Below, piece by piece: positions 1-64,000 of a DNA stretch of 64,000 nucleotides. Each line of letters begins with the position of its first letter. Positions within the stretch are counted from its first letter, which is position 1. Source of the DNA: Clostridiales bacterium. Its GTDB lineage: Bacteria > Bacillota > Clostridia > Saccharofermentanales > Saccharofermentanaceae. The translations under genes and the position numbers were made by a program. The stretch covers positions 3,063 through 67,062 of the forward strand of contig JAFZQI010000021.1 in assembly GCA_017620475.1 (NCBI GenBank), written 5' to 3'. The notes beneath the pieces are model-generated. The model ran no database searches and was not told the DNA's origin. It saw nothing but the letters and a program-made list of their open reading frames with translations.

Positions 1-537
1 GAAGATACGAAGCTTACGGCGGAACCGAAGAGCGGCGTGACCATGCGGCTTAACTGGACAGAGGTAAACGGAGCGCAGGTCTATGAGATCTATCGCGCGA
101 CATCGGCTGCCGGTCCGTACACGTATGTCAAAGCCACCACCGGGACATCCACATCCGATACCGGACTTGTTGCCGGTACGAGATACTATTACATGGTCCG
201 CGCCAAAAGCACTGTGAACGGCGAAGTTTCGTATAGTAAATATGCCGGTGCGGTTTCGGTAGCGCTTGCTACGCCGACTCTTGAAAGTGCGGCGTATGGT
301 GTCGGAAAGGGAGTGACACTGAAGTGGACGAAGGCCAGCGGTGCCGATCGCTATAACGTATATAAGTACAACACCAAATCGGGAAAATACGAGTATGTCA
401 CCAGCGTCCTCGGCGGTACATTGATGTACACGGATCCGGTTGGTAAGAAAGGCGATTACTATAAGGTCAGAGCGTATAAGCGTGTCGGCGGTGTCGTCTA
501 TTACGGCGGATGGAGTAACGCTAAAGCAGGAAAATAA
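1..537 (+). CDS. Fn3-like repeat surface protein, C-terminal fragment (N-terminus lies outside the window)
   Basis: Frame 1 is open from base 1 to the TAA at 535-537. The translation shows two ~85-aa repeats with an Fn3-like pattern (W..V.GA..Y.IYRA...G.Y ... RYYYMVRA / DYYKVRAY). Confidence 0.6.
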   Translation, partial: EDTKLTAEPKSGVTMRLNWTEVNGAQVYEIYRATSAAGPYTYVKATTGTSTSDTGLVAGTRYYYMVRAKSTVNGEVSYSKYAGAVSVALATPTLESAAYGVGKGVTLKWTKASGADRYNVYKYNTKSGKYEYVTSVLGGTLMYTDPVGKKGDYYKVRAYKRVGGVVYYGGWSNAKAGK

Positions 538-580
538 AAGTAGTACTGACATAGAAAAAGACAGAAGAAGGATTGCATTT

Positions 581-1258
581 ATGACGTATAAGATCCTGGT
601 GGTGGAGGATGATTTCACCATTGCATCTGAACTGAAGACCATGATGACCGGCTGGGGCTATGAAGTGAAGCTCACCGAGAATTTCGAAGATATCCTCGGT
701 GAATTCCAGTTGTTCGCACCGCACCTGATCCTCATGGATATCGGCCTTCCTTTTGCCAATGGATTTATCCGATGTGCGAAGATCCGGGAAGTCTCCAAAG
801 TGCCGGTGATCTTCCTGTCGTCTGCTTCAGATAACATTAACCTTGTCACGGCGATCAATATGGGCGCAGATGACTTTGTCGCCAAGCCCTTTGACTTTAA
901 TGTTCTCACGGCGAAGATCATGGCGGTGCTTCGCCGGGCCTATGCTTTTACCGAAGAAAAGAGCGACGTCATCGAGTATAAAGGGGCGGCCTACAATGCT
1001 TCGGATTCCACCATTACCGTCAACGGACAGAAACTCGATCTGACAAAGAATGAGAACCGTATCCTTTCGGCACTTCTTTCCGCCAAGGGTTCGATCGTAT
1101 CGAGAAACACTCTGATGCAGCAGCTTTGGGATGATGATTGTTTTGTCGATGAGAATACGCTTTCCGTAAATATCAACCGCCTGCGTAAGAAACTTGAGAC
1201 CGCAGGCCTTCCTGACTTCATTTCCACGAAGAAAGGACAGGGATATATCATTGAGTAA
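581..1258 (+). CDS. OmpR-family response regulator (BceR-like)
   Basis: The ATG at 581 (MTYKILVVEDD...) starts a receiver domain, followed by a winged-helix output (LTKNENRILSALL...GQGYIIE). The longer 440 start has no support. The sensor kinase lies immediately downstream. Confidence 0.9.
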   Translation: MTYKILVVEDDFTIASELKTMMTGWGYEVKLTENFEDILGEFQLFAPHLILMDIGLPFANGFIRCAKIREVSKVPVIFLSSASDNINLVTAINMGADDFVAKPFDFNVLTAKIMAVLRRAYAFTEEKSDVIEYKGAAYNASDSTITVNGQKLDLTKNENRILSALLSAKGSIVSRNTLMQQLWDDDCFVDENTLSVNINRLRKKLETAGLPDFISTKKGQGYIIE

Positions 1259-2315
1259 GAAGGTGCTCGGTTCTTATCTGCGCAGCCGCCTGAGCGCGAT
1301 CCTTAGCGGTACCGTCTGTATCCTGGTGAGTGCGTTTATTTGCTGGATCTACGGAAAATCACTGATGCCGGCGATCCTGACGGCGGCGATCCTTCTGCTT
1401 CTGGGTATGGTCTTCGGCGTGCCGGGTTATAGAAAGTTTGCTAAGAAACATGCCATGCTGGAGCGGGGAATGGAATTCCCGGAATCCCTGGCGGATGATT
1501 TTTCGGCGAAACTTCGCCAGAGAGAAGGCGAGAGCACCGATCCGGAAGAAAAGATCGGGCTTTTGGAAGAAGACTACCGGAAACTCGTTGTGAAACTATT
1601 TGAAGAGGCTTCAAAGGAGAGGGAGTCGCATTCTTCCAGTTATCATGCGATGCTGGATTACTATACCATGTGGGTCCACCAGATTAAGACACCGATCTCG
1701 GCGTTATCGCTGATCATCCAGAACATGAAGGACCAGGAGACGGCAAGCCGCCTGAAGGCGCAGCTTCTGCAGGTGGAAAACTACGTGGATATGGCACTCA
1801 ATTACCTGCGTCTGGGTTCAGAGAGTAATGATCTGCAATTCTCGAAAGTCAATGTTGACGATGTCGTACGATCCGAGATCAAGCGGGCGATGACTTTGTT
1901 CCTGTCCAAGGGCCTTTCCGTAGACTTTCAGCCCTCGAATCTTGAGGTGACTACAGATAAGAAGTGGCTCGGATTTATCGTCGGACAGCTGATCTCAAAT
2001 GCCATCAAGTATCAGAAGAGCGGTACCGTGCATTTCTACGGAAATGAGAACTCGATTACGATCGAGGATGAGGGGACCGGTATTGCGAAAGAGGATCTCC
2101 CTCGGATCTTTGAGAAGGGCTATACCGGCTATAACGGACACAATGAGAAAAAGTCCACAGGGCTCGGCCTTTACCTCGTCAAATGTGCCGCGGACATGAT
2201 TTCCGCCAAGGTGGTCTTCGACTCGGAGGTCGGACGCGGAACCAGGGTCACAGTGCTTCTTCCGAAACCGGCGTCAACCTTTGGAATGAATTCTTGTTCC
2301 TTTCGGGAATGGTGA
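1251..2315 (+). CDS. Intramembrane-sensing histidine kinase (BceS-like)
   Basis: Two N-terminal TM helices are separated by a very short loop. An H-box region (WVHQIKTPISAL) and HATPase motifs (EDEGTGI, GLGLYLV) are present. A TTG start at 1251 overlaps the RR stop; the exact start is uncertain (GTG at 1263 is an alternative). Confidence 0.85.
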   Translation: MSKKVLGSYLRSRLSAILSGTVCILVSAFICWIYGKSLMPAILTAAILLLLGMVFGVPGYRKFAKKHAMLERGMEFPESLADDFSAKLRQREGESTDPEEKIGLLEEDYRKLVVKLFEEASKERESHSSSYHAMLDYYTMWVHQIKTPISALSLIIQNMKDQETASRLKAQLLQVENYVDMALNYLRLGSESNDLQFSKVNVDDVVRSEIKRAMTLFLSKGLSVDFQPSNLEVTTDKKWLGFIVGQLISNAIKYQKSGTVHFYGNENSITIEDEGTGIAKEDLPRIFEKGYTGYNGHNEKKSTGLGLYLVKCAADMISAKVVFDSEVGRGTRVTVLLPKPASTFGMNSCSFREW

Positions 2316-3310
2316 CGATCCCTGAGGGTATACATCTTAGTTATAATACGTATCTCACGATTTCCGGTGCGCTGGACGAGAGTGTGATCATCCCGGTTGA
2401 AATGGCTGCCCCCGGTGTTTTTGCCAAGGGTGGAGAAACGTATACCATTACACAGAAAGATGTGGCGAACTTTACCAGTATCAATAAGGACTATGGCGTC
2501 CGCCTGAATGCAAATAACGAACTGGAACTGTTCGAAAAGAAAGCATGTATGGTTTCCCTTTTGAAACACCAGCTGTCGCTCGGCAGCGATATCGGCGTGA
2601 TCTTCCGCGTGAAGATCCCTTCTTCGATCGCCGGGGATATCCATCCGGTATTCGTCTACAAAGATAAAGAGGAAGCGGCAGACCTCGGTTCTCCGATCTT
2701 CGGTACGAAGGACGAGTATAAAGTGATGTACCGTGTTCCGGCCAAGGAGATGGGAAATCTCATCGGATTGAAGTTTGAAGATGGAGATGGAAATGTGGTC
2801 GGATTCCTGGATAAAGAAGGAACGGAATTTGATAACGGCATCAATTTCTATTCCGTCATCGACTACTGTGATGAACTTCTCCTGCAGGTGGGGAACGATC
2901 CGGCTTACGCGGAACTCGTGGACCTCGTGATCGCACTTCAGAATTACGGTCATTACGCGCAGGCCTACTTCAAGAGCGGGGATACCCTTCCGGCTCTGAT
3001 CGGTGATAACTATCTCGATTCTGTATCCGCAAGTGATTTTGCCGGTTACGACGTCGAAAGATCGGGCGATGAGATCGGTATCTTCCAGAAGACGATGTCC
3101 CTCATCCTCAAGAGTACGACGATCATCCGTCACCGTTTCGTGCTGGAGGAAGGGCACGATATCAGTGAATACACCTTCACCTGCGGAGACCGGGTACTGG
3201 ATGCGGTTCCTGTCGGTACGGACGGAAAAGAATACTTCATTTTCATCGACGGTATTGTTCCGCAGAAACTGGACTTTGAGTATACTTTAGTTGTCACATC
3301 GGACGCGTGA
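2309..3310 (+). CDS. Hypothetical protein with no recognisable signal peptide; the same frame stays open after the TGA to 3442
   Basis: The ATG at 2309 overlaps the kinase stop (2313-2315). The 333-codon frame has coding-like composition and ends at TGA 3308-3310. It is followed by 43 more sense codons in the same frame (see findings). Confidence 0.55.
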   Translation: MVTIPEGIHLSYNTYLTISGALDESVIIPVEMAAPGVFAKGGETYTITQKDVANFTSINKDYGVRLNANNELELFEKKACMVSLLKHQLSLGSDIGVIFRVKIPSSIAGDIHPVFVYKDKEEAADLGSPIFGTKDEYKVMYRVPAKEMGNLIGLKFEDGDGNVVGFLDKEGTEFDNGINFYSVIDYCDELLLQVGNDPAYAELVDLVIALQNYGHYAQAYFKSGDTLPALIGDNYLDSVSASDFAGYDVERSGDEIGIFQKTMSLILKSTTIIRHRFVLEEGHDISEYTFTCGDRVLDAVPVGTDGKEYFIFIDGIVPQKLDFEYTLVVTSDA

Positions 3311-3468
3311 GCGTATCAGGTCAAGTGCTGTGCACTGGCTTATGGTAAACTGGCATTTGAGAAGAGTTCGGACGAAGACCTTCTTAACGTAGTCAAGGCG
3401 CTGTACCTTTATAACCGTGCGGCGGACACATATGTGGGCTGATCTTTATGACAGGGGAGGAGATGCAC

Positions 3469-3555
3469 ATGAAAGAACAATACGAATTGCTTGATCTGGA
3501 GATCGTTGTATTTGAGTGTGAAGATGTAATCGACGACAGTCTTCCGGATTTTTAA
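3469..3555 (+). CDS. Small acidic ORF, 28 codons (MKEQYELLDLEIVVFECEDVIDDSLPDF)
   Basis: An AGGGGAGG motif at 3453-3460 sits 8 nt upstream of the ATG at 3469. The stop is TAA at 3553-3555, and a perfect 13-bp-stem terminator follows 37 nt downstream. Confidence 0.35.
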   Translation: MKEQYELLDLEIVVFECEDVIDDSLPDF

Positions 3556-3592
3556 AGAAGTCTTCCTTTTAGACTTTAAGCCGTGCGCTTTC

Positions 3593-3631
3593 ACGCCAAT
3601 CTTACGAAAATGTAAGATTGGCGTTGCTTTT
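3593..3631 (+). terminator. Rho-independent terminator
   Basis: ACGCCAATCTTAC (3593-3605) and GTAAGATTGGCGT (3612-3624) form a perfect 13-bp stem with a 6-nt loop, followed by TGCTTTTG. Confidence 0.8.
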
Positions 3632-3680
3632 GTAAGATAAATCAATGGTAAGATAGACTCCGGTTCGGTAAGATGAGACG
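3599..3680 (+). promoter_or_regulatory. GTAAGAT heptamer repeats upstream of the ABC transporter genes (candidate response-regulator boxes)
   Basis: GTAAGAT occurs at 3612, 3632, 3648 and 3668, and its complement ATCTTAC at 3599. The last two copies extend to GGTAAGATRGAC and are spaced 20 bp apart, about 75-105 bp upstream of the ATG at 3755. Confidence 0.3.
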
Positions 3681-3754
3681 AGAATAAGGGCGTACGGTGC
3701 TTTTGCAAAAGAACTGTGCCGTGCGGCTTTTGAGGAAAGAGAGGAAGATCTTCT

Positions 3755-4528
3755 ATGTCTATGTTAGAAGTGAAAAATCTGAAGAAGGTATATACAACGC
3801 GTTTCGGCGGCAATAAGGTCGTGGCGCTTCAGAATGTGAATCTTACCGTGGAGCGGGGAGAGTTCGTAGCCATTATGGGTGAGTCCGGTTCGGGCAAGAC
3901 GACGCTGCTGAATATCCTGGCGACGCTGGATAAGCCGACAGAAGGTGAAGTCTTTCTTGACGGAAAGAAGATGAATGATATTAAGGACAAGGAACTGGCG
4001 AAATTCCGCCGGGAGCGCCTGGGCTTTGTTTTCCAGGAGTTTAACCTTCTGGATAACTTTTCGGTAAGAGATAATATCTATCTGCCGCTGGTCCTGGCAG
4101 ATGTGCATTACACGGAGATGCTTTCCCGCATCAAGCCCATTGCCGCAAAACTTGGGATCTCGGAGATCCTGGATAAATTCCCGTATGAGATCTCCGGCGG
4201 TCAGAAACAGCGTGTGGCGGTGGCCCGGGCAGTCATTACCGAGCCGGAGATCGTTCTGGCGGATGAACCGACCGGCGCGCTGGATTCCCGTTCGACGGAC
4301 GAGCTTCTCGAGCAGTTTTCCAATATCAACAAAGAGGGCCAGACCATCCTGATGGTCACCCACTCCGTTAAGGCCGCAAGTACGGCAGGACGGGTGCTCT
4401 TTATTAAGGACGGTATCGTATATCATCAGATATACAGAGGAAACGAGAGCAACAGTGAATTCTACAGAAGAATATCCGACTCCCTGACCGCGCTTATGGG
4501 CGACGGTTTCCGTGCGGTGAATGATTGA
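3755..4528 (+). CDS. ABC transporter ATP-binding protein (BceA/MacB-type)
   Basis: Walker A (GESGSGKTT), ABC signature (ISGGQKQR) and Walker B (IVLADEPTGALD) motifs are present, with a GAGGAAG RBS. Confidence 0.9.
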   Translation: MSMLEVKNLKKVYTTRFGGNKVVALQNVNLTVERGEFVAIMGESGSGKTTLLNILATLDKPTEGEVFLDGKKMNDIKDKELAKFRRERLGFVFQEFNLLDNFSVRDNIYLPLVLADVHYTEMLSRIKPIAAKLGISEILDKFPYEISGGQKQRVAVARAVITEPEIVLADEPTGALDSRSTDELLEQFSNINKEGQTILMVTHSVKAASTAGRVLFIKDGIVYHQIYRGNESNSEFYRRISDSLTALMGDGFRAVND

Positions 4529-4546
4529 TAGCGGAGGATTGCGGAT

Positions 4547-6568
4547 ATGAGAAGTATTTATGCAAGACTTGCGGGTAATGCCTTAAGCAAGAATAAGATC
4601 ATCTATGTTCCTTACATCATTTCTACGATCATGATGATCACCATCACCTATATTATTTTCGCGATGTCCACCGATCCGGTCATCTCGCAGATCGAAGGCG
4701 GTGCCTCGCTTCAGATGATCATGGTATTCGGAATCTTTGTCATGTACAATGTCTCGTTTTTCTTTCTCTTCGGCGTCAGCCGTTTCGTGATCAAGCAGAG
4801 AAAGAAGGAGCTGGGTCTTTACAGTGTCCTCGGCATGCAGAAGAAACACATCATCCGTGTGCAGTTTATCGAGAATCTCGCGGTGTTCCTTATTTCCTCC
4901 ATCTCCGGTACGGTCATCGGTATTGTTCTGGAAAAGGTCATGCAGCTCGGCGTACTGAAGGTGTACCATGCTGAAGCGGATTTCGGCTGGGATATCCAGA
5001 TTCTGCCTGCACTTGTCAATCTTGCCGCATTCGCGATTTTCTTCCTCGTCTTTTTCCTCATCAACGCAGTGGGGATCCTCCGCTCGAATACGCTCGAGTA
5101 CATGAAGGAGGAGAGTAAAGGGGAGAAGAGACCTAAGTCGAACTGGATCCTGGCGATCGCAGGGGGGCTGCTTCTGGGCGCAGGCTACTGGCTTTCTTTC
5201 CGTTCCCAGTCCGCTACAAAAGCACTGAATTTCTTCTTCTACGCGGTGATGCTGGTCATTTTAGGTACGCTGGCGCTGTTTGTGGCGGGAAGTATCACGA
5301 TCCTGAATACACTTAAGAAGAACAGAGAGTATTACTATAAGACTTCGCACTTCATTTCGGTGTCGGGCATGCTCTACCGTATGAAGAGAAATGCCGCTAC
5401 ACTGGCAACGATCTGTATATTTGCAACTATGGTACTCGTGACGCTTTCGTCGGTGCTGACGCTCTACACGACCGTTCGTTCTCTGGCGGAAACCTGGTAT
5501 CCGGTAGATTTTAATGTCACCCTCGATTCGAGTATCAAGCCGGAAGAAAAGAACGAATATATCGGCAGGCTTCGTGCCGGAGCGGAAGCTGTCGGTCTTC
5601 AGATCGATCAGATAGTCGAGTATACGTACTTCAACGAATTCGGATCCGTGGATAACGGATACTGTGTGGCGTATCCGAACTATGCGGCGTTTGATACATC
5701 CGAGATCTTCGTTCTGTCCCTCGAAACATATAATGCGGTAAACGGAACGGACCTTACTCTCGGCGAGAACGAAGTCGGAGTTTTTGTTAACGGCGGGAAG
5801 ATGCCGAGCGGGCAGATCCGGTTCCGTGCGCTGGATCCGGAATATCATGCGAAGCCGGAAGAATCGGAGCCGTTCACGATCGTACCGCTCCCGAAGGCGC
5901 CGAAGATGAGCTACGGAGGAAGTGTCAGCATTGCCGATGGCGTGTATTACTTCGTAATGCCCAGCGAGCAGGCTCAGAGGAAGGTCGGTGCCTATTTCTG
6001 CAGCTCGAGCGAAGAGGTAGAGATGCCCAGAAGCTATGTCCTGATCAATACATCCTCGGACCGTGCAACGCAGCTTCGCTTAAACGAAGACCTGAAAAAC
6101 AGGAGGAAGGAATATGCCTGTTGGAATATCGAATGCCGCGTGGAGAACATCGATGAGGTCACGGGTATCTACGGCGGACTTTTCTTCCTCGGGGTCTTCC
6201 TAAGTATCGCGTTCCTGACGATCACGATCCTCAATATGTACTTCAGCCAGCTTTTGCAGGGTTACGAAGACAGCAGGCGTTTCGCGATCATGAGGAAGGT
6301 AGGCCTTACCCGGAAAGAAATCAAGAGCTCGATCAATTCCCAGATCGTTGTGGTGTTCCTGCTTCCGCTCCTGGTTGCCGTGATCCATACGATGGCGGCT
6401 TATCCGATGGTAAACCGTATCCTTCGTCTTTTCGGCGGATGCGAGCCGAGATCCTTCTTGCTGATCCTGGCCGGATGTATCATCGTGTTCGCGCTGGTAT
6501 ATACGATCGCATATTTCTTCACGAGAAGGACATATCTCAAGCTTGTGAGTAACACCAAAATGGTATAA
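4547..6568 (+). CDS. ABC transporter permease, FtsX family (BceB-like)
   Basis: This 673-aa protein has about 10 predicted TM helices and a large soluble domain of roughly 200 aa between TM7 and TM8. That layout is typical of BceB-type permeases. Confidence 0.9.
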   Translation: MRSIYARLAGNALSKNKIIYVPYIISTIMMITITYIIFAMSTDPVISQIEGGASLQMIMVFGIFVMYNVSFFFLFGVSRFVIKQRKKELGLYSVLGMQKKHIIRVQFIENLAVFLISSISGTVIGIVLEKVMQLGVLKVYHAEADFGWDIQILPALVNLAAFAIFFLVFFLINAVGILRSNTLEYMKEESKGEKRPKSNWILAIAGGLLLGAGYWLSFRSQSATKALNFFFYAVMLVILGTLALFVAGSITILNTLKKNREYYYKTSHFISVSGMLYRMKRNAATLATICIFATMVLVTLSSVLTLYTTVRSLAETWYPVDFNVTLDSSIKPEEKNEYIGRLRAGAEAVGLQIDQIVEYTYFNEFGSVDNGYCVAYPNYAAFDTSEIFVLSLETYNAVNGTDLTLGENEVGVFVNGGKMPSGQIRFRALDPEYHAKPEESEPFTIVPLPKAPKMSYGGSVSIADGVYYFVMPSEQAQRKVGAYFCSSSEEVEMPRSYVLINTSSDRATQLRLNEDLKNRRKEYACWNIECRVENIDEVTGIYGGLFFLGVFLSIAFLTITILNMYFSQLLQGYEDSRRFAIMRKVGLTRKEIKSSINSQIVVVFLLPLLVAVIHTMAAYPMVNRILRLFGGCEPRSFLLILAGCIIVFALVYTIAYFFTRRTYLKLVSNTKMV

Positions 6569-6657
6569 TACTAAATACAGGCGGAAGTTCCAAAAGCAAA
6601 GGTGGGGATCAGTCCCCGCCTTTGACCTGCCATGAAAAAACCGGGAAGGTGATCGTT

Positions 6658-7479
6658 ATGAGATTAGGTACATCCGCTCCGTTAAAACATTCTTCTGCCC
6701 GAGAGTGGGCGGAAAACCAAGTGGATCTGGGCTGCAGAGCAGTCGTATTTCCGCTGTCGGCACAGGATCCGGAAGAAAAGATCGATGAATATCTGGAGGC
6801 CGCCCGTTCGCACGACCTTTTGATCGCCGAAGTGGGCATCTGGCGCAATGCATTATCCCTTGATCCGGAAGAACGAAAGACAAATCGGGAATACTGTATC
6901 GCACAGCTCCGGCTTGCCGACCGGATCGGTGCACGATGTGCAGTCAATGTCGCCGGTGCCATGGGACCAAGATGGGACGGCTATTATAAAGAAAACTTCA
7001 GCGAGGATACAAGAAAACAGATCGTTCTGATGGTTCAGGAGATCATTGACCGGGCGGAAGTGACGAATACCTTCTTTACTTTGGAACCCATGCCCTGGAT
7101 GATCCCTACCGGGCCGGAAGATTACGTGCGGCTTCTTGAGAAAGTAAACCGTGACCGTTTCGCGGTGCACATGGACATCATCAACATGATCCATTCCGCT
7201 GAGCGGTACTTCGAACCGGAACCCTTTATCGACCGCTGTGTAGCACTTCTGGGGGATCGAATCAGAAGCTGCCACATTAAAGATGTGCACTTGAAAGAAG
7301 AGTACACATTCCAGCTTGAAGAGTGTGCTCCGGGACAAGGTGAATTCCCGCTTCGGTACTACGTGGAGAAAATGCACGGGATCGATCCGGAAATGCCGGT
7401 GATCCTTGAACATCTGAACACAGACGAAGAATACATTCAGTATATGAACTACCTTAAGGAGGTGCTCCATGGCCTATAA
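6658..7479 (+). CDS. Sugar phosphate isomerase/epimerase (xylose isomerase-like TIM barrel)
   Basis: The start MRLGTS at 6658 has a GGAAGGTGA RBS. The sequence pattern is typical of the AP endonuclease 2 / xylose isomerase-like family (EPMPW..., HIKD...). Confidence 0.8.
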   Translation: MRLGTSAPLKHSSAREWAENQVDLGCRAVVFPLSAQDPEEKIDEYLEAARSHDLLIAEVGIWRNALSLDPEERKTNREYCIAQLRLADRIGARCAVNVAGAMGPRWDGYYKENFSEDTRKQIVLMVQEIIDRAEVTNTFFTLEPMPWMIPTGPEDYVRLLEKVNRDRFAVHMDIINMIHSAERYFEPEPFIDRCVALLGDRIRSCHIKDVHLKEEYTFQLEECAPGQGEFPLRYYVEKMHGIDPEMPVILEHLNTDEEYIQYMNYLKEVLHGL

Positions 7480-8365
7480 TCGAATCTCTGACGCAAACGA
7501 AATCACTTTACGCTATATGGACAGTATCCTGATCGAGGAGCGGTTGATCGATTCTGTCGTAGCGGACACAAGCACGGAGCTTTTCGGAACGACGTTCGCA
7601 AGTCCTGTGATGACTCCCGCTTTTTCGCATCTGATGCAGTTTAAGGGAAGGGAACTGACCGGCCTTGAAGAGTATTCTCTTGCTGCAAAAGAAATGGGTC
7701 TTCTTAATTTTGTGGGCATGATGGAGAATGATCTTTTCGAAAAGGTAGCATCGACCGGCGCCAGGACCGTACGTATCGTTAAGCCGTACGCGGACCAGGC
7801 CAAGGTCAAGGATCAGATGCAGTTTGCAGAAGAAGCAGGTGCGTTCGGTATCGGTATGGATATCGATCACATCTTCGGAAATAAGGGGCTGGATGTGGTC
7901 ATTGGAGAGCAGATGGCGGTGCAGACATCTGACATGATCCGTTCCTATATCGAATCCACGAAGCTTCCGTTCTTCATTAAAGGCGTCCTTAGTGTGGAGG
8001 ATGCGGTAAAGAGCGCCGAACTCGGCGCAAAGGCGATCATCGTCAGCCACCACCACGGAAGACTTCCCTACGCCGTCCCGCCGCTTATGGTGCTGCCGAA
8101 GATCAAGGAAGCTCTGAAAGGAAAAGATGTGAAGATCATCGTGGACTGCGGGATCGGTTCCGGCGCAGATGTGTATAAGTGTCTGGCACTTGGTGCGGAT
8201 GCGGCGGCGGTGGGCCGTTCCATGCTCCCTTCGCTGGAGGAGCGCGGAATCGAAGGCGTCAAGGATTTCCTTGGAGGAATCACCGATGAACTGCGGTTTA
8301 TCATGAGCTGTACGGGATTTGCAAACGTCAGTCAGATCGACGACAGGTGCATTTTGAAGCCGTGA
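7469..8365 (+). CDS. FMN-dependent alpha-hydroxy-acid dehydrogenase/oxidase family protein
   Basis: The C-terminal half resembles the FMN_dh barrel (FIKGV...ED...A.GA.AIIVSHHHGR ... DCGI.SG.DV.K.LALGA.A..VGR). It overlaps the upstream gene by 11 nt. Confidence 0.65.
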   Translation: MAYNRISDANEITLRYMDSILIEERLIDSVVADTSTELFGTTFASPVMTPAFSHLMQFKGRELTGLEEYSLAAKEMGLLNFVGMMENDLFEKVASTGARTVRIVKPYADQAKVKDQMQFAEEAGAFGIGMDIDHIFGNKGLDVVIGEQMAVQTSDMIRSYIESTKLPFFIKGVLSVEDAVKSAELGAKAIIVSHHHGRLPYAVPPLMVLPKIKEALKGKDVKIIVDCGIGSGADVYKCLALGADAAAVGRSMLPSLEERGIEGVKDFLGGITDELRFIMSCTGFANVSQIDDRCILKP

Positions 8366-8486
8366 ATAATCCGCGTGGCTGGTACTGTGATGGATCAGTT
8401 TCATTGAACTGAGATAATCTTATTTACAATTTCGCCCCATTTCGCCGTTTTCTTCAAGATATCTCCATATTATTACGTACCCTCAA

Positions 8487-8495
8487 TGGTATAAT
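8487..8495 (+). promoter_or_regulatory. Candidate extended -10 promoter element (TGgTATAAT) for the signalling cluster
   Basis: TGGTATAAT lies at 8487-8495, about 95 nt upstream of the first kinase start. I found no convincing -35. Confidence 0.35.
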
Positions 8496-8589
8496 AAAAT
8501 CGGTTAGAAATAACCGTAGAAGTAGTTTTGTTCCTGTTTTCCTAGAGGGGAGGACAACAGGGATCAGGGGAGGAAGATGGCAACGGCGG

Positions 8590-11286
8590 ATGAGAGGTCC
8601 GCCGGTTATTGTGGGTATGAGGGGTTTCCGTGTAAAGATGACGGTAATGATCGTGCTGGTAGTGCTGGCAAGTTCCGGCCTGCTTTCACTGATGAGTTAT
8701 CGCCGTGCAAGAAACAGTATGGTTTCCCAATCGGAAGCCACCTATAGTCTCGCTGCGGAGAAATATGCGCAGGAATTGTCCTCCTGGGTCAATTCCAATG
8801 GTGCAATTGTCAACACGATCGCTGCGGAGATCGAGATCAGCGGCATCTGTGACTGGGGATATGAAGAATTCCATAATTATCTCAAGGCTGGATATGACAG
8901 CATTAACCGCGACGGCGTCATCTATGATATCTATTTCACCTATCCCGATAACACCATGGCCTGTGCTTCGGACTTCCAGACAGACGGTTCCGTGGATTAT
9001 GTCCATGACCGCTTGTGGTATACGATCGCGAAGGATACCCGGGAACTTTACTATTCTTCACCTTACCGTGATTCGGACACCAAACAGCCGATCATTACGA
9101 TATCGAAGGCAGTTTATTCCGGTGATGAATTGAAGGGCGTACTCGCCGCAGATATATTCGTTGATATCCTCGTGGATATCATCCATGAAGCCAATGTGGC
9201 AGATAACAGCTATGCTTTCCTGGTCGACCAGAACATGGGCATGATCGTCCATCCCAATCCGGAGTATTCTTTCGATGATGTACCGACCGGGATCCTGAAA
9301 TTCCCTGATTCTCCTTATGTGGATGTGGTGGCCAATATCCGTTCGAATTCCATGGATATGGTCTATGTGGAGGACTACGACGGGGTTACGCGCGGCATCG
9401 TGGTTTCCGAAATGGAGAACACCGGATGGCATGTCGGTATCGCCACCAGCAAAGCAGAGATGATGAAAGGCCTGAGCGGGCTGGTCCGTGGATTTCTGAT
9501 CGCCGCGGTCGTGGCCGTGTTCATCGGCGGTGCTTTTGCCGTAGTGCTGGCCTACGTACTGGATAAACTCAGAAGACAGCAGCAGGAGTACGAAGAACAT
9601 GTGCTGAAATTGGAAAAACAGGCCGCAGATGAAGCCAGCGAGGCGAAGAGCCGGTTCCTGGCGGATATGTCTCATGAGATCCGTACGCCGATCAATGCGA
9701 TCCTGGGCATGAATGAGATGATCATCCGCGAGACCGAGAGCAAGGAGATCATGGGGTATTCCAAGAATATCCGGCAAAGCGGACAGAACCTTCTTCAGCT
9801 GGTCAACAGTATTCTGGATTTCAGCAAGATCGAGAACGGGAAGATGGAGATCGTTCCCGGAAGCTACAGCGTCAAAGAACAGATCGGTTATATCATCAAT
9901 TCGATTTCCGAGCGGGCCAGAGCGAAGGGGCTGGAACTGAAAATGGATATCGATCCGCAGATCCCTTGTGAGCTTTACGGTGATAATACACGTATCAACG
10001 AAGTCATTATGAATCTGCTCACCAATGCCGTGAAGTACACGGAGAGTGGTTCGGTAACCCTTTCAATCAAGGGAAAAGACCGTAAAGAAGATCCTGAGAA
10101 GTCGATCCTTCTTTATGTCGAAGTAACGGACACGGGAATCGGCATTAAAGAAAGCGACATGGACAGGCTCTTTGAATCCTTCGAAAGACTCGATGTGGAG
10201 AGAAACCGCAATATCGAGGGAACGGGACTGGGGATCTCCGTTTGTACGAAACTTCTGGAACTTATGGACAGTAAGCTTCAGGTTCGAAGTGTATATGGAG
10301 AAGGCTCGACATTCTGGTTCGAGATCCGGCAGAAGATCGTTGAGGACGAACCTCTTGGCGATTACAAACTGGCACTTCTTGAAGAGGAGAATGAATTCGT
10401 CTATCACGAGTCTTTCCGTGCACCGACGGCCCGTATCCTCGTTGTGGATGATACGAAGATGAACATCCTGGTAACGGCGAATTTCCTTAAGAAGACCGGG
10501 GTTAGGATCAGCACGGCGCTTAGCGGTGAAGAGGCGATCCGGCTGGCTTCTGAAAATGAATACGATCTGATCCTGATGGATCAGCGGATGCCGGGTATGG
10601 ACGGTACCGAGGCCATGAAGCGGATCAAGGACCTGGAGAATAAGAAAAACACGAATACGCCTTTTATCTGCCTGACGGCAGATGTGATCCGCGGGGCAAG
10701 GGAGAGGTATCTTCAGGAAGGTTTTGATAATTACCTGATGAAACCGGTAGACAGCCGGGAACTGGAGAAGATGCTCCTCGATTATCTGCCGAAGGAGAAG
10801 ATCGAACTTACGGATTCGAAGGAAGAAGAAGTTCCGTCTTCCAGGGAAGGAAGCAATGCGGAACTCTTCGCGGATCTGGCCAAGGCCGGAGTCGACAGCA
10901 GAACGGGCCTTTTCTTCTGCCAGCGGGATGAGGATATGTATAAGTCGATCCTTTCGGAATTCTGCATCGAACAGAAGACCAAGTCGTTGAATCTTCAGAA
11001 TTGCTATGAGCGGAAAGACTGGAAGAATTATGAGATCCATGCCCACTCCTTGAAAAGCACTTCCAAGACGATCGGTGCAAAGAAGCTCTCCGAGCTTGCG
11101 GCGGATCTGGAGGATGCGGCAGGAGCGGAAGATGAGATGGCGCTCCGCGAAGGGCATGACAAGATGATGGAGATGTACTCGGCGATCGTCTCCGTGATCG
11201 AGAAGGATCTGGGTATGGAGAATACGGATATACGGGAAAATGATGAAATATTTGAATTCCTTCCTGAGGGAAACGGTGAAGGATAA
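8590..11286 (+). CDS. Hybrid sensor histidine kinase: TM, Cache-like periplasmic domain, TM, HisKA, HATPase, REC, Hpt
   Basis: An N-terminal TM helix is followed by an extracytoplasmic domain of about 270 aa and a second TM helix. Motifs seen: H-box (SHEIRTPINAILGM), HATPase (VTDTGIGI, GTGLGISV), receiver (ILVVDD...LILMDQRMPGMDG...KP) and Hpt-like HAHSLKSTSKTIGA. The start codon is uncertain (8590, 8617 or 8638). Confidence 0.9.
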   Translation: MRGPPVIVGMRGFRVKMTVMIVLVVLASSGLLSLMSYRRARNSMVSQSEATYSLAAEKYAQELSSWVNSNGAIVNTIAAEIEISGICDWGYEEFHNYLKAGYDSINRDGVIYDIYFTYPDNTMACASDFQTDGSVDYVHDRLWYTIAKDTRELYYSSPYRDSDTKQPIITISKAVYSGDELKGVLAADIFVDILVDIIHEANVADNSYAFLVDQNMGMIVHPNPEYSFDDVPTGILKFPDSPYVDVVANIRSNSMDMVYVEDYDGVTRGIVVSEMENTGWHVGIATSKAEMMKGLSGLVRGFLIAAVVAVFIGGAFAVVLAYVLDKLRRQQQEYEEHVLKLEKQAADEASEAKSRFLADMSHEIRTPINAILGMNEMIIRETESKEIMGYSKNIRQSGQNLLQLVNSILDFSKIENGKMEIVPGSYSVKEQIGYIINSISERARAKGLELKMDIDPQIPCELYGDNTRINEVIMNLLTNAVKYTESGSVTLSIKGKDRKEDPEKSILLYVEVTDTGIGIKESDMDRLFESFERLDVERNRNIEGTGLGISVCTKLLELMDSKLQVRSVYGEGSTFWFEIRQKIVEDEPLGDYKLALLEEENEFVYHESFRAPTARILVVDDTKMNILVTANFLKKTGVRISTALSGEEAIRLASENEYDLILMDQRMPGMDGTEAMKRIKDLENKKNTNTPFICLTADVIRGARERYLQEGFDNYLMKPVDSRELEKMLLDYLPKEKIELTDSKEEEVPSSREGSNAELFADLAKAGVDSRTGLFFCQRDEDMYKSILSEFCIEQKTKSLNLQNCYERKDWKNYEIHAHSLKSTSKTIGAKKLSELAADLEDAAGAEDEMALREGHDKMMEMYSAIVSVIEKDLGMENTDIRENDEIFEFLPEGNGEG

Positions 11287-11300
11287 GGGGGACAAAAAGT

Positions 11301-13682
11301 ATGGCGAAGTGGATCATGGTCGTCGATGACGATACCGCAAACCTAAAGATGGCAGGGCATATCCTGAGCAGAAACAACATGCGTGTGACGGCACTGAAGT
11401 CGGGACAGGCGCTTCTGGATTATATTCCGGATAAAGGTTTTCCGGATCTGATCCTTCTGGATATCAAGATGCCGGAGATGGACGGATTCGAGACGCTGAA
11501 GAGGCTTCGTGCGCACGAAGAATCGGTTCACGCCGATAAGACGCCCGTCATTTTCCTGACGGCGGATGAGGATACGAATACGGAGACGCGCGGATTTGAG
11601 ATGGGCGTTTCGGATTTTGTTCGAAAGCCATTTAATCCCGATGTGCTGATGCGGCGTATCGATAATGTTATGTCCAGCCGTTCTGAGATGCGGTCCTTAA
11701 AGAGCGAGGCGTCGATCGATAAGCTTACCGGTTTTTTGAATAAAGGCGCCAGTGAAAAAGAACTGACTCACGTTTGTTCCAACAGTACCGGATGCCTGAT
11801 GATGATCGACCTGGATTCCTTCAAGCCCGTAAACGATATCTACGGTCATGATATGGGAGATAAGGTCCTCTTCGGATTTGCACAGATCATTCGAAAAGCG
11901 GTCCCGGAAGGAAGCACCTGCGGACGTTTGGGCGGTGACGAATTCGTGGCTTTTGCCAAAGGTGTGCTTTCGGATCAGGTCGTCGCGGAGATCACCACCA
12001 AACTCAATAACGAAGTGGTGGCACTGGCCAAGGACCTGATGGGGGCGGAGATGGATATTCCGCTGGGCGCTTCGGTCGGCGCGATCTATGTACCGAGACA
12101 CGGCAACGATTATAATGCCCTGATCAAACTGGCAGACAAGTCCCTCTATACCGTCAAGAAAAACGGTAAGCACGGATTTTGTCTTTATAGCGTGGACTCC
12201 TTTGAAGATGAGCAGGAAGGGGTCGGACTTCCGGATATCCGGTCCATCTCCGGTATCCTGGGAGAAAGAACGATCCCGGATGTTGCCCTGCAGCTGGATA
12301 AGGATTCCTTTGCACCGGTGTATCGTTATATCATCCGATACACGATCCGGAACCGGATCAGCGCGTGCAAAGTTCTTTTCACGCTGGAGCCGGCGGAAGG
12401 GATTTCCGGAGAAGAAGCCACCAACCTTCTCGATGAGTTCGGAAACCATATCCGCCAGTCCCTGCGTAAGTCCGATATCCTTATGAGAAACCGTAACAAC
12501 CAGTACTTCGTTTTCCTGACGGATATCCGTGAAGATTCCTATGAAAAAGTCATCCATCACATCGTGGAGACGTGGGAACATGAGCACGGAAATGTACTGT
12601 CGGTAACGCACGAAAGCGAATTCCTGGGGAATGATTACGAGAAGCGGTTCAATAAGAAGAAAGACCGAAATGTCATCATCGTGGATGACGACGCGATGAA
12701 CCTGCAGGTGGCGGGTAAGATCTTAAGCGCCGGCGGGATACGTGTCCGGGCGATTAAATCGGGGAAAGCTCTTCTGGAACATATCGAGCAGACGAGGGAG
12801 TATCCGGATCTGATCCTTCTGGATATCAAGATGCCGGAAATGGATGGCTTTGAGACGTTGAGAAGACTTCGCCTGATCAGTTCTGAGGCGGCCAAGGTTC
12901 CGGTCGTTTTCCTGACGGCGGACGAGAGTTCGGGCGCGGAGAGCAAAGGACTCTCGCTGGGCGCGATGGACTTCATCAGAAAGCCTTTCGTACCGGAAGT
13001 GCTCATGCTTCGTGTCCAGCATCTGATCGAACTGGTCACGCTGCAGAATCAGCTGAGTTATGAAGTCCAGATGAAGACGCAGGAGAACAGGAATCTTCTG
13101 GTACACGTGGTCGAGTCCCTGGCTGCGGCGATCGATACCAAGGATATTTATACGCGCGGCCATTCCGGAAGAGTAGCGGAGTATTCCAGGATGATTGCCG
13201 CAAGAGCCGGTTATTCTGAATTCCGCCAGGAGGAAGTCTACATGATGGGCCTTTTGCACGATGTCGGCAAGATCGGTGTTCCTAATAGCATCATCAATAA
13301 GAGTACCCGCCTGACGGATGAAGAGTTTGCCCTGATCAAGAAGCATCCGGGAATGGGAGCCCAGATCCTGGAGAGTATTAAAGAGGATCCGGAGCTGACC
13401 ATCGCGGCACGCTGCCACCATGAACGGTTCGATGGCAAAGGTTATCCGGAGGGCCTTTCCGGATTTGATATTCCGGAAGTGGCGCGTATTATTGCCGTTG
13501 CGGATGCGTATGATGCGATGTCCAGTGATAGAAGCTACCGTGGAAAACTTACCGAAGAACAGATCATTTCCGAGCTTACCGAAGGAAAAGGGTCGCAGTT
13601 TGATCCGAAGTTTGCGGACATTATGCTCGCAATACTTAAGGAGAAACCCAACCTGAAGCAGAAGGAGGATACTCATGAGTAA
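11301..13682 (+). CDS. Dual-receiver c-di-GMP enzyme: REC, GGDEF, degenerate GGDEF-like region, REC, HD-GYP
   Basis: REC1 (IMVVDDD...LILLDIKMPEMDG...RKPF), GGDEF (RLGGDEFVAF at 11931-11945), REC2 (IIVDDD...LILLDIKMPEMDG...RKPF) and HD-GYP (HSGRV, LLHDVGKIGVP, HHERFDGKGYP) are all present. Confidence 0.9.
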   Translation: MAKWIMVVDDDTANLKMAGHILSRNNMRVTALKSGQALLDYIPDKGFPDLILLDIKMPEMDGFETLKRLRAHEESVHADKTPVIFLTADEDTNTETRGFEMGVSDFVRKPFNPDVLMRRIDNVMSSRSEMRSLKSEASIDKLTGFLNKGASEKELTHVCSNSTGCLMMIDLDSFKPVNDIYGHDMGDKVLFGFAQIIRKAVPEGSTCGRLGGDEFVAFAKGVLSDQVVAEITTKLNNEVVALAKDLMGAEMDIPLGASVGAIYVPRHGNDYNALIKLADKSLYTVKKNGKHGFCLYSVDSFEDEQEGVGLPDIRSISGILGERTIPDVALQLDKDSFAPVYRYIIRYTIRNRISACKVLFTLEPAEGISGEEATNLLDEFGNHIRQSLRKSDILMRNRNNQYFVFLTDIREDSYEKVIHHIVETWEHEHGNVLSVTHESEFLGNDYEKRFNKKKDRNVIIVDDDAMNLQVAGKILSAGGIRVRAIKSGKALLEHIEQTREYPDLILLDIKMPEMDGFETLRRLRLISSEAAKVPVVFLTADESSGAESKGLSLGAMDFIRKPFVPEVLMLRVQHLIELVTLQNQLSYEVQMKTQENRNLLVHVVESLAAAIDTKDIYTRGHSGRVAEYSRMIAARAGYSEFRQEEVYMMGLLHDVGKIGVPNSIINKSTRLTDEEFALIKKHPGMGAQILESIKEDPELTIAARCHHERFDGKGYPEGLSGFDIPEVARIIAVADAYDAMSSDRSYRGKLTEEQIISELTEGKGSQFDPKFADIMLAILKEKPNLKQKEDTHE

Positions 13683-16236
13683 TCCAAATGACAACAATGA
13701 ACAGAATGAATTGTTTCATTCTTCGCACTTGATGCTGCTGATCACCTACACGGCGTTTACCGTGATCCTGATCGGTGAATCCTTTCTGATGGGGTGGGAA
13801 AAATGGCCGCTTCTGCTGATCTCTGCGGCAGTTATCGTTTGCTGGATCATGCATTTCAGGCAGGAGGCTTCTTCTTCGGTCAGAATTTGGATCTATGCGG
13901 TCCTGATGATGTGTACGTCGTTTTTCTATGGTATTCACCTAACGAGTACCTTTGATCTGGCGGTCGTTATGGCTGCGCTGATCGTGCTGTTTACGATGAC
14001 TGGTATGAAGTCGATGATCACGTTATGCCAAGTGACCTATTATATTACCATGGCCTACGATTTTACGCTGATGGTGATGAATGGTGATAAGTTCGACGGC
14101 CTTGTTCTTTCGAGGTCCGGACTTCATCTGGCCATGATCTTCTTTATCGGGTGGTTTGCCAAGACCATCATCGATAAGTGGACGCAGGTCCTGTCCAGTA
14201 CGAAGGATGAAGTCAAGCAGCTGTCGGAGGCAACCGAGAGACTGAATGACTTCCTGGCGAATGTTTCCCACGAGATCAGAACGCCGGTCAATGCGGTCAT
14301 TGGTCTGACGAGCATCTGTATCGATAAATCCCAGAACCGGGAGATCTACGGGGACCTGATTGCAGTCCGGGATGCCGGACGTAAGGTTGCGGAACAGATC
14401 AGTGATATCCTTGACTATTCGGAGATCGACCGGAAGAAGGCGGTCAGTAACAACGAAGACTATATGCTTTCCTCGGTCCTTCACGATTTGGTATCGGAGA
14501 TCCGCCATGGTAAATCCAAAGACGTGGAGCTGATCATCGATGTGGATCCGGCGATCCCGGCGGTGATGAATTCCGACGTCTCCAAGCTGAAAAAGATCCT
14601 GAGAGCGCTGATCTCCAATGGTTTGAAGTATACCCATAAAGGCGGTGTCTATGTCAGGATCTCCTGCGTCACGCAGGCATACGGAGTGAATCTCTGTATC
14701 GAGGTGACCGACACGGGAATCGGTATGACCGACTACGAATTGGAGAAGGTCTACGATAACTTCTATCAGGCGGATTCCGGCCGTTCGAGAATGGGCGGCG
14801 GATTAGGACTCGGTTTGGCTATCGTCTCCGGCTTTGTTTCACTGCTTGGCGGTTTCATGACGATCTCCAGTAAACCCGGCGTCGGTACTACCGTAAATGT
14901 CAGCCTTCCGCAGAAGGTGGTCGATCCGACAAGCTGTATGTCGGTAGCAAATCCGGATGAGCTGTGTATCGGCGCGTATCTGCATTTTGAAAAGTATACC
15001 GATCCGGCTGTCCGCGATTATTACAACTCTATGGTACTGAATATCGTTAAAGGCCTCGGCGTACAGATGCACCGCGTAAATAATCCGGAGGACCTAAAGC
15101 TCCTGCACGATACGATCCATATGACCCACCTGTTTGTGGCTGAAGAAGAGTACGGCTCCAATGTGGAACTTCTGGAAGAAATGGCTAAGGATATGTTTGT
15201 GGTCGTTGTGGCCAATGAAGACTTCGAGCTTCCTGAGCATGCCAATGCAAGAGTCATGGTAAAGCCGTTCTACTGCTTCCCGGTCGTGTCGATCCTGAAT
15301 ATGAATATCCATGATAAACAGAGCACCGGCAAGAAGATGTACTGCCGCGGTGTAAAGACACTGATCGTAGACGATGAGCCGATGAACCTCGTGGTAGGAA
15401 AGAGTATCTTCAGAAGTTACGGAATGGATGTCTATACGGTACTGAGCGGGCCGGAAGCCATCGATATCTGCCGCGAAATGGCATTCGACATTATCTTTAT
15501 GGACCACATGATGAGTGGAATGGACGGTGTCGAAGCCATGAAACGTATCCGTTCCGATGTCGCCGGAAAGAACGGTGAGATCCCGATCGTTGCCCTTACG
15601 GCTAATGCCATGAGCTCCGCCAAGCAGATGTTCCTTGCGGAAGGCTTTGACGGATTCGTGAGTAAGCCGATCGAAACCGAAGAACTCGAGCGCGTGATGA
15701 GACAGGTGCTTCCGAAGTCTTCAGTGACGATGGAGGAAATCGATGAGGTTGAGGAGAAACCGGACTATGAAGCCCTTCGGAACAAGTCGAAGGAGAAACA
15801 GGAAGCACCGAAGTCGATCCATGATCTGCTGCGGCCCTTGGGGATCGATACACAGTCAGGACTCAAATACTGCATGGGAGATATGGAGTTCTATAAGTCC
15901 CTGCTTTCCCAGTTTGCCTCGGAAGCCAAAGAGAAAACCCCGCTTATCGGACGGTATTATGAATCCGGCGAGTGGCATGACTACGAGATCCTGGTTCATG
16001 CACTCAAGAGTACGGCGAAGATGATCGGCGCGGATGATCTTTCCGAAAAAGCGAAGGCTCTTGAAATGGCGGCAAAAGAGAAGAGAGAAGAGTATATCGC
16101 CGAGAATCACTACGACATGATGAGTGAGTATTCCCGAGTGATCAAGGGAATCGAGTCCGCTCTCGGAGGAGAGCAGGAAGACGAGGAGATCCTTGAGTTT
16201 AACCCTGTTGTTGAGGAAGGAGGCGATGAGCAATGA
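13675..16236 (+). CDS. Hybrid sensor histidine kinase: multi-TM sensor, HisKA, HATPase, pseudo-receiver-like region, REC, Hpt
   Basis: A strong AAGGAGG RBS precedes the ATG at 13675, which overlaps the upstream stop. About 6 N-terminal TM helices are followed by an H-box (SHEIRTPVNAVIGL), HATPase (VTDTGIGM, GGLGLGLAIV), a receiver (LIVDDEP...IIFMDHMMSGMDG...SKP) and Hpt-like VHALKSTAKMIGA. Confidence 0.9.
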   Translation: MSNPNDNNEQNELFHSSHLMLLITYTAFTVILIGESFLMGWEKWPLLLISAAVIVCWIMHFRQEASSSVRIWIYAVLMMCTSFFYGIHLTSTFDLAVVMAALIVLFTMTGMKSMITLCQVTYYITMAYDFTLMVMNGDKFDGLVLSRSGLHLAMIFFIGWFAKTIIDKWTQVLSSTKDEVKQLSEATERLNDFLANVSHEIRTPVNAVIGLTSICIDKSQNREIYGDLIAVRDAGRKVAEQISDILDYSEIDRKKAVSNNEDYMLSSVLHDLVSEIRHGKSKDVELIIDVDPAIPAVMNSDVSKLKKILRALISNGLKYTHKGGVYVRISCVTQAYGVNLCIEVTDTGIGMTDYELEKVYDNFYQADSGRSRMGGGLGLGLAIVSGFVSLLGGFMTISSKPGVGTTVNVSLPQKVVDPTSCMSVANPDELCIGAYLHFEKYTDPAVRDYYNSMVLNIVKGLGVQMHRVNNPEDLKLLHDTIHMTHLFVAEEEYGSNVELLEEMAKDMFVVVVANEDFELPEHANARVMVKPFYCFPVVSILNMNIHDKQSTGKKMYCRGVKTLIVDDEPMNLVVGKSIFRSYGMDVYTVLSGPEAIDICREMAFDIIFMDHMMSGMDGVEAMKRIRSDVAGKNGEIPIVALTANAMSSAKQMFLAEGFDGFVSKPIETEELERVMRQVLPKSSVTMEEIDEVEEKPDYEALRNKSKEKQEAPKSIHDLLRPLGIDTQSGLKYCMGDMEFYKSLLSQFASEAKEKTPLIGRYYESGEWHDYEILVHALKSTAKMIGADDLSEKAKALEMAAKEKREEYIAENHYDMMSEYSRVIKGIESALGGEQEDEEILEFNPVVEEGGDEQ

Positions 16237-16369
16237 GAAAAGTTCTGCGTTATATTTTCAAGCCTTCCTCCCATGATCAGGAAGCGGTCCGTTCCATCTT
16301 CCATGGCTGGGCACACACAACGCAAATCATCGTTTTTTTCGTTACACTGATCTGCATATTATTCCTGGG

Positions 16370-18988
16370 ATGGACTTTCGCCCAGCCCAGTATATTCATG
16401 AACAGCCTTTCTATCACCGGACGCTGTATGCGGTCACACTGGTTCTGCTGACGATCTGGCTGGCGATCATGCGTTATGCCGACAAGGATTATGAAAAACG
16501 GTACAGGACCCTATATGGTCTCAATGCGCTTTTGGCTGTGGCTATGTACATCTTCGTATTAGGACTTTGCTATATCAACCTGCACTTTAATTCATTCGTG
16601 GATACGACACTTTTTATGACAGTGGCGCTGCTGATACCGATGTGCCTTTATATCAACCCGATCGAATATGTGATTCTCGTTCTACTTTCCTATGCCGGCA
16701 TGATCCCCATGCTTTACCATGCCTATGCGGGATTGCATCTGATCCAGAGAAATGCATTCCTCAACTTCCTGATCTTCGCCGCCTTCCAGCTGTCCATGGG
16801 TGTACTCATGCTCTATACCAAATACTGTCTCTATAAAGAGATTGTTGTCGAGACGCGTCAACATCAGGAGATCGAGATGCTCAATAAAGCCCAGAACAGC
16901 TTCTTCTCGAATATGAGCCATGAGATCAGGACCCCGATCAATACGATCATCGGCCTCAATGAGATGATCCTTCGTGAAGATGTCAGTGAAGAGGTTATGG
17001 AAGATGCGGCCAACATCAAGTCGGCAGGTAAGATGCTATTGAACCTCATCAACGACATCCTCGATATGTCGAAGATCCAGTCGGGACGTATGCAGCTTCT
17101 GGAAAATCCGTATCAAACGGGGGAGATGCTTTCAGATCTCGTCGGTATGATGTGGATCCGTGCCAAAGAGAAGAAACTGGATTTCCACGTGGATGTTTCT
17201 CCGGATATTCCCAATGAACTCGTCGGAGATGAAGTGCGTATCAAGCAGATCCTGATCAATGTTCTCAATAATGCCATCAAGTACACAAAGGAAGGATCCG
17301 TGACGCTTTCGGTACAATGTGAAAACATCGATGACAATAAGTGCAACATGATCTATACCGTCATTGATACCGGTATCGGAATCAAGCCGGAAGATATCCC
17401 GTATCTGTTCTCGGCCTTTAAGCGCGTGGATGAAGACTCCAATAAGCATATCGAAGGCACCGGCTTAGGTCTTTCCATTGTAAAACAACTGGTCGATCTC
17501 ATGGGCGGTAAGGTGACGGTAAACAGCGTCTATACCAAGGGCTCGACATTCATCATCGAGATTCCGCAGACCGTGGAGACCCAGTCGAAAATGGGACAGT
17601 ACGACTTCGATAAGTCGAAGTCCGGAGCACAGAAGAAAGAATACGTTCCCCGATTTGAAGCGCCTACGGCCCGTGTACTGGTCGTCGATGACAATGAGGC
17701 GAATCTCATGGTTGTAAGTAAGCTTCTTCGTGAAACGAAGGTTCGGATCGATACGGCGATAAGCGGAGCCGAAGCCTTGAAGAAAACGCTGAACATCCAT
17801 TATGACGTGATCTTTATGGACCATCTTATGCCGGAAATGGACGGTATTGAGTGCAGACGGCGTATCGTGGATCAGACGGGCGGAAGATGCCGTGAGACGA
17901 GTATCGTGATCCTGACGGCGAACGCTGACGAAGAGAACCGGGCACTGTATGTCAAAGAAGGTTTTGACGGGTATCTGGTCAAGCCGGTAAGCGGTGAAGA
18001 ACTGGAGAATGAACTTTACCGGCTCCTCCCGAAGGAAATCGTACACATTACCGGTAACCGGAGTGAGATCGCTGAAGAGACGATCTCCTGGATGCATGGC
18101 GAGAAGAAGAGAAAGAGAGTCATCATCACGACGGAGAGCGTGGCCGATCTTCCGCCGGAGATCATTTCCAAGTACGGTATCGCGGTACTTCCCCATAAGG
18201 TTAAGACGGCCGAAGGCCTTTTTAAGGACGGCAAGGAGATCGATACTAAGGGCGTTCTCAAATATATGGAGGACCGGGAGCACAGTGTTTTGCCGATGGC
18301 GCCGAATGTAAAGGAGGTCGAAGAATTCTTCGCAAAGCAGTTATCCGTGGCGAATAATATTATCCACATCTCGATCTCCAGTAAAGTGGAGAACAGCGGA
18401 TATCATGTGGCAACAGAGGCGGCGAAGTCCTTCGATAGCGTATTCGTATTCGATTCCGGACACCTTTCAAGCGGACAGGGCATATTGGTGATCGAGGCCT
18501 GCCGTATGGCGGACGAAGGAAAGAGCCCGGAGGAGATCCTGGCGCGGATCGAGCGTTTAAAGAAGAAAGTCCATACCAGCTTTATCGTAGATAATCTGGA
18601 CTTCCTAGCCCGTTCGAAACAGGTCGGGAAACGCATCGCGAACCTGGTCAATTCCCTGATGGGAAGACCGGTGCTGGTCCTTCGCAAAGGAAAGATGGGA
18701 CTGGGCATGATCTATTTCGGATCGAGAAGAAGAGCATGGAAGAGCTATATCAACACATGCCTTGCCGGAGATAAGCCCATCGATACGCGAGTTCTTTTCG
18801 TAACGTATGTTGGTATCAATAAGAAGGAAATGGACTGGATCAGTGAGCAGATCAATAAGAAGATGACATTTGATGAGATCTATTTCAGGCAGGCATCACC
18901 GGCGATTGCGGTTAACTGCGGTCCGGGTACATTCGGACTTCTTCTGCGTGAGAGGGATAAGGAGGATAAGGACAATAAGGACAACTGA
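16370..18988 (+). CDS. Hybrid sensor histidine kinase fused to a C-terminal DegV-like domain (multi-TM, HisKA, HATPase, REC, DegV)
   Basis: H-box (SHEIRTPINTIIGL), HATPase (VIDTGIGI, GTGLGLSIV) and receiver (VLVVDDNE...VIFMDHLMPEMDG...VKP) motifs are present. The last ~280 aa resemble DegV/FakB (VIITTESVADLP..., ...ISISSKVENSGY..., ...AVNCGPGTFGLL). The N-terminus may really begin at 16233 in another frame (see findings). Confidence 0.85.
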   Translation: MDFRPAQYIHEQPFYHRTLYAVTLVLLTIWLAIMRYADKDYEKRYRTLYGLNALLAVAMYIFVLGLCYINLHFNSFVDTTLFMTVALLIPMCLYINPIEYVILVLLSYAGMIPMLYHAYAGLHLIQRNAFLNFLIFAAFQLSMGVLMLYTKYCLYKEIVVETRQHQEIEMLNKAQNSFFSNMSHEIRTPINTIIGLNEMILREDVSEEVMEDAANIKSAGKMLLNLINDILDMSKIQSGRMQLLENPYQTGEMLSDLVGMMWIRAKEKKLDFHVDVSPDIPNELVGDEVRIKQILINVLNNAIKYTKEGSVTLSVQCENIDDNKCNMIYTVIDTGIGIKPEDIPYLFSAFKRVDEDSNKHIEGTGLGLSIVKQLVDLMGGKVTVNSVYTKGSTFIIEIPQTVETQSKMGQYDFDKSKSGAQKKEYVPRFEAPTARVLVVDDNEANLMVVSKLLRETKVRIDTAISGAEALKKTLNIHYDVIFMDHLMPEMDGIECRRRIVDQTGGRCRETSIVILTANADEENRALYVKEGFDGYLVKPVSGEELENELYRLLPKEIVHITGNRSEIAEETISWMHGEKKRKRVIITTESVADLPPEIISKYGIAVLPHKVKTAEGLFKDGKEIDTKGVLKYMEDREHSVLPMAPNVKEVEEFFAKQLSVANNIIHISISSKVENSGYHVATEAAKSFDSVFVFDSGHLSSGQGILVIEACRMADEGKSPEEILARIERLKKKVHTSFIVDNLDFLARSKQVGKRIANLVNSLMGRPVLVLRKGKMGLGMIYFGSRRRAWKSYINTCLAGDKPIDTRVLFVTYVGINKKEMDWISEQINKKMTFDEIYFRQASPAIAVNCGPGTFGLLLRERDKEDKDNKDN

Positions 18989-18996
18989 GTCCTTCC

Positions 18997-19097
18997 TCCG
19001 AAAGATCCCCGAAGGTTATTCGAAGGATAGCCAAAAGATAATCGAAAGAGATCCGAAAGGTAGTCGAAAGACGGTCAAAAGAAAGCCGAAAGAAAGA
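18997..19097. repeat. Nine tandem degenerate 11-bp repeats (YCRAARGnnnn)
   Basis: CGAAAG/CGAAGG/CAAAAG cores start at 18999, 19010, 19021, 19032, 19043, 19054, 19065, 19076 and 19087, so the spacing is exactly 11 bp. The array lies between the kinase stop and the terminator. Confidence 0.9.
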
Positions 19098-19129
19098 GGG
19101 TTGCCGGTGAAAGCAACCCTCTTTTGTTG
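19095..19129. terminator. Bidirectional Rho-independent terminator between convergent genes
   Basis: AGAGGGTTGC (19095-19104) and GCAACCCTCT (19113-19122) form a 10-bp stem, followed by TTTTGTTG on the plus strand. The sequence after the stem is also T-rich on the minus strand. Confidence 0.8.
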
Positions 19130-19152
19130 TGATTTCTGTTTGATCGAAGCGA

Positions 19153-20238
19153 TCAGATAGGATTGGTGTCGAAAGACATCGGAGCGGAACGGCCCATGGT
19201 CTTCTCGAGATCCTGTACGTCATAAGCAGCATCCAGCGCGGTCTTCCAGGAGATGAAGCCTTCCTTGTAAAGACGGATAAGTTCATCGTTCAGAGTGTGC
19301 ATGCCAAGGCTTCTGCCGGACTGCATGGCACCCGGGATCATGTTGATCTTGTCTTCAAGGATGAGGTTCTTGATGGCGTTGGTGCCGACCATGATCTCAG
19401 TTGCCAGAATACGGCCTGTACCATCGGTGATCGGGAGGAGCTGCTGACAGATAACACCACGGATGTTTGTGCCGAACTGGGAACGGATGATCTCCTGCTT
19501 GTCTGCCGGAGAACCATCGATGATACGGTTGATGGTCTGAGCGGCACTGTGGGTATGCAGTGTGGAAAGAACGAGGTGACCGGTCTCAGCGGCGGTGATG
19601 GCAGCTGCGATCGTCTCGAAGTCACGCATCTCACCTACGAAGATGATATCCGGGTCTTCACGGAGTGAAGAGTGGAGAGCATTAGCGAAAGAGTCGGTAT
19701 CACGATGGAGCTCGCGCTGATGGATCATCGCGTGATCATGAGGATAGATGTACTCGATCGGGTCCTCGATCGTGATTACGTGCTTGGATTCATTCTTGTT
19801 GATGTAGTCAACGATGGCTGCCATGGTCGTCGTCTTACCGGAACCCGTAGGACCGGTTACGAGGATGATACCGTTCTTCGCGGTGGCCATGGTCTTAATG
19901 ACTTCCGGAAGTCCGAGATCTTCGAACTCAGGGATCTGAGCCATCAGGAGGCGGATGCTGCAGGCGAGGTTGTTACGCTGGTGATACACATTTGCTCTGA
20001 TTCGAACCTCATTGTCGATCATAAGACCGAGGTCAAGATCTTCACCGGCTTCTACGCGCTTGATTTCTTCATCAGACAGGATCGTATAGATCATGGCCAG
20101 AGATTCCTCAGCGGTCGGACGGGCATCCAGAATGTGAAGTACACCGTACCTTCTTACAGCAAGATTCGTACCAACGGTAATATGGACATCAGAACAATCT
20201 TGTTCAATAGCATAATCCATTAATTGCTCAAAAGTCAT
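19153..20238 (-). CDS. pilT: Type IV pilus retraction ATPase PilT
   Basis: The 361-aa product has Walker A (GPTGSGKTT) and a PilT-family pattern throughout (DVHI..G......R..G, TLHT.SA..T..RI). A GGAGGTG RBS is present. Confidence 0.9.
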   Translation of the reverse strand: MTFEQLMDYAIEQDCSDVHITVGTNLAVRRYGVLHILDARPTAEESLAMIYTILSDEEIKRVEAGEDLDLGLMIDNEVRIRANVYHQRNNLACSIRLLMAQIPEFEDLGLPEVIKTMATAKNGIILVTGPTGSGKTTTMAAIVDYINKNESKHVITIEDPIEYIYPHDHAMIHQRELHRDTDSFANALHSSLREDPDIIFVGEMRDFETIAAAITAAETGHLVLSTLHTHSAAQTINRIIDGSPADKQEIIRSQFGTNIRGVICQQLLPITDGTGRILATEIMVGTNAIKNLILEDKINMIPGAMQSGRSLGMHTLNDELIRLYKEGFISWKTALDAAYDVQDLEKTMGRSAPMSFDTNPI

Positions 20239-20531
20239 AACAACACCTCCAAAAAAGTTATGTCATAATTATACACGAAAACAATAATCTTTGACATAAA
20301 TATGTACATAACTTTCGCATGAATTTCACATTTTTTCGATAGTTGGTAAATCAAATAGAATGATTCGGTAAAATAATATATACAAACGGAAGGGAAAATA
20401 CGCATAAGGAGATGTGGTAGTTAACGCTTTTGAGCACCGGTAAAATGTGATAATCTTTTTATATAGATGACCAAGCCTCATGCGGACGAAGCGGGTTTCA
20501 CTCGTCCGATAGAAAATGGAGGGAATGTGCG

Positions 20532-21809
20532 ATGCAGGAGATCAAGTGCCCCAAATGCGGTGAAGTTTTTCAGGTGGATGAGTCCGGTTATGCGGCCATA
20601 GTCAAACAGGTCCGGGATAGTGAATTCAAAAAAGAAGTCCAGGCGCATGAACACCAGCTTCTCCTAGACAAAGAGAATGCCGTGAAACTGGCAGTTACAG
20701 AGGCTCAGGCGGACAAAGATAAGCTGATTGCGGAGCTCAAGCAGAAACTGGCCCTTGCCGAGTCGGATAAGAAAGCCGCACTTCAGGAAGCCGAAGTCAA
20801 GAAGCAGCAGGAACTCTCGCAGAAAGATTCCAGGATCCAGGAACTGAAGTCGCAGATCGAACTGGATAAGAGCCAGGCGAAGTCTGCGCTTACGGAGGCA
20901 ACGGCCAAGCAGGAAACCGAGATCGCGAAACTGAAAAATGAGCTGGAACTGGAGAAGAACCAGCACAAGCTGGAGACCAAGACGATGCAGCAGGCTCATG
21001 ACGCCGAGCTGAAGCAGAAGGATGAGGCAATCAGCTACTATAAGGATCTCAAATCGAAAATGTCCACGAAGATGGTAGGGGAGACATTGGAGCAGCATTG
21101 CGAGATCGAGTTCAACCGCCTTCGTGCCACAGCATTCCGGCTGGCCTATTTTGAGAAGGACAATAATGCAAAGAGCGGAAGTAAGGGCGACTATATCTAC
21201 CGCGACTATGCCGAAGACGGGACCGAGTTCATCTCCATCATGTTCGAAATGAAAAATGAGATGGATACGACGGCGACCAAGCACAAAAACAGGGATTTCT
21301 TCAAGGAACTGGATAAAGACAGGAAAGAAAAGGGATGCGAGTACGCGGTCCTGGTTTCGCTCCTTGAATCGGACAACGAGCTCTATAACGACGGTATCGT
21401 GGATGTATCCCACGAGTATGAGAAGATGTACGTGATCCGTCCGCAGTTCTTCATTCCGCTTATCACGATCCTTAGGAATGCGGCGCAAAATTCGGTTGCG
21501 TATAAGAGAGAACTTGCACTGGTGCGCAATCAGAATATCGATATCACGAATTTCGAGAATGCCATGGATGACTTTAAGGACAAGTTCAGCAACAATATGC
21601 GTCTGGCCAGCGAACAGTTCCAGAAAGCCATCGATGATATCGATAAGAGTATTGCGAATCTGCAGAAAACGAAAGACGATCTTCTGGCTTCCGGCAGAAA
21701 TATGAGACTCGCAAATGATAAACTTCAGGATCTCTCAATCAAGAAACTGACGAAGAACAATCCCACCATGAAGGCAAAGTTTGACGAATTAAAGGAGAAG
21801 GATACCTAA
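20532..21809 (+). CDS. DUF2130-like protein (zinc ribbon, long coiled coil, C-terminal nuclease-like domain)
   Basis: The N-terminus carries [29 protein letters not shown], followed by about 150 aa rich in E, K and Q. The C-terminal globular part contains a D...EMK motif. Confidence 0.7.
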
Positions 21810-21847
21810 GACTTAGAAATCCTTAATGGGCGGCAACCAGCCGGGTG

Positions 21848-23125
21848 TCAGACGATCTGAAGAAGATAGAATTTGAGATAGTCGGTCTCGGGAATGGCCA
21901 TGGCGACAGGGTGATCCGGGGCCGCTCTTCTTTCTTCAATCAGGCGAAGCGTCACTCCGGCATCTGCGGCCGCTTCCAGAAGCATCTTGCGGAAAAGTTC
22001 ATTGGGCATAAAGTGAGAACATGAACAGGTGGCCAGATATCCTCCGCGAGGAAGCATCTTCATGGCACGGTAGTTGATCTCCTTATAGCCGCGCTTGGCA
22101 TTCTCCGTGGTCTTCCGGCTTTTGGTAAAGGCCGGCGGATCCAAAATGATGAAGTTATAGTCCGCATGTTCTTTCTCAAGCTTCGGAAGCAGTTCGAATA
22201 CATCCGCGCAGATAAAGTCCATCCGGTCGGAAAGTCCGTTGATCCGGGCATTCTCAGAAGCGGTATCCACGGCGAACTGAGATACATCTACTGCGGTAAC
22301 ATGAGATGCGCCGCCTCGAGCGGCATTCATGGCAAAAGACCCGGTGTGGGTGAAACAGTCAAGAACTTTCATCCCTTTGGCAAGTTTACTGACTGCAAGG
22401 CGGTTATACTTCTGATCAAGGAAGAAGCCCGTCTTCTGTCCGTTTTCCACATCTACGGTATAGCGGATGCCGTTTTCGCAGATCCCGACGCGGGGAGAGG
22501 GAAAAGCTCCGTCAAGAGAACCGGGAAGATAATCCCCTTTATACCAGCCTTTGACCAGCGGAAGTCCTTCCTTTTCACGAAGAACCGCTTCATTGCGTTC
22601 GAAGATCCCGCGTATGGAGACCCCGTCTTTCCGAAGCTCATCTACCAGTGCGCGATAGATCATATCTTTTACCTGTTCTGTGCCATAGGATAGAACTTCC
22701 GTGGAAAGGATGTCTTCGTACCGGTCAACGGTAAGCCCCGGGATACCGTCGGCTTCACCGAAGATCAGGCGGCAGCAGGAATAATCTTCCTGCATGACAG
22801 TCCTTCGCATATCCAGTGCGTACTTCACGCGCCGCTGCCAGAACGTCTCGCCGAAAGTTTCGTTGGCGTTATCGGAAAGAATGCGGATACGGATCTTACT
22901 GTTTTTGCTTAAGAATCCGGTGCCGAGATAGCGTTCTTTGGAAGAGAGTACATCGACAAGCGCACCATTGGCTACGGGGTCCTCTTCAGGAAAGAGCCCG
23001 TCTTTGATGGTGTTTTCGCCAAATTTGGTGATCTCGGTGTCATAGACCCAGGGATGACCGCGCTTGACGGCGGCTTCCGCCTTGGGGGTGACGACTGCCA
23101 CAGGAAAACTTCTCTGCTGCTTCAT
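21848..23125 (-). CDS. Class I SAM-dependent rRNA methyltransferase (RlmI-like, with PUA-like N-terminus)
   Basis: The real start, MKQQRSF at 23125, forms an ATGA overlap with the nadE stop. Motifs seen include RGHPWVY, VLDCFTHTGSFA and IILDPPAF. Confidence 0.8.
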   Translation of the reverse strand: MKQQRSFPVAVVTPKAEAAVKRGHPWVYDTEITKFGENTIKDGLFPEEDPVANGALVDVLSSKERYLGTGFLSKNSKIRIRILSDNANETFGETFWQRRVKYALDMRRTVMQEDYSCCRLIFGEADGIPGLTVDRYEDILSTEVLSYGTEQVKDMIYRALVDELRKDGVSIRGIFERNEAVLREKEGLPLVKGWYKGDYLPGSLDGAFPSPRVGICENGIRYTVDVENGQKTGFFLDQKYNRLAVSKLAKGMKVLDCFTHTGSFAMNAARGGASHVTAVDVSQFAVDTASENARINGLSDRMDFICADVFELLPKLEKEHADYNFIILDPPAFTKSRKTTENAKRGYKEINYRAMKMLPRGGYLATCSCSHFMPNELFRKMLLEAAADAGVTLRLIEERRAAPDHPVAMAIPETDYLKFYLLQIV

Positions 23126-25068
23126 GAGGTATGCGCTTCTCCTATTCCAGCACGGTCTTTCAGTTCGTCCAGAAAGACAGTGGATGCCGCATCGGAAGGC
23201 ATCTTTAGTTCGCCTCTCGGGGACAGGTCCACAGAACCTACCTTCGGGCCGTCCGGAAGACAGGAACGCTTGAACTGCTGGCTGATGAAACGGCGGAGGA
23301 ATTTCTCCTCCCACTGATATATCGTCGTGTCGTCATATTCGCCGGCAAAGGCGATCTTGGCAAGACGATAGATCTTCGAAGGCGCAAAGCCCAGACGAAC
23401 GAAGTAGTAAAGGAAGAAGTCGTGGAGCTCGTAAGGACCGACAAGATCTTCCGTCTTCTGGGAGATGGTGCCGTTTTCCGTAGGCGGTAGAAGCTCCGGA
23501 GATACCGGGGTGGCCAGGATATCACGAAGAACCGATGCCAGCTGGGGCTGACTTTCGTTCACACGGTCGGCCTCGTAAGCTACGATGTGACGGATCAGCG
23601 TCTTCGGAACAGAACCGTTGACGGCATACATGGACATATGGTCGCCGTTATAAGTCGCCCAGCCGAGTGCCAGCTCGCTGAGGTCTCCCGTTCCGACAAC
23701 AAAACCGCCTTCATCGTTACCGAGATCCATGAGAAGCTGTGTACGTTCTCTGGCCTGGGCATTCTCATATGCTACGTTGTGATCGTCCGGATCGTGGCCG
23801 ATATCTTTAAAGTGCTGCAGCACACTGTCCTTGATGGAAATCTCATCGATGGTTGCGCCATATGCCTTGGCCAGCTCAATGGAGTTGTTCTTCGTTCTGT
23901 CCGTGGTTCCGAAGCACGGCATCGTCACGGCGTGGATATTCGTTTTTGGCAGCCCCATGATATCAAAAGCACGCGCGCAAACGAGGAAAGCCAGCGTCGA
24001 ATCCAGACCGCCGGAAAGACCGAGAATGACCTTTTCGGAGTGAATATGTGTCAACCGGGTCACAAGGCCCATCGCCTGGATGGTCAGGATCTGCTCGCAG
24101 CGGCGGGCGATCTCTTGCGGATCTTCAGGTGCGAAAGGATTCTTCGGGACTTTCCTGATCAAATCGAGTTCGCTGTTAAGTTCCATCGGGAAGGTAACGA
24201 ATTCAAGATCCTCGTCTGCCGTACTGTTGGCAAAATCAGATCTCCAGGCATCATCGCGAGTACGCTCGCTGTGGAGGAGCTTAAGGTCGATGTCGTTATA
24301 GATCACTCCCGTGGCAAAAGCACTGCTTCGGGCCAGTTCACGGCCGTTTTCGAAAATGAAATCGGTGCCGGCAAAAACCAGATCGGTGGTCGATTCACCG
24401 ATACCGGCGTTGGCGTAGATATATGCGGCGTGAAGCTTCCTGCTCTGTGCAGCGAGGAGCTGTGCCGTCTTTTCTTCGGATCCGACGATATACGGGCGGC
24501 TGGAAAGGGTTGCCAGGATATGGCATCCGGCCAAAGCGGCGTCCACATCATCGGAAATCGGAGCACGAAGATCCTCGTCGAAAAGCACTGCGAAGGAGAA
24601 CAGATCGTGTTCGCAGAAGTAGAGCGGCTGTCCGAAGGAAATCTCATCGTCGAAGTGTTCATCGTAGAAGGATCCATCCACTTCGTAAGGGGAGAAGTAA
24701 CGGGACTGTTCTTCGCTTAGTGTGAGCTTGACATTACAGCCGAGGACCATGCCCTCGTGAAGTACGACTGCCAGATTCAGAAGCTTGCCCTCGATATACG
24801 CGGGAAGACCGATGATAAAGACCGAAGGTGCATCTTTGGTTTCATCAGCAATACGGTAGAGCGCCTGCCAGGCTTTCTCGATGAAGGATTCCTGTCGGAA
24901 AAGATCTCCGCAGGTGCATCCGGTAACACATAATTCCGGGAAGACCAGAAGGGCACAATCCTTATCCGCTTCCTTTACCGTAGAGATGATCGCATCTGCA
25001 TTAAAGTCGATATCCGCTACGCGGATCTTCGGTGTGGCTGCTGCTACTCGTAAAAAACCGTCTTTCAT
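23122..25068 (-). CDS. nadE: Glutamine-dependent NAD+ synthetase
   Basis: This 648-aa protein has an N-terminal CN-hydrolase-like domain and a C-terminal NAD synthetase domain with the SGGLDS PP-loop. Confidence 0.9.
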   Translation of the reverse strand: MKDGFLRVAAATPKIRVADIDFNADAIISTVKEADKDCALLVFPELCVTGCTCGDLFRQESFIEKAWQALYRIADETKDAPSVFIIGLPAYIEGKLLNLAVVLHEGMVLGCNVKLTLSEEQSRYFSPYEVDGSFYDEHFDDEISFGQPLYFCEHDLFSFAVLFDEDLRAPISDDVDAALAGCHILATLSSRPYIVGSEEKTAQLLAAQSRKLHAAYIYANAGIGESTTDLVFAGTDFIFENGRELARSSAFATGVIYNDIDLKLLHSERTRDDAWRSDFANSTADEDLEFVTFPMELNSELDLIRKVPKNPFAPEDPQEIARRCEQILTIQAMGLVTRLTHIHSEKVILGLSGGLDSTLAFLVCARAFDIMGLPKTNIHAVTMPCFGTTDRTKNNSIELAKAYGATIDEISIKDSVLQHFKDIGHDPDDHNVAYENAQARERTQLLMDLGNDEGGFVVGTGDLSELALGWATYNGDHMSMYAVNGSVPKTLIRHIVAYEADRVNESQPQLASVLRDILATPVSPELLPPTENGTISQKTEDLVGPYELHDFFLYYFVRLGFAPSKIYRLAKIAFAGEYDDTTIYQWEEKFLRRFISQQFKRSCLPDGPKVGSVDLSPRGELKMPSDAASTVFLDELKDRAGIGEAHTS

Positions 25069-26165
25069 ACTTCGTCGCTCCCTTCATTCTCTGTGGGCTC
25101 GTCTGCCGGGGCGTCTTGCGGCACCTCTTTTTCCTGATTATACACCTGATCGATCAGCTCGTTGAAATGTTTGTAGTATAAATTCGTGTTCTCGATGACA
25201 TACCCGTAGAGGGCTTCGGGATGACGGTCATGTACCGCTTTGCAGAACAATTCGCTCTGGCTTTGCTCTTTGAATGCAAACTTCAGACACTCGTGATGAC
25301 GGGTCATGAATACAGAATTGTAGATCGGAGCACTGTTGACCTGGTTCTGTTTGTGCGGGTAGATCCATACGATATCTGCAATCGTAATTACGCGCGGATT
25401 CATCGATGCATCAAGTACGTGCTTGTCACTTACGTAGAAATTCCCGATATTAAGTACCGGAGGATCGAATTCGGAATCCAGATCTTCAAGTGACATGGAT
25501 TCCCGGGAAAGACGTTCTTTCAAGGGGTTAAGACCCTTCTTGCTGAACATGCTTAAAAGAAGGAAGATGCCTGCGACCAAAAGGATCAATTCGAGCAGGA
25601 CGAAAAAGGAAGACTCGCTCAGCACGACTTTGGATAAAGGCACCATGACAAACATTTTGTTGCACACACTGTTGCGGACGCTTTGCGGGACATTTCCCAT
25701 GTCGAAGTATTCATTCAGATACTGCGAAGTCTTCGCATTGACTTCGGTGACGTAGCCTCTGCAGTTGATGCTTTCCTTAAGCTCTGACTCATCTTCGGAA
25801 TCCAGATACCGGTAAGTCTGCTGCATGATGTCTTCGGCCTTGCGTTCATATTTGTTCGGAATATAGACGATGAGGTAAGCGGCCTGGCCGTCCTCGTTCT
25901 CCACGGGCGCCAGATAGAATTTGCCTTCGCTGTTCTCGGCGAACCAGTCGTAGAGACTATAGGTCTTACCCCGATAGTATTTGTCGATCTTATAGTCGTT
26001 CGTGGGGATAGCAAAGATGTTTTCTCTTGCCAGATAATACTTGGTATGCTCAGGAAGAAGGCCGACGGCGATCAGGAGGACGAAGATAAAACAGGCGATT
26101 GCCCCGATAAGCTTTGAGGTGCGTTTGGCACGCATGATCTTCTTGGTAACGGAATTATTACTCAT
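25065..26165 (-). CDS. Hypothetical membrane protein
   Basis: The ATG at 26165 follows an AAGGAAGGGA RBS. There are two TM segments and no motif I recognise. Its stop overlaps the nadE start (ATGA). Confidence 0.6.
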   Translation of the reverse strand: MSNNSVTKKIMRAKRTSKLIGAIACFIFVLLIAVGLLPEHTKYYLARENIFAIPTNDYKIDKYYRGKTYSLYDWFAENSEGKFYLAPVENEDGQAAYLIVYIPNKYERKAEDIMQQTYRYLDSEDESELKESINCRGYVTEVNAKTSQYLNEYFDMGNVPQSVRNSVCNKMFVMVPLSKVVLSESSFFVLLELILLVAGIFLLLSMFSKKGLNPLKERLSRESMSLEDLDSEFDPPVLNIGNFYVSDKHVLDASMNPRVITIADIVWIYPHKQNQVNSAPIYNSVFMTRHHECLKFAFKEQSQSELFCKAVHDRHPEALYGYVIENTNLYYKHFNELIDQVYNQEKEVPQDAPADEPTENEGSDEV

Positions 26166-26290
26166 ATTGCAAGTCCCTTCCTTGTGAAATGAACGCAATC
26201 AGTATATCATATTATGAGTATTAAATAATTGCGACAAATTATGAGTATTGAATATACTTGTGACAAAATCGGAAAAGAAGGACAAAAGAA

Positions 26291-27373
26291 ATGAGCGATA
26301 TGAATCATCCATCCAATGACGATCAGGGTTTTGTTCCGGCATCTTTCACGCCGCAGCCGCTAACGCCGGGGGGAGCGTTCCCTCAGGCACAGACACAAAA
26401 TGCCTTTGCACCCCAGGCGCCTGCATTTGCACCGCAGACACCTTCTTCGGGGGCTTTTGCTCCGGCGGGCACCCCTAGAACGAGTGGACCGGTTCCGCCT
26501 TTTACCGAGCGGGAACTTCGGTCTTTCCGTCATTCGGCGGAGATTCCGCTTTATACCATAATGGTGGTATTCAATGTCCTGGTCGTTGCATTCGCGCTGA
26601 TCAGCTCGATCCTTGCCTTCTTCGATATCGGACCGCTTACCGGAAAGAGCGGAGCCATGATCAACGAGCTTATCCTGGGTATCCAGGCTGAAGCGGACGC
26701 GCACATCGAGATCATCGTCATCCTTATCGGACTTCCGATCCTTCTGCTTTTTACGGTTTATCTTTATTACGCGCAGTACCGGGCGAACTCGATCCGCATC
26801 ACGGAGAAGAATTTCCCGGAGATCTACGAGGTGGTGGAAGACTATGCACGCCGCCTGGGCATGAAGAATGTGCCGAAGGTGTATCTGACGCAGGAGAACG
26901 GTCTTCTCAATGCTTTTTCGACATATATTCTACGACGGCAGTATGTCGTTCTGCTGACAGACCTTTTCGAGGTGGCGTATCTGGAACACCATGATCTTGA
27001 CAGTATCAAGTTCATCATCGGGCATGAGATGGCCCACATCCGCCTTAAGCATGCGACATTCTCCTATCAGATGAGCATCCTTTTTGCCAATTATCTTCCG
27101 ATCATCGGCAATGCACTGTCCCGTGCAAGAGAGTACAGCTGTGACCGTGTGGCGCAGCATCTGGTGGGAAAGAGCGGTATCGAGCCCATGCTGGCACTGG
27201 TCGTCGGTAAGCACCTTTATAAGAAGGTCGATGTCGAGGATTACGTCAAGCATTGCCACGAAGTTCGCGGGTTCTTCGTTTTCATCTATAATCTGATGGC
27301 GTCCCACCCGATCATGCCGAAGCGTATTCAGGCTCTGCTTCGTGACCACGGATCCGGAAGGCTTTTCTTCTGA
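26291..27373 (+). CDS. M48-family zinc metallopeptidase (membrane-bound)
   Basis: An HEXXH motif (GHEMAHIRLKH), TM segments and a Pro/Gln/Ala-rich low-complexity N-terminus are present. Confidence 0.8.
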   Translation: MSDMNHPSNDDQGFVPASFTPQPLTPGGAFPQAQTQNAFAPQAPAFAPQTPSSGAFAPAGTPRTSGPVPPFTERELRSFRHSAEIPLYTIMVVFNVLVVAFALISSILAFFDIGPLTGKSGAMINELILGIQAEADAHIEIIVILIGLPILLLFTVYLYYAQYRANSIRITEKNFPEIYEVVEDYARRLGMKNVPKVYLTQENGLLNAFSTYILRRQYVVLLTDLFEVAYLEHHDLDSIKFIIGHEMAHIRLKHATFSYQMSILFANYLPIIGNALSRAREYSCDRVAQHLVGKSGIEPMLALVVGKHLYKKVDVEDYVKHCHEVRGFFVFIYNLMASHPIMPKRIQALLRDHGSGRLFF

Positions 27374-27379
27374 TGTAGT

Positions 27380-27453
27380 AATTTGGATTTGTTTGTCCGA
27401 TTCATACAAATTGGACTTGTGTGTCTGATTCATGCAATTTGGACAAATTCATC
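27380..27453. repeat. 28-bp tandem repeat, about 2.6 copies
   Basis: AATTTGGATTTGTTTGTCCGATTCATAC (27380-27407) and AAATTGGACTTGTGTGTCTGATTCATGC (27408-27435) are followed by a partial third copy at 27436-27453. Confidence 0.85.
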
Positions 27454-27587
27454 TTGCAAAATCCAAAGCTTGAATTGAAAAAGTAGAAAAATCAAATTCG
27501 GCGTTGACAACAACGCCTTGAACCTATTTACTATATACGTGCACAAAGACGTGTATCGTCTAAATTTGCAAGCAGGAGGAACAAAAC

Positions 27588-28985
27588 ATGAAAAATATCG
27601 CGCTGAGTGACAAGAGTAATCTTCTTGAACAGGATCCGTACCAGTATACGCTGCAGGATGTCGAGAAGCCGGAGCTTTTCCGTGAGCTGTTCCCGTATGC
27701 TGAAGTACCGAAGATCGCTTATAACTACCGGAAGGTTCCGATGAACATGCCGGAGAATATCTATATTACCGACACGACTTTCCGTGACGGACAGCAGTCC
27801 CGTGCTCCTTATACGACCGAGCAGATGGTGGAGATCTATAAGATGCTGCACCGCCTCGGCGGCCCGAAGGGCATCATCCGCCAGACCGAGTTCTTCGTTT
27901 ATTCACAGAAGGACCGCGAGGCGCTGGAGCAGTGCATGGCGCTGGGATATAAGTTCCCGGAGATCACGACATGGATCCGTGCAACGAAGTCCGATTTCGC
28001 GCTGGTGCGTAACATCGGCATTAAGGAGACCGGTATCCTCGTTTCCTGCTCGGACTACCATATCTTCAATAAGATGGGCCTTACCCGTAAGCAGGCGATG
28101 GATAAGTATCTTGGTATCGTGAAGGATGCCATCGATGCCGGCCTTCGTCCGAGATGTCATTTCGAAGATATCACACGTGCCGATTTCTACGGTTTCGTCG
28201 TACCGTTTGCTACCGCTTTGATGAGACTTTCCGATGAAAGCGGTATTCCGGTCAAGATCCGTGCCTGCGATACCATGGGCTACGGCGTTCCTTTCCCGGG
28301 AGTTGCGCTTCCGAGATCCGTATCGGGTATCATCTATGGTTTGCAGCACTATGCGGGCGTTCCCTGCGAGATGCTGGAGTGGCACGGACATAATGACTTC
28401 TATAAGGGCGTAGTCAATGCTTCGACTGCATGGCTCTATGGCGCTCAGGCTGTAAACTGCTCGCTTCTGGGTATCGGTGAGAGAACCGGTAATGTACCGC
28501 TCGAGGCTATGGTCTTCGAGTACGCTCAGCTCAGAGGCACGCTTGACGGCATGGATTCCCGCGTGATCACCGAGATCGCGGACTATATCTCCCGTGAGAC
28601 CCACTATGAGCTGCCGCCGATGACACCGTTTGTCGGTAAGAACTTCAACGTAACCAAGGCCGGTATCCACGCAGACGGGCTTCTGAAGGATCCGGAGATC
28701 TATAACATCTTCGATACCGAGGCGCTCCTTGATCGTCCGCCGCTCGTTGCAGTCAGCAATGTGTCCGGACTTGCGGGTATTGCCTGCTGGATCAACAACT
28801 ACTACCGTCTGGCCGGCGAGAGTGTTGTCAGCAAGAAAGATCCTTTCATCGCGAAGATGAAGGAGTGGATCGATAAAGAGTACGAAGGCGGCCGTGTAAC
28901 CGTAATCTCTGACGAGGAAATGGTTCATCTCTTTGAAGAGTGTGGCGGAGAGACCTTCAATCGTGTTGCCAAGCCGAAGGCCTGA
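27588..28985 (+). CDS. HMGL-family synthase (2-isopropylmalate / homocitrate / Re-citrate synthase-like)
   Basis: The N-terminal DTTFRDGQQS motif and an HMGL-like TIM-barrel pattern (HGHNDFY...N.SLLGIGERTGN) are present, with an AGGAGGA RBS. Confidence 0.75.
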   Translation: MKNIALSDKSNLLEQDPYQYTLQDVEKPELFRELFPYAEVPKIAYNYRKVPMNMPENIYITDTTFRDGQQSRAPYTTEQMVEIYKMLHRLGGPKGIIRQTEFFVYSQKDREALEQCMALGYKFPEITTWIRATKSDFALVRNIGIKETGILVSCSDYHIFNKMGLTRKQAMDKYLGIVKDAIDAGLRPRCHFEDITRADFYGFVVPFATALMRLSDESGIPVKIRACDTMGYGVPFPGVALPRSVSGIIYGLQHYAGVPCEMLEWHGHNDFYKGVVNASTAWLYGAQAVNCSLLGIGERTGNVPLEAMVFEYAQLRGTLDGMDSRVITEIADYISRETHYELPPMTPFVGKNFNVTKAGIHADGLLKDPEIYNIFDTEALLDRPPLVAVSNVSGLAGIACWINNYYRLAGESVVSKKDPFIAKMKEWIDKEYEGGRVTVISDEEMVHLFEECGGETFNRVAKPKA

Positions 28986-29039
28986 TCTCAAGAATCCGAA
29001 AACCCGGTTTCAAGAGAACGAAAGAATGATTCCACGGAA

Positions 29040-29075
29040 ACGCTCATCTGAAAAAAACAGGTGAGCGTTTTTTTG
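29040..29075. terminator. Rho-independent terminator between convergent genes
   Basis: ACGCTCATCTG and CAGGTGAGCGT form an 11-bp stem with one G-U pair and an A7 loop, followed by TTTTTTT on the plus strand. Confidence 0.7.
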
Positions 29076-29083
29076 CATTCGAA

Positions 29084-31846
29084 TCAGAGTCTTTTGCGTT
29101 CCAAAACGTAGACAACGGCGAGTGCGGCGATGCCTGCAATCGAGAGTGCGATTCCGACGGAAAGATAAGGAACGCGGTAGGTCATCTCGATCGTATTTGT
29201 GCCGTTTTCAAGCGGAATCGACATCAGAGCGCCGCCGAGGATATCCGGTTCGATCTTCTGACCGTTACGTGTGACGGTCCAGCCTTTTTCGCTTGGTACG
29301 GTGGTAAAAAGACTGTCGCCGGAGCTTCCTTCGACTTCGAAACGGCAATGGCCATCCTCCATCTCACATGACGTACAGCTGCGCAGTTTCATAGCCTTGA
29401 CAGCTTCGTCCAGTGCGGATAGATCAAGTACGTAGAATTGGGCATCGGTGACATTGGCGGCGGAAGCGTCTCCATTGAACACCAGCTCGATGGTGACAGA
29501 GTTCTTTTCGGTAGGAATACGGATCTGACGGGGAGCGAGGAACTGGGAATACGGCATATACTCCTTGCCGTCAACAAAGATCTTCGCGCCCTGGTCGGTA
29601 TTGGTTTCAAGATTCATGTAAAGGATCTGTCCGTTCGGGTCGAAGTCTTCTCCCAGATCGGCTTCGTAGTGGAACGTGTTCTCGTTTTGGGAGGTGCTGA
29701 TCTGAACTTCTTCGAAAATGCCGCGTTCCGTACCGGATAACTTCCTGTACATATCGTTAAGGTATTCGGCCGGCCGGGTCTTCCCGCTGTCGTAGTTTCC
29801 GGTTCCCGCATATACGAAAGCGTTCGGGGCGGAATAAGGATTGATGTAGAGCTTTTTGAAACCCGCGATGCCGGTGATGTTTTCAAGACCAATCGTGTTG
29901 GGATCGTCAATGTCCAGAAGGATATACCTGACATTCAAAAGACTATCAAGCGCCAGGTTTTCGCCGGAGGTTACGGTGATCGTCTCGCTGTACTGCGGAT
30001 AGCCGGCTTTGTCCAGGAAGAAGATCGCATTCTCGTCGGGGTCGGAAACAAAGGATGTGACGGAGGGAAAACCGTAAGCCAAAGGCTCGTTATAGGAAGA
30101 CGGAGATGAGAAATGCGTGCTGTGATAGGTCGTCTGCACGATGCGGTAGAAGGAGCCGGTTTCGTTTTCGGGGAGCAGGGCCAGTTCGCGCTGTGTGTAG
30201 TTTGCGATCTCCAGGGCGTTATCCGTGGAATAGAACTGCGAAAGAATGACCTGACCGAAAGTGAGCTCGATGACGACTAAAACGGATATCAGGCCGGACA
30301 GGACGCGTCTTGCGATCGGGCTTTTGTCTTTGAACTTGAGGAACAGGTACATCGATATGCCGAATAGAAGCGGGAAAAGAACTTTGGCCAGAATCGGCGC
30401 GGTCTCGGGGTCGACCGGCTTTTGCAGGAAGTCCTGTAGGGTGGCGGCGAAGACCAGGTCTACGGTGCGTGAACCCTGTATTTTCGAGAGAAGGAAAACG
30501 ATCAGACAGAAGAAGCCGGTGACGGCCACGGGCATCCAGGGAAGGATCTCCTTTGAGTCGGATCCGTCGGAGCAGATCTCCGTATTCAGGTAAAATTCAG
30601 CAGCCAGTACGATCAGGACGAAAGCCCCGAGATAGGTGTATCTGTACCAGTAGGATTCGACCACACGAAGCATGGAGAAGACGGCGACCAGCGGCTGCCA
30701 GAAGAACATGAGAAGACTGAAGGCGAGAAGACCTCCGAATAAGCCTTTCTCTTTTCCTGTCTTTTTGCCGGCGAGGAAAAGAAGGATAACGCCGATCAGA
30801 ACGAAGCTTCCGGCGAACAGGCAAACGCTGCCTTTGACGCTGATCATGCCAAATGCGTAATTTGCAACACTGTCCGTAACCGGTCCGAGAAGGCTCAGAT
30901 CCTTGAGCATGCTCATGCCGGAACTGCCGTGCGTGCGGCTGCTGAGTTTCATGAGGGTCGGAAGAAGGAGCGCGGCAGAAAGTAGGATCGCGCAGATGCA
31001 TGCCAGGGCAAAACGAAGGAAAATGAAGAGTATGCTTTTACGGGTATTCTGAGGTTTTTGTGAGGCGTTGGCGACGGCGTGTTCCGAATCGGGTGACGCT
31101 GCTTTTTTATCGGGTGACGAAGCTTTTTTATCAGGGGAATCATTCTTAGTAAGGATAATCTTTCTTCCGACCTCGAAAAGCAGCCAGAAACAGGCGAACA
31201 TGAGGTCAACGATGCCGGAATACCAGTTGAAGCAAAGTGCCAGACCTACGGAGATCGAGAAGTGCATGCTGTGCTCGCCGGCGACGATCTTCTCGCATCC
31301 GGCAAGAATGAGCGGGAGCATGTAAGCGCCGTCCAGCCACATGGTGTTGCTGCTTTGTGCAATGAAGAAAGGACTCAGGGCATAGGATACCGAAAGGATC
31401 AATGTGATGCCTTGCTGCATGCTTGTGGTGGGACGGAACCGGCGGAGAAGGTAATAAGATGCAAAAGCGCCTGCCGTTGCGGCCTTGAGTGCGAAGAGAA
31501 TATTCATGAACAGAGGGGCGGAAGCTTTGTCGAAGAATACGATCAGCAGCGAAAACGGAGACGCCAGATAATAGGTAAAGACCGCGAAATTGCTTCCGCC
31601 GAGGGACTTGGAGAAGGTGTAGCCGATGGAGGATTTCCCGGCAAGTACGTCCTTATACCAGCACAGAAGGTCGATCATCTGGTGCTGTCCGTCGCTGTAG
31701 ATCAGGGCGCGGTTTCCAAATGGCGCGAGTCCCATGAGGAGGAATACGATCATGGAAACGACCAGCGTAAGTAGGGCAGACAGACCGCATATGGCTAGAT
31801 ATGTGGCCTGGTTCGGGTATTTATCGAGTAAACTGCGATTTTCCAT
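29084..31846 (-). CDS. YfhO-family membrane protein (putative glycosyltransferase)
   Basis: This 920-aa polytopic protein has an N-terminus typical of YfhO (...GNRALIYSDGQHQ...FTYYLASPF...). It contains an internal SPDKKA tandem motif. Confidence 0.85.
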   Translation of the reverse strand: MENRSLLDKYPNQATYLAICGLSALLTLVVSMIVFLLMGLAPFGNRALIYSDGQHQMIDLLCWYKDVLAGKSSIGYTFSKSLGGSNFAVFTYYLASPFSLLIVFFDKASAPLFMNILFALKAATAGAFASYYLLRRFRPTTSMQQGITLILSVSYALSPFFIAQSSNTMWLDGAYMLPLILAGCEKIVAGEHSMHFSISVGLALCFNWYSGIVDLMFACFWLLFEVGRKIILTKNDSPDKKASSPDKKAASPDSEHAVANASQKPQNTRKSILFIFLRFALACICAILLSAALLLPTLMKLSSRTHGSSGMSMLKDLSLLGPVTDSVANYAFGMISVKGSVCLFAGSFVLIGVILLFLAGKKTGKEKGLFGGLLAFSLLMFFWQPLVAVFSMLRVVESYWYRYTYLGAFVLIVLAAEFYLNTEICSDGSDSKEILPWMPVAVTGFFCLIVFLLSKIQGSRTVDLVFAATLQDFLQKPVDPETAPILAKVLFPLLFGISMYLFLKFKDKSPIARRVLSGLISVLVVIELTFGQVILSQFYSTDNALEIANYTQRELALLPENETGSFYRIVQTTYHSTHFSSPSSYNEPLAYGFPSVTSFVSDPDENAIFFLDKAGYPQYSETITVTSGENLALDSLLNVRYILLDIDDPNTIGLENITGIAGFKKLYINPYSAPNAFVYAGTGNYDSGKTRPAEYLNDMYRKLSGTERGIFEEVQISTSQNENTFHYEADLGEDFDPNGQILYMNLETNTDQGAKIFVDGKEYMPYSQFLAPRQIRIPTEKNSVTIELVFNGDASAANVTDAQFYVLDLSALDEAVKAMKLRSCTSCEMEDGHCRFEVEGSSGDSLFTTVPSEKGWTVTRNGQKIEPDILGGALMSIPLENGTNTIEMTYRVPYLSVGIALSIAGIAALAVVYVLERKRL

Positions 31847-31937
31847 TTGTGTCCTTCTGTCCTCTTTTCTTATGGGATCGATTATCCTTATGAAATCATT
31901 TTCTTATCGTAACGAACCGGTGGCGACGACGCCTGTA

Positions 31938-33365
31938 CTATGGCATCGAGCCTGTGGCGACGACGCCGGGAATGACTTCGTCTCCGACTGCGACCGGTGC
32001 TTGGATGATCGTGTGATGGATCTTTTCCGCCAGCTCGAAAAGCACTTCCTTCGGGATCTCGCCCTTCGATTTGACGCTTATTCGGCCTAAGGATCCGTCT
32101 TCTTTTCTGACGCGGATCGTGGTGGTCAGGGTGCGCATGGGATGGGAGATTTCGGAAATGCCGTAGGCTTCACCCCTCGGGCATGAGTTGCCGGATACCT
32201 TCGGGTCCTGCCCGAGTGTGACTGTCAGCTGGCAGCCTTTGGGGCAGATGATGCAGGTCAGACGATCCAAACCACCAATCTCCAGTGCTTTTGCAGCGGA
32301 AGGATCGATTGCCTTTGTTTCTTTTCCGGGGAAAGCTTTCGGATCGGACAGGGCCTGTTCCGAGGTCGAGGCCGCTTTCCCGGAAACGAAGAGTGCTGCG
32401 GCGAGGCCGGCTTCAATGGCTTCTTTGGTAACATTGTCCGCCAGGTCGTGCACGTGTAGGACGTTGCCGCATGCGAAGATGCCGGGGATAGATGTCTCGT
32501 GGCAATTGGAAGAGAAAGGCCCGCCGGTCTTCGGGTTGATGGCGATCCCGGCCTTGCGGGAAAGCTCATTTTCGGGGATCAGACCGCAGGAGAGAAGGAG
32601 CGTGTCGCACGCGATCTCCTGTTCGGTTCCGGGGATGGGCGTGTATTTGTCATCGACTTCCTGCACGGTGATGCCGGTGAGGCGTTCTTTGCCGTGGATG
32701 GCGGTGACGGTGCGGCGCAGGAACAGGGGAATGCCGTAATCCTGCAGGCACTGCGTGATGTTACGGGCAAGTCCGCCCGGCTGCGGGGCGATCTCGATGC
32801 AGGCGAGGACCTTGGCGCCTTCCAGGACCATGCGGCGCGCCATGATGAGACCGATATCGCCGGACCCGAGGATAACGACCTTCTTTCCGACCATGTAGCC
32901 GTCGATGTTGACATAGTGCTGGGCAAGTCCCGCGGTCATGACGCCTGCGGGGCGCGTGCCGGGGATGGCCAGTGCGCCTCGGGCTTTCTCGCGGCAGCCC
33001 ATGGCCAGGATGATCGCCTTGGCGGAGATCTCGAAGTAGCCGTCTTTTTTATTCATAGCGTAGATCTTCTTGTCGGGTGTGATCTCCATGACAAAAGTAT
33101 CCAGAAGGATGTCAACGGCTTTGTCTTCGCCGGGATCGGCCGTTTTGAGTTCTTCGTATGCGCGGAATGCATATTCGGGACCGGTGAGCTCTTCGCCGAA
33201 GTGCGAAAGCCCGAAACCGTTGTGAATGCACTGGTTGAGAATGCCGCCGAGTTTGGTGTCGCGCTCGATGAGGAGGATGGACCGGCAGCCTGTTTCGGCT
33301 GCGCTCTTGGCTGCGGCAAGACCGGCGGGACCGCCGCCGATAATGACGATTTCATAAGATCTCAT
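31938..33365 (-). CDS. FAD/NAD(P)-binding oxidoreductase fused to a DUF1667-like C-terminal domain
   Basis: GGGPAG and GSGDIG dinucleotide-binding motifs are present. The C-terminal Cys-rich region (CIICPKGC...SGNSCPRG) is typical of DUF1667. The start overlaps the upstream stop (ATGA). Confidence 0.8.
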   Translation of the reverse strand: MRSYEIVIIGGGPAGLAAAKSAAETGCRSILLIERDTKLGGILNQCIHNGFGLSHFGEELTGPEYAFRAYEELKTADPGEDKAVDILLDTFVMEITPDKKIYAMNKKDGYFEISAKAIILAMGCREKARGALAIPGTRPAGVMTAGLAQHYVNIDGYMVGKKVVILGSGDIGLIMARRMVLEGAKVLACIEIAPQPGGLARNITQCLQDYGIPLFLRRTVTAIHGKERLTGITVQEVDDKYTPIPGTEQEIACDTLLLSCGLIPENELSRKAGIAINPKTGGPFSSNCHETSIPGIFACGNVLHVHDLADNVTKEAIEAGLAAALFVSGKAASTSEQALSDPKAFPGKETKAIDPSAAKALEIGGLDRLTCIICPKGCQLTVTLGQDPKVSGNSCPRGEAYGISEISHPMRTLTTTIRVRKEDGSLGRISVKSKGEIPKEVLFELAEKIHHTIIQAPVAVGDEVIPGVVATGSMP

Positions 33366-35041
33366 GATTCCACCTCCGATCCTTCGCCGGCAAGTTCTTT
33401 TCCTGAAGAGACCTCACGGTTTTCCTTCCAAAAAGCACTGTTGTCCGGTGTTTCTGCGTCCCTGGGGTAGAAGAGGTTCGATCCTTCTGCATCCTGAAGG
33501 ATGGAAAGGTACGCTTGCGGGATCTGGGCATCGGCCAGCAGCATTTCCACAATTCGCGGACCGCAGAATCCTCCCTGACAACGGCCCATACCGGTTCCCG
33601 CGCGGCGCTTGACGGCGTCAAGAGACATCGGCGGGATCGGACTTTCCAGGGCATCGCGGATCTCGCCTTCCGTGACACCTTCGCACCGGCACACGATTCG
33701 GCCGTATGCCGGATCTTTCTTGACCAGCGCCGCGCGTTCTTCGTTATTCATGTCGCGGAAATGCACTTTTTTGCGGGTGAGGTCATATCCGCTCTTTTTC
33801 TCGGGAAGGGCGATGCCGCTCTTGATTAGAAGGGCGATCATGTATTTGGCGATTGCCGGGCTGCTGACAAGTCCCGGGGACTTGATTCCGGCGGCCTCGA
33901 AGATGCCCTCGTTTCCGGGGATCTCGCGGATAATGAAGTCGTCCTTGGTGGAGTTGGCGCGTATGCCGGAGAAGTTCCTGACATTGTCCCGCCATGAAAT
34001 GCTCTGAACAGAGCGCGCCGCTTTTTCTTTGATTTCAGCAAGTTTCGAAGAAGTGGTGGCGGTGTTTTCGATATCTTCTTTGAGGACTTCTGATGTCGGT
34101 CCGCAGATCAGGTTGCCGTGGACGGTCGGCGCCACGAGAACGCCTTTGCCGAATTTGTTGGGGCACTGGAAGATCACGTGATCGACATGGGAGCCTTCGG
34201 ATTTGTCCAAAAGGAAGTATTCGCCGCGTGTCGGTACGATCTGAAAATCGGGCTGAGCGATCAGACCGTGGACGGAATCGGCATTTACGCCGCAGGCGAG
34301 GATGACGCAGGAGGCTTCGAAATCGCCTTTGGTGGTTGTGAGTGTATATCGGGGAGAGGCCGATTTTGCGATTGGAGTAACGTCAATCCCGCCATTATCT
34401 GTTTCGCTTGCATCGACGGTCTCATTTGGTTTTGTTTCGCATTTATCTGCAGTACAGCTTGATTTTGTAACACTTGATTCGGAAGCCTTTTCGTCTTTTG
34501 CTTGGCTGGAACGGATCCCGGTGACCTCGCAGTTACCGAGGAACGTGCCGCCGTTTCTGACAAAGACTTCAGCCTGTGCCAGGCAGAATTCCCATGGGTT
34601 TACGATGCCTGCCGTCGGAGCATAAAGGGCGGCAACGGCTTCTTCGGAGACTTCCGGCTCCATCTTTCGAAGTTCTTCTGAATCCAGGATCCGAAGGTTC
34701 GGAACCCCGTTCTTAAGGCCACGATCCAAAAGCTCGTTGAGCAGTGCTTTTTCCGCATCGGAAAAAGCCAGGACAAGCGATCCGCATCGGCGAAACGGGA
34801 CGTCTAGATCGGCGCAGAGGGGTTCGTACATGGCGTTGCCCTCCACATTCAGCCGGGCCATCAGCGTGCCGGGCAGGGGATCGTAACCGGCGTGGACGAT
34901 GGCGCTGTTGGCGCGCGTGGCCCCCATGGCTACGTCGTTGTTTTTGTCGATCAGAAGTACGGAAACATCGTGGGAAATGAGTCTGTAGGCGATGGAAGTT
35001 CCGACCACGCCGGCGCCCACGATGATGATGTCGTATTTCAT
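33362..35041 (-). CDS. FAD-dependent glycerol-3-phosphate dehydrogenase-like oxidoreductase with a BFD-like [2Fe-2S] C-terminal region
   Basis: The start MKYDIIIVGAGVVG at 35041 has an AAAGAGG RBS. The DAO-type fold pattern is present, along with C-terminal CRCEGVTEGEI and GRCQGGFC motifs. Confidence 0.8.
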   Translation of the reverse strand: MKYDIIIVGAGVVGTSIAYRLISHDVSVLLIDKNNDVAMGATRANSAIVHAGYDPLPGTLMARLNVEGNAMYEPLCADLDVPFRRCGSLVLAFSDAEKALLNELLDRGLKNGVPNLRILDSEELRKMEPEVSEEAVAALYAPTAGIVNPWEFCLAQAEVFVRNGGTFLGNCEVTGIRSSQAKDEKASESSVTKSSCTADKCETKPNETVDASETDNGGIDVTPIAKSASPRYTLTTTKGDFEASCVILACGVNADSVHGLIAQPDFQIVPTRGEYFLLDKSEGSHVDHVIFQCPNKFGKGVLVAPTVHGNLICGPTSEVLKEDIENTATTSSKLAEIKEKAARSVQSISWRDNVRNFSGIRANSTKDDFIIREIPGNEGIFEAAGIKSPGLVSSPAIAKYMIALLIKSGIALPEKKSGYDLTRKKVHFRDMNNEERAALVKKDPAYGRIVCRCEGVTEGEIRDALESPIPPMSLDAVKRRAGTGMGRCQGGFCGPRIVEMLLADAQIPQAYLSILQDAEGSNLFYPRDAETPDNSAFWKENREVSSGKELAGEGSEVES

Positions 35042-35176
35042 AAGCCGCCTCTTTCTGCGGAACATCGTGCCCCGCGCGGATAACTGCTCCTATTGTACTA
35101 TAATCGTGCGAATTCTGCATTCTGCTCATGTGGGAACGGTCCTTCCTGATTTCGCTCCGGTAAGTCGGTGCGCTCC

Positions 35177-35236
35177 AACTTCGCTCCAGTTTCGCTCAAA
35201 TGTCAAAAAAAGCGAAATCTGAGCGAAGTTCTTTTG
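35177..35236. repeat. Nested inverted repeat (10 + 7 bp stems)
   Basis: AACTTCGCTC-cag-TTTCGCT-(14 nt)-AGCGAAA-tct-GAGCGAAGTT is followed by CTTTTG. Two more TTCGCTC copies lie just upstream, at 35151 and about 35170. Confidence 0.7.
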
Positions 35237-35269
35237 CCGACGAGGAAAATTCCACCTGATAAAGCAAAA

Positions 35270-35403
35270 GCAGGCAGCGGGTTCACCGCAGAAGTCACCG
35301 GATTTGACATTTTGGTGACAGATTTGGTGAAGGTTTACCTGACGAAGCAGCGGTGGGCAGCAGGTTCACCGCAAATGTCACCAAATTTGATATTTTGGTG
35401 ACA
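35270..35403. repeat. Two ~50-bp direct repeats, each carrying a GTCACC-N14-GGTGAC palindrome (operator-like)
   Basis: Copy 1 has GTCACC at 35294-35299 and GGTGAC at 35314-35319. Copy 2 has GTCACCAAA at 35377-35385 and TTTGGTGAC at 35394-35402. The flanking GGTTCACCGCA sequence is conserved in both copies. Confidence 0.8.
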
Positions 35404-35482
35404 TTTAAGTGAGATACCGCCGGCAGGGATAGACTATAATGTACTTACCGGGGAGCAGAATGAACCGAAATGGCTGACCGAA

Positions 35483-35818
35483 ATGAAAGATCGGGGATGG
35501 TTGACGGAAATGAAAGATATTGCGACGAAGATACGTGTTTTCCTTGAGGGGGTTATTATCTGGTGCGGCGGGGTCTCGTTCTGGGCAGCGCTGACTCTCG
35601 TATTCCAGTCACTTCTGGACGGGAATAAAATCGTGGACTCGAGCATGATCATGGTGATTCTGGCGATCCTCATTGGCGCGCTGGTGATCTGGGTGCTTTA
35701 TTCTCATCGAAAAGAACTGGATAACCGGATTTCGACGTGGCTTTTTATTCTTCTGAACGCCATTCCGTTTGCCCTGGTGGCACAGTTTATTTGGATCTTC
35801 TGCCATTCATTTGATTGA
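35483..35818 (+). CDS. Small hypothetical membrane protein (about 3 TM helices)
   Basis: The 111-codon ORF has hydrophobic segments. An alternative ATG at 35510 lies in a duplicated 18-bp context. No family was recognised. Confidence 0.5.
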   Translation: MKDRGWLTEMKDIATKIRVFLEGVIIWCGGVSFWAALTLVFQSLLDGNKIVDSSMIMVILAILIGALVIWVLYSHRKELDNRISTWLFILLNAIPFALVAQFIWIFCHSFD

Positions 35819-35920
35819 AGGTTAGCATTCGGAGAAGATTGCTTGATCAAATTGATTAGGAGTTGGAAAAGATTGCTTGATCAAACCCAACAGCATTATT
35901 GTCCGCAAGGCGACACCAAA

Positions 35921-35949
35921 TTGACATAACCCAAGCAATTCATTATACT
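35921..35949 (+). promoter_or_regulatory. Sigma-70/SigA-type promoter upstream of proS
   Basis: TTGACA (35921-35926), a 17-nt spacer and TATACT (35944-35949) lie about 115 nt upstream of the proS ATG. Confidence 0.6.
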
Positions 35950-36064
35950 TTTGTGTGCTATATTATATGCGCGCGTGCATGACGGCGGGGAGTGGGAGTC
36001 GTTGACGATTCCGATAATTGGCCGCATCGGGACACGCGGCAATAGAAATTGTGAGGAATCAATC

Positions 36065-37774
36065 ATGCGAGTATCTAAGCTTTTCATGTCTACCCAGAGA
36101 GAGGTCCCCTCAGATGCCGAGATCGTGAGTCATCAGCTCATGCTGCGTGCGGGCCTGATGCGTAAGGCCGCTGCCGGAATCTATTCTTATATGCCGATGG
36201 GCTACCGTGCCTATCGTAAGGTCGAAGCGATCGTCCGTGAGGAGATGGACCGCGCCGGCGCACAGGAACTGATCATGCCGGCTGTCCTTCCTGCCGAGAC
36301 CTACATGGCTTCCGGCCGTTGGGAGAAGTTCGGTCCGGAGATGTTCCGTCTCAAGGATCGCGGCGGACGTCAGTTCTGCTTGGGCCCAACACATGAAGAG
36401 CCTTTCACCGAAGCCGTTCGCGACACGATCCGTTCGTACCGTCAGCTTCCGGTTACTCTGTATCAGATCCAGCATAAGTACCGTGACGAGAAGCGTTCGA
36501 GATTCGGCGTGGTTCGTTCCCGTGAGTTCGTCATGAAAGATGCATACAGCTTTGACGTGGATGAGGCCGGATTGGATAAGTCCTATCTCATTATGAAGGA
36601 TGCGTACTGCAAGATCTTCGACCGCTGCAACCTTGACTACATTCTTGTTGATGCGGACTCCGGCGCAATGGGCGGTTCCGGTTCTCAGGAGTTTATGGTG
36701 AAGTCTTCTGTCGGTGAGGACGCGATTGCGTACTGCCCGGCTTGTGATTATGCCGCTAATGAGGAAAAAGCACCGTGCCCGAAGGTGGAAGCTCCTAAGG
36801 ATTTCGAGATGCTCGCTATGGAAAAGATCGAGACACCTCATGTTAAGACCATTGAAGAACTCATGGAGTTCATGCACTCTGAGCCGACTGCTTTTGCAAA
36901 GACGATCCTTTACAACATCGATGGTAAGATCGTAGCCGTTATGGTTCGCGGTGATAGAGAAATCAACGAGACCAAGCTCGGTAACCTCTTTGATGCGACG
37001 GAAATGAATCTTGCTTCCTTTGAGGAAGTTGAACGCGTAACCGGCGCGGCTGTTGGCTTTGCCGGTCCTGTTGGCCTGAAGGAGAAGGTAGAGGTCATCG
37101 CTGATTTTGAAGTGACCGCGATGCAGAACTTCATCGTCGGCGCAAACGAGACCGACTATCACTTCAAGAATGTTAACCTCGGCCGTGACTTTACTCCGGA
37201 CCGCGTAGTGGATATCCGCTGTGCTGTAGAAGGCGATCCGTGCCCGAAGTGTGGCAAGCCGATGGCAATGTGCCGCGGAATCGAAGTTGGTCACATTTTC
37301 AAACTCGGCACAAAGTACTCCGATGCACTCCACTGCATCTACCTCGACAAAGACGGTAAAGAAAACTCCATGATCATGGGCTGCTACGGTATTGGTGTTT
37401 CCAGAACACTGGCCGCGATCATCGAGCAGCACTACGATGAAAACGGTATTATCTGGCCGATGGCGGTTGCTCCGTATCAGGTTATCGTGGTTCCGACCAC
37501 ATCTCAGGATGAGGCGGTAGTAAAGATGGCTGAAGAGATTCATGACGCTCTTGAGAAGAAGGGTATTGAGGTTCTGATCGACGATAGAGAAGAGCGCGCA
37601 GGTGTTAAGTTCAAGGATGCCGATCTTATCGGTTTCCCGATCCGCATCACCGTCGGCAGAAAGGCAGCAGAAGGTAAGGTTGAGTATAAGCTCCGCGCCG
37701 GATCTGAAGTGCTCGAGATGACTGCGGACGAAGCTGTTGCTGCAGCGCTTAAGGAGATTGAGAACTCGCTCTGA
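36065..37774 (+). CDS. proS: Prolyl-tRNA synthetase (bacterial type with editing domain)
   Basis: The start [31 protein letters not shown] is at 36065. Class II aaRS motifs and the ProRS pattern run throughout the 569-aa product. Confidence 0.95.
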
Positions 37775-37857
37775 TAAGAGTTTGGATTGGATCGAGAATG
37801 CTATCTGATAAGCATTTGGATTGGATCGAGAACGCTATCCGATAAGCATTTGAATTG
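37771..37857. repeat. 34-bp tandem repeat, about 2.6 copies, beginning at the proS stop codon
   Basis: CTGATAAGAGTTTGGATTGGATCGAGAATGCTAT (37771-37804) and CTGATAAGCATTTGGATTGGATCGAGAACGCTAT (37805-37838) are followed by a partial copy at 37839-37857. Confidence 0.9.
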
Positions 37858-37915
37858 TGCGTGTTCATAATCGGGAAGTATTTCTTGCCGAGTGATCCTG
37901 AGCAAAGTGTTTTTG

Positions 37916-38100
37916 ACTTCCCGGCTTACCAAATCCCCGTTTGAGGGTGTTTGGTCAGTCGGGAAATCGCATCTTTATAGAGATACAGCATACCAACAGT
38001 CCCGAAAATCAGGATCTGGTCAGCCAAATGGCAGAACTACAGTACTTTTCGAGAAGAAGGCAGCATACCAAATCATTGATTTTGAGGCGTTTGGTCAGTC
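37916..38100. repeat. Three imperfect hairpin units of the ACCAAA...TTTGGTCAG repeat family
   Basis: Units begin near 37924 (GCTTACCAAA...TTTGGTCAGTC), 37987 (GCATACCAAC...TGGTCAGCC) and 38062 (GCATACCAAA...TTTGGTCAGTC). The first is flanked by TTCCCG and CGGGAA, which extend the stem. Confidence 0.65.
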
Positions 38101-38230
38101 ACGGTGTAGATACGGGCGGTGCAGAAGCCAACCCGCTAGCGACAGACAGACGAGAGCTTTGTTAAAACTGAGCGACAGATAAATCTGTTTGAAATCTGAG
38201 CGCCAGATAGAACGAAAGATCTGTTTGAAA

Positions 38231-39874
38231 TCAGGCGGCCTGCTCTTCAAACCAGGGTTCTACGGATTCGCTGTTGACCGGGAAGGTGAAGTAGGTGTCC
38301 GGGAAGGGCTCGTTTTCAAGAGTGAAGTGCCACCATTCCTCCTCAAGCGGTTTGAAGCCGTGCTTGAGCATGACATCTCGTAGCAGCATGCGGTTAGCGT
38401 ACTGTTCTTCAGTGATATCCGTGTAATCCGAATGGCTGAGTTCCCCGAAATAGTCGAAGGTGCCGCCCATATCCACTTCTTTCTCCGTCTTCATATCAAA
38501 GAGAGTCAGATCGACGGTGCTTCCGCGGCTGTGGCCGGAGTGTTCGGCGATATAGCCCTGCGGGAAAAGGACATCCTTTTCGAGCTCCGGATAGAAGTAT
38601 TCCTTCATTCTCGTATCGTCCATATCCTGAGCCCAGGCCACAAAGTGGGAAACCGCGCACTGCGGACGATAGGCATCGTAGATCTTCAGGCGGTAGCCCA
38701 TCTCACGCAGTTCATCGCTGACTTCTTTAAGTGCCAGCGCGGCTTCTTTCGTTAGGAAAGCTTCCGGCTCCTCGTATCCGTTGATTCGGTCCCCAATGAA
38801 ATTGTAGGTGGAGTAGTAGCGGATCTCCAGGATCGCATCCGGAACAACATCCGTGATGGCCACGAAATCAGAAGCGTCATCGGAGAGCTTAACACCGTCC
38901 TCGGAGACGGTGATATGATCCTCCGGTGTTTTTTCAAGGTGATCTTTAGTATCGATGATGACGACACAGTCTTCCTTTACATTCTGCATGATCAGTTTCA
39001 TGATGTTTTCCGGCACGGCCACGCAGCCTCCTGTGTAGGGGTTGACCGGACCGAGGCAATGCATGAAAATGGCAGAACCGCGGCCTGGGGTACCTTCCTC
39101 GTTGAAACTGATATTCAGGCAGTACTGATACTGGTATTCATAATCCGTGATGTGCTCACTATTCGTCAGATCCAGATCCGGATAGTCTTTGATATCGACC
39201 ATCTCGTTATAGTGCATGCCATCGCGCTCATCACCGGACCAGTAGGTATCATCCGTGACCTTGATATAGGACAGGGCACAGCCCGGGTCATCGGCGATAC
39301 CAAAGGCTTTGTTGAACCGGTACACTCCGATCGGCGTCTGTCCGCAGCCCTCTTTGTGGTCGGCGTCTGGACAAAGTCCGTTCTTCCCGACATAAGCGGG
39401 CGTACTGAGGATCTGTTTCCAGTTACCGTCCGCATCTTTCTCGTGAAGCGAGACCGTCGCGGTGGTCTTATCCGTGTCCTGCGCGCTGACAACGAGGATC
39501 TGTGTCGCGGAAGCCTCGTTTGAGACCAGTCGCTTGACCCAGTCAGGTGAATCGGTCACATGCTGTGTCGAAGAGTGAATGTCATTTGAAGGAGAATCCT
39601 CTGACCCGGAAGAAGAGCCGTTTCCTGCGGAAAAACCGTCAGTAGGGGAAGAACCGTCCTTAGCGGTTGAGTCGTTCGTGTCGGAAGATTCGTCCGCGTC
39701 AAAAGAACTATCCGACGTGGAGTCTGTGTCTTTTGCCGCGGAAGCAGATGCGGCGATTGTGTACCCGTCCGGTCCGTCCTTTGCCGACTCGGCTTTTAGC
39801 CCGCATCCGCAAAGTGATGTGGTAATCGCTGCGGTCATGGCTAAGCAGAGCATTTTCTTGATTTTCTGATTCAT
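38231..39874 (-). CDS. Lipoprotein fusing an L,D-transpeptidase (YkuD) domain to a VanX/DdpX-like D-Ala-D-Ala dipeptidase (M15) domain
   Basis: A lipobox (SLCGCG) and a Ser/Asp-rich linker precede a YkuD motif (IFMHC...YTGGCVAV). The C-terminal half carries VanX-family motifs (IRYYSTYNF.G, YDAYRPQ, HSRGSTVDLTL, EWWHF). Confidence 0.85.
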   Translation of the reverse strand: MNQKIKKMLCLAMTAAITTSLCGCGLKAESAKDGPDGYTIAASASAAKDTDSTSDSSFDADESSDTNDSTAKDGSSPTDGFSAGNGSSSGSEDSPSNDIHSSTQHVTDSPDWVKRLVSNEASATQILVVSAQDTDKTTATVSLHEKDADGNWKQILSTPAYVGKNGLCPDADHKEGCGQTPIGVYRFNKAFGIADDPGCALSYIKVTDDTYWSGDERDGMHYNEMVDIKDYPDLDLTNSEHITDYEYQYQYCLNISFNEEGTPGRGSAIFMHCLGPVNPYTGGCVAVPENIMKLIMQNVKEDCVVIIDTKDHLEKTPEDHITVSEDGVKLSDDASDFVAITDVVPDAILEIRYYSTYNFIGDRINGYEEPEAFLTKEAALALKEVSDELREMGYRLKIYDAYRPQCAVSHFVAWAQDMDDTRMKEYFYPELEKDVLFPQGYIAEHSGHSRGSTVDLTLFDMKTEKEVDMGGTFDYFGELSHSDYTDITEEQYANRMLLRDVMLKHGFKPLEEEWWHFTLENEPFPDTYFTFPVNSESVEPWFEEQAA

Positions 39875-39933
39875 AATGTCACCCCCTGATTATTTGTCAG
39901 AATAATAGATTTCCGCAAGTTCTGCAAATGAGT

Positions 39934-40045
39934 CTGCGATTAAATGATTCTCGCGATGCCCGAGATAAGAACTTGCGATTAAGTGTTTCTCGCGATGTCC
40001 TAAGAACAGAACCTGCGGTATAGTGCTTTTTGCGCAGAAAGAAAT
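39934..40045. repeat. Degenerate ~38-40-bp tandem repeat, about 3 copies, between araC-family gene end and the transpeptidase gene start
   Basis: CTGCGATTAAATGATTCTCGCGATGCCC... (39934), CTTGCGATTAAGTGTTTCTCGCGATGTCC... (39972) and a more diverged third unit at 40013. Confidence 0.6.
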
Positions 40046-40899
40046 CAATCTCCCGCAAGATTCTTCTTCTTTGACTCCTCAAGAAGCCTGGCCAGTTCTT
40101 CCTCGGTGTGCTCCACGGGAAGGGAAGCACCCTGCTTGGTCTTGCTGTCTTTGGGAAAAGCTCTGTGGAAGTTCTGTTTTCTGTATTCTTCCGGTGTCAG
40201 CCCCGTCTGCTTCTTGAAGGCCTGGATGAAATGGCTCTGCGTCGAGAAGGAGAGGAACTGGGAAATCGAAAGACACGAGTAATCCGAGTGCTTCAGCATA
40301 TGTTTCGCCGCATCGATCTTTTTCAATCGGATAAAATCACTGACAGATACGCCGGTCTCCTTTTTGAATAGTTTGGAGAAGTAGGCGTCATTCAGACCGA
40401 GATATTCAGACAGCTCCGGTACGAGGATACGGTCCTGAAGATGGCTGTATATATACTCGATTGCGCGGACGACATGTTTGCTGAAAATGTTGTCGAGACG
40501 AAGAGCCCGCATCCTGGTGCAGTAGTCTTCGATGCACTGCTGCTGGATCGCATCGAGCTGGGAGGTCGTCGTGGCGGCATCGCATTTCTGTATATAGATG
40601 TCGGAAAGGGAATAGGAGGTCTCCACGTCCATGCCGTAGTTGATACAGTAGCGGGAGATCATCGCGATGGAAATGATAAGGTGATACCGCACATTCCGGA
40701 GACGATCAGGGGAGAGCGTGCCCACGCCGCGGAGCTCGGAGATGTGATATTCTCTGACCTGGCGCATGACTTCTTCGAGCTGACCGGTCGCGACTAGATC
40801 ATAAAAGTCGAATTCATGCTCGTAAGAGGATCGTACCATCAGGCGCTCTCTCTGCATGAAAAGCAGCCGCTGCAGTTCTTTGTTTACATCGTGATCCAT
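40045..40899 (-). CDS. AraC-family transcriptional regulator
   Basis: The C-terminal double helix-turn-helix pattern (...YFSKLFKKETG.S..DF...KI..AK..L......I..FL.F..QSHF...FKK.TG.TP..YR) is present, with a GGGAGGAG RBS. Confidence 0.85.
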   Translation of the reverse strand: MDHDVNKELQRLLFMQRERLMVRSSYEHEFDFYDLVATGQLEEVMRQVREYHISELRGVGTLSPDRLRNVRYHLIISIAMISRYCINYGMDVETSYSLSDIYIQKCDAATTTSQLDAIQQQCIEDYCTRMRALRLDNIFSKHVVRAIEYIYSHLQDRILVPELSEYLGLNDAYFSKLFKKETGVSVSDFIRLKKIDAAKHMLKHSDYSCLSISQFLSFSTQSHFIQAFKKQTGLTPEEYRKQNFHRAFPKDSKTKQGASLPVEHTEEELARLLEESKKKNLAGD

Positions 40900-41281
40900 A
40901 AAAGTCTCCTCCCATCGTTAGTTTGATACCGCTTTATCCACGAAAAAATGATGCTTCTCAAAGTGGTTACGAAGTGATGCTGCGCGAAAAGCGAGCATGA
41001 AAGGCAGAAAATGACCATAAATAATTCTGATTATATTTCTTTCGTAAAATAATAATCTTATGCCAGTATTATGACATAAAGTGCAAATATTTGGTATCGT
41101 ATTTTCTGAAAAGAGATAGAATATAATCAAGTAGGGGGCGGTGTGAACAGACAACCCCAATGCCTCCGTTAGAGAAAGTTTGCCATCTTTCTGACGCACA
41201 CAGCTCTAGCCCCCACGCTTGTTGACAACTTCTTGCATTTTTTATGACATACTTTTAGTGCAGGAAACTATTTCATCACTA

Positions 41282-41317
41282 GATCCCGCCGCGATGAACG
41301 GCGGGATCGATTTTTTT
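41282..41317 (+). terminator. Orphan plus-strand Rho-independent terminator with no annotated plus-strand gene upstream
   Basis: GATCCCGCCG (41282-41291) and CGGCGGGATC (41299-41308) form a 10-bp GC-rich stem, followed by GATTTTTTT. Confidence 0.75.
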
Positions 41318-41486
41318 CTTAAGGAAAAATGATTTTTATTTCACTGAAATCTTAACAGAAAGACAATAATTTTGATATAAAAATTGAAAAATGATATGCA
41401 AACGGATATTCATTGCCCTGGTGGACGAATACATTTGTCCTGATGAACGGAGAAATCAGCCGAGTCCGAAGATCGTACCGTGGCGA

Positions 41487-43856
41487 TCAGCCGAGTCCGA
41501 AGAGTATGCCGATGAGATGTACGCCGTAGGCAACCACCCAGGCAACGACGCACTGGAAAACGACAACGATGCCAGCCCATTTGGCGCCGAGTTCCCGCCG
41601 TACCGACGCCACGGCAGCAACACATGGCGTATAAAGCAGGCAGAATACCAAAAGACATATGGCCGAAAGAGGCTCAAGAAGAGGAAGAACGGCTTCACTT
41701 CCGCCGACGAGGACGTTGAGCGTGGAAACCACGCTTTCTTTGGCCATGAATCCCGTGATGAGCGCAGTGGAGAAACGCCAGTCGCCAAATCCGAGAGGAG
41801 CGAACAGTGGGGCGATGTAGCCGGCGAGGATCGCCAGGATGCTATGGCTGGAGTCATCTGTGAGTGTCAGGCTCAGGTCGAAAGATTGCAGGAACCAGAT
41901 CACGATCGAGGCGATAAAGATGACGGTAAAAGCACGCTGCAGGAAGTCCTTGGCTTTCTCCCAGAGAAGCTGACCGACATTTTTGGCGCCGGGCATACGG
42001 TAATTCGGAAGTTCCATCACAAAAGGAACCGCCTCACCCTTAAACGCAGTCCATTTCAGGATGTGGGCGATAAAGATGCCGGTGATGATGCCGATGAAGT
42101 AAAGGGCGATCATGATCAGCCCGCTGTATTTCGGGAAGAAGGTGCTGGCGAAGAATCCGTAGATCGGAAGCTTGGCCGAGCAGCTCATGAATGGCGTCAG
42201 AAGGATCGTCATTTTACGGTCGCGTTCGGAAGGAAGCGTCCTGCTGGCCATGACGCCCGGGACGGTGCAGCCGAAACCGATAAGCATCGGGACGATCGAA
42301 CGTCCGGAAAGACCGAGTTTTCTGAGGAATTTGTCCATGACGAAAGCAATACGGGCCATGTAGCCGGTATCTTCGAGGAGTGAAAGGAAGAAGAACAGCG
42401 TCACGATGACCGGCAGAAATGAAAGCACGCTGCCGATACCGTTGAATATTCCATCGATGATGAGGGAGCGGACGACTTCGTTGACGTTGCCGGCTGTCAG
42501 GGCAGAAGATACGACCTCGGTGAGCGCGTCGATGCCTTTTTCGAGGATCGACTGGAAGAATGCGCCGATGACATTGAAGGTAAGGAAGAATACGGCGCCC
42601 ATGATCAGGATGAAAGCAGGGATGGCTGTGTATTTTCCGGTGAGGATCTTATCGATCCGGCGGCTGCGCTGGTGCTCCTTACTCTCTTTCGGTTTAATGA
42701 CGGTCCGGTCAACGAGCTTCTGGATGAAGGTGAAACGCATATCTGCGATGGCGGCACTTCTGTCCATGCCGGATTCTTCCTCCATCTGCACGATGATATG
42801 CTCGAGCATTTCCTTCTCGTTCTGGTCGAGTTTCAAGGCTTCGAGTACACGTGAATCGCCTTCGACAAGCTTGGTTGCGGCGAATCTTTCCGGGATGCCG
42901 GCGGCCTTGGCATGATCGTCGATGAGGATCATGATACTGTGCAGACATCTGTGGATCGCACCGCTCTCGTTCTCGTCACAGAAGTCGAGGCGACCGGGGC
43001 GCTCCTGGTATTTGGCCACGTGAAGTGCGTGCTCGACAAGCTCGCGGATACCTTCATTCTTGGCCGCGGAGATCGGTACGACCGGGATCCCGAGCTCGTG
43101 CTCCATCTGGTTCACGAGAATGGACCCTCCGTTGCCGCGGATCTCGTCCATCATGTTGAGGGCCAGGACCATCGGGACATTGAGCTCCATCAGCTGCATG
43201 GTCAGATAGAGATTGCGTTCGATATTGGTAGCATCGACGATGTTGATGATGCCGCAGGGTTTCTCGTCGAGGATGAACTGTCGCGAGACGATCTCCTCGG
43301 CGGTGTAGGGCGACATGCTGTAGATGCCCGGAAGGTCAGTGATCTCGGTATTCGGATTCCCTTTAATGGCGCCGCTTTTCCTGTCGACAGTGACTCCCGG
43401 AAAGTTTCCGACATGCTGGTTACTGCCTGTGAGCTGATTGAAAAGAGTAGTCTTGCCGGAGTTCTGATTGCCGGCGAGAGCGAAAGTCAGCTTCGTTCCT
43501 TCCGGTAGAGGATCTTCGTCGGCTTTGACGTGATATTTACCGCCTTCACCAAGACCCGGGTGGGCGATGATGATTCGGCGTTCTTTCCTTTTGCCCGGAT
43601 CGGAAGGTGTATCTTCGGCGGGCTTTTCTTCTTTTGCTTCACTGATTTCGATCAGTCTTGCATCGTCAAGACGAAGCGTCAGTTCATAACCGTGAATTCG
43701 CAGTTCCATCGGGTCGCCCAAGGGAGCAAGCTTTTCCAATTTCACTTTGGCTCCCGGAATCACGCCCATATCGAGGAAGTGCTGGCGAAGTGCACCTTCG
43801 CCGCCGACCTTCGTAATCGTTGCAGAATGTCCGGTTTTTAATTCAGCCAGATTCAT
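41487..43856 (-). CDS. feoB: Ferrous iron transporter, fused FeoA-FeoB
   Basis: The ATG at 43856 follows a GGAGGGGA RBS. An N-terminal FeoA-like SH3 segment is followed by a G-domain (GNQNSGKTTLFN, DLPG) and the polytopic FeoB membrane domain. Confidence 0.9.
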   Translation of the reverse strand: MNLAELKTGHSATITKVGGEGALRQHFLDMGVIPGAKVKLEKLAPLGDPMELRIHGYELTLRLDDARLIEISEAKEEKPAEDTPSDPGKRKERRIIIAHPGLGEGGKYHVKADEDPLPEGTKLTFALAGNQNSGKTTLFNQLTGSNQHVGNFPGVTVDRKSGAIKGNPNTEITDLPGIYSMSPYTAEEIVSRQFILDEKPCGIINIVDATNIERNLYLTMQLMELNVPMVLALNMMDEIRGNGGSILVNQMEHELGIPVVPISAAKNEGIRELVEHALHVAKYQERPGRLDFCDENESGAIHRCLHSIMILIDDHAKAAGIPERFAATKLVEGDSRVLEALKLDQNEKEMLEHIIVQMEEESGMDRSAAIADMRFTFIQKLVDRTVIKPKESKEHQRSRRIDKILTGKYTAIPAFILIMGAVFFLTFNVIGAFFQSILEKGIDALTEVVSSALTAGNVNEVVRSLIIDGIFNGIGSVLSFLPVIVTLFFFLSLLEDTGYMARIAFVMDKFLRKLGLSGRSIVPMLIGFGCTVPGVMASRTLPSERDRKMTILLTPFMSCSAKLPIYGFFASTFFPKYSGLIMIALYFIGIITGIFIAHILKWTAFKGEAVPFVMELPNYRMPGAKNVGQLLWEKAKDFLQRAFTVIFIASIVIWFLQSFDLSLTLTDDSSHSILAILAGYIAPLFAPLGFGDWRFSTALITGFMAKESVVSTLNVLVGGSEAVLPLLEPLSAICLLVFCLLYTPCVAAVASVRRELGAKWAGIVVVFQCVVAWVVAYGVHLIGILFGLG

Positions 43857-43936
43857 AGATGTCCCCTCCATCTACTGATTTCCCGATCACTGAAAGCCGC
43901 CCTGGCGAAGGCACTCTCCGGATCGGATAGAAAAAA

Positions 43937-44539
43937 TCAGTCGATCACTCGTACTGCCTTGATCTTCGGCTGATCGGCCGGGTCGACCGTTCCATTACTG
44001 TCCTGTACCGGTACTTCGACCAGCTGATCGATGATGGCCATGCCGTCCGTGACCTGCCCGAATGCCGCATACTGTCCGTCAAGATTCGATGCGTCCTGAT
44101 GGCAGATGAAGAATTCGGAAGAGGCACTGTTGTTGTCATTGCTGAGCCGGGCCATCGAGATGGTACCGCGCTTATGCTTGATCGGATTGCTGAAGCCGTT
44201 GGCAGAGAATTCGCCGACGATGGTCTTGGCCGGCTCGCCGGTCCAGGATTCCGGAGCGCGTCCGCCCTGGACGACGAAGCCCTTGATGATCCTGTGGAAT
44301 GTGGATCCGTCAAAGTAGCCGCTTCTAGCCAGAGTCAGGAAATTATCTACGGTGACAGGAGCACTGTCAGAATCAAGCTCCAGCTTGATGATGCCGTAGT
44401 TTTCGACCTCGATCTCGACATGGTGTTTCTCGCCGGTCTTCTTGGTGTAGGTCTTGGAAGAGCAGCCGCAGAAGGCCGTAAGAAGGGAAAGAATAAGAAG
44501 CGCCGAAATGACGCGAAGAGCTTTATGGTTTGTGTTCAT
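43937..44539 (-). CDS. Cyclophilin-type peptidyl-prolyl cis-trans isomerase, lipoprotein
   Basis: A lipobox (AFCGCSS) and the cyclophilin pattern (FHRII.GF..QGG, SMAR......SA.SEFFI) are present. The start at 44539 has a GAGGA RBS; 44551 is an alternative. Confidence 0.85.
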
Positions 44540-44603
44540 GTTCGTCCTCATATATAAATAGGTTTATTTCGTGTTCGATTATACACTAAAAGGCGTGAAA
44601 CGA

Positions 44604-45620
44604 TCAGGATAACTTCACGTCGTAGAGCGGCTCGATGGCGAAGTGGCGTCCGCTCAGGCGGCTGTGGATATTTTCCTTCGGGATCTTTCCGAAAAGAAGG
44701 GTAGATGCAAACAGCTGCTGATAACGGACCTTGCCTCCCCGAAGATTCCGGAAGTTGAGATTGTACTGATTCCGCCCGTAGTTGCCGTCACCGAGGATCG
44801 GGTGGCCGAGATGCGCGAACTGGGCGCGGATCTGGTGGGTACGGCCGGTGACCAGCTCGACTTCGATGTCGGAAACATCCTCGCCGTCGGGACCGATGCC
44901 CTTATATGTGTGCAGGACCCGGTAGCGGGAGGTGATGGGAAGATCGCCCTCCTTAGGAATATCGTGGATGAATACGTTTCCGGTACGGGGTTTCTCGAGA
45001 TAGGCGGAGATCTCCTTCATGATGGCCTCATCCTGGCAGATGACATGCTCGCCCACGGTTGGAACTCCTCTAACGAGGCAGCGGTAGCGCTTCGTGATCA
45101 AATCCGCCTTGAAAAGAGCAATCGCGTCCTCCAGGCTCTGTTTATTCTTCGCAGTCAGGATCAGACCGCCGGTATTCATGTCGATGCGGTGGCACAGATC
45201 CAGAGAAGGGTTATGGTAGTCGCGGCGGAGAATGTCGATCAGGCAGTCGCCGTCCATGCCCTTACCGCCGTGCACGGCCAGTCCCTGGCGCTTATTGACC
45301 AGAAGCAGGTCATCGGACTCGAAGACGACTTTATAATCGTCCATAGGTGACGATCCGGAAGCCGCTTTCCCGATTCCGGAGGATTGGGCGGAAACTTCGT
45401 TATCCGACTTCTTTTCGAAAAGCACTTCGGGAAGCCATAGCTCGACCCGGTCGCCTTCGCTTACGGGAATGTCCGACGAGATACGCTTGCCGTTGATGCG
45501 GATATCCTTATGCTTCAGTGCTTTTTGAAGGGAAGACGGCGTCAGATTCGGAAATTCCAGAATCGCCGCACGGATCACTTTCTTGCCGGCACTTTTGGAT
45601 GAAACGATAAAATCTCTCAT
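44604..45620 (-). CDS. RluA-family pseudouridine synthase with an S4-like N-terminus
   Basis: HRIDMNTGGL (catalytic Asp motif), GRTHQIR and the overall RluA/RluD-like pattern are present. Confidence 0.85.
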   Translation of the reverse strand: MRDFIVSSKSAGKKVIRAAILEFPNLTPSSLQKALKHKDIRINGKRISSDIPVSEGDRVELWLPEVLFEKKSDNEVSAQSSGIGKAASGSSPMDDYKVVFESDDLLLVNKRQGLAVHGGKGMDGDCLIDILRRDYHNPSLDLCHRIDMNTGGLILTAKNKQSLEDAIALFKADLITKRYRCLVRGVPTVGEHVICQDEAIMKEISAYLEKPRTGNVFIHDIPKEGDLPITSRYRVLHTYKGIGPDGEDVSDIEVELVTGRTHQIRAQFAHLGHPILGDGNYGRNQYNLNFRNLRGGKVRYQQLFASTLLFGKIPKENIHSRLSGRHFAIEPLYDVKLS

Positions 45621-45666
45621 AATGTTCCTTTATAAAAATGTGATATAAAATATGAATTCTTATTAT

Positions 45667-45718
45667 GTACGCATTATAGTATACCATCCGCGGTACGCAT
45701 TATAGTATACCATCCGCG
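45667..45718. repeat. Perfect 26-bp tandem duplication
   Basis: GTACGCATTATAGTATACCATCCGCG occurs at 45667-45692 and again, identically, at 45693-45718. Confidence 0.95.
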
Positions 45719-45874
45719 CGGAAATCCGAAAGACGCGAAATGGCAAAGACCAGAAATCCGAAAGCCGGAATGTGGAAATCGAAAAGAATTGAAAGATGAT
45801 CAGATGAGTTTTCGTGGATAATCTACGGATGATATAATAATTGGCAAAAAAACTTGCGTGTGGGAAATACTGGA

Positions 45875-48508
45875 ATGATGAACAGGAATTCGAATCCTAA
45901 GACTGAAGAAAAGAAAGTACGGGTAGAACAGGAACTGGCGGCATTGAGTGCCATCAGTGATGAGGACCTGTATGCACGGCTTTCGTCTTCGGAAGAAGGT
46001 CTTAATCAGGTTGAGGCGAGTGACAGGCTTGAGGAATACGGACGTAATATCATCGACTCCGGAAACAGCAATAGTCTGGCGAAACGGGTAAGGGAGGCGA
46101 TCATTAATCCGTTTAATGTGGTATTGCTGATCGTCGCCATAGTGACGCTGTTTACGGATGTTATCCTTGCGGAGAAATCAAGCTGGGCCACGTTCCTCAT
46201 GCTGGTTTTCGTTGTGGCGATCTCATCCGTCATCTCTTTCGTTCAAACAGAAAAGTCCAATTCGGCGGCGCAGAAACTGTCGAAGATGATCAGAAATAAA
46301 ATCGATGTGATCCGTAACGGCAGTGTCATGGAAGTGGATATGGAAGAAGTCGTTCCGGGTGATATTGTCAAACTTGCTTCCGGTGATATGCTTCCGGGCG
46401 ATGTCCGCTTTATTGAGACGAAGGATCTGTTTATTGACCAGTCCCAGCTGACGGGGGAGAGTAACCCTGTGGAGAAGTTCGGCGGACCGGATCCGACAGG
46501 CGCGGAAATCTCGGAACTGAACAATCTCGGCTTTATGGGCAGTAATATCGTCTCGGGATCGGCCAAAGCGATCATATTGACGACGGGAAACAGCACGTAT
46601 TTCGGATCGATGGCCAAGAGCCTGAATACCTATAAGAGTAAGAGTTCTTTTGAACAGAATATCGACTCGATCAGTAAGCTTTTGATTTCATTCATGGTGG
46701 TTATGGTACCGGTGATCTTCATTGCGAATTTCCTGACAAAGGGAAGCTGGATGGATTCCCTGATGTTCGGTATTACGATCGCTGTCGGATTGATGCCGGA
46801 GATGCTTCCGGTCATTATGACTTCCTCTCTTGCCAAGGGTGCGGTCAATATGTCGAAAAAAGAGACGATCGTTAAGCGTCTTGGTGCCATCCAGACGTTC
46901 GGTGAGATGGATATTCTCTGCACGGATAAGACGGGAACGCTCACGCAGGACGGGATCGTTCTTGAGAAATACATGGACGTGCTGGGACGGGAAGATAAGA
47001 GAGTGCTCCGCCACGCATTCCTGAACAGTTATTTTCAAACGGGATTGAAAAACCTGATGGATGTGGCGATCATTAACCGGGGAGAAAAGGAAGAACTGTC
47101 GCCGCTGAAGGAGAACTATGTGCGGGAGGACGAGATCCCGTTTGATTTCTCGCGCCGCCGTATGAGTGTGGTACTTCGGGACAGAACCGGAAAACGGCAG
47201 CTGGTTACGAAGGGCGCCGTTGAGGAGATCCTTTCGATATGCAGTTTTATTGAGATCGAAGGCGAGGTCAAGCCCATCTCTGACGAACTTGTTGAGAATG
47301 CGAAGAAAATTGCTTATGAGAACAATCTTGAAGGTATCCGTGTCATTGCCGTGGCGCAGAAAAACCAGATCCACGATATCGAGACATTCGGTGTAGATGA
47401 TGAGTCGGACATGGTGCTCATCGGATTCGTAGGATTCCTTGATCCGCCGAAACCGTCGGCAGAATCGGCTTTGACGGCATTGAAGAAGAACGGCGTTAAG
47501 ACAGTCGTTCTGACAGGTGATTCCGAAGGCGTTGCCATCAATATCTGCGGAAGACTGGGGATCTCGACAGAGTATACGCTGACCGGTGCAAAGGTGGAGA
47601 CGATGAATGATGAAGAACTCCGCACGGCCTGCGAGAAGTGCCAGATCTTTTCTAAGCTTTCGCCATACCAGAAACAGCGTGTGGTGCAGGCGTTCCAGGC
47701 GAACGGACATACCGTCGGATATATGGGAGACGGCATCAATGACAGCTTGCCCCTGAAACAGGCGGATGTGGGTATCTCCGTGGATACCGCCGTTGATATT
47801 GCCAAGGAGGTCGCGGATATTATTCTGCTGGAAAAGGACTTGAACGTGCTGGATGCGGGTGTAATGGAAGGACGCCGCACATTTGCGAATATGTCCAAAT
47901 ATCTGAAGATGTCGGTGAGCGGAAACTTCGGAAACATGTTCTCCGTATTGATTGCAAGTATCTTCCTTCCATTCCTGCCTCTTCTTCCGATCCATATTCT
48001 TGTGCAGAATATCCTCAATGACTTTGCCCAGCTGGGTATGCCTTTCGATCATGTGGAGAAGGACAGTATTCTTCTTCCGAAAAAGTGGAATATCCCGGGC
48101 ATCAAGAAGTTTATGATCATCTTCGGCCTTTTGAGTACGGTGCTGGATGTCCTTTGTTTCCTCGTGATGTGGTATGTGCTTGGGTTTAATAGTATCGAGC
48201 AGGCGGGATTCTTCCAGTGCGGCTGGTTTATGTTCGGTATTTTGTCCCAGACGCTGGTCATCCATACCATCCGTACGCCGAAGGTTCCCTTCGTGCAGGA
48301 TCGGGCTTCTGTGCAGCTGACGGTCTCTACGCTTCTGGTAGTTCTGGGAACGCTTCTTATCGGATTTACCGCCATTGCCGGTTTCTTTGACCTTCCGGTC
48401 ATGATCCCGTCCTTCGGGATCTGGCTTGTCGGACTGATGATGGTGTATATGGTACTCGCACAGATCCTCAAAGCGGTGTATATTCGTATTAATAAAGAGT
48501 GGGTGTAA
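45875..48508 (+). CDS. mgtA: Magnesium-translocating P-type ATPase
   Basis: DKTGTLT phosphorylation site, TGD, MGDGINDS and an MgtA-like N-terminus and TM layout are present. The start is uncertain (TTG 45854, ATG 45875 or 45878). Confidence 0.9.
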   Translation: MMNRNSNPKTEEKKVRVEQELAALSAISDEDLYARLSSSEEGLNQVEASDRLEEYGRNIIDSGNSNSLAKRVREAIINPFNVVLLIVAIVTLFTDVILAEKSSWATFLMLVFVVAISSVISFVQTEKSNSAAQKLSKMIRNKIDVIRNGSVMEVDMEEVVPGDIVKLASGDMLPGDVRFIETKDLFIDQSQLTGESNPVEKFGGPDPTGAEISELNNLGFMGSNIVSGSAKAIILTTGNSTYFGSMAKSLNTYKSKSSFEQNIDSISKLLISFMVVMVPVIFIANFLTKGSWMDSLMFGITIAVGLMPEMLPVIMTSSLAKGAVNMSKKETIVKRLGAIQTFGEMDILCTDKTGTLTQDGIVLEKYMDVLGREDKRVLRHAFLNSYFQTGLKNLMDVAIINRGEKEELSPLKENYVREDEIPFDFSRRRMSVVLRDRTGKRQLVTKGAVEEILSICSFIEIEGEVKPISDELVENAKKIAYENNLEGIRVIAVAQKNQIHDIETFGVDDESDMVLIGFVGFLDPPKPSAESALTALKKNGVKTVVLTGDSEGVAINICGRLGISTEYTLTGAKVETMNDEELRTACEKCQIFSKLSPYQKQRVVQAFQANGHTVGYMGDGINDSLPLKQADVGISVDTAVDIAKEVADIILLEKDLNVLDAGVMEGRRTFANMSKYLKMSVSGNFGNMFSVLIASIFLPFLPLLPIHILVQNILNDFAQLGMPFDHVEKDSILLPKKWNIPGIKKFMIIFGLLSTVLDVLCFLVMWYVLGFNSIEQAGFFQCGWFMFGILSQTLVIHTIRTPKVPFVQDRASVQLTVSTLLVVLGTLLIGFTAIAGFFDLPVMIPSFGIWLVGLMMVYMVLAQILKAVYIRINKEWV

Positions 48509-48514
48509 GGACAT

Positions 48515-48967
48515 ATGGAAAAGACAGATTGCCTGGTGAGCATTGCCAGTGTTTTTGAAGAAGAAGAGAAGCGATACGAGGGGAGTTTCGAATCCTCGGA
48601 GGATAGGATCCGGATGGCGTGGACTCAGCCGGAGGAGAATAAGGGGGAGGGCGAGACGCGCTTCCTCATGTCCTATCGTGTTGCGGAGAAGACCCTGCGG
48701 CTCTCAAGAAAGGGCTCGACCGAGATGGATCTTCTGTTCCGGGAAGGGGAAAAGACCGACGGCATTATGCGTACGAGCCACGGAGACTTCGATATCCGGA
48801 TCGAGACATGGCATATCCTGTTTTTCCCGGAAACCGGGGATGAGGAAACGATCCTCGAGGGGAAACCTTACCTTGTTAAGAAGGCGATGCTCGAGTACGA
48901 TCTTTGCTTTCCGAACCAGGAACCGATGCGGAATTCAATGTTTTTTAAACTGCATATTGCCAAATGA
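48515..48967 (+). CDS. DUF1934-like small beta-barrel protein
   Basis: The 150-aa product has a pattern reminiscent of YwiB/DUF1934 (...LRLSRKGSTEMDLLFREGEKTDGIMRTSHGDFDIRIET...). This assignment comes from memory of the family, not from a search. Confidence 0.5.
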   Translation: MEKTDCLVSIASVFEEEEKRYEGSFESSEDRIRMAWTQPEENKGEGETRFLMSYRVAEKTLRLSRKGSTEMDLLFREGEKTDGIMRTSHGDFDIRIETWHILFFPETGDEETILEGKPYLVKKAMLEYDLCFPNQEPMRNSMFFKLHIAK

Positions 48968-49010
48968 AAAATTTATGTGTAAAATCTTTCGGTAACGCAT
49001 GGAAACTTGC

Positions 49011-49039
49011 TTGACAAAGCATTTCCATTAGTGCATAAT
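49011..49039 (+). promoter_or_regulatory. SigA-type promoter upstream of rpmF
   Basis: TTGACA (49011-49016), a 17-nt spacer and CATAAT (49034-49039) are present, with TG 1 nt upstream of the -10 (extended -10-like). Confidence 0.5.
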
Positions 49040-49117
49040 ATCTTTCGCGCCTCAAGGTTTAGTGTGGTTGCGATATAAAGAATAAAGTATTCTAAGTTAG
49101 TATTGGAGGTGGATGCG

Positions 49118-49306
49118 ATGGCTCATCCGAAGCGTAAATGGTCGAAAGCTAGAACTTCTCGTCACAGAAGTGCCTGGAAGCTTACCTTGCCAGGATTTGT
49201 AGAGTGCCCCAATTGCCACACTAAGATGTTGCGCCATAAGGTCTGCAAGACCTGCGGTTATCTTGATGGCAAGGAGATCATCAATAAAGCAGATGAGATG
49301 GCTTAA
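49118..49306 (+). CDS. rpmF: 50S ribosomal protein L32
   Basis: MAHPKRKWSKARTSRHRS... has two CxxC pairs (CPNCH, CKTCG). A GGAGGTGGA RBS is present. Confidence 0.9.
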   Translation: MAHPKRKWSKARTSRHRSAWKLTLPGFVECPNCHTKMLRHKVCKTCGYLDGKEIINKADEMA

Positions 49307-49489
49307 CAGCTAATCGACGTACTACTACTAATAATCGGCAGTGTTTCTACTAAATAGTTGAACCACTGCTTTTTTCTTTTTGTCAGTGTTTTGGCCGGCT
49401 GTTGGAGTAGCAGATGGACAGCTCGCGGAAAGCCGGGAAGCGGCGCGAAGGCGGCGGAGATGGATCGGCCGCAGTAAGAGGGAGTTTTC

Positions 49490-50878
49490 GTGGCAAATAA
49501 AAGAGAAGAATTCCGGAGGATCAAGGAAGTCGTACCGGGCTCCATTGCCGAGGAAGTCGGCGTGGAACCGGGTTATATCCTTGTATCCATCGATGGCGTT
49601 GAAGTCAGAGATGTCTTTGACTACCGCCTCCGGGAAAGAGCTTCCGAGATGCTTCTGGCGTTCCGTCTTCCTGACGGGCAGATCGCTGAGGTCGAGCTTG
49701 AAAAGGACGAGGACGAGGAGCTGGGTCTGGTTTTCGAAGACCCGATCATGTGTAACTGCACTTCCTGCGCCAATAAGTGCATCTTCTGTTTCATTGACCA
49801 GAATCCTAAGGGTATGCGTGAGACGCTGTACTTTAAAGACGATGATATGCGTATGTCCTTTCTGACCGGAAACTACGTGACGCTTACCAATCTTTCGGAT
49901 AAAGAATTTGAACGCATCATCGGCTACCATCTGTCGCCGATCAATGTGTCGGTCCACGCCACGGATCCGGTGGTCCGGGAGAAAATGATCAACAACAGGT
50001 TTGCCGGAAAACTCATGCCCCGTCTTCGTAAGATGATTGAGAACGGGATCTCCATCAACTGCCAGATCGTGTGCTGCCCCGGGTATAACAACGGGGCGGT
50101 CCTGGATCAGACGATCTCGGATCTGGCGGAGCTCGGCGAGGGCGTACTCTCGATCGCGGTCGTTCCGGTGGGGATCACGAAGTTCCGAGACGAGAACGGA
50201 CTGGTAAAACTGACCCCGTTTAATAAACAGACGGCGGGGGAACTTCTCGATCAGGTCAACAAGTGGCAGGACTATTTCCTTAAGACCCGCGGCGAGCGTA
50301 TCTTCTTCGCAGCGGATGAGTTCTATATCCGGGCGGAGCGCCCGATGCCGAAGGCGGAAGAATACGAGGGTTATCCGCAGCTGGAAAACGGTGTCGGTAT
50401 GATCGCCGAGCGCGATGCGGCAATGAGCAAGGGGATCCGGCTTCGCATAAAGAATCTTCCTCAGTCCTTTTCGCATGGATATGTCGGCAAGCATTTCCTC
50501 ATGATCTCCGGAACGGATGCGGCACCATACACGGAAAAGTTTGCGCATCCTATTTCCTTGTTATATAATATCGATTTGGCTGTGCTGGCGGTGGTCAATA
50601 AGTTCTTCGGCGCGACGATCACGGTATCCGGGCTTCTGACCGGAGGGGACATCTCCAATGCCATTTCAGATGAGAGGGAGAAGGGCCGGATCGTGGATGT
50701 GGTGGTGCTTACCGCCAATATGCTTAAGGCCGACGAGGACATCTTCCTCGACGACATGACGCTGGATCAGTTTAAGGAAAGAGTCGGTGTGCCGGTCATC
50801 GTGGCTGAGTGCGACGGCTCCGGAGTCCTAAAAGCGCTGGATGCTTTTACGGGACTCTATGATGGAATAGAAGATTGA
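49490..50878 (+). CDS. DUF512 protein with PDZ-like and radical-SAM-like regions
   Basis: A GTG start follows an AAGAGGGAG RBS. An N-terminal PDZ-like segment, a CxxxCxxC motif (CANKCIFC) and its position just upstream of der match DUF512 genes in Firmicutes. Confidence 0.7.
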   Translation: MANKREEFRRIKEVVPGSIAEEVGVEPGYILVSIDGVEVRDVFDYRLRERASEMLLAFRLPDGQIAEVELEKDEDEELGLVFEDPIMCNCTSCANKCIFCFIDQNPKGMRETLYFKDDDMRMSFLTGNYVTLTNLSDKEFERIIGYHLSPINVSVHATDPVVREKMINNRFAGKLMPRLRKMIENGISINCQIVCCPGYNNGAVLDQTISDLAELGEGVLSIAVVPVGITKFRDENGLVKLTPFNKQTAGELLDQVNKWQDYFLKTRGERIFFAADEFYIRAERPMPKAEEYEGYPQLENGVGMIAERDAAMSKGIRLRIKNLPQSFSHGYVGKHFLMISGTDAAPYTEKFAHPISLLYNIDLAVLAVVNKFFGATITVSGLLTGGDISNAISDEREKGRIVDVVVLTANMLKADEDIFLDDMTLDQFKERVGVPVIVAECDGSGVLKALDAFTGLYDGIED

Positions 50879-50957
50879 TGTGACCGCGGGAAACCGCGGA
50901 ACAGCAGGACATAAATGGCCGCAGATAAGCGGATACGAAAAGGAAAGGAGTAAAAGG

Positions 50958-52325
50958 ATGGGAAAACCAGTCGTAGCGATAGTCGGACGCCCGAATGTCG
51001 GGAAATCGTCACTTTTCAATGCGCTCTACGGTGAGCGGATCTCGATCGTGCACGACGAACCGGGTGTGACACGTGACCGTATCTATGCCGATTCGATCTG
51101 GCGTGAACGGGAATTTGTCATGATCGACACCGGCGGTATTGAGCCGAAGTCCGAAGATGTGATCCTCAAGGGCATGCGCATGCAGGCCGAGATCGCTATT
51201 GAGACGGCAGATGTCATCCTTTTCATGTGCGATATCCAGTCGGGACTTACCTCTGCGGACGAAGAGATCGCCATTATGCTCCGGAAAGCAAACCGGCCGG
51301 TGGTACTGGCTGTGAATAAAGTGGACCATGTAGGCGAGCCGCCGGCGGAGCTTTATGAGTTCTATAATCTGGGTCTGGGAGAGGTCTATCCGATCTCAGC
51401 TTCGCACCGCCTGGGACTGGGCGAGATGCTGGATGCCCTCTATGAGCATTTCCCGAAGGAATTAAGTGAAGAAGAGGAGAACGAGACCATTCGCGTGGCG
51501 CTCATCGGTAAGCCGAACGCCGGTAAATCCTCGCTTTCCAACTATATGACCGGAGAAGTGCGCTCTATCGTTTCCGATATCCCGGGAACGACGAGAGATG
51601 CTATCGATTCCCTGGTTGAGAATAAATATGGCAAGTTTACCATCGTTGATACCGCCGGACTTCGAAAGAAGGGCCGTATCGAGGATGCGGTGGAAAAATA
51701 CAGCATGATCCGTTCGCTGTCCGCCATCGAGAAGGCCAATGTCTGCGTCATTCTGATCGATGCCGTGGAGGGCGTGACCGAGCAGGACACGAAGGTGGCA
51801 GGTTATGCGCATAACGCCGGAAAGGCCTGTATCTTTGCGGTCAATAAGTGGGACCTGATCGAAAAGGAAACAGGTACGCTGGAGATGATGACGAAGATCC
51901 TTAAGGACCGTTTCGCTTTCATGGACTACGCTCCGGTCGTTTTTATTTCGGCCAAGACCGGACAGCGCGTCGATAAGCTTTTCGAGCAGATCAAGAGAGT
52001 TTACGAGAATGCGGGAAGACGCCTGAAGACGGGCGTGCTTAATGACCTGCTCACGGAGTGCGTGGCCATGGTGCCGACGCCGCAGGACAAGGGCAAGCAC
52101 CTCAAGATCTACTACGGCACGCAGGTGGCCGTGTATCCGCCACAGTTTGTGCTTTTCGTAAATGACCTGAATCTGAGCCATTTTTCGTATGAGAGATATC
52201 TGGAGAACCAGCTTCGTAAAAACTTTGATTTCGCCGGCACGCCGATACGAATATATCTGAGGGAAAAAGACAGGAAGAAAGATCTAAAACCAGAAGGGAA
52301 TGAAAATAAGTATGACAAAGATTGA
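50958..52325 (+). CDS. der: Ribosome-assembly GTPase Der (EngA)
   Basis: Two tandem G domains (GRPNVGKSSLFN and GKPNAGKSSLSN) and a KH-like C-terminus are present. The start is at 50958 with an AAAGGAG RBS. Confidence 0.95.
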   Translation: MGKPVVAIVGRPNVGKSSLFNALYGERISIVHDEPGVTRDRIYADSIWREREFVMIDTGGIEPKSEDVILKGMRMQAEIAIETADVILFMCDIQSGLTSADEEIAIMLRKANRPVVLAVNKVDHVGEPPAELYEFYNLGLGEVYPISASHRLGLGEMLDALYEHFPKELSEEEENETIRVALIGKPNAGKSSLSNYMTGEVRSIVSDIPGTTRDAIDSLVENKYGKFTIVDTAGLRKKGRIEDAVEKYSMIRSLSAIEKANVCVILIDAVEGVTEQDTKVAGYAHNAGKACIFAVNKWDLIEKETGTLEMMTKILKDRFAFMDYAPVVFISAKTGQRVDKLFEQIKRVYENAGRRLKTGVLNDLLTECVAMVPTPQDKGKHLKIYYGTQVAVYPPQFVLFVNDLNLSHFSYERYLENQLRKNFDFAGTPIRIYLREKDRKKDLKPEGNENKYDKD

Positions 52326-54153
52326 GAACCTGAGAAACATCGCCATTATCGCCCACGTTGACCATGGTAAGACCACGATCGTCGACTCCATGCTCAAGCA
52401 GGCGGGCATCTATAGAGAGAACGAGCAGATCGTCGAGCAGGTCATGGATAGTAATGACCTGGAGCGTGAGCGTGGTATCACGATCCTTGCGAAGAATACG
52501 GCGATCTCCTATAAGAACTATCGTATTAACGTGGTAGACACTCCCGGCCATGCGGACTTCGGCGGTGAAGTGGAGCGTGTTCTGAAGATGGTAGACGGCG
52601 TGCTTCTCGTGGTCGATGCGTATGACGGACCGATGCCGCAGACGCGTTTCGTTCTTCGAAAAGCACTGGAGATGGGACTGAAGCCGATCGTCTGCATCAA
52701 CAAGATCGACCGTCCGGACGAGCGTGCCATTGAGGTCGTGGATATGGTTCTCGAGCTTTTCATCGAGCTGGGCGCAGATGACGACCAGATCGATTTCCCG
52801 ATCATCTACACATCCGGTAAGGTCGGTATCGCAACGACGGATCTGCAGGAGTATATCGACGGCAAGGAACTGAATTTCTGCCCGCTTCTGGATGCCATCG
52901 TGGACAACATTCCCTGTCCGGAAGGTGATACCGAGGCTCCGCTGCAGCTTCTGGTTTCGAATATCGACTCGGATCCGTATATCGGACGTATCGCCATCGG
53001 CCGTATCGAGAGAGGTACGATCAAGCAGAATCAGCCGGTGGTGGTCTGCACCTATGATGACAACACAACGAAGAATGCCCGTATCGTGAAGCTTCTGCGC
53101 TTCCAGGGCCTGGCCCGTCAGGAGATCCAGGAGGCATCCGTAGGTGAGATCGTTTGCGTTGCGGGTATTCCGGAGATCAACATCGGCGATACCATCTGTG
53201 CGCAGGATTGCCCGGAACCGATGCCTTTTGTCGATATCGATGAGCCGACCATTGCCATGACGTTCTCCGTTAACGACAGCCCTTTTGCAGGACAGGACGG
53301 AAAATACGTAACATCCAGACATCTTCGTGACCGCCTTTTCAAGGAGATGGAGACCAATGTATCCATGCGTCTTGAGGAGACCGATACTACAGAGGCCTTC
53401 GTGGTCAAGGGAAGAGGCGAGCTGCACCTTTCCATCCTCATTGAGACCATGCGCCGTGAAGGATACGAATTCCAGGTATCCCGTCCGCAGGTCATCATGA
53501 AGGATGTGGATGGCGTGAAGTGCGAGCCGGTGGAGATGCTCCTTATTGACGTGCCGGAAGAATTCGTCGGTGCTGTTATTGAGAAGCTCGGCGCAAGAAA
53601 AGCGGAGATGGTCAACATGTTCCCGCCGGAGAAAGGTTATACCCGTCTGGAGTTCAAAGTTCCGTCCAGAGGTATCCTCGGCTATCGTACCGAGTTTTTG
53701 ACCGACACTAAGGGCAATGGTATAATGAACAGCGTAATCAGCGGATTTGAGCCGTTTGCAGGCGAGATCGAGACACGCTCCCACGGTGTGCTGGTCGCAT
53801 TTGAGAGCGGTGAGGCCATGACCTATGGTCTTTACAATGCACAGGAAAGAGGTCAGCTCTTTATCGGTGCGGGCACGCCGGTCTATGAGGGCATGATCGT
53901 CGGTATCAACCCGAAGAATGAGGATATCACGGTCAATGTCTGCAAGAAGAAGCACGTTACCAACATGCGTGCCGCCGGTTCCGACGATGCGCTGCGTCTG
54001 ACACCTCCGCTGAATTACAGCCTCGAGCAGTGCCTCGAGTTTGTCGGCGACGATGAGCTTTGCGAAGTTACACCGAAGAATATCCGTCTTCGTAAGAAGA
54101 TCCTCTCTACGGAACTTCGTGCTAAGGATCGTGCCGCCAAGAAGAACAGCTGA
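52312..54153 (+). CDS. typA: Translational GTPase TypA/BipA
   Basis: [22 protein letters not shown]... shows an EF-G-like domain pattern throughout. An alternative ATG lies at 52300. Confidence 0.95.
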
Positions 54154-54262
54154 TATCCGCTGAGTTCCGGCTTGATGCCGGGCGGCAGGGAAGAGAAAAA
54201 GGAAACGGCGACAGTGCTTTTCGTAAAGGAAAGAAGGCGGCCGTAAAGGAGATAGGGACGTC

Positions 54263-55435
54263 ATGTTCTCGAGAAAAGTATCGATTGCATTGCGTGTGCT
54301 GATTGTGGTGACGGCGCTGATCGTGTGTGGCGTGATCGGCGTGTTCCTCGGCTACAACTATGTCATGTCCCAGAATGCCCGGTTTAAGAATCTGGAGAAG
54401 TCGATCACCAACGGCGATCTGGTCATTAATCAGGATACGCCCGGTGCCGTCATGATCGTGATCCGTTCGGGTGATACGACCGGAGATATTGCCGAGAACC
54501 TTAAGAATGCGGGACTGATCAAAAATACCCTGACGTTTTCCATCATGAGCAAGTTCAATGGCTTTGACGGCGGGTATCTGGCCGGTACGCATTTTCTGAC
54601 GCCGGATCTTACCTACGATGAGATGATGTACCTTCTTTGCCAGGAGCCGGAAGTGGTCCGTATTACTTTCCCGGAAGGTATTACGTATCAGGGTATCAAG
54701 GAAAAACTCAAGAAGGCCGGCCTTTCCTTTAACGAGAAGCATCTCGATGAGTGCATGAACAGCCCGGATCTTTTCGTTAACTATTCTTTCGTATCGGCGA
54801 TCTCGACCAACGAAGACCGTGACTTTATCCTGAGCGGTTATCTGTTCCCGGATACTTACGATTTCGATATGAATGCCAGTGAGGAGGAGATCATCTCCAC
54901 CTTCCTGCGGAATATGAATAACAAACTGTACGATGAGTTCTATGAGCGTGCCGCGAAACTCGGTATGAGCATGGATGAGGTCATTACGCTTGCCTCCCTG
55001 ATTCAGATGGAGACCACGGATAAGACGGACATGCTTTATATCTCGGCGGTCTTCCATAACCGTTTGAATTCCGAGGATCCGGATATGCAGTTCCTGGGTT
55101 CTTGTGCGTCGATCAATTACCTGCGTGAAAAGGCGGGTATGAGCCATGTTTGGGCGGCGACGTCGCAGGATCTGGAATGGGATAATCCTTATAACACATA
55201 CTATTACAGAGGGCTCCCGCCGGGACCGATCTGTATGCCCAGTCTTGATGCGATCCAGGCGGCGCTTTATCCGGAGCCGAACTGCAACTTCATGTATTTC
55301 TGTGCCAAGGGCGATGGACATACGGCGTTTGCGATGACGAAGGAAGAGCACGAGGAAAACGTCGAGAAGTATAAGGATAACTGGAACGATAATGCGGTCA
55401 TCGAGGATGAGGGCCCGATGGGTGATGAGGGCTGA
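54263..55435 (+). CDS. mltG: Endolytic murein transglycosylase MltG (YceG-like)
   Basis: An N-terminal TM anchor and the YceG pattern (...ASLIQMET...VFHNRL......LGSCASINY...YNTY...GLPPGPICMPS) are present. Confidence 0.85.
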   Translation: MFSRKVSIALRVLIVVTALIVCGVIGVFLGYNYVMSQNARFKNLEKSITNGDLVINQDTPGAVMIVIRSGDTTGDIAENLKNAGLIKNTLTFSIMSKFNGFDGGYLAGTHFLTPDLTYDEMMYLLCQEPEVVRITFPEGITYQGIKEKLKKAGLSFNEKHLDECMNSPDLFVNYSFVSAISTNEDRDFILSGYLFPDTYDFDMNASEEEIISTFLRNMNNKLYDEFYERAAKLGMSMDEVITLASLIQMETTDKTDMLYISAVFHNRLNSEDPDMQFLGSCASINYLREKAGMSHVWAATSQDLEWDNPYNTYYYRGLPPGPICMPSLDAIQAALYPEPNCNFMYFCAKGDGHTAFAMTKEEHEENVEKYKDNWNDNAVIEDEGPMGDEG

Positions 55436-55513
55436 TTCCTTGCGAAAAGCACTGTTGCCTGTGATTCGGCCGCGGGTCGTTGTGCAGGCTGTTTCGGAGA
55501 AAGGTTTGATCAG

Positions 55514-56803
55514 ATGAGTATGGGAATGCGTGCGCCGGAGGTCCTTGCACCGGCAGGGAATCTGGAAAAACTCAAGACGGCGGTTGCTTATGGTGCGGAT
55601 GCGGTGTATATGTCCGGCAAGTCTTTCGGCCTTCGGACTTTTTCTGATAACTTTACCCATGATGAAATGAAAGAAGGCGTGGAATATGCCCACGCGCACG
55701 GTGTGAAGTGCTATTGTACCGTGAATGTCATGGCCCACGAGGACGATATTTCCCGGCTGGATGAGGAAATTCTTTTCCTGTCTTCGATCGGTATGGATGC
55801 GGTCATTGTTTCCGATGCCGGTATTTTCCGAAAGGTCAGAAAACTTACGCCGGATATGGAGATCCATATCAGCACGCAGGCAAGTGTAACGAACAGTGAG
55901 GGCTGTATGTTCTGGTATGAGCAGGGCGCTAAGCGCGTCGTGCTGGCTCGTGAACTGACGCTGGAGGAGATCCGGAAGATCCGCGCGGCGGTGCCTTCGG
56001 ATCTGGAGCTGGAGTGCTTCGTCCATGGTGCGATGTGTGTGTCTTACTCGGGGCGCTGCCTGCTTTCGAATTACTTTACCGGGCGTTCCGCCAATTCCGG
56101 TTCCTGTGCCCAGCCCTGCCGCTGGGGCTACTATGTGGTGGAGGAGAAGCGCCTGGAGGCGCCGCTTCCGATCCAGGAGGACGAGCGTGGTACGTATATC
56201 TTTAATTCCAAGGATATCTGCATGATCGGTCATATTCCGGAGCTCGTCGCGGCGGGGATCACAAGCTTTAAGATCGAAGGCCGTATCAAGGGTGCCTTCT
56301 ACGCGGCATCGGTTACGAAGGCGTACCGCGAGGCTGTGGATCTTTATATGGCCGATCCGGAAGGGTATGCCGAGGATCCGCGATGGCAGGCGCTTCTGGA
56401 TCGTACTGTCCATCGTGAATTCGCTACCGGTTTCTTCTACGATAAGCCCGGCGAGAACGCCCAGATCTTCCCGGATAAGACTTACCACCGCCCGGCTTTT
56501 GTTGTGGGCGTTGTGACCGGCTATGATGAGGAGAAGGGCTGCGCGATCGTAAGCCAGAGGAATAAGATCTTCCGTGGAGATACGCTGCATGTGCTGCTGC
56601 CGGAAGGCTACTGCGAACCGATCACGGCCGAAGTGCTTTTCGATGAGAACGGGGAGCCGATCGAGTCTACACCGCATGCGGAGATGACGTATTACCTGAA
56701 GGTCGATAAGCCCCTGCCGGCATACTCCTTCTTAAGCCGCGACGGCGATAAGGACGAAGGGATCTTTGCTTCAGGAGAGCAGCCGGCCCAGACGAAGCCC
56801 TGA
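55514..56803 (+). CDS. Peptidase U32 family protein
   Basis: The family pattern (ELLAP-like VLAPAGN..., DAVY...FGLR, E.FVHGAMC.SYSG.C..S, SANSG.C.Q.CRW) is present. Confidence 0.85.
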   Translation: MSMGMRAPEVLAPAGNLEKLKTAVAYGADAVYMSGKSFGLRTFSDNFTHDEMKEGVEYAHAHGVKCYCTVNVMAHEDDISRLDEEILFLSSIGMDAVIVSDAGIFRKVRKLTPDMEIHISTQASVTNSEGCMFWYEQGAKRVVLARELTLEEIRKIRAAVPSDLELECFVHGAMCVSYSGRCLLSNYFTGRSANSGSCAQPCRWGYYVVEEKRLEAPLPIQEDERGTYIFNSKDICMIGHIPELVAAGITSFKIEGRIKGAFYAASVTKAYREAVDLYMADPEGYAEDPRWQALLDRTVHREFATGFFYDKPGENAQIFPDKTYHRPAFVVGVVTGYDEEKGCAIVSQRNKIFRGDTLHVLLPEGYCEPITAEVLFDENGEPIESTPHAEMTYYLKVDKPLPAYSFLSRDGDKDEGIFASGEQPAQTKP

Positions 56804-56859
56804 TTATCTATCTAAGATGAAGCTCTGATTTTGCTTATTTCTGAATATGCTCAAGCTTT

Positions 56860-56891
56860 GCCCGCGCTAATCCCTTAGACGCGGGCGTTTT
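56860..56891 (+). terminator. Rho-independent terminator after the U32 peptidase gene
   Basis: GCCCGCG (56860-56866) and CGCGGGC (56880-56886) form a stem, followed by GTTTT. Confidence 0.7.
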
Positions 56892-56934
56892 CTAGCAGGT
56901 TCAGCATGCTATAATCGTAAATGGGAGAGAAAAA

Positions 56935-57002
56935 TGTTAGACTGACGAAAATGTGTGACTAACGACACTGTGAAACTGACGACGTTGTGAAACTGACGAA
57001 AG
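56935..57002. repeat. Four tandem 17-bp repeats (TGTnnrACTrACGAnnn) in the yccF leader
   Basis: The units are at 56935-56951, 56952-56968, 56969-56985 and 56986-57002. They lie downstream of a TGCTATAAT extended -10 at 56907-56915 and upstream of the GTG start at 57036. Confidence 0.9.
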
Positions 57003-57035
57003 CCTATTTTGAATAGACGAAAGAAGGGGATAATA

Positions 57036-57440
57036 GTGAAAACATTCGGAAATATACTTTGGATTTTGCTTGGTGGCTGGCTCTGCGCACTTTCCTGGCT
57101 CATCGCCGGGTGCCTGTGGTGCATCACGATCGTTGGCGCTCCGGTGGGCATCCAGTGCTTCAAGTTCGCGGCGCTCTCATTCCTGCCGTTCGGCAAAAAG
57201 GTTGAAAATGAAGGGGGAAGCGTATCTTGCCTTCTTAATGTGATCTGGTTCTTCGTGTCCGGCCTGGAGCTCGCGCTCGAGCATTTCCTGCTCGGTTTGA
57301 TCCTCTGTATAACGATTGTCGGTATTCCGTTCGGCAAGCAGTACTTCAAGCTCGCGCACCTCTCGCTCGCGCCGTTCGGGAAGAAGATCACAAACGGAGA
57401 TCACAGCACCAAAAACGATGGAAATGTGTATATCTCATAA
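57036..57440 (+). CDS. YccF-domain inner membrane protein
   Basis: The GTG at 57036 follows a GAAGGGGA RBS. Two YccF-like repeats are present (ILWILLGGW...CITIVGAPVG and NVIWFFVSG...CITIVGIPFG). Confidence 0.75.
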   Translation: MKTFGNILWILLGGWLCALSWLIAGCLWCITIVGAPVGIQCFKFAALSFLPFGKKVENEGGSVSCLLNVIWFFVSGLELALEHFLLGLILCITIVGIPFGKQYFKLAHLSLAPFGKKITNGDHSTKNDGNVYIS

Positions 57441-57447
57441 AGAATGA

Positions 57448-57503
57448 CCACTCTTCCACTCAAACAGTTTTGCTTCGCAAAAACTCGTGGCCGAGTGGTT
57501 TTT
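57448..57503 (+). terminator. Long compound hairpin terminator after yccF
   Basis: CCACTC-tt-CCAC-...-GTTTTGC-ttc-GCAAAAC-tc-GTGG-cc-GAGTGG is followed by TTTTT. Confidence 0.6.
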
Positions 57504-57564
57504 CAATATGCGCTGAACTGGCTCACTATAAAGATGATTTTAGACTTTCATGCCTAAGTAACAG

Positions 57565-57870
57565 CGGTTGACTGACCAACCGCGATAAGTGTAGCAGTTT
57601 GGTCAGCTGAGGAATCGTGCTTCTTACTGGACACGGCTGACTAAGGGTAAAGGAAAACCAGATTTGGTATGCTGGAAGGCAGAGGCACAGTGCTTTTCAA
57701 GCAGAAAACGGCTGACCAACGATAAAGATTTAGGTCATTTGGTATGCCGGATCAAGTGAATAGCTGCCGGTCTTCGATGAATCAGCATACTAAACGCTCG
57801 AAAAACGTAGTCCGGTAAGCCGTGCCAGCTGACCAAATCCTTGATTTGAGGGCACTTAGTCAGTTCAGGA
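57565..57870. repeat. Array of about four degenerate units of the CTGACCAA...TTTGGT(CAG/ATGC) hairpin repeat family
   Basis: CTGACCAA/CTGACTAA cores lie at 57572, 57637, 57712 and 57830, and TTTGGT-type partners at 57598, 57664, 57738 and 57855. The first three unit spacings are about 65-75 bp; the last is about 118 bp. The orientation is inverted relative to the units at 37916-38100. Confidence 0.65.
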
Positions 57871-57923
57871 AATAATTGTCAGTTCGTGTAATAATCGGTT
57901 AGTTCGGGTAATAAGTGGTTTTA

Positions 57924-59444
57924 TTACTCTTCGGTTTCTTCCGAAGAATCTTCATCAGACAAGGCGCTCTCATCGATCTCAGTACCTTCGGCTGTCGCAG
58001 GTTTCGGACTATTCTTCTTGTTTTTTCCGGCTTTCTGATTCTTCGCACGCTCCCGCATCTTGGCGGTGCTGTCTTTGAGGACCTGGCTGAGCTTCGGGCG
58101 GTCGGAATCATCACTCTTTTCAGAAGGCTCTTTCGGCTCTTTTCCCACATTCTTCTTATCCTCTTCGTCATCGCTCTCGGCCATGCGGTTCAGGAGGCCT
58201 TCGATGAAGCGGCGGAGCTTCTTGTCAAGGGAGAAGACCTTCATGGTCTGCATTACGACGATCATGCAGACAGGCCCGATGAGGAAGCCCAGGGCACCCC
58301 AGACATAGACACCAATGATCATGCCGAGGATGGTGGCCAGCGGGTGGAGGTTCAGGGACTTTCCGAGGATCCTCGGCTCGATGGTCTGGCGGATGATGGT
58401 CATGAGCGTCATACCGACGATGAGGACGATAAGTGCGGTGTAATTGCCTTGTGCGGTCACGTAGACCATCATCGGGATCATGGTGGCGCTGATGCCCAGT
58501 ACAGGCAGGAAATCCAGGAATGCCGTAATAAAGGCAAAGATGGCCGCGTATTTGACGCCGGCGATCTTAAAGACGATCCAGGACTCGATGAAGGTGATGA
58601 TAAGAAGTACCATATAGCCGCCGAGCACACGGAAAAGCGTGAAGGACAGACGGTCCAGAAGACGGAGCGTCCGCATGCGGAAACGGCGGTTCTTGATGTT
58701 GTTGGCGAAGAAACGCATCATGGAGCGGCCGTCTGTGATGAAGTAGTAACCGGACATGATGACGGCGATGATGTAGAAGATCACCATCGGGATACTGCTG
58801 AGCATGGAAAGAAGGGAACCGGCGAGATACTGGAAAATATCAAAGAGGTTTCCGCCGAGGTTCTCCACTACGGAATAGGCGTTTTCACGGATCGTGTCGA
58901 TCGTCGCCGCATCGAAGAAACGGGACAGGTAAGTCAGGGCATTTTCAATGGCATTGGAGGCCATATCGGAAATGGACGTGTTGTTTTCCGCCATATCCGC
59001 TGTGAGTTTCTGTACATAACTCAGGGCATTGGATACCTGAATGGCCAGCGCGCCGACCGCCCAGATGGCACCCAGAAAAACGAAGATGAGAAGACAAACA
59101 TATACGAGGATCGTCACACGGGTGCGCTGAGAATAGCGTTTCTCACCCATGGCCGGCAGGAAGAAACGGACGATGCGGTTCGGCTTCTTTGTCTCCGGTG
59201 CGGGGATGTATTTGTGTGACTCGGTGATCTTCTTTTTGTGGCGGCGCTCAGGGATACGAAGGATCGCATCGGCAATGGTTCGGGAGGCCTTGGCCAGAAC
59301 GAAGCCGATCAGGAAGGGAATGAAGATCACGATGATCTTGCTGGCAAAGTAAAGAAGTGCCGCAATGATCGCCGCGAAAAGCAGATATTTCACGGTCGCC
59401 ATGACGGTGGCGCGGTCCTTGAGATACTTGGCGTTATGGTCCAT
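57924..59444 (-). CDS. AI-2E family transporter (YtvI/PerM-like) with a charged C-terminal tail
   Basis: The ATG at 59444 follows an AAAGGAGG RBS. The protein is polytopic with the AI-2E pattern, and the last ~100 aa are Lys/Glu/Asp/Ser-rich. Confidence 0.85.
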   Translation of the reverse strand: MDHNAKYLKDRATVMATVKYLLFAAIIAALLYFASKIIVIFIPFLIGFVLAKASRTIADAILRIPERRHKKKITESHKYIPAPETKKPNRIVRFFLPAMGEKRYSQRTRVTILVYVCLLIFVFLGAIWAVGALAIQVSNALSYVQKLTADMAENNTSISDMASNAIENALTYLSRFFDAATIDTIRENAYSVVENLGGNLFDIFQYLAGSLLSMLSSIPMVIFYIIAVIMSGYYFITDGRSMMRFFANNIKNRRFRMRTLRLLDRLSFTLFRVLGGYMVLLIITFIESWIVFKIAGVKYAAIFAFITAFLDFLPVLGISATMIPMMVYVTAQGNYTALIVLIVGMTLMTIIRQTIEPRILGKSLNLHPLATILGMIIGVYVWGALGFLIGPVCMIVVMQTMKVFSLDKKLRRFIEGLLNRMAESDDEEDKKNVGKEPKEPSEKSDDSDRPKLSQVLKDSTAKMRERAKNQKAGKNKKNSPKPATAEGTEIDESALSDEDSSEETEE

Positions 59445-59455
59445 ATGTGCCTCCT

Positions 59456-60469
59456 TTATGACATGATCCAGCAAAGGATCAAAAAGGCGATCCCGAAGAA
59501 GAGATCCAGGTGAAACTGCTCGCGAAGCGGGATCTTCAGAGCCTTTCCTTCCTCGGATTCACATTTGAGGTCTTCGTTTTTCTGAAGGTAGTGAAGGATA
59601 TGCATTTGTTTAATCAGAACGATCAGCATGACGACCCCCAATACAAGGGCGATCAGCGAGGCATAAAGGGTTGTCCGGGTATAGTCCATGGCGTTTTGGA
59701 CGGCGTCGGGATCCTGAATGGTGATGATCCGCGACAGAAGGGTCCTTGCGCAGAAAAGCCCGATACGCGTGAGACAGGAACATAACGTACTGTCGGTGAG
59801 GTAGCGGACACAGGAACAGCAGAGGCCGATGACCAGAAGTGCCGGAAATTCAAGACGGTTAATGGCAAAAAGGGTGCTCAGAAGGGCAGGAAGCGGGATA
59901 CGTATCCACCAGCGGTCCGGAAGGACGGCGTAGAGAAGTCCCCGGAAGAACAGTTCCTCGATCAGGATCGGAAGCAGGATCCCGATGACCAGAAGCAGAA
60001 GAACTCCGTAAATGGATTCTTCGGAAGTGACATAGTAGTAGAACTGCCTTGGGATGGGGTTTTCCATCCGAAGTTCAAAGTAGATGAAGAAATTGTGCAC
60101 GGAAGCGGACAAAAGCATGGCCGGCACGCCCACGAGAAAACTGATGAAGAAGCCGCCGAGTCCCGGGTTTCTGCCCCAGGTGTGGTGTTCCTTTACCTTA
60201 TAGTGCTCGGTGACCAGTACATAGACCAGAAGAAGTGCCAGCAGCCGGAAAAGAGTGATCAGTGTATAACCGATCAGAGAAGTCTTCGAGAAAAAGAGCT
60301 TTTCCTGCGGAATCCGGATCCACACCATCTGGAGAAGATAGGATAACCCGAAGGCGCCCAGCAGCACCACCCCGAGGTTCGGGATAGATGAGGGGAGAAT
60401 AAAAGGCAGGATGTAGTCGCTTAGGACCGATCCGGCGCTGAGGTTTTTACGTGGTGAAGGCTCCTGCAT
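59456..60469 (-). CDS. CPBP-family intramembrane metalloprotease
   Basis: The EELFFRGLLY motif and a polytopic profile are present, with an AGGGGG RBS. Confidence 0.8.
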   Translation of the reverse strand: MQEPSPRKNLSAGSVLSDYILPFILPSSIPNLGVVLLGAFGLSYLLQMVWIRIPQEKLFFSKTSLIGYTLITLFRLLALLLVYVLVTEHYKVKEHHTWGRNPGLGGFFISFLVGVPAMLLSASVHNFFIYFELRMENPIPRQFYYYVTSEESIYGVLLLLVIGILLPILIEELFFRGLLYAVLPDRWWIRIPLPALLSTLFAINRLEFPALLVIGLCCSCVRYLTDSTLCSCLTRIGLFCARTLLSRIITIQDPDAVQNAMDYTRTTLYASLIALVLGVVMLIVLIKQMHILHYLQKNEDLKCESEEGKALKIPLREQFHLDLFFGIAFLILCWIMS

Positions 60470-60480
60470 CAGAATGCCCC

Positions 60481-61350
60481 CTATAGCGTAGCGAAATATC
60501 TCTCGAAAATCGGGAGAAAATACGGCTCATACAGCAGGAAAAGAACTGTTCCGAGGACCAGAAACGGACCGAATGCCAGATAGTCAGGGTCGTCAGCGAA
60601 GTGCATCTCGCGCTTCTTCTTGGCGAGGATCTTTCTGGCTTTGGCCGGATCGGGGCTCTCGCGGATCTCTTTTTCTTCTTTGGCGATGCGCATACGCTTA
60701 CGTATCAGCATGGGTACGGCGACAACGCCGGCGGTGATGAAGGCGATGAAGAGTACGAAGATCAGGCCTTTGAGCCCGGAAAGCAAGCCGCAGAGGAACA
60801 GAAGCTTAACATCACCCATGCCCATGGCCTCGGTTTTTGCAATGGCCGAGGAGATGACTCCGATCAGGAAGAGAATGCCGCTGCCGGCAATGGCGGCAAT
60901 GACACGGTTCAAGATGAAGTAGTACCAGGGCTTAGAAGGATCGATCCAGATATTACCAACGGCAAAATCCACTACAAAATAGAGGACTGCCAGCGCGATG
61001 TTCAGGATAATGATGTGGTCGGGAATGATACGGTTAAGTGTATCGGACATGATGATGACGGTAAAGCCCGGAAATGTAAGCAACAGAGCCAGGACGCGGA
61101 GCCAGTTGTTCGCACTGAGAAAGTCCGGATACATGGCGGCGCTGATAAAAACCAGAACTGCGTATATCACGGCAAAAATGGCGATGTGATAGGGCTTGAG
61201 GCGCTTGGCCAGACGAACATTGTCTGCCTTCGGGTCGAAATCGTAGTCCTGAAGCCAGGCTTCAGGCATTTTGTTGAACATAAAGAAAGCCGGAACGGCC
61301 ATGAGTGCTGCAATCAGGGCAAGAACAATGGTTTGTGTCGTACAGGTCAT
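60481..61350 (-). CDS. A24-family prepilin peptidase-like membrane protein
   Basis: The DTLNRIIPD and GMGDVKL aspartate motifs and FGPFL near the C-terminus are present, with a GGGAGGA RBS. Confidence 0.7.
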   Translation of the reverse strand: MTCTTQTIVLALIAALMAVPAFFMFNKMPEAWLQDYDFDPKADNVRLAKRLKPYHIAIFAVIYAVLVFISAAMYPDFLSANNWLRVLALLLTFPGFTVIIMSDTLNRIIPDHIIILNIALAVLYFVVDFAVGNIWIDPSKPWYYFILNRVIAAIAGSGILFLIGVISSAIAKTEAMGMGDVKLLFLCGLLSGLKGLIFVLFIAFITAGVVAVPMLIRKRMRIAKEEKEIRESPDPAKARKILAKKKREMHFADDPDYLAFGPFLVLGTVLFLLYEPYFLPIFERYFATL

Positions 61351-61467
61351 GCTTTTCCTCCCGAAAAATCCTATATATAAGAATACATTGATTTGCAGAA
61401 ATTGTGAAGTCTGCTAAAATAGCAAATGGGTTTTTGAAAACCAAAGGGGAAAAGGAGGTGCATCGTT

Positions 61468-64000
61468 ATGAGTGAACGTGCACAGAAGAAAGAAACACAG
61501 AAGAAGGTAGTATCTAAAGCGGCTGCTGCTAAGAAACCCGCAGAAAAGAAAGCCGCAACAGTAAAGAAGGCTGAAACGAAGGCTTCGGCCGCAAAGAAAA
61601 CAGAAGTCAAGAAGACCGCTACGAAAGCTCCGGCCAAGAAGGCATCTGCAAAAACAGCGGTGAAGGCTGCTCCGGTTAAGAAAACAACGGCAAAGGCCGC
61701 TCCGGCTAAGGCTTCTGCGAGAAAGAGCCTCACAGTGGATCCACAGGCCAATATCCATAGCATCACAGCCCAGCAGCTCCATGACATGGTTGCATTCCAG
61801 GTCAAGTCCTGCTCCGGTAAAAGCGCAGATAAGGGAACAGCAAGAGATTACTGGCTGGCACTTTCCCGTTCGATCGTTGAAATCATGGCGGACGATTGGG
61901 AGAAGACACGCGAAAAGTACGGCAAGGTCCGTCAGGCCCATTACCTCTCCGCAGAGTTCCTGGTAGGACGTTCCATGCTCAATAACCTTGTAAACCTTGG
62001 CATTTACGAGCAGGCTGTCGAAGCCATGAAGGATTTCGGCATCAATCTTACTGATCTTTTGGAAGAAGAAACGGATGCTGCGCTGGGTAACGGCGGTCTG
62101 GGCCGTCTGGCTGCCTGCTTCCTGGATTCCTGCGCGACATTGGATCTGCCGGTTACCGGTTATGGTATCCTTTACCGCTACGGTCTGTTCCGTCAGACCT
62201 TTGAGAACGGCTTCCAGAGAGAACATCCGGATTCCTGGATGGAAAACGGTTATCCGTTTGTCATTCCGAGATATGAAGACAAGGTGCGTGTCCACTTTAA
62301 TGACTTTGATGTATGGGCGATCCCTTGCGATATGCCGATTACCGGTTATAACACTCATAACGTGAACCGTCTGCGCCTTTGGAAGTGTGAGCCGGCTCAG
62401 GAGTTTGACTTTAATCTCTTTAATTCCCAGCGCTTCGATGACGCCGTGATTGAGAGAAACCGTGTAAATGATATCTACCGTGTGCTGTATCCGAACGATA
62501 CTTCCTACGATGGTAAGGTGCTCCGTGTTCGCCAGCAGTATTTCTTCGTTTCTGCTTCGCTTCAGGATATCGTCAGAAACTACAAAGCCGTATATGGTAA
62601 CGATTTTTCCAAGTTTGCCGAGCTTAACAGCATCCAGCTCAACGATACGCACCCGGTTATCGGTATTCCGGAGCTCATGCGCATCCTCGTTGATGAGAAC
62701 GGCGTAAGATGGGAAGATGCCTGGGAGATCGTGCGCCATACCTTTGCTTACACGAACCATACCATTATGGCCGAGGCTTTGGAGAAGTGGGATTGCAACA
62801 TCTTCCGCTTCCTGTTCCCGAGAATTTTCGAGATCGTCGAGGGTATCAACAACCAGCAGAGAGCCCAGTTCTTCGAAAAGGGCATGTACTCCGAACTGGT
62901 GGACCGTCTTTCGATCCTTTCCGATGGCAAAGTCCAGATGGCCTGGATGGCGATCTACGGTTCCTATTCCGTAAACGGCGTGGCCGCTCTACATACCGAG
63001 ATCCTCAAGAGAGACACGCTCAAAGAGTGGTATGAGATCTATCCGGAGAAGTTCAGTAACAAGACAAATGGTGTTACTCCGAGAAGATGGCTCCGCGTCT
63101 GTGACCAGGAGCTGGCGGCACTTATTACGGATCTGCTCGGAAACGAAGCATGGGTCACCGATCTTGACCAGCTCAAGAAACTCGAGAAATATGCCAACGA
63201 TAAGAAGGTTATGGAACGTTTCCTGAAGGTAAAGCGTGACAACAAGGTGGCGCTTTGCAATCACTTGGAGAAGACTAAGGGCATCAAGGTGAATCCGGAT
63301 TCGATCTTCGATGTTCAGATCAAGCGTCTCCATGAGTATAAGAGACAGCTCCTCAATGCGATCTATGCTCTGAACCTTTATGACCGTATCAAGGAAAATC
63401 CGAAACTGGATATGCCTCCGGTAACCGTTTTCTTCGGCGCGAAAGCCGCTCCGGGCTACTTCCGTGCGAAGGCGATCATCAAGTTCATCAACGAGATCGC
63501 GAAGATGATCGATGCCGATCCGGATATGGAAGGCCGTCTGAAGGTTGTATTCATCGAAAACTACAACGTAAGTAACGGTGAGAAGCTCTTCCCGGCAGCG
63601 GATATCTCTGAGCAGATCTCTACAGCAGGACTCGAGGCTTCCGGTACAGGTAACATGAAGTTCATGATGAATGGTGCGGTTACCCTCGGTACATGGGACG
63701 GCGCAAATGTTGAAATCGCCCAGTCTGTCGGCGATGACAACGTCTACATTTTCGGCTGCCGTGTCGAGGATATGGAAGCAACACGTGCTTACTACAACCC
63801 GAAGTGGCAGTATGAGAACATTCCGGGCCTGAAGAAGGTACTTGACCGTCTCGTTGACGGGACCTTCAACGATGAGGGAACCGGTATGTTCCAGGATCTC
63901 TTCAATGGCCTCATCTACGGCAGCAACTGGCAGCCGGGTGATACCTACTATGTTCTCGGTGATTTCGATGATTACAGAAAGACCAGAGATCAGGCATATA
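61468..64000 (+). CDS. glgP: Glycogen/maltodextrin phosphorylase with a Lys/Ala-rich N-terminal extension (3' end lies outside the window)
   Basis: The ATG at 61468 follows AAAGGAGG (61451-61458). Frame 1 stays open to the window end. GT35 motifs are present (LGNGGLGRLAACFLDS, TNHT, NKTNGVTPRRW, EASGTGNMKFMMNG). This ORF is missing from the supplied track because it runs off the end. Confidence 0.9.
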   Translation, partial: MSERAQKKETQKKVVSKAAAAKKPAEKKAATVKKAETKASAAKKTEVKKTATKAPAKKASAKTAVKAAPVKKTTAKAAPAKASARKSLTVDPQANIHSITAQQLHDMVAFQVKSCSGKSADKGTARDYWLALSRSIVEIMADDWEKTREKYGKVRQAHYLSAEFLVGRSMLNNLVNLGIYEQAVEAMKDFGINLTDLLEEETDAALGNGGLGRLAACFLDSCATLDLPVTGYGILYRYGLFRQTFENGFQREHPDSWMENGYPFVIPRYEDKVRVHFNDFDVWAIPCDMPITGYNTHNVNRLRLWKCEPAQEFDFNLFNSQRFDDAVIERNRVNDIYRVLYPNDTSYDGKVLRVRQQYFFVSASLQDIVRNYKAVYGNDFSKFAELNSIQLNDTHPVIGIPELMRILVDENGVRWEDAWEIVRHTFAYTNHTIMAEALEKWDCNIFRFLFPRIFEIVEGINNQQRAQFFEKGMYSELVDRLSILSDGKVQMAWMAIYGSYSVNGVAALHTEILKRDTLKEWYEIYPEKFSNKTNGVTPRRWLRVCDQELAALITDLLGNEAWVTDLDQLKKLEKYANDKKVMERFLKVKRDNKVALCNHLEKTKGIKVNPDSIFDVQIKRLHEYKRQLLNAIYALNLYDRIKENPKLDMPPVTVFFGAKAAPGYFRAKAIIKFINEIAKMIDADPDMEGRLKVVFIENYNVSNGEKLFPAADISEQISTAGLEASGTGNMKFMMNGAVTLGTWDGANVEIAQSVGDDNVYIFGCRVEDMEATRAYYNPKWQYENIPGLKKVLDRLVDGTFNDEGTGMFQDLFNGLIYGSNWQPGDTYYVLGDFDDYRKTRDQAY

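What the first reader, a model, noticed from the sequence alone, without database searches (positions are those of the whole stretch)
8590..18988. Four-gene signalling cluster: three differently wired hybrid histidine kinases around one dual-receiver GGDEF/HD-GYP protein
Seen in the sequence:
- Four consecutive same-strand genes have minimal or overlapping junctions. There is a 14-nt gap at 11286/11301. The ATG at 13675 overlaps the stop at 13680-13682. The ATG at 16233 overlaps the stop at 16234-16236.
- Gene 1 is TM, a Cache-like extracytoplasmic domain, TM, HisKA, HATPase, REC and Hpt.
- Gene 2 is REC, GGDEF, a degenerate GGDEF-like region, REC and HD-GYP.
- Gene 3 is a ~6-TM sensor, HisKA, HATPase, a pseudo-receiver, REC and Hpt.
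- Gene 4 is a multi-TM sensor, HisKA, HATPase, REC and DegV, with no Hpt.
- The cluster contains no DNA-binding response regulator.

Inference: the only apparent output is c-di-GMP synthesis (GGDEF) versus degradation (HD-GYP). Each activity sits behind its own receiver domain. Two Hpt domains could feed the two receivers, giving a push-pull, multi-input phosphorelay that sets c-di-GMP level. I cannot tell from the sequence alone whether this exact combination has been described.
Basis: partly seen in the sequence, partly recalled or inferred. Interest (0 to 1): 0.8.

Follow-up and report, generated by a model that had tools for sequence, protein, structure and literature searches.

The report
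Multi-kinase phosphorelay controlling a c-di-GMP enzyme
A rumen Clostridia operon encodes three sensor kinases, one fused to a fatty-acid-binding-type (DegV) domain, next to a single response regulator that can probably both make and break the second messenger c-di-GMP; it is a real, conserved but unstudied variant of a familiar type of signalling circuit.

Summary
Pfam confirms the standard domains, and structure models support the degenerate GGDEF and, more weakly, the pseudo-receiver.

One error: gene 4 is not one ORF here. The window lacks one T at 16406-16408, splitting it into 16233-16451 and 16370-18988. A near-identical second assembly has the intact 918-aa gene.

Across about 80 related genomes the conserved core is three genes: g2 (REC-GGDEF-GGDEF*-REC-HD-GYP), g3 (TM-HK-pseudoREC-REC-Hpt) and g4 (TM-HK-REC-DegV). 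g1 is an add-on of the closest clade.

- The g3/DegV-kinase pair always carries exactly one Hpt, on either kinase.
- g2's two receivers are 57-59% identical paralogues, and they occur with a single Hpt in most genomes. This argues against "one Hpt per receiver".
- The degenerate GGDEF keeps an invariant RxxD site (84/84), while the catalytic GGDEF has lost its own. This suggests c-di-GMP feedback through the dead domain.
- The DegV domain lacks FakB's catalytic Arg and His, so it looks like a ligand sensor rather than a fatty-acid kinase subunit.

Verdict: a new variant of a known kind, of moderate interest. The sign of regulation and the push-pull idea remain untested.

The parts
8487..8495 (+). 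Possible extended -10 promoter element (TGgTATAAT) in the 224-nt AT-rich spacer upstream of g1
   Evidence: Read directly from the sequence. The consensus scan did not list it because no good -35 is present. Inference only.
8590..11286 (+). g1: hybrid histidine kinase, TM-dCache_1-TM-HisKA-HATPase_c-REC-Hpt (898 aa). The true start may be 8617 or 8638.
   Evidence: Pfam: dCache_1 aa 43-284, HisKA 352-417, HATPase_c 464-581, REC 616-729, Hpt 787-853. Present only in the closest clade, L002-L008. Orthologues are 882 aa.
11301..13682 (+). g2: response regulator REC1-GGDEF-GGDEF*(degenerate)-REC2-HD-GYP (793 aa)
   Evidence: Pfam. D54, D508, GGDEF 211-215, HD 653-654 and HHExxDGxGYP 706-716 are invariant in 121 homologues.
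11313..11660 (+). g2 REC1 (aa 5-120)
   Evidence: It is 57-59% identical to REC2.
11709..12170 (+). g2 catalytic GGDEF domain (aa 137-290), with an intact GGDEF motif and no RxxD I-site (PEGS at 202-205)
12186..12665 (+). g2 degenerate GGDEF domain (aa 296-455). RNNQY replaces GGDEF; RxxD (R389-K-S-D392) lies five residues upstream and is invariant.
   Evidence: The PDB profile search aligns RKSDILMRNRKNQYF with RRSDVVARYGGDEF. AF2 model pLDDT is 73.5. Foldseek top hits are GGDEF domains. RxxD is kept in 84/84 homologues.
12672..13034 (+). g2 REC2 (aa 458-578)
13122..13610 (+). g2 HD-GYP domain (aa 608-770)
   Evidence: Pfam HD_5 E 4e-34. H621, H653, D654, H682, H706, H707, E708, D735 and GYP are invariant.
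13675..16236 (+). g3: hybrid histidine kinase, multi-TM sensor-HisKA-HATPase_c-pseudoREC-REC-Hpt (853 aa). Its start overlaps the g2 stop by 8 nt.
   Evidence: Pfam. Hydropathy. Adjacent to g2 homologues in 44 loci.
14947..15348 (+). g3 pseudo-receiver (aa 425-558): a CheY-like fold without the acidic pocket. T-H-L-F stands where the phospho-Asp would be; the K-P-F motif is kept.
   Evidence: AF2 model. Foldseek hits are mostly receiver domains, E 1e-3 to 5e-2, TM about 0.55-0.6. No sequence-level hit.
15361..15693 (+). g3 REC (aa 563-673)
15901..16092 (+). g3 Hpt (aa 743-806, His in HALKST)
   Evidence: It is 46% identical to the g1 Hpt.
16233..16451 (+). g4 N-terminal fragment (72-codon frame): the ancestral start, with an ATGA overlap on the g3 stop, and the first TM helix
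   Evidence: Homologues begin MK..L.YIFKPSS.
16406..16408 (+). Frameshift site: a TTT run that is TTTT in the second assembly. Adding one T restores a 918-aa ORF.
16370..18988 (+). g4 long ORF as it stands (872 aa): multi-TM sensor-HisKA-HATPase_c-REC-DegV, no Hpt
   Evidence: Pfam (REC aa 436-548, DegV 585-859, E 6.5e-45). Identical to the NCBI-annotated P0001.
18122..18946 (+). g4 DegV domain. The full DegV fold aligns end to end with solved DegV/FakB proteins, but the FakB Arg173 equivalent is Gln and the His270 equivalent is Asn.
19092..19135 (+). Terminator-like hairpin (13-bp stem, then a T-rich tail) between the g4 stop and the stop of the convergent gene
   Evidence: No comparable site inside the cluster.
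19153..20238 (-). Convergent PilT-like type IV pilus ATPase (T2SSE, 361 aa), kept next to the cluster in the closest clade. A possible c-di-GMP-linked neighbour, not shown to be part of the system.
   Evidence: Pfam. Conserved in L002-L004, L006 and L008, and adjacent to g2 in L012.

Best explanation
This is an operon from a rumen Saccharofermentans-like Clostridia genome. It encodes a multi-kinase His-Asp-His-Asp phosphorelay that converges on one bifunctional c-di-GMP enzyme.

- **Core.** The evolutionary core is three genes: g2, g3 and g4. g1 is a later, lineage-specific extra input.
- **Kinases.** g3 and g4 are membrane sensors with unrelated multi-TM input domains. Each autophosphorylates and passes the phosphoryl group to its own receiver.
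- **Shared Hpt.** g4 has no Hpt, so its receiver most likely uses the Hpt of g3 (or g1) in trans.
- **Transfer to g2.** The Hpt then phosphorylates g2. Its two receivers are close paralogues, so they are probably served by the same donor(s) rather than by separate ones.
- **Expected effects.** By analogy with WspR/DgcR-type Rec-GGDEF cyclases and RpfG-type Rec-HD-GYP phosphodiesterases, phosphorylation of REC1 should control the cyclase through its coiled-coil stalk, and phosphorylation of REC2 should control the HD-GYP.
- **Feedback.** The dead GGDEF domain between them keeps a perfectly conserved RxxD site. It most likely binds c-di-GMP, giving product feedback that the catalytic domain has lost.
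- **DegV.** The DegV domain of g4 is most likely a cytoplasmic lipid or fatty-acid-type ligand sensor that modulates phosphotransfer. It is not a fatty-acid kinase subunit.

Shown here: the domains, motif conservation, synteny, Hpt reciprocity and receiver paralogy. Inferred: every phosphotransfer step, the direction of regulation, c-di-GMP binding by GGDEF* and ligand binding by DegV.
For: - **Domains.** Pfam supports all standard domains.
- **Operon structure.** Junctions are a 14-nt gap and two start/stop overlaps. The only strong terminator-like hairpin lies after g4.
- **Synteny.** A g2-family gene sits next to a g3-type kinase and a DegV kinase in 44 loci. These include loci with permuted order (L028, L058) or inverted strand (L037). 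g1 is present only in L002-L008.
- **Hpt reciprocity.** In about 39 loci g3 has the Hpt and the DegV kinase has none. In 5 loci (L021-23, L059, L077) the g3-type kinase lacks the Hpt and the DegV kinase carries it. No locus has both or neither.
- **Receiver paralogy.** REC1 and REC2 are 57-59% identical, against 30-38% to the kinase receivers. Hpt g1 and Hpt g3 are 46% identical.
- **Catalytic competence.** All catalytic and acceptor motifs are invariant in 121 homologues.
- **GGDEF*.** It has the GGDEF fold. RxxD is invariant in 84/84 homologues, while the catalytic-domain RxxD is lost in every protein that has REC2.
- **DegV.** It aligns end to end with solved DegV/FakB proteins. It has Gln for FakB1 Arg173 and Asn for His270 in 120/120 orthologues. 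R173A FakB1 is catalytically inactive (PMC8892158).
- **DegV position varies.** It occurs after REC, before the TM/dCache sensor, or between REC and Hpt in related kinases. That fits a modulatory ligand-binding module.
Against: - No biochemical or expression data exist for any member, and no paper on this architecture was found.
- If one donor phosphorylates both receivers and both enzymes are activated, the result would be a futile cycle. The sign of at least one arm must therefore differ from the textbook analogues, and I cannot tell which.
- Eight loci have a five-domain g2 with other HK-REC-Hpt kinases and no DegV kinase within 10 kb. The g3/g4 pair is therefore not obligatory.
- Paralogy of the receivers does not prove shared specificity; a few residues can insulate them.
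- The pseudo-receiver and GGDEF* models have only moderate confidence (pLDDT 71-74).
- In this particular window g4 is frameshifted, so here it may lack its first TM helix or be non-functional, unless this is an assembly error.
Confidence: 0.6

Rival explanations
1. One reading: an orthogonal push-pull circuit. One Hpt (for example g1's) feeds REC1 and switches on the cyclase. The other Hpt (g3's) feeds REC2 and switches on the HD-GYP. Different kinases would then push c-di-GMP in opposite directions.
For: This window has two Hpt domains and two intact receivers, each receiver directly upstream of one catalytic domain. All motifs are conserved. REC1 and REC2 do differ at 41-43% of positions, including in helix alpha-1.
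Against: g1 and its Hpt are absent from most genomes that carry the same two-receiver protein, so two receivers do not need two Hpts. The receivers are each other's closest paralogues, and the two Hpts are 46% identical. REC2 exists without HD-GYP in 8-9 genomes.
Confidence: 0.12
2. DegV is an output, not an input. g4 would be a self-contained kinase-receiver-effector protein in which receiver phosphorylation controls lipid or fatty-acid binding, release or hand-over by DegV. The cluster would then have a second output (lipid metabolism) besides c-di-GMP, and g4's receiver need not talk to any Hpt.
For: In g4 the DegV domain sits C-terminal to the receiver, the usual place of an output domain. 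More than 100 representative clusters share HK-REC-DegV. g4 has no Hpt.
Against: In related kinases DegV is N-terminal to the sensor, or lies between REC and Hpt. That is hard to reconcile with a receiver-controlled effector. Hpt reciprocity between g3 and the DegV kinase ties the DegV kinase into the relay. The residues needed for FakB function in fatty-acid phosphorylation are replaced.
Confidence: 0.15
3. g2 is effectively monofunctional. One of its two 'active' domains serves only as a regulatory or binding module, as in many GGDEF-EAL tandems. The system would then be an ordinary phosphorelay to a cyclase or to a phosphodiesterase.
For: In tandem proteins one domain is typically inactive (stated in PMC6205966). 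HD-GYP is dispensable in types C and D, which suggests the cyclase arm is the primary output.
Against: GGDEF, HD, HHExxDGxGYP and the metal-ligand residues are invariant across 121 homologues. The protein already has a clearly degenerate domain, which shows that unused catalytic motifs do decay in this lineage.
Confidence: 0.1

Closest known systems
RpfC/RpfG of Xanthomonas (hybrid kinase HK-REC-Hpt, then REC-HD-GYP regulator)
   Same: A hybrid kinase with its own receiver and Hpt lies next to a receiver-HD-GYP protein, and the output is c-di-GMP degradation rather than DNA binding.
   Different: Here the regulator also carries an active-looking cyclase, a dead GGDEF and a second receiver. Two or three kinases are involved, one of them without an Hpt. 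The proteins are not orthologous and come from Clostridia. The comparison rests on architecture and my own knowledge of RpfCG.
NahK/NarR (Lpl0330/Lpl0329) of Legionella: a kinase controlling a bifunctional receiver-GGDEF-EAL enzyme
   Same: A two-component kinase phosphorylates a regulator that both makes and degrades c-di-GMP, and phosphorylation shifts the balance by lowering cyclase activity (PMC11237717).
   Different: That system has one receiver, an EAL rather than an HD-GYP, one kinase, no Hpt relay, no degenerate GGDEF and no DegV.
WspR / DgcR / PleD receiver-GGDEF cyclases with RxxD product inhibition
   Same: The layout is receiver, helical stalk, then GGDEF, and an RxxD site sits five residues upstream of the GGDEF position. 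DgcR, WspR and PleD structures are among the fold matches.
   Different: In g2 the catalytic domain has lost RxxD and a separate dead GGDEF domain keeps it. The stand-alone 430-aa relatives keep RxxD in both domains.
Degenerate-GGDEF c-di-GMP receptors (PelD, PopA, SgmT)
   Same: A GGDEF fold with a destroyed active site and a retained RxxD. PelD is among the fold hits. SgmT is a kinase that uses such a domain as a c-di-GMP receptor (PMC3509222, listed).
   Different: Here the receptor-like domain is embedded between an active cyclase and a receiver-HD-GYP unit within one polypeptide. Binding is untested.
FakB/DegV fatty-acid-binding proteins (S. aureus FakB1, T. thermophilus DegV 2dt8)
   Same: The full-length DegV fold (Pfam E 6.5e-45; 2dt8 E 1e-22) and the Ser95 equivalent are kept.
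   Different: It is fused to a hybrid kinase. Arg173 is Gln and His270 is Asn (both invariant), and the Thr61/Thr62 motif is absent. It is therefore unlikely to present a fatty acid to FakA.

Membership tests
Hybrid histidine kinase (HisKA family) with phosphorelay | HisKA with H-box His, HATPase_c, and a receiver with a phospho-acceptor Asp | tested here: met
   g1, g3 and g4 all score above the Pfam gathering thresholds. The SHEIRTP H-box and the MD(H/Q) acceptor Asp can be read in the translations.
Hybrid histidine kinase (HisKA family) with phosphorelay | A C-terminal Hpt domain with a conserved His | tested here: met
   g1 (31.2 bits) and g3 (28.0 bits) exceed the 24.6-bit cut-off, with the His in H(S/A)LKST. 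g4 has none.
Hybrid histidine kinase (HisKA family) with phosphorelay | Actual phosphotransfer HK to REC to Hpt to REC(g2) | not testable with these tools
   This needs in vitro phosphotransfer profiling.
GGDEF diguanylate cyclase | GGDEF domain with an intact GG(D/E)EF active-site motif | tested here: met
   Pfam E 7e-37. GGDEF is invariant in 121 and in 84 homologues.
GGDEF diguanylate cyclase | RxxD inhibitory site five residues upstream of GGDEF (common but not obligatory) | tested here: not met
   The catalytic domain has PEGS at 202-205. The site is lost in all homologues that have REC2.
HD-GYP c-di-GMP phosphodiesterase (RpfG type) | HD dyad, HHExxDGxGYP motif and metal-ligand His/Asp residues, preceded by a receiver | tested here: met
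   HD_5 E 4e-34. H621, H653, D654, H682, H706, H707, E708, D735 and G714-Y-P716 are invariant.
HD-GYP c-di-GMP phosphodiesterase (RpfG type) | Hydrolysis of c-di-GMP | not testable with these tools
   An enzyme assay is needed.
Degenerate-GGDEF c-di-GMP receptor domain (PelD/PopA/SgmT-like) | GGDEF fold with a degenerate active site | tested here: met
   Foldseek: nearly all of the top ~38 PDB hits are GGDEF domains, best E 6e-6. RNNQY stands in place of GGDEF.
Degenerate-GGDEF c-di-GMP receptor domain (PelD/PopA/SgmT-like) | RxxD retained in register | tested here: met
   R389-x-x-D392 aligns with RRSD of the T. maritima cyclase. It is invariant in 84/84 homologues down to about 40% identity.
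Degenerate-GGDEF c-di-GMP receptor domain (PelD/PopA/SgmT-like) | Binding of c-di-GMP | not testable with these tools
   A binding assay is needed.
DegV family (Pfam PF02645) | Full-length match to the DegV profile and to solved DegV structures | tested here: met
   Pfam 154 bits against a cut-off of 27, profile positions 3-277 of 280. 2dt8 E 1e-22 over residues 3-277.
FakB-type fatty-acid kinase subunit | Carboxylate hydrogen-bond network (Thr62, Ser95, Ser171, His270) and catalytic Arg173 (PMC8892158) | tested here: not met
   By motif alignment, the Arg173 equivalent is Gln (120/120), the His270 equivalent is Asn (120/120), and the TT motif is missing. The Ser171 equivalent is Ser in this window but Ala in 104/120 orthologues. 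Only the Ser95 equivalent is kept. The mapping goes through 2dt8 and the paper's residue numbers, not through a structure superposition.
FakB-type fatty-acid kinase subunit | Binds a fatty acid and partners with FakA | not testable with these tools
   No FakA search of the genome was possible, because only one 64-kb window was available.
Pseudo-receiver domain | CheY-like (beta/alpha)5 fold lacking the acidic phospho-acceptor pocket | tested here: inconclusive
   The AF2 model (pLDDT 71, 7-sequence alignment) mostly matches receivers at E 1e-3 to 5e-2 and TM about 0.55-0.6. There is no sequence-level similarity. DD and the acceptor Asp are absent, while K-P-F is kept.

The most novel reading that the evidence does not exclude
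DegV-coupled hybrid kinases form a widespread, unstudied class of two-component sensors: more than 100 representative clusters at 50% identity, with DegV placed after REC, before the sensor, or between REC and Hpt. In them a FakB-derived domain that has lost the kinase-substrate residues would read an intracellular lipid or fatty-acid-type ligand and gate His-Asp phosphotransfer. In rumen Clostridia this would couple lipid status to c-di-GMP, through a shared Hpt and a bifunctional cyclase/phosphodiesterase with a dedicated dead-GGDEF feedback sensor.
Probability: 0.3. Interest if true: 0.7.

Novelty: new variant of a known kind. Interest (0 to 1): 0.5.

Why it matters
Phosphorelays that end in c-di-GMP enzymes are well known. 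Three features here have, as far as I could find, no studied example:

1. A single regulator with two paralogous receivers, an active cyclase, an active-looking HD-GYP and a dead GGDEF. The dead GGDEF alone keeps the product-binding RxxD site.
2. A kinase pair that shares one Hpt, with the Hpt moving between the two proteins during evolution.
3. A DegV (fatty-acid-binding fold) domain built into hybrid kinases.

If the DegV domain senses lipids, it would be a direct link between fatty-acid status and second-messenger signalling in rumen bacteria, where unsaturated fatty acids are a major stress. Several carriers are cultured Hungate-collection isolates (AE2032, YAD3003, AB4001, G41, P6A3, NE2001, AC2028), so the predictions can be tested. 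The finding is not a new kind of system, and nothing about its physiology is shown yet.

Tried and rejected
- **hhalign, g2 middle domain against the g2 GGDEF domain:** only P = 0.05. The question was settled instead by a PDB profile search and a structure model.
- **g3 pseudo-receiver:**
  - No Pfam hit even at E = 10.
  - No meaningful PDB sequence hit with one sequence or with a 33-sequence profile.
  - hhalign against true receivers gave P = 0.1-0.2.
  - The last homologue search, run with that alignment, returned only 6 fragments, so the model rests on a shallow alignment.
- **g3 and g4 membrane sensors:** no Pfam family and no detectable relation to each other.
- **Rfam scan of the whole window**, looking for example for c-di-GMP riboswitches: nothing.
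- **Promoter/terminator scan:** counts equal chance. Only the hairpin after g4 stands out.
- **Literature searches** for DegV with histidine kinases or receivers, and for GGDEF-HD-GYP proteins: no study of this architecture.
- **Classing the extra HK-REC-Hpt kinases next to g2 homologues as 'g1-type':** they are 40-51% identical to g1 over the cytoplasmic part, but g1 and g4 are equally similar in the kinase core (45%). The class is too loose to carry an argument.
- **Link to the upstream OmpR-type regulator/kinase/ABC module (440-6568):** rejected. It is a self-contained Bce-like unit separated from the cluster by two metabolic genes.

Full report
**1. Observation**

The region holds four + strand ORFs: 8590-11286 (g1, 898 aa), 11301-13682 (g2, 793 aa), 13675-16236 (g3, 853 aa) and a fourth ending at 18988.
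- a 14-nt spacer between g1 and g2;
- an 8-nt start/stop overlap between g2 and g3;
- an ATGA overlap at 16233-16236.

The ATG at 16233, however, opens a frame that stops at 16451. The long ORF ending at 18988 is in another frame and begins at 16370.

Homologues are 907-918 aa and start MK..L.YIFKPSS, like the short frame. A second assembly of the same population (L004) differs from the window by 2 mismatches and 1 gap over 22,382 bp. That gap is one T missing from the run at 16406-16408, and L004 carries an intact 918-aa gene. Inserting one T restores the ORF. This is either an assembly error or a rare variant.

**2. Domains**

Pfam confirms all standard domains above their gathering scores:

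| Gene | Domains |
|---|---|
| g1 | dCache_1, HisKA, HATPase_c, REC, Hpt |
| g2 | REC, GGDEF, REC, HD_5/HD (HD-GYP) |
| g3 | HisKA, HATPase_c, REC, Hpt |
| g4 | HisKA, HATPase_c, REC, DegV (E 6.5e-45), no Hpt |

*g2 middle region (aa 296-455).* It has no Pfam hit. A profile of 18 homologues finds diguanylate cyclases as four of its six hits in the PDB, including the best two, at weak E-values. It aligns RKSDILMRNRKNQYF with RRSDVVARYGGDEF. An AF2 model (pLDDT 73.5) matches GGDEF domains in nearly all of the top ~38 Foldseek hits. It is a degenerate GGDEF domain.

*g3 region 425-558.* It gives no sequence-level signal. An AF2 model (pLDDT 71, shallow alignment) mostly matches CheY-like receivers at modest scores. 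It lacks the acidic pocket and keeps K-P-F. The pseudo-receiver call is plausible but not firm.

**3. Origin and conservation**

The closest proteins come from rumen metagenome-assembled genomes labelled Clostridiales or Saccharofermentans. They also come from Hungate isolates: Butyrivibrio sp. AE2032 and Ruminococcaceae bacterium YAD3003, R-25 and AB4001.

I fetched 84 loci and annotated them by BLAST with domain-sized queries, with Pfam checks of key variants.

| Arrangement | Loci |
|---|---|
| g1, g2, g3, g4 in this order | 7 (the closest clade, at least 80% g2 identity), usually with the convergent PilT-like gene |
| g2, g3, g4 without g1 | 19 |
| Same three genes, permuted or inverted | 3 (L028, L058, L037) |
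| g2 without HD-GYP (REC-GGDEF-GGDEF*-REC), then g3, g4 | 8 |
| REC-GGDEF-GGDEF*, then g3, g4 | 2 |
| Variants with the Hpt on the DegV kinase | 5 (L021-23, L059, L077) |
| Five-domain g2 next to other HK-REC-Hpt kinases, no DegV kinase | 8 |
| Stand-alone ~430-aa REC-GGDEF-GGDEF* without conserved kinases | 24 (Selenomonadaceae, Treponema, Butyrivibrio) |

The conserved functional unit is therefore g2 + g3 + g4, and g1 is an accessory input. Survival of the association through rearrangement is good evidence of functional linkage.

**4. Wiring**

*Hpt reciprocity.* In about 39 loci the g3-type kinase carries the Hpt and the DegV kinase has none. In five loci the g3-type kinase has no Hpt and the DegV kinase has one, as HK-REC-DegV-Hpt or DegV-dCache-HK-REC-Hpt. 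No locus has both or neither. The simplest reading is that the pair shares one Hpt. In this window, g4's receiver would then use the Hpt of g3 (or g1) in trans.

*Receiver and Hpt paralogy.* g2's REC1 and REC2 are 57-59% identical (hhalign E 1.6e-55). Each is only 30-38% identical to the kinase receivers, which form their own group at 41-46%. The two Hpt domains are 46% identical over 123 residues.

*Consequence.* The two-receiver protein occurs with a single Hpt in most genomes, and REC2 occurs without HD-GYP in 8-9 genomes. Together with the paralogy, this argues against 'one Hpt per receiver'. It favours several kinases converging, through interchangeable Hpts, on both receivers. It does not exclude insulation by a few residues.

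**5. The enzyme**

In 121 homologues the following are invariant: D54, D508, GGDEF 211-215, HD 653-654, HHExxDGxGYP 706-716 and the further metal-ligand residues. Both activities are therefore probably real.

In 84 homologues down to about 40% identity:
- the degenerate domain never has a GGDEF motif but always keeps RxxD, five residues upstream of the GGDEF-equivalent position;
- the catalytic domain has RxxD only in the stand-alone 430-aa relatives, and has lost it (PEGS and similar) in every protein that acquired REC2.

I infer that c-di-GMP feedback has been delegated to the dead domain, as in the receptor-type GGDEF domains of PelD, PopA and SgmT. Binding is untested.

**6. The DegV domain**

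It aligns end to end with solved DegV/FakB proteins (2dt8 E 1e-22). FakB1 holds the fatty-acid carboxylate through Thr62, Ser95, Ser171 and His270. It also needs Arg173 for catalysis: R173A is inactive (PMC8892158).

By motif alignment, the g4 orthologues compare as follows:
- Gln for Arg173 (120/120);
- Asn for His270 (120/120);
- no TT motif;
- Ser at the Ser171 position in this window, but Ala in 104/120;
- Ser95 kept.

A search of 1.84 billion representatives with the REC-DegV part finds more than 100 clusters of ~890-aa HK-REC-DegV proteins, down to 31% identity. It also finds DegV-TM-HK-REC, DegV-dCache-HK-REC-Hpt and REC-DegV-Hpt forms. A domain that can sit before the sensor, after the receiver, or between receiver and Hpt behaves like a ligand-binding modulator rather than a receiver-controlled effector. 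I therefore favour a sensor role, with the output role as a rival. No publication on such fusions was found.

**7. Operon signals and surroundings**

- The only strong terminator-like hairpin lies after g4, at 19092-19125.
- A TGnTATAAT element lies at 8487-8495, upstream of g1.
- No Rfam family matches anywhere in the window.
- Upstream (440-6568) lies a separate OmpR-type regulator/kinase/ABC-FtsX module.
- The rest of the window is housekeeping.

**8. Comparison and verdict**

The system works like RpfC/RpfG (hybrid kinase to receiver-HD-GYP). It also works like NahK/NarR (a kinase controlling a bifunctional cyclase/phosphodiesterase; PMC11237717). It combines a dual-receiver bifunctional enzyme, a dedicated dead-GGDEF site, a shared Hpt and a DegV-bearing kinase, and I could find no study of that combination.

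It is a new variant of a known kind. Its push-pull wiring is possible, but the comparative data do not favour it. Interest is moderate (0.5). The most novel element is the DegV-kinase family.

Noticed in passing
window 16406-16408: A single-T deletion in a T run splits g4 into a 72-codon fragment and an 872-aa ORF; the 872-aa ORF is what NCBI annotates. A near-identical assembly has the intact 918-aa gene.
   Followed up: yes
window 19153-20238 (- strand): A PilT-like type IV pilus ATPase is convergent with g4 and conserved next to the cluster in the closest clade. In L012 it lies divergently upstream of g2. This hints at pilus-related c-di-GMP output but nothing more.
   Followed up: partly
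window 440-6568: An OmpR-type response regulator (440-1258), a histidine kinase (1194-2315), an unannotated 375-aa ORF (2183-3310), an ABC ATPase (3755-4528) and an FtsX permease (4547-6568). This is a Bce-like peptide-sensing module, separate from the cluster.
   Followed up: partly
L003 4947-7333: In one metagenome assembly the g2 orthologue is split into a 554-aa ORF and a 238-aa HD-GYP ORF. This is another frameshift or a real split.
   Followed up: no
L060-L076, L078-L084: Stand-alone ~430-aa REC-GGDEF-GGDEF* proteins in Selenomonadaceae, Treponema, Butyrivibrio and Oribacterium keep RxxD in both the active and the dead GGDEF domain. They look like the ancestral unit from which g2 was built.
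   Followed up: partly
L021 7125-11789; L022 and L023 likewise; P0305: Very large kinases (1554-1568 aa) have DegV at the N-terminus, followed by two dCache modules, HK, REC and Hpt. In effect they are a fusion of the g4 DegV with a g1-type kinase.
   Followed up: partly
window 8590-8640: The start of g1 is ambiguous, with in-frame ATGs at 8590, 8617 and 8638. Orthologues are 882 aa, which favours 8638. An out-of-frame ATG at 8577 follows the best Shine-Dalgarno-like GGAGG.
   Followed up: no
window 52102-56677 (- strand): Two long - strand ORFs (720 and 851 aa) have no Pfam hit and overlap + strand ORFs of 390-617 aa. Which strand is coding was not resolved.
   Followed up: no
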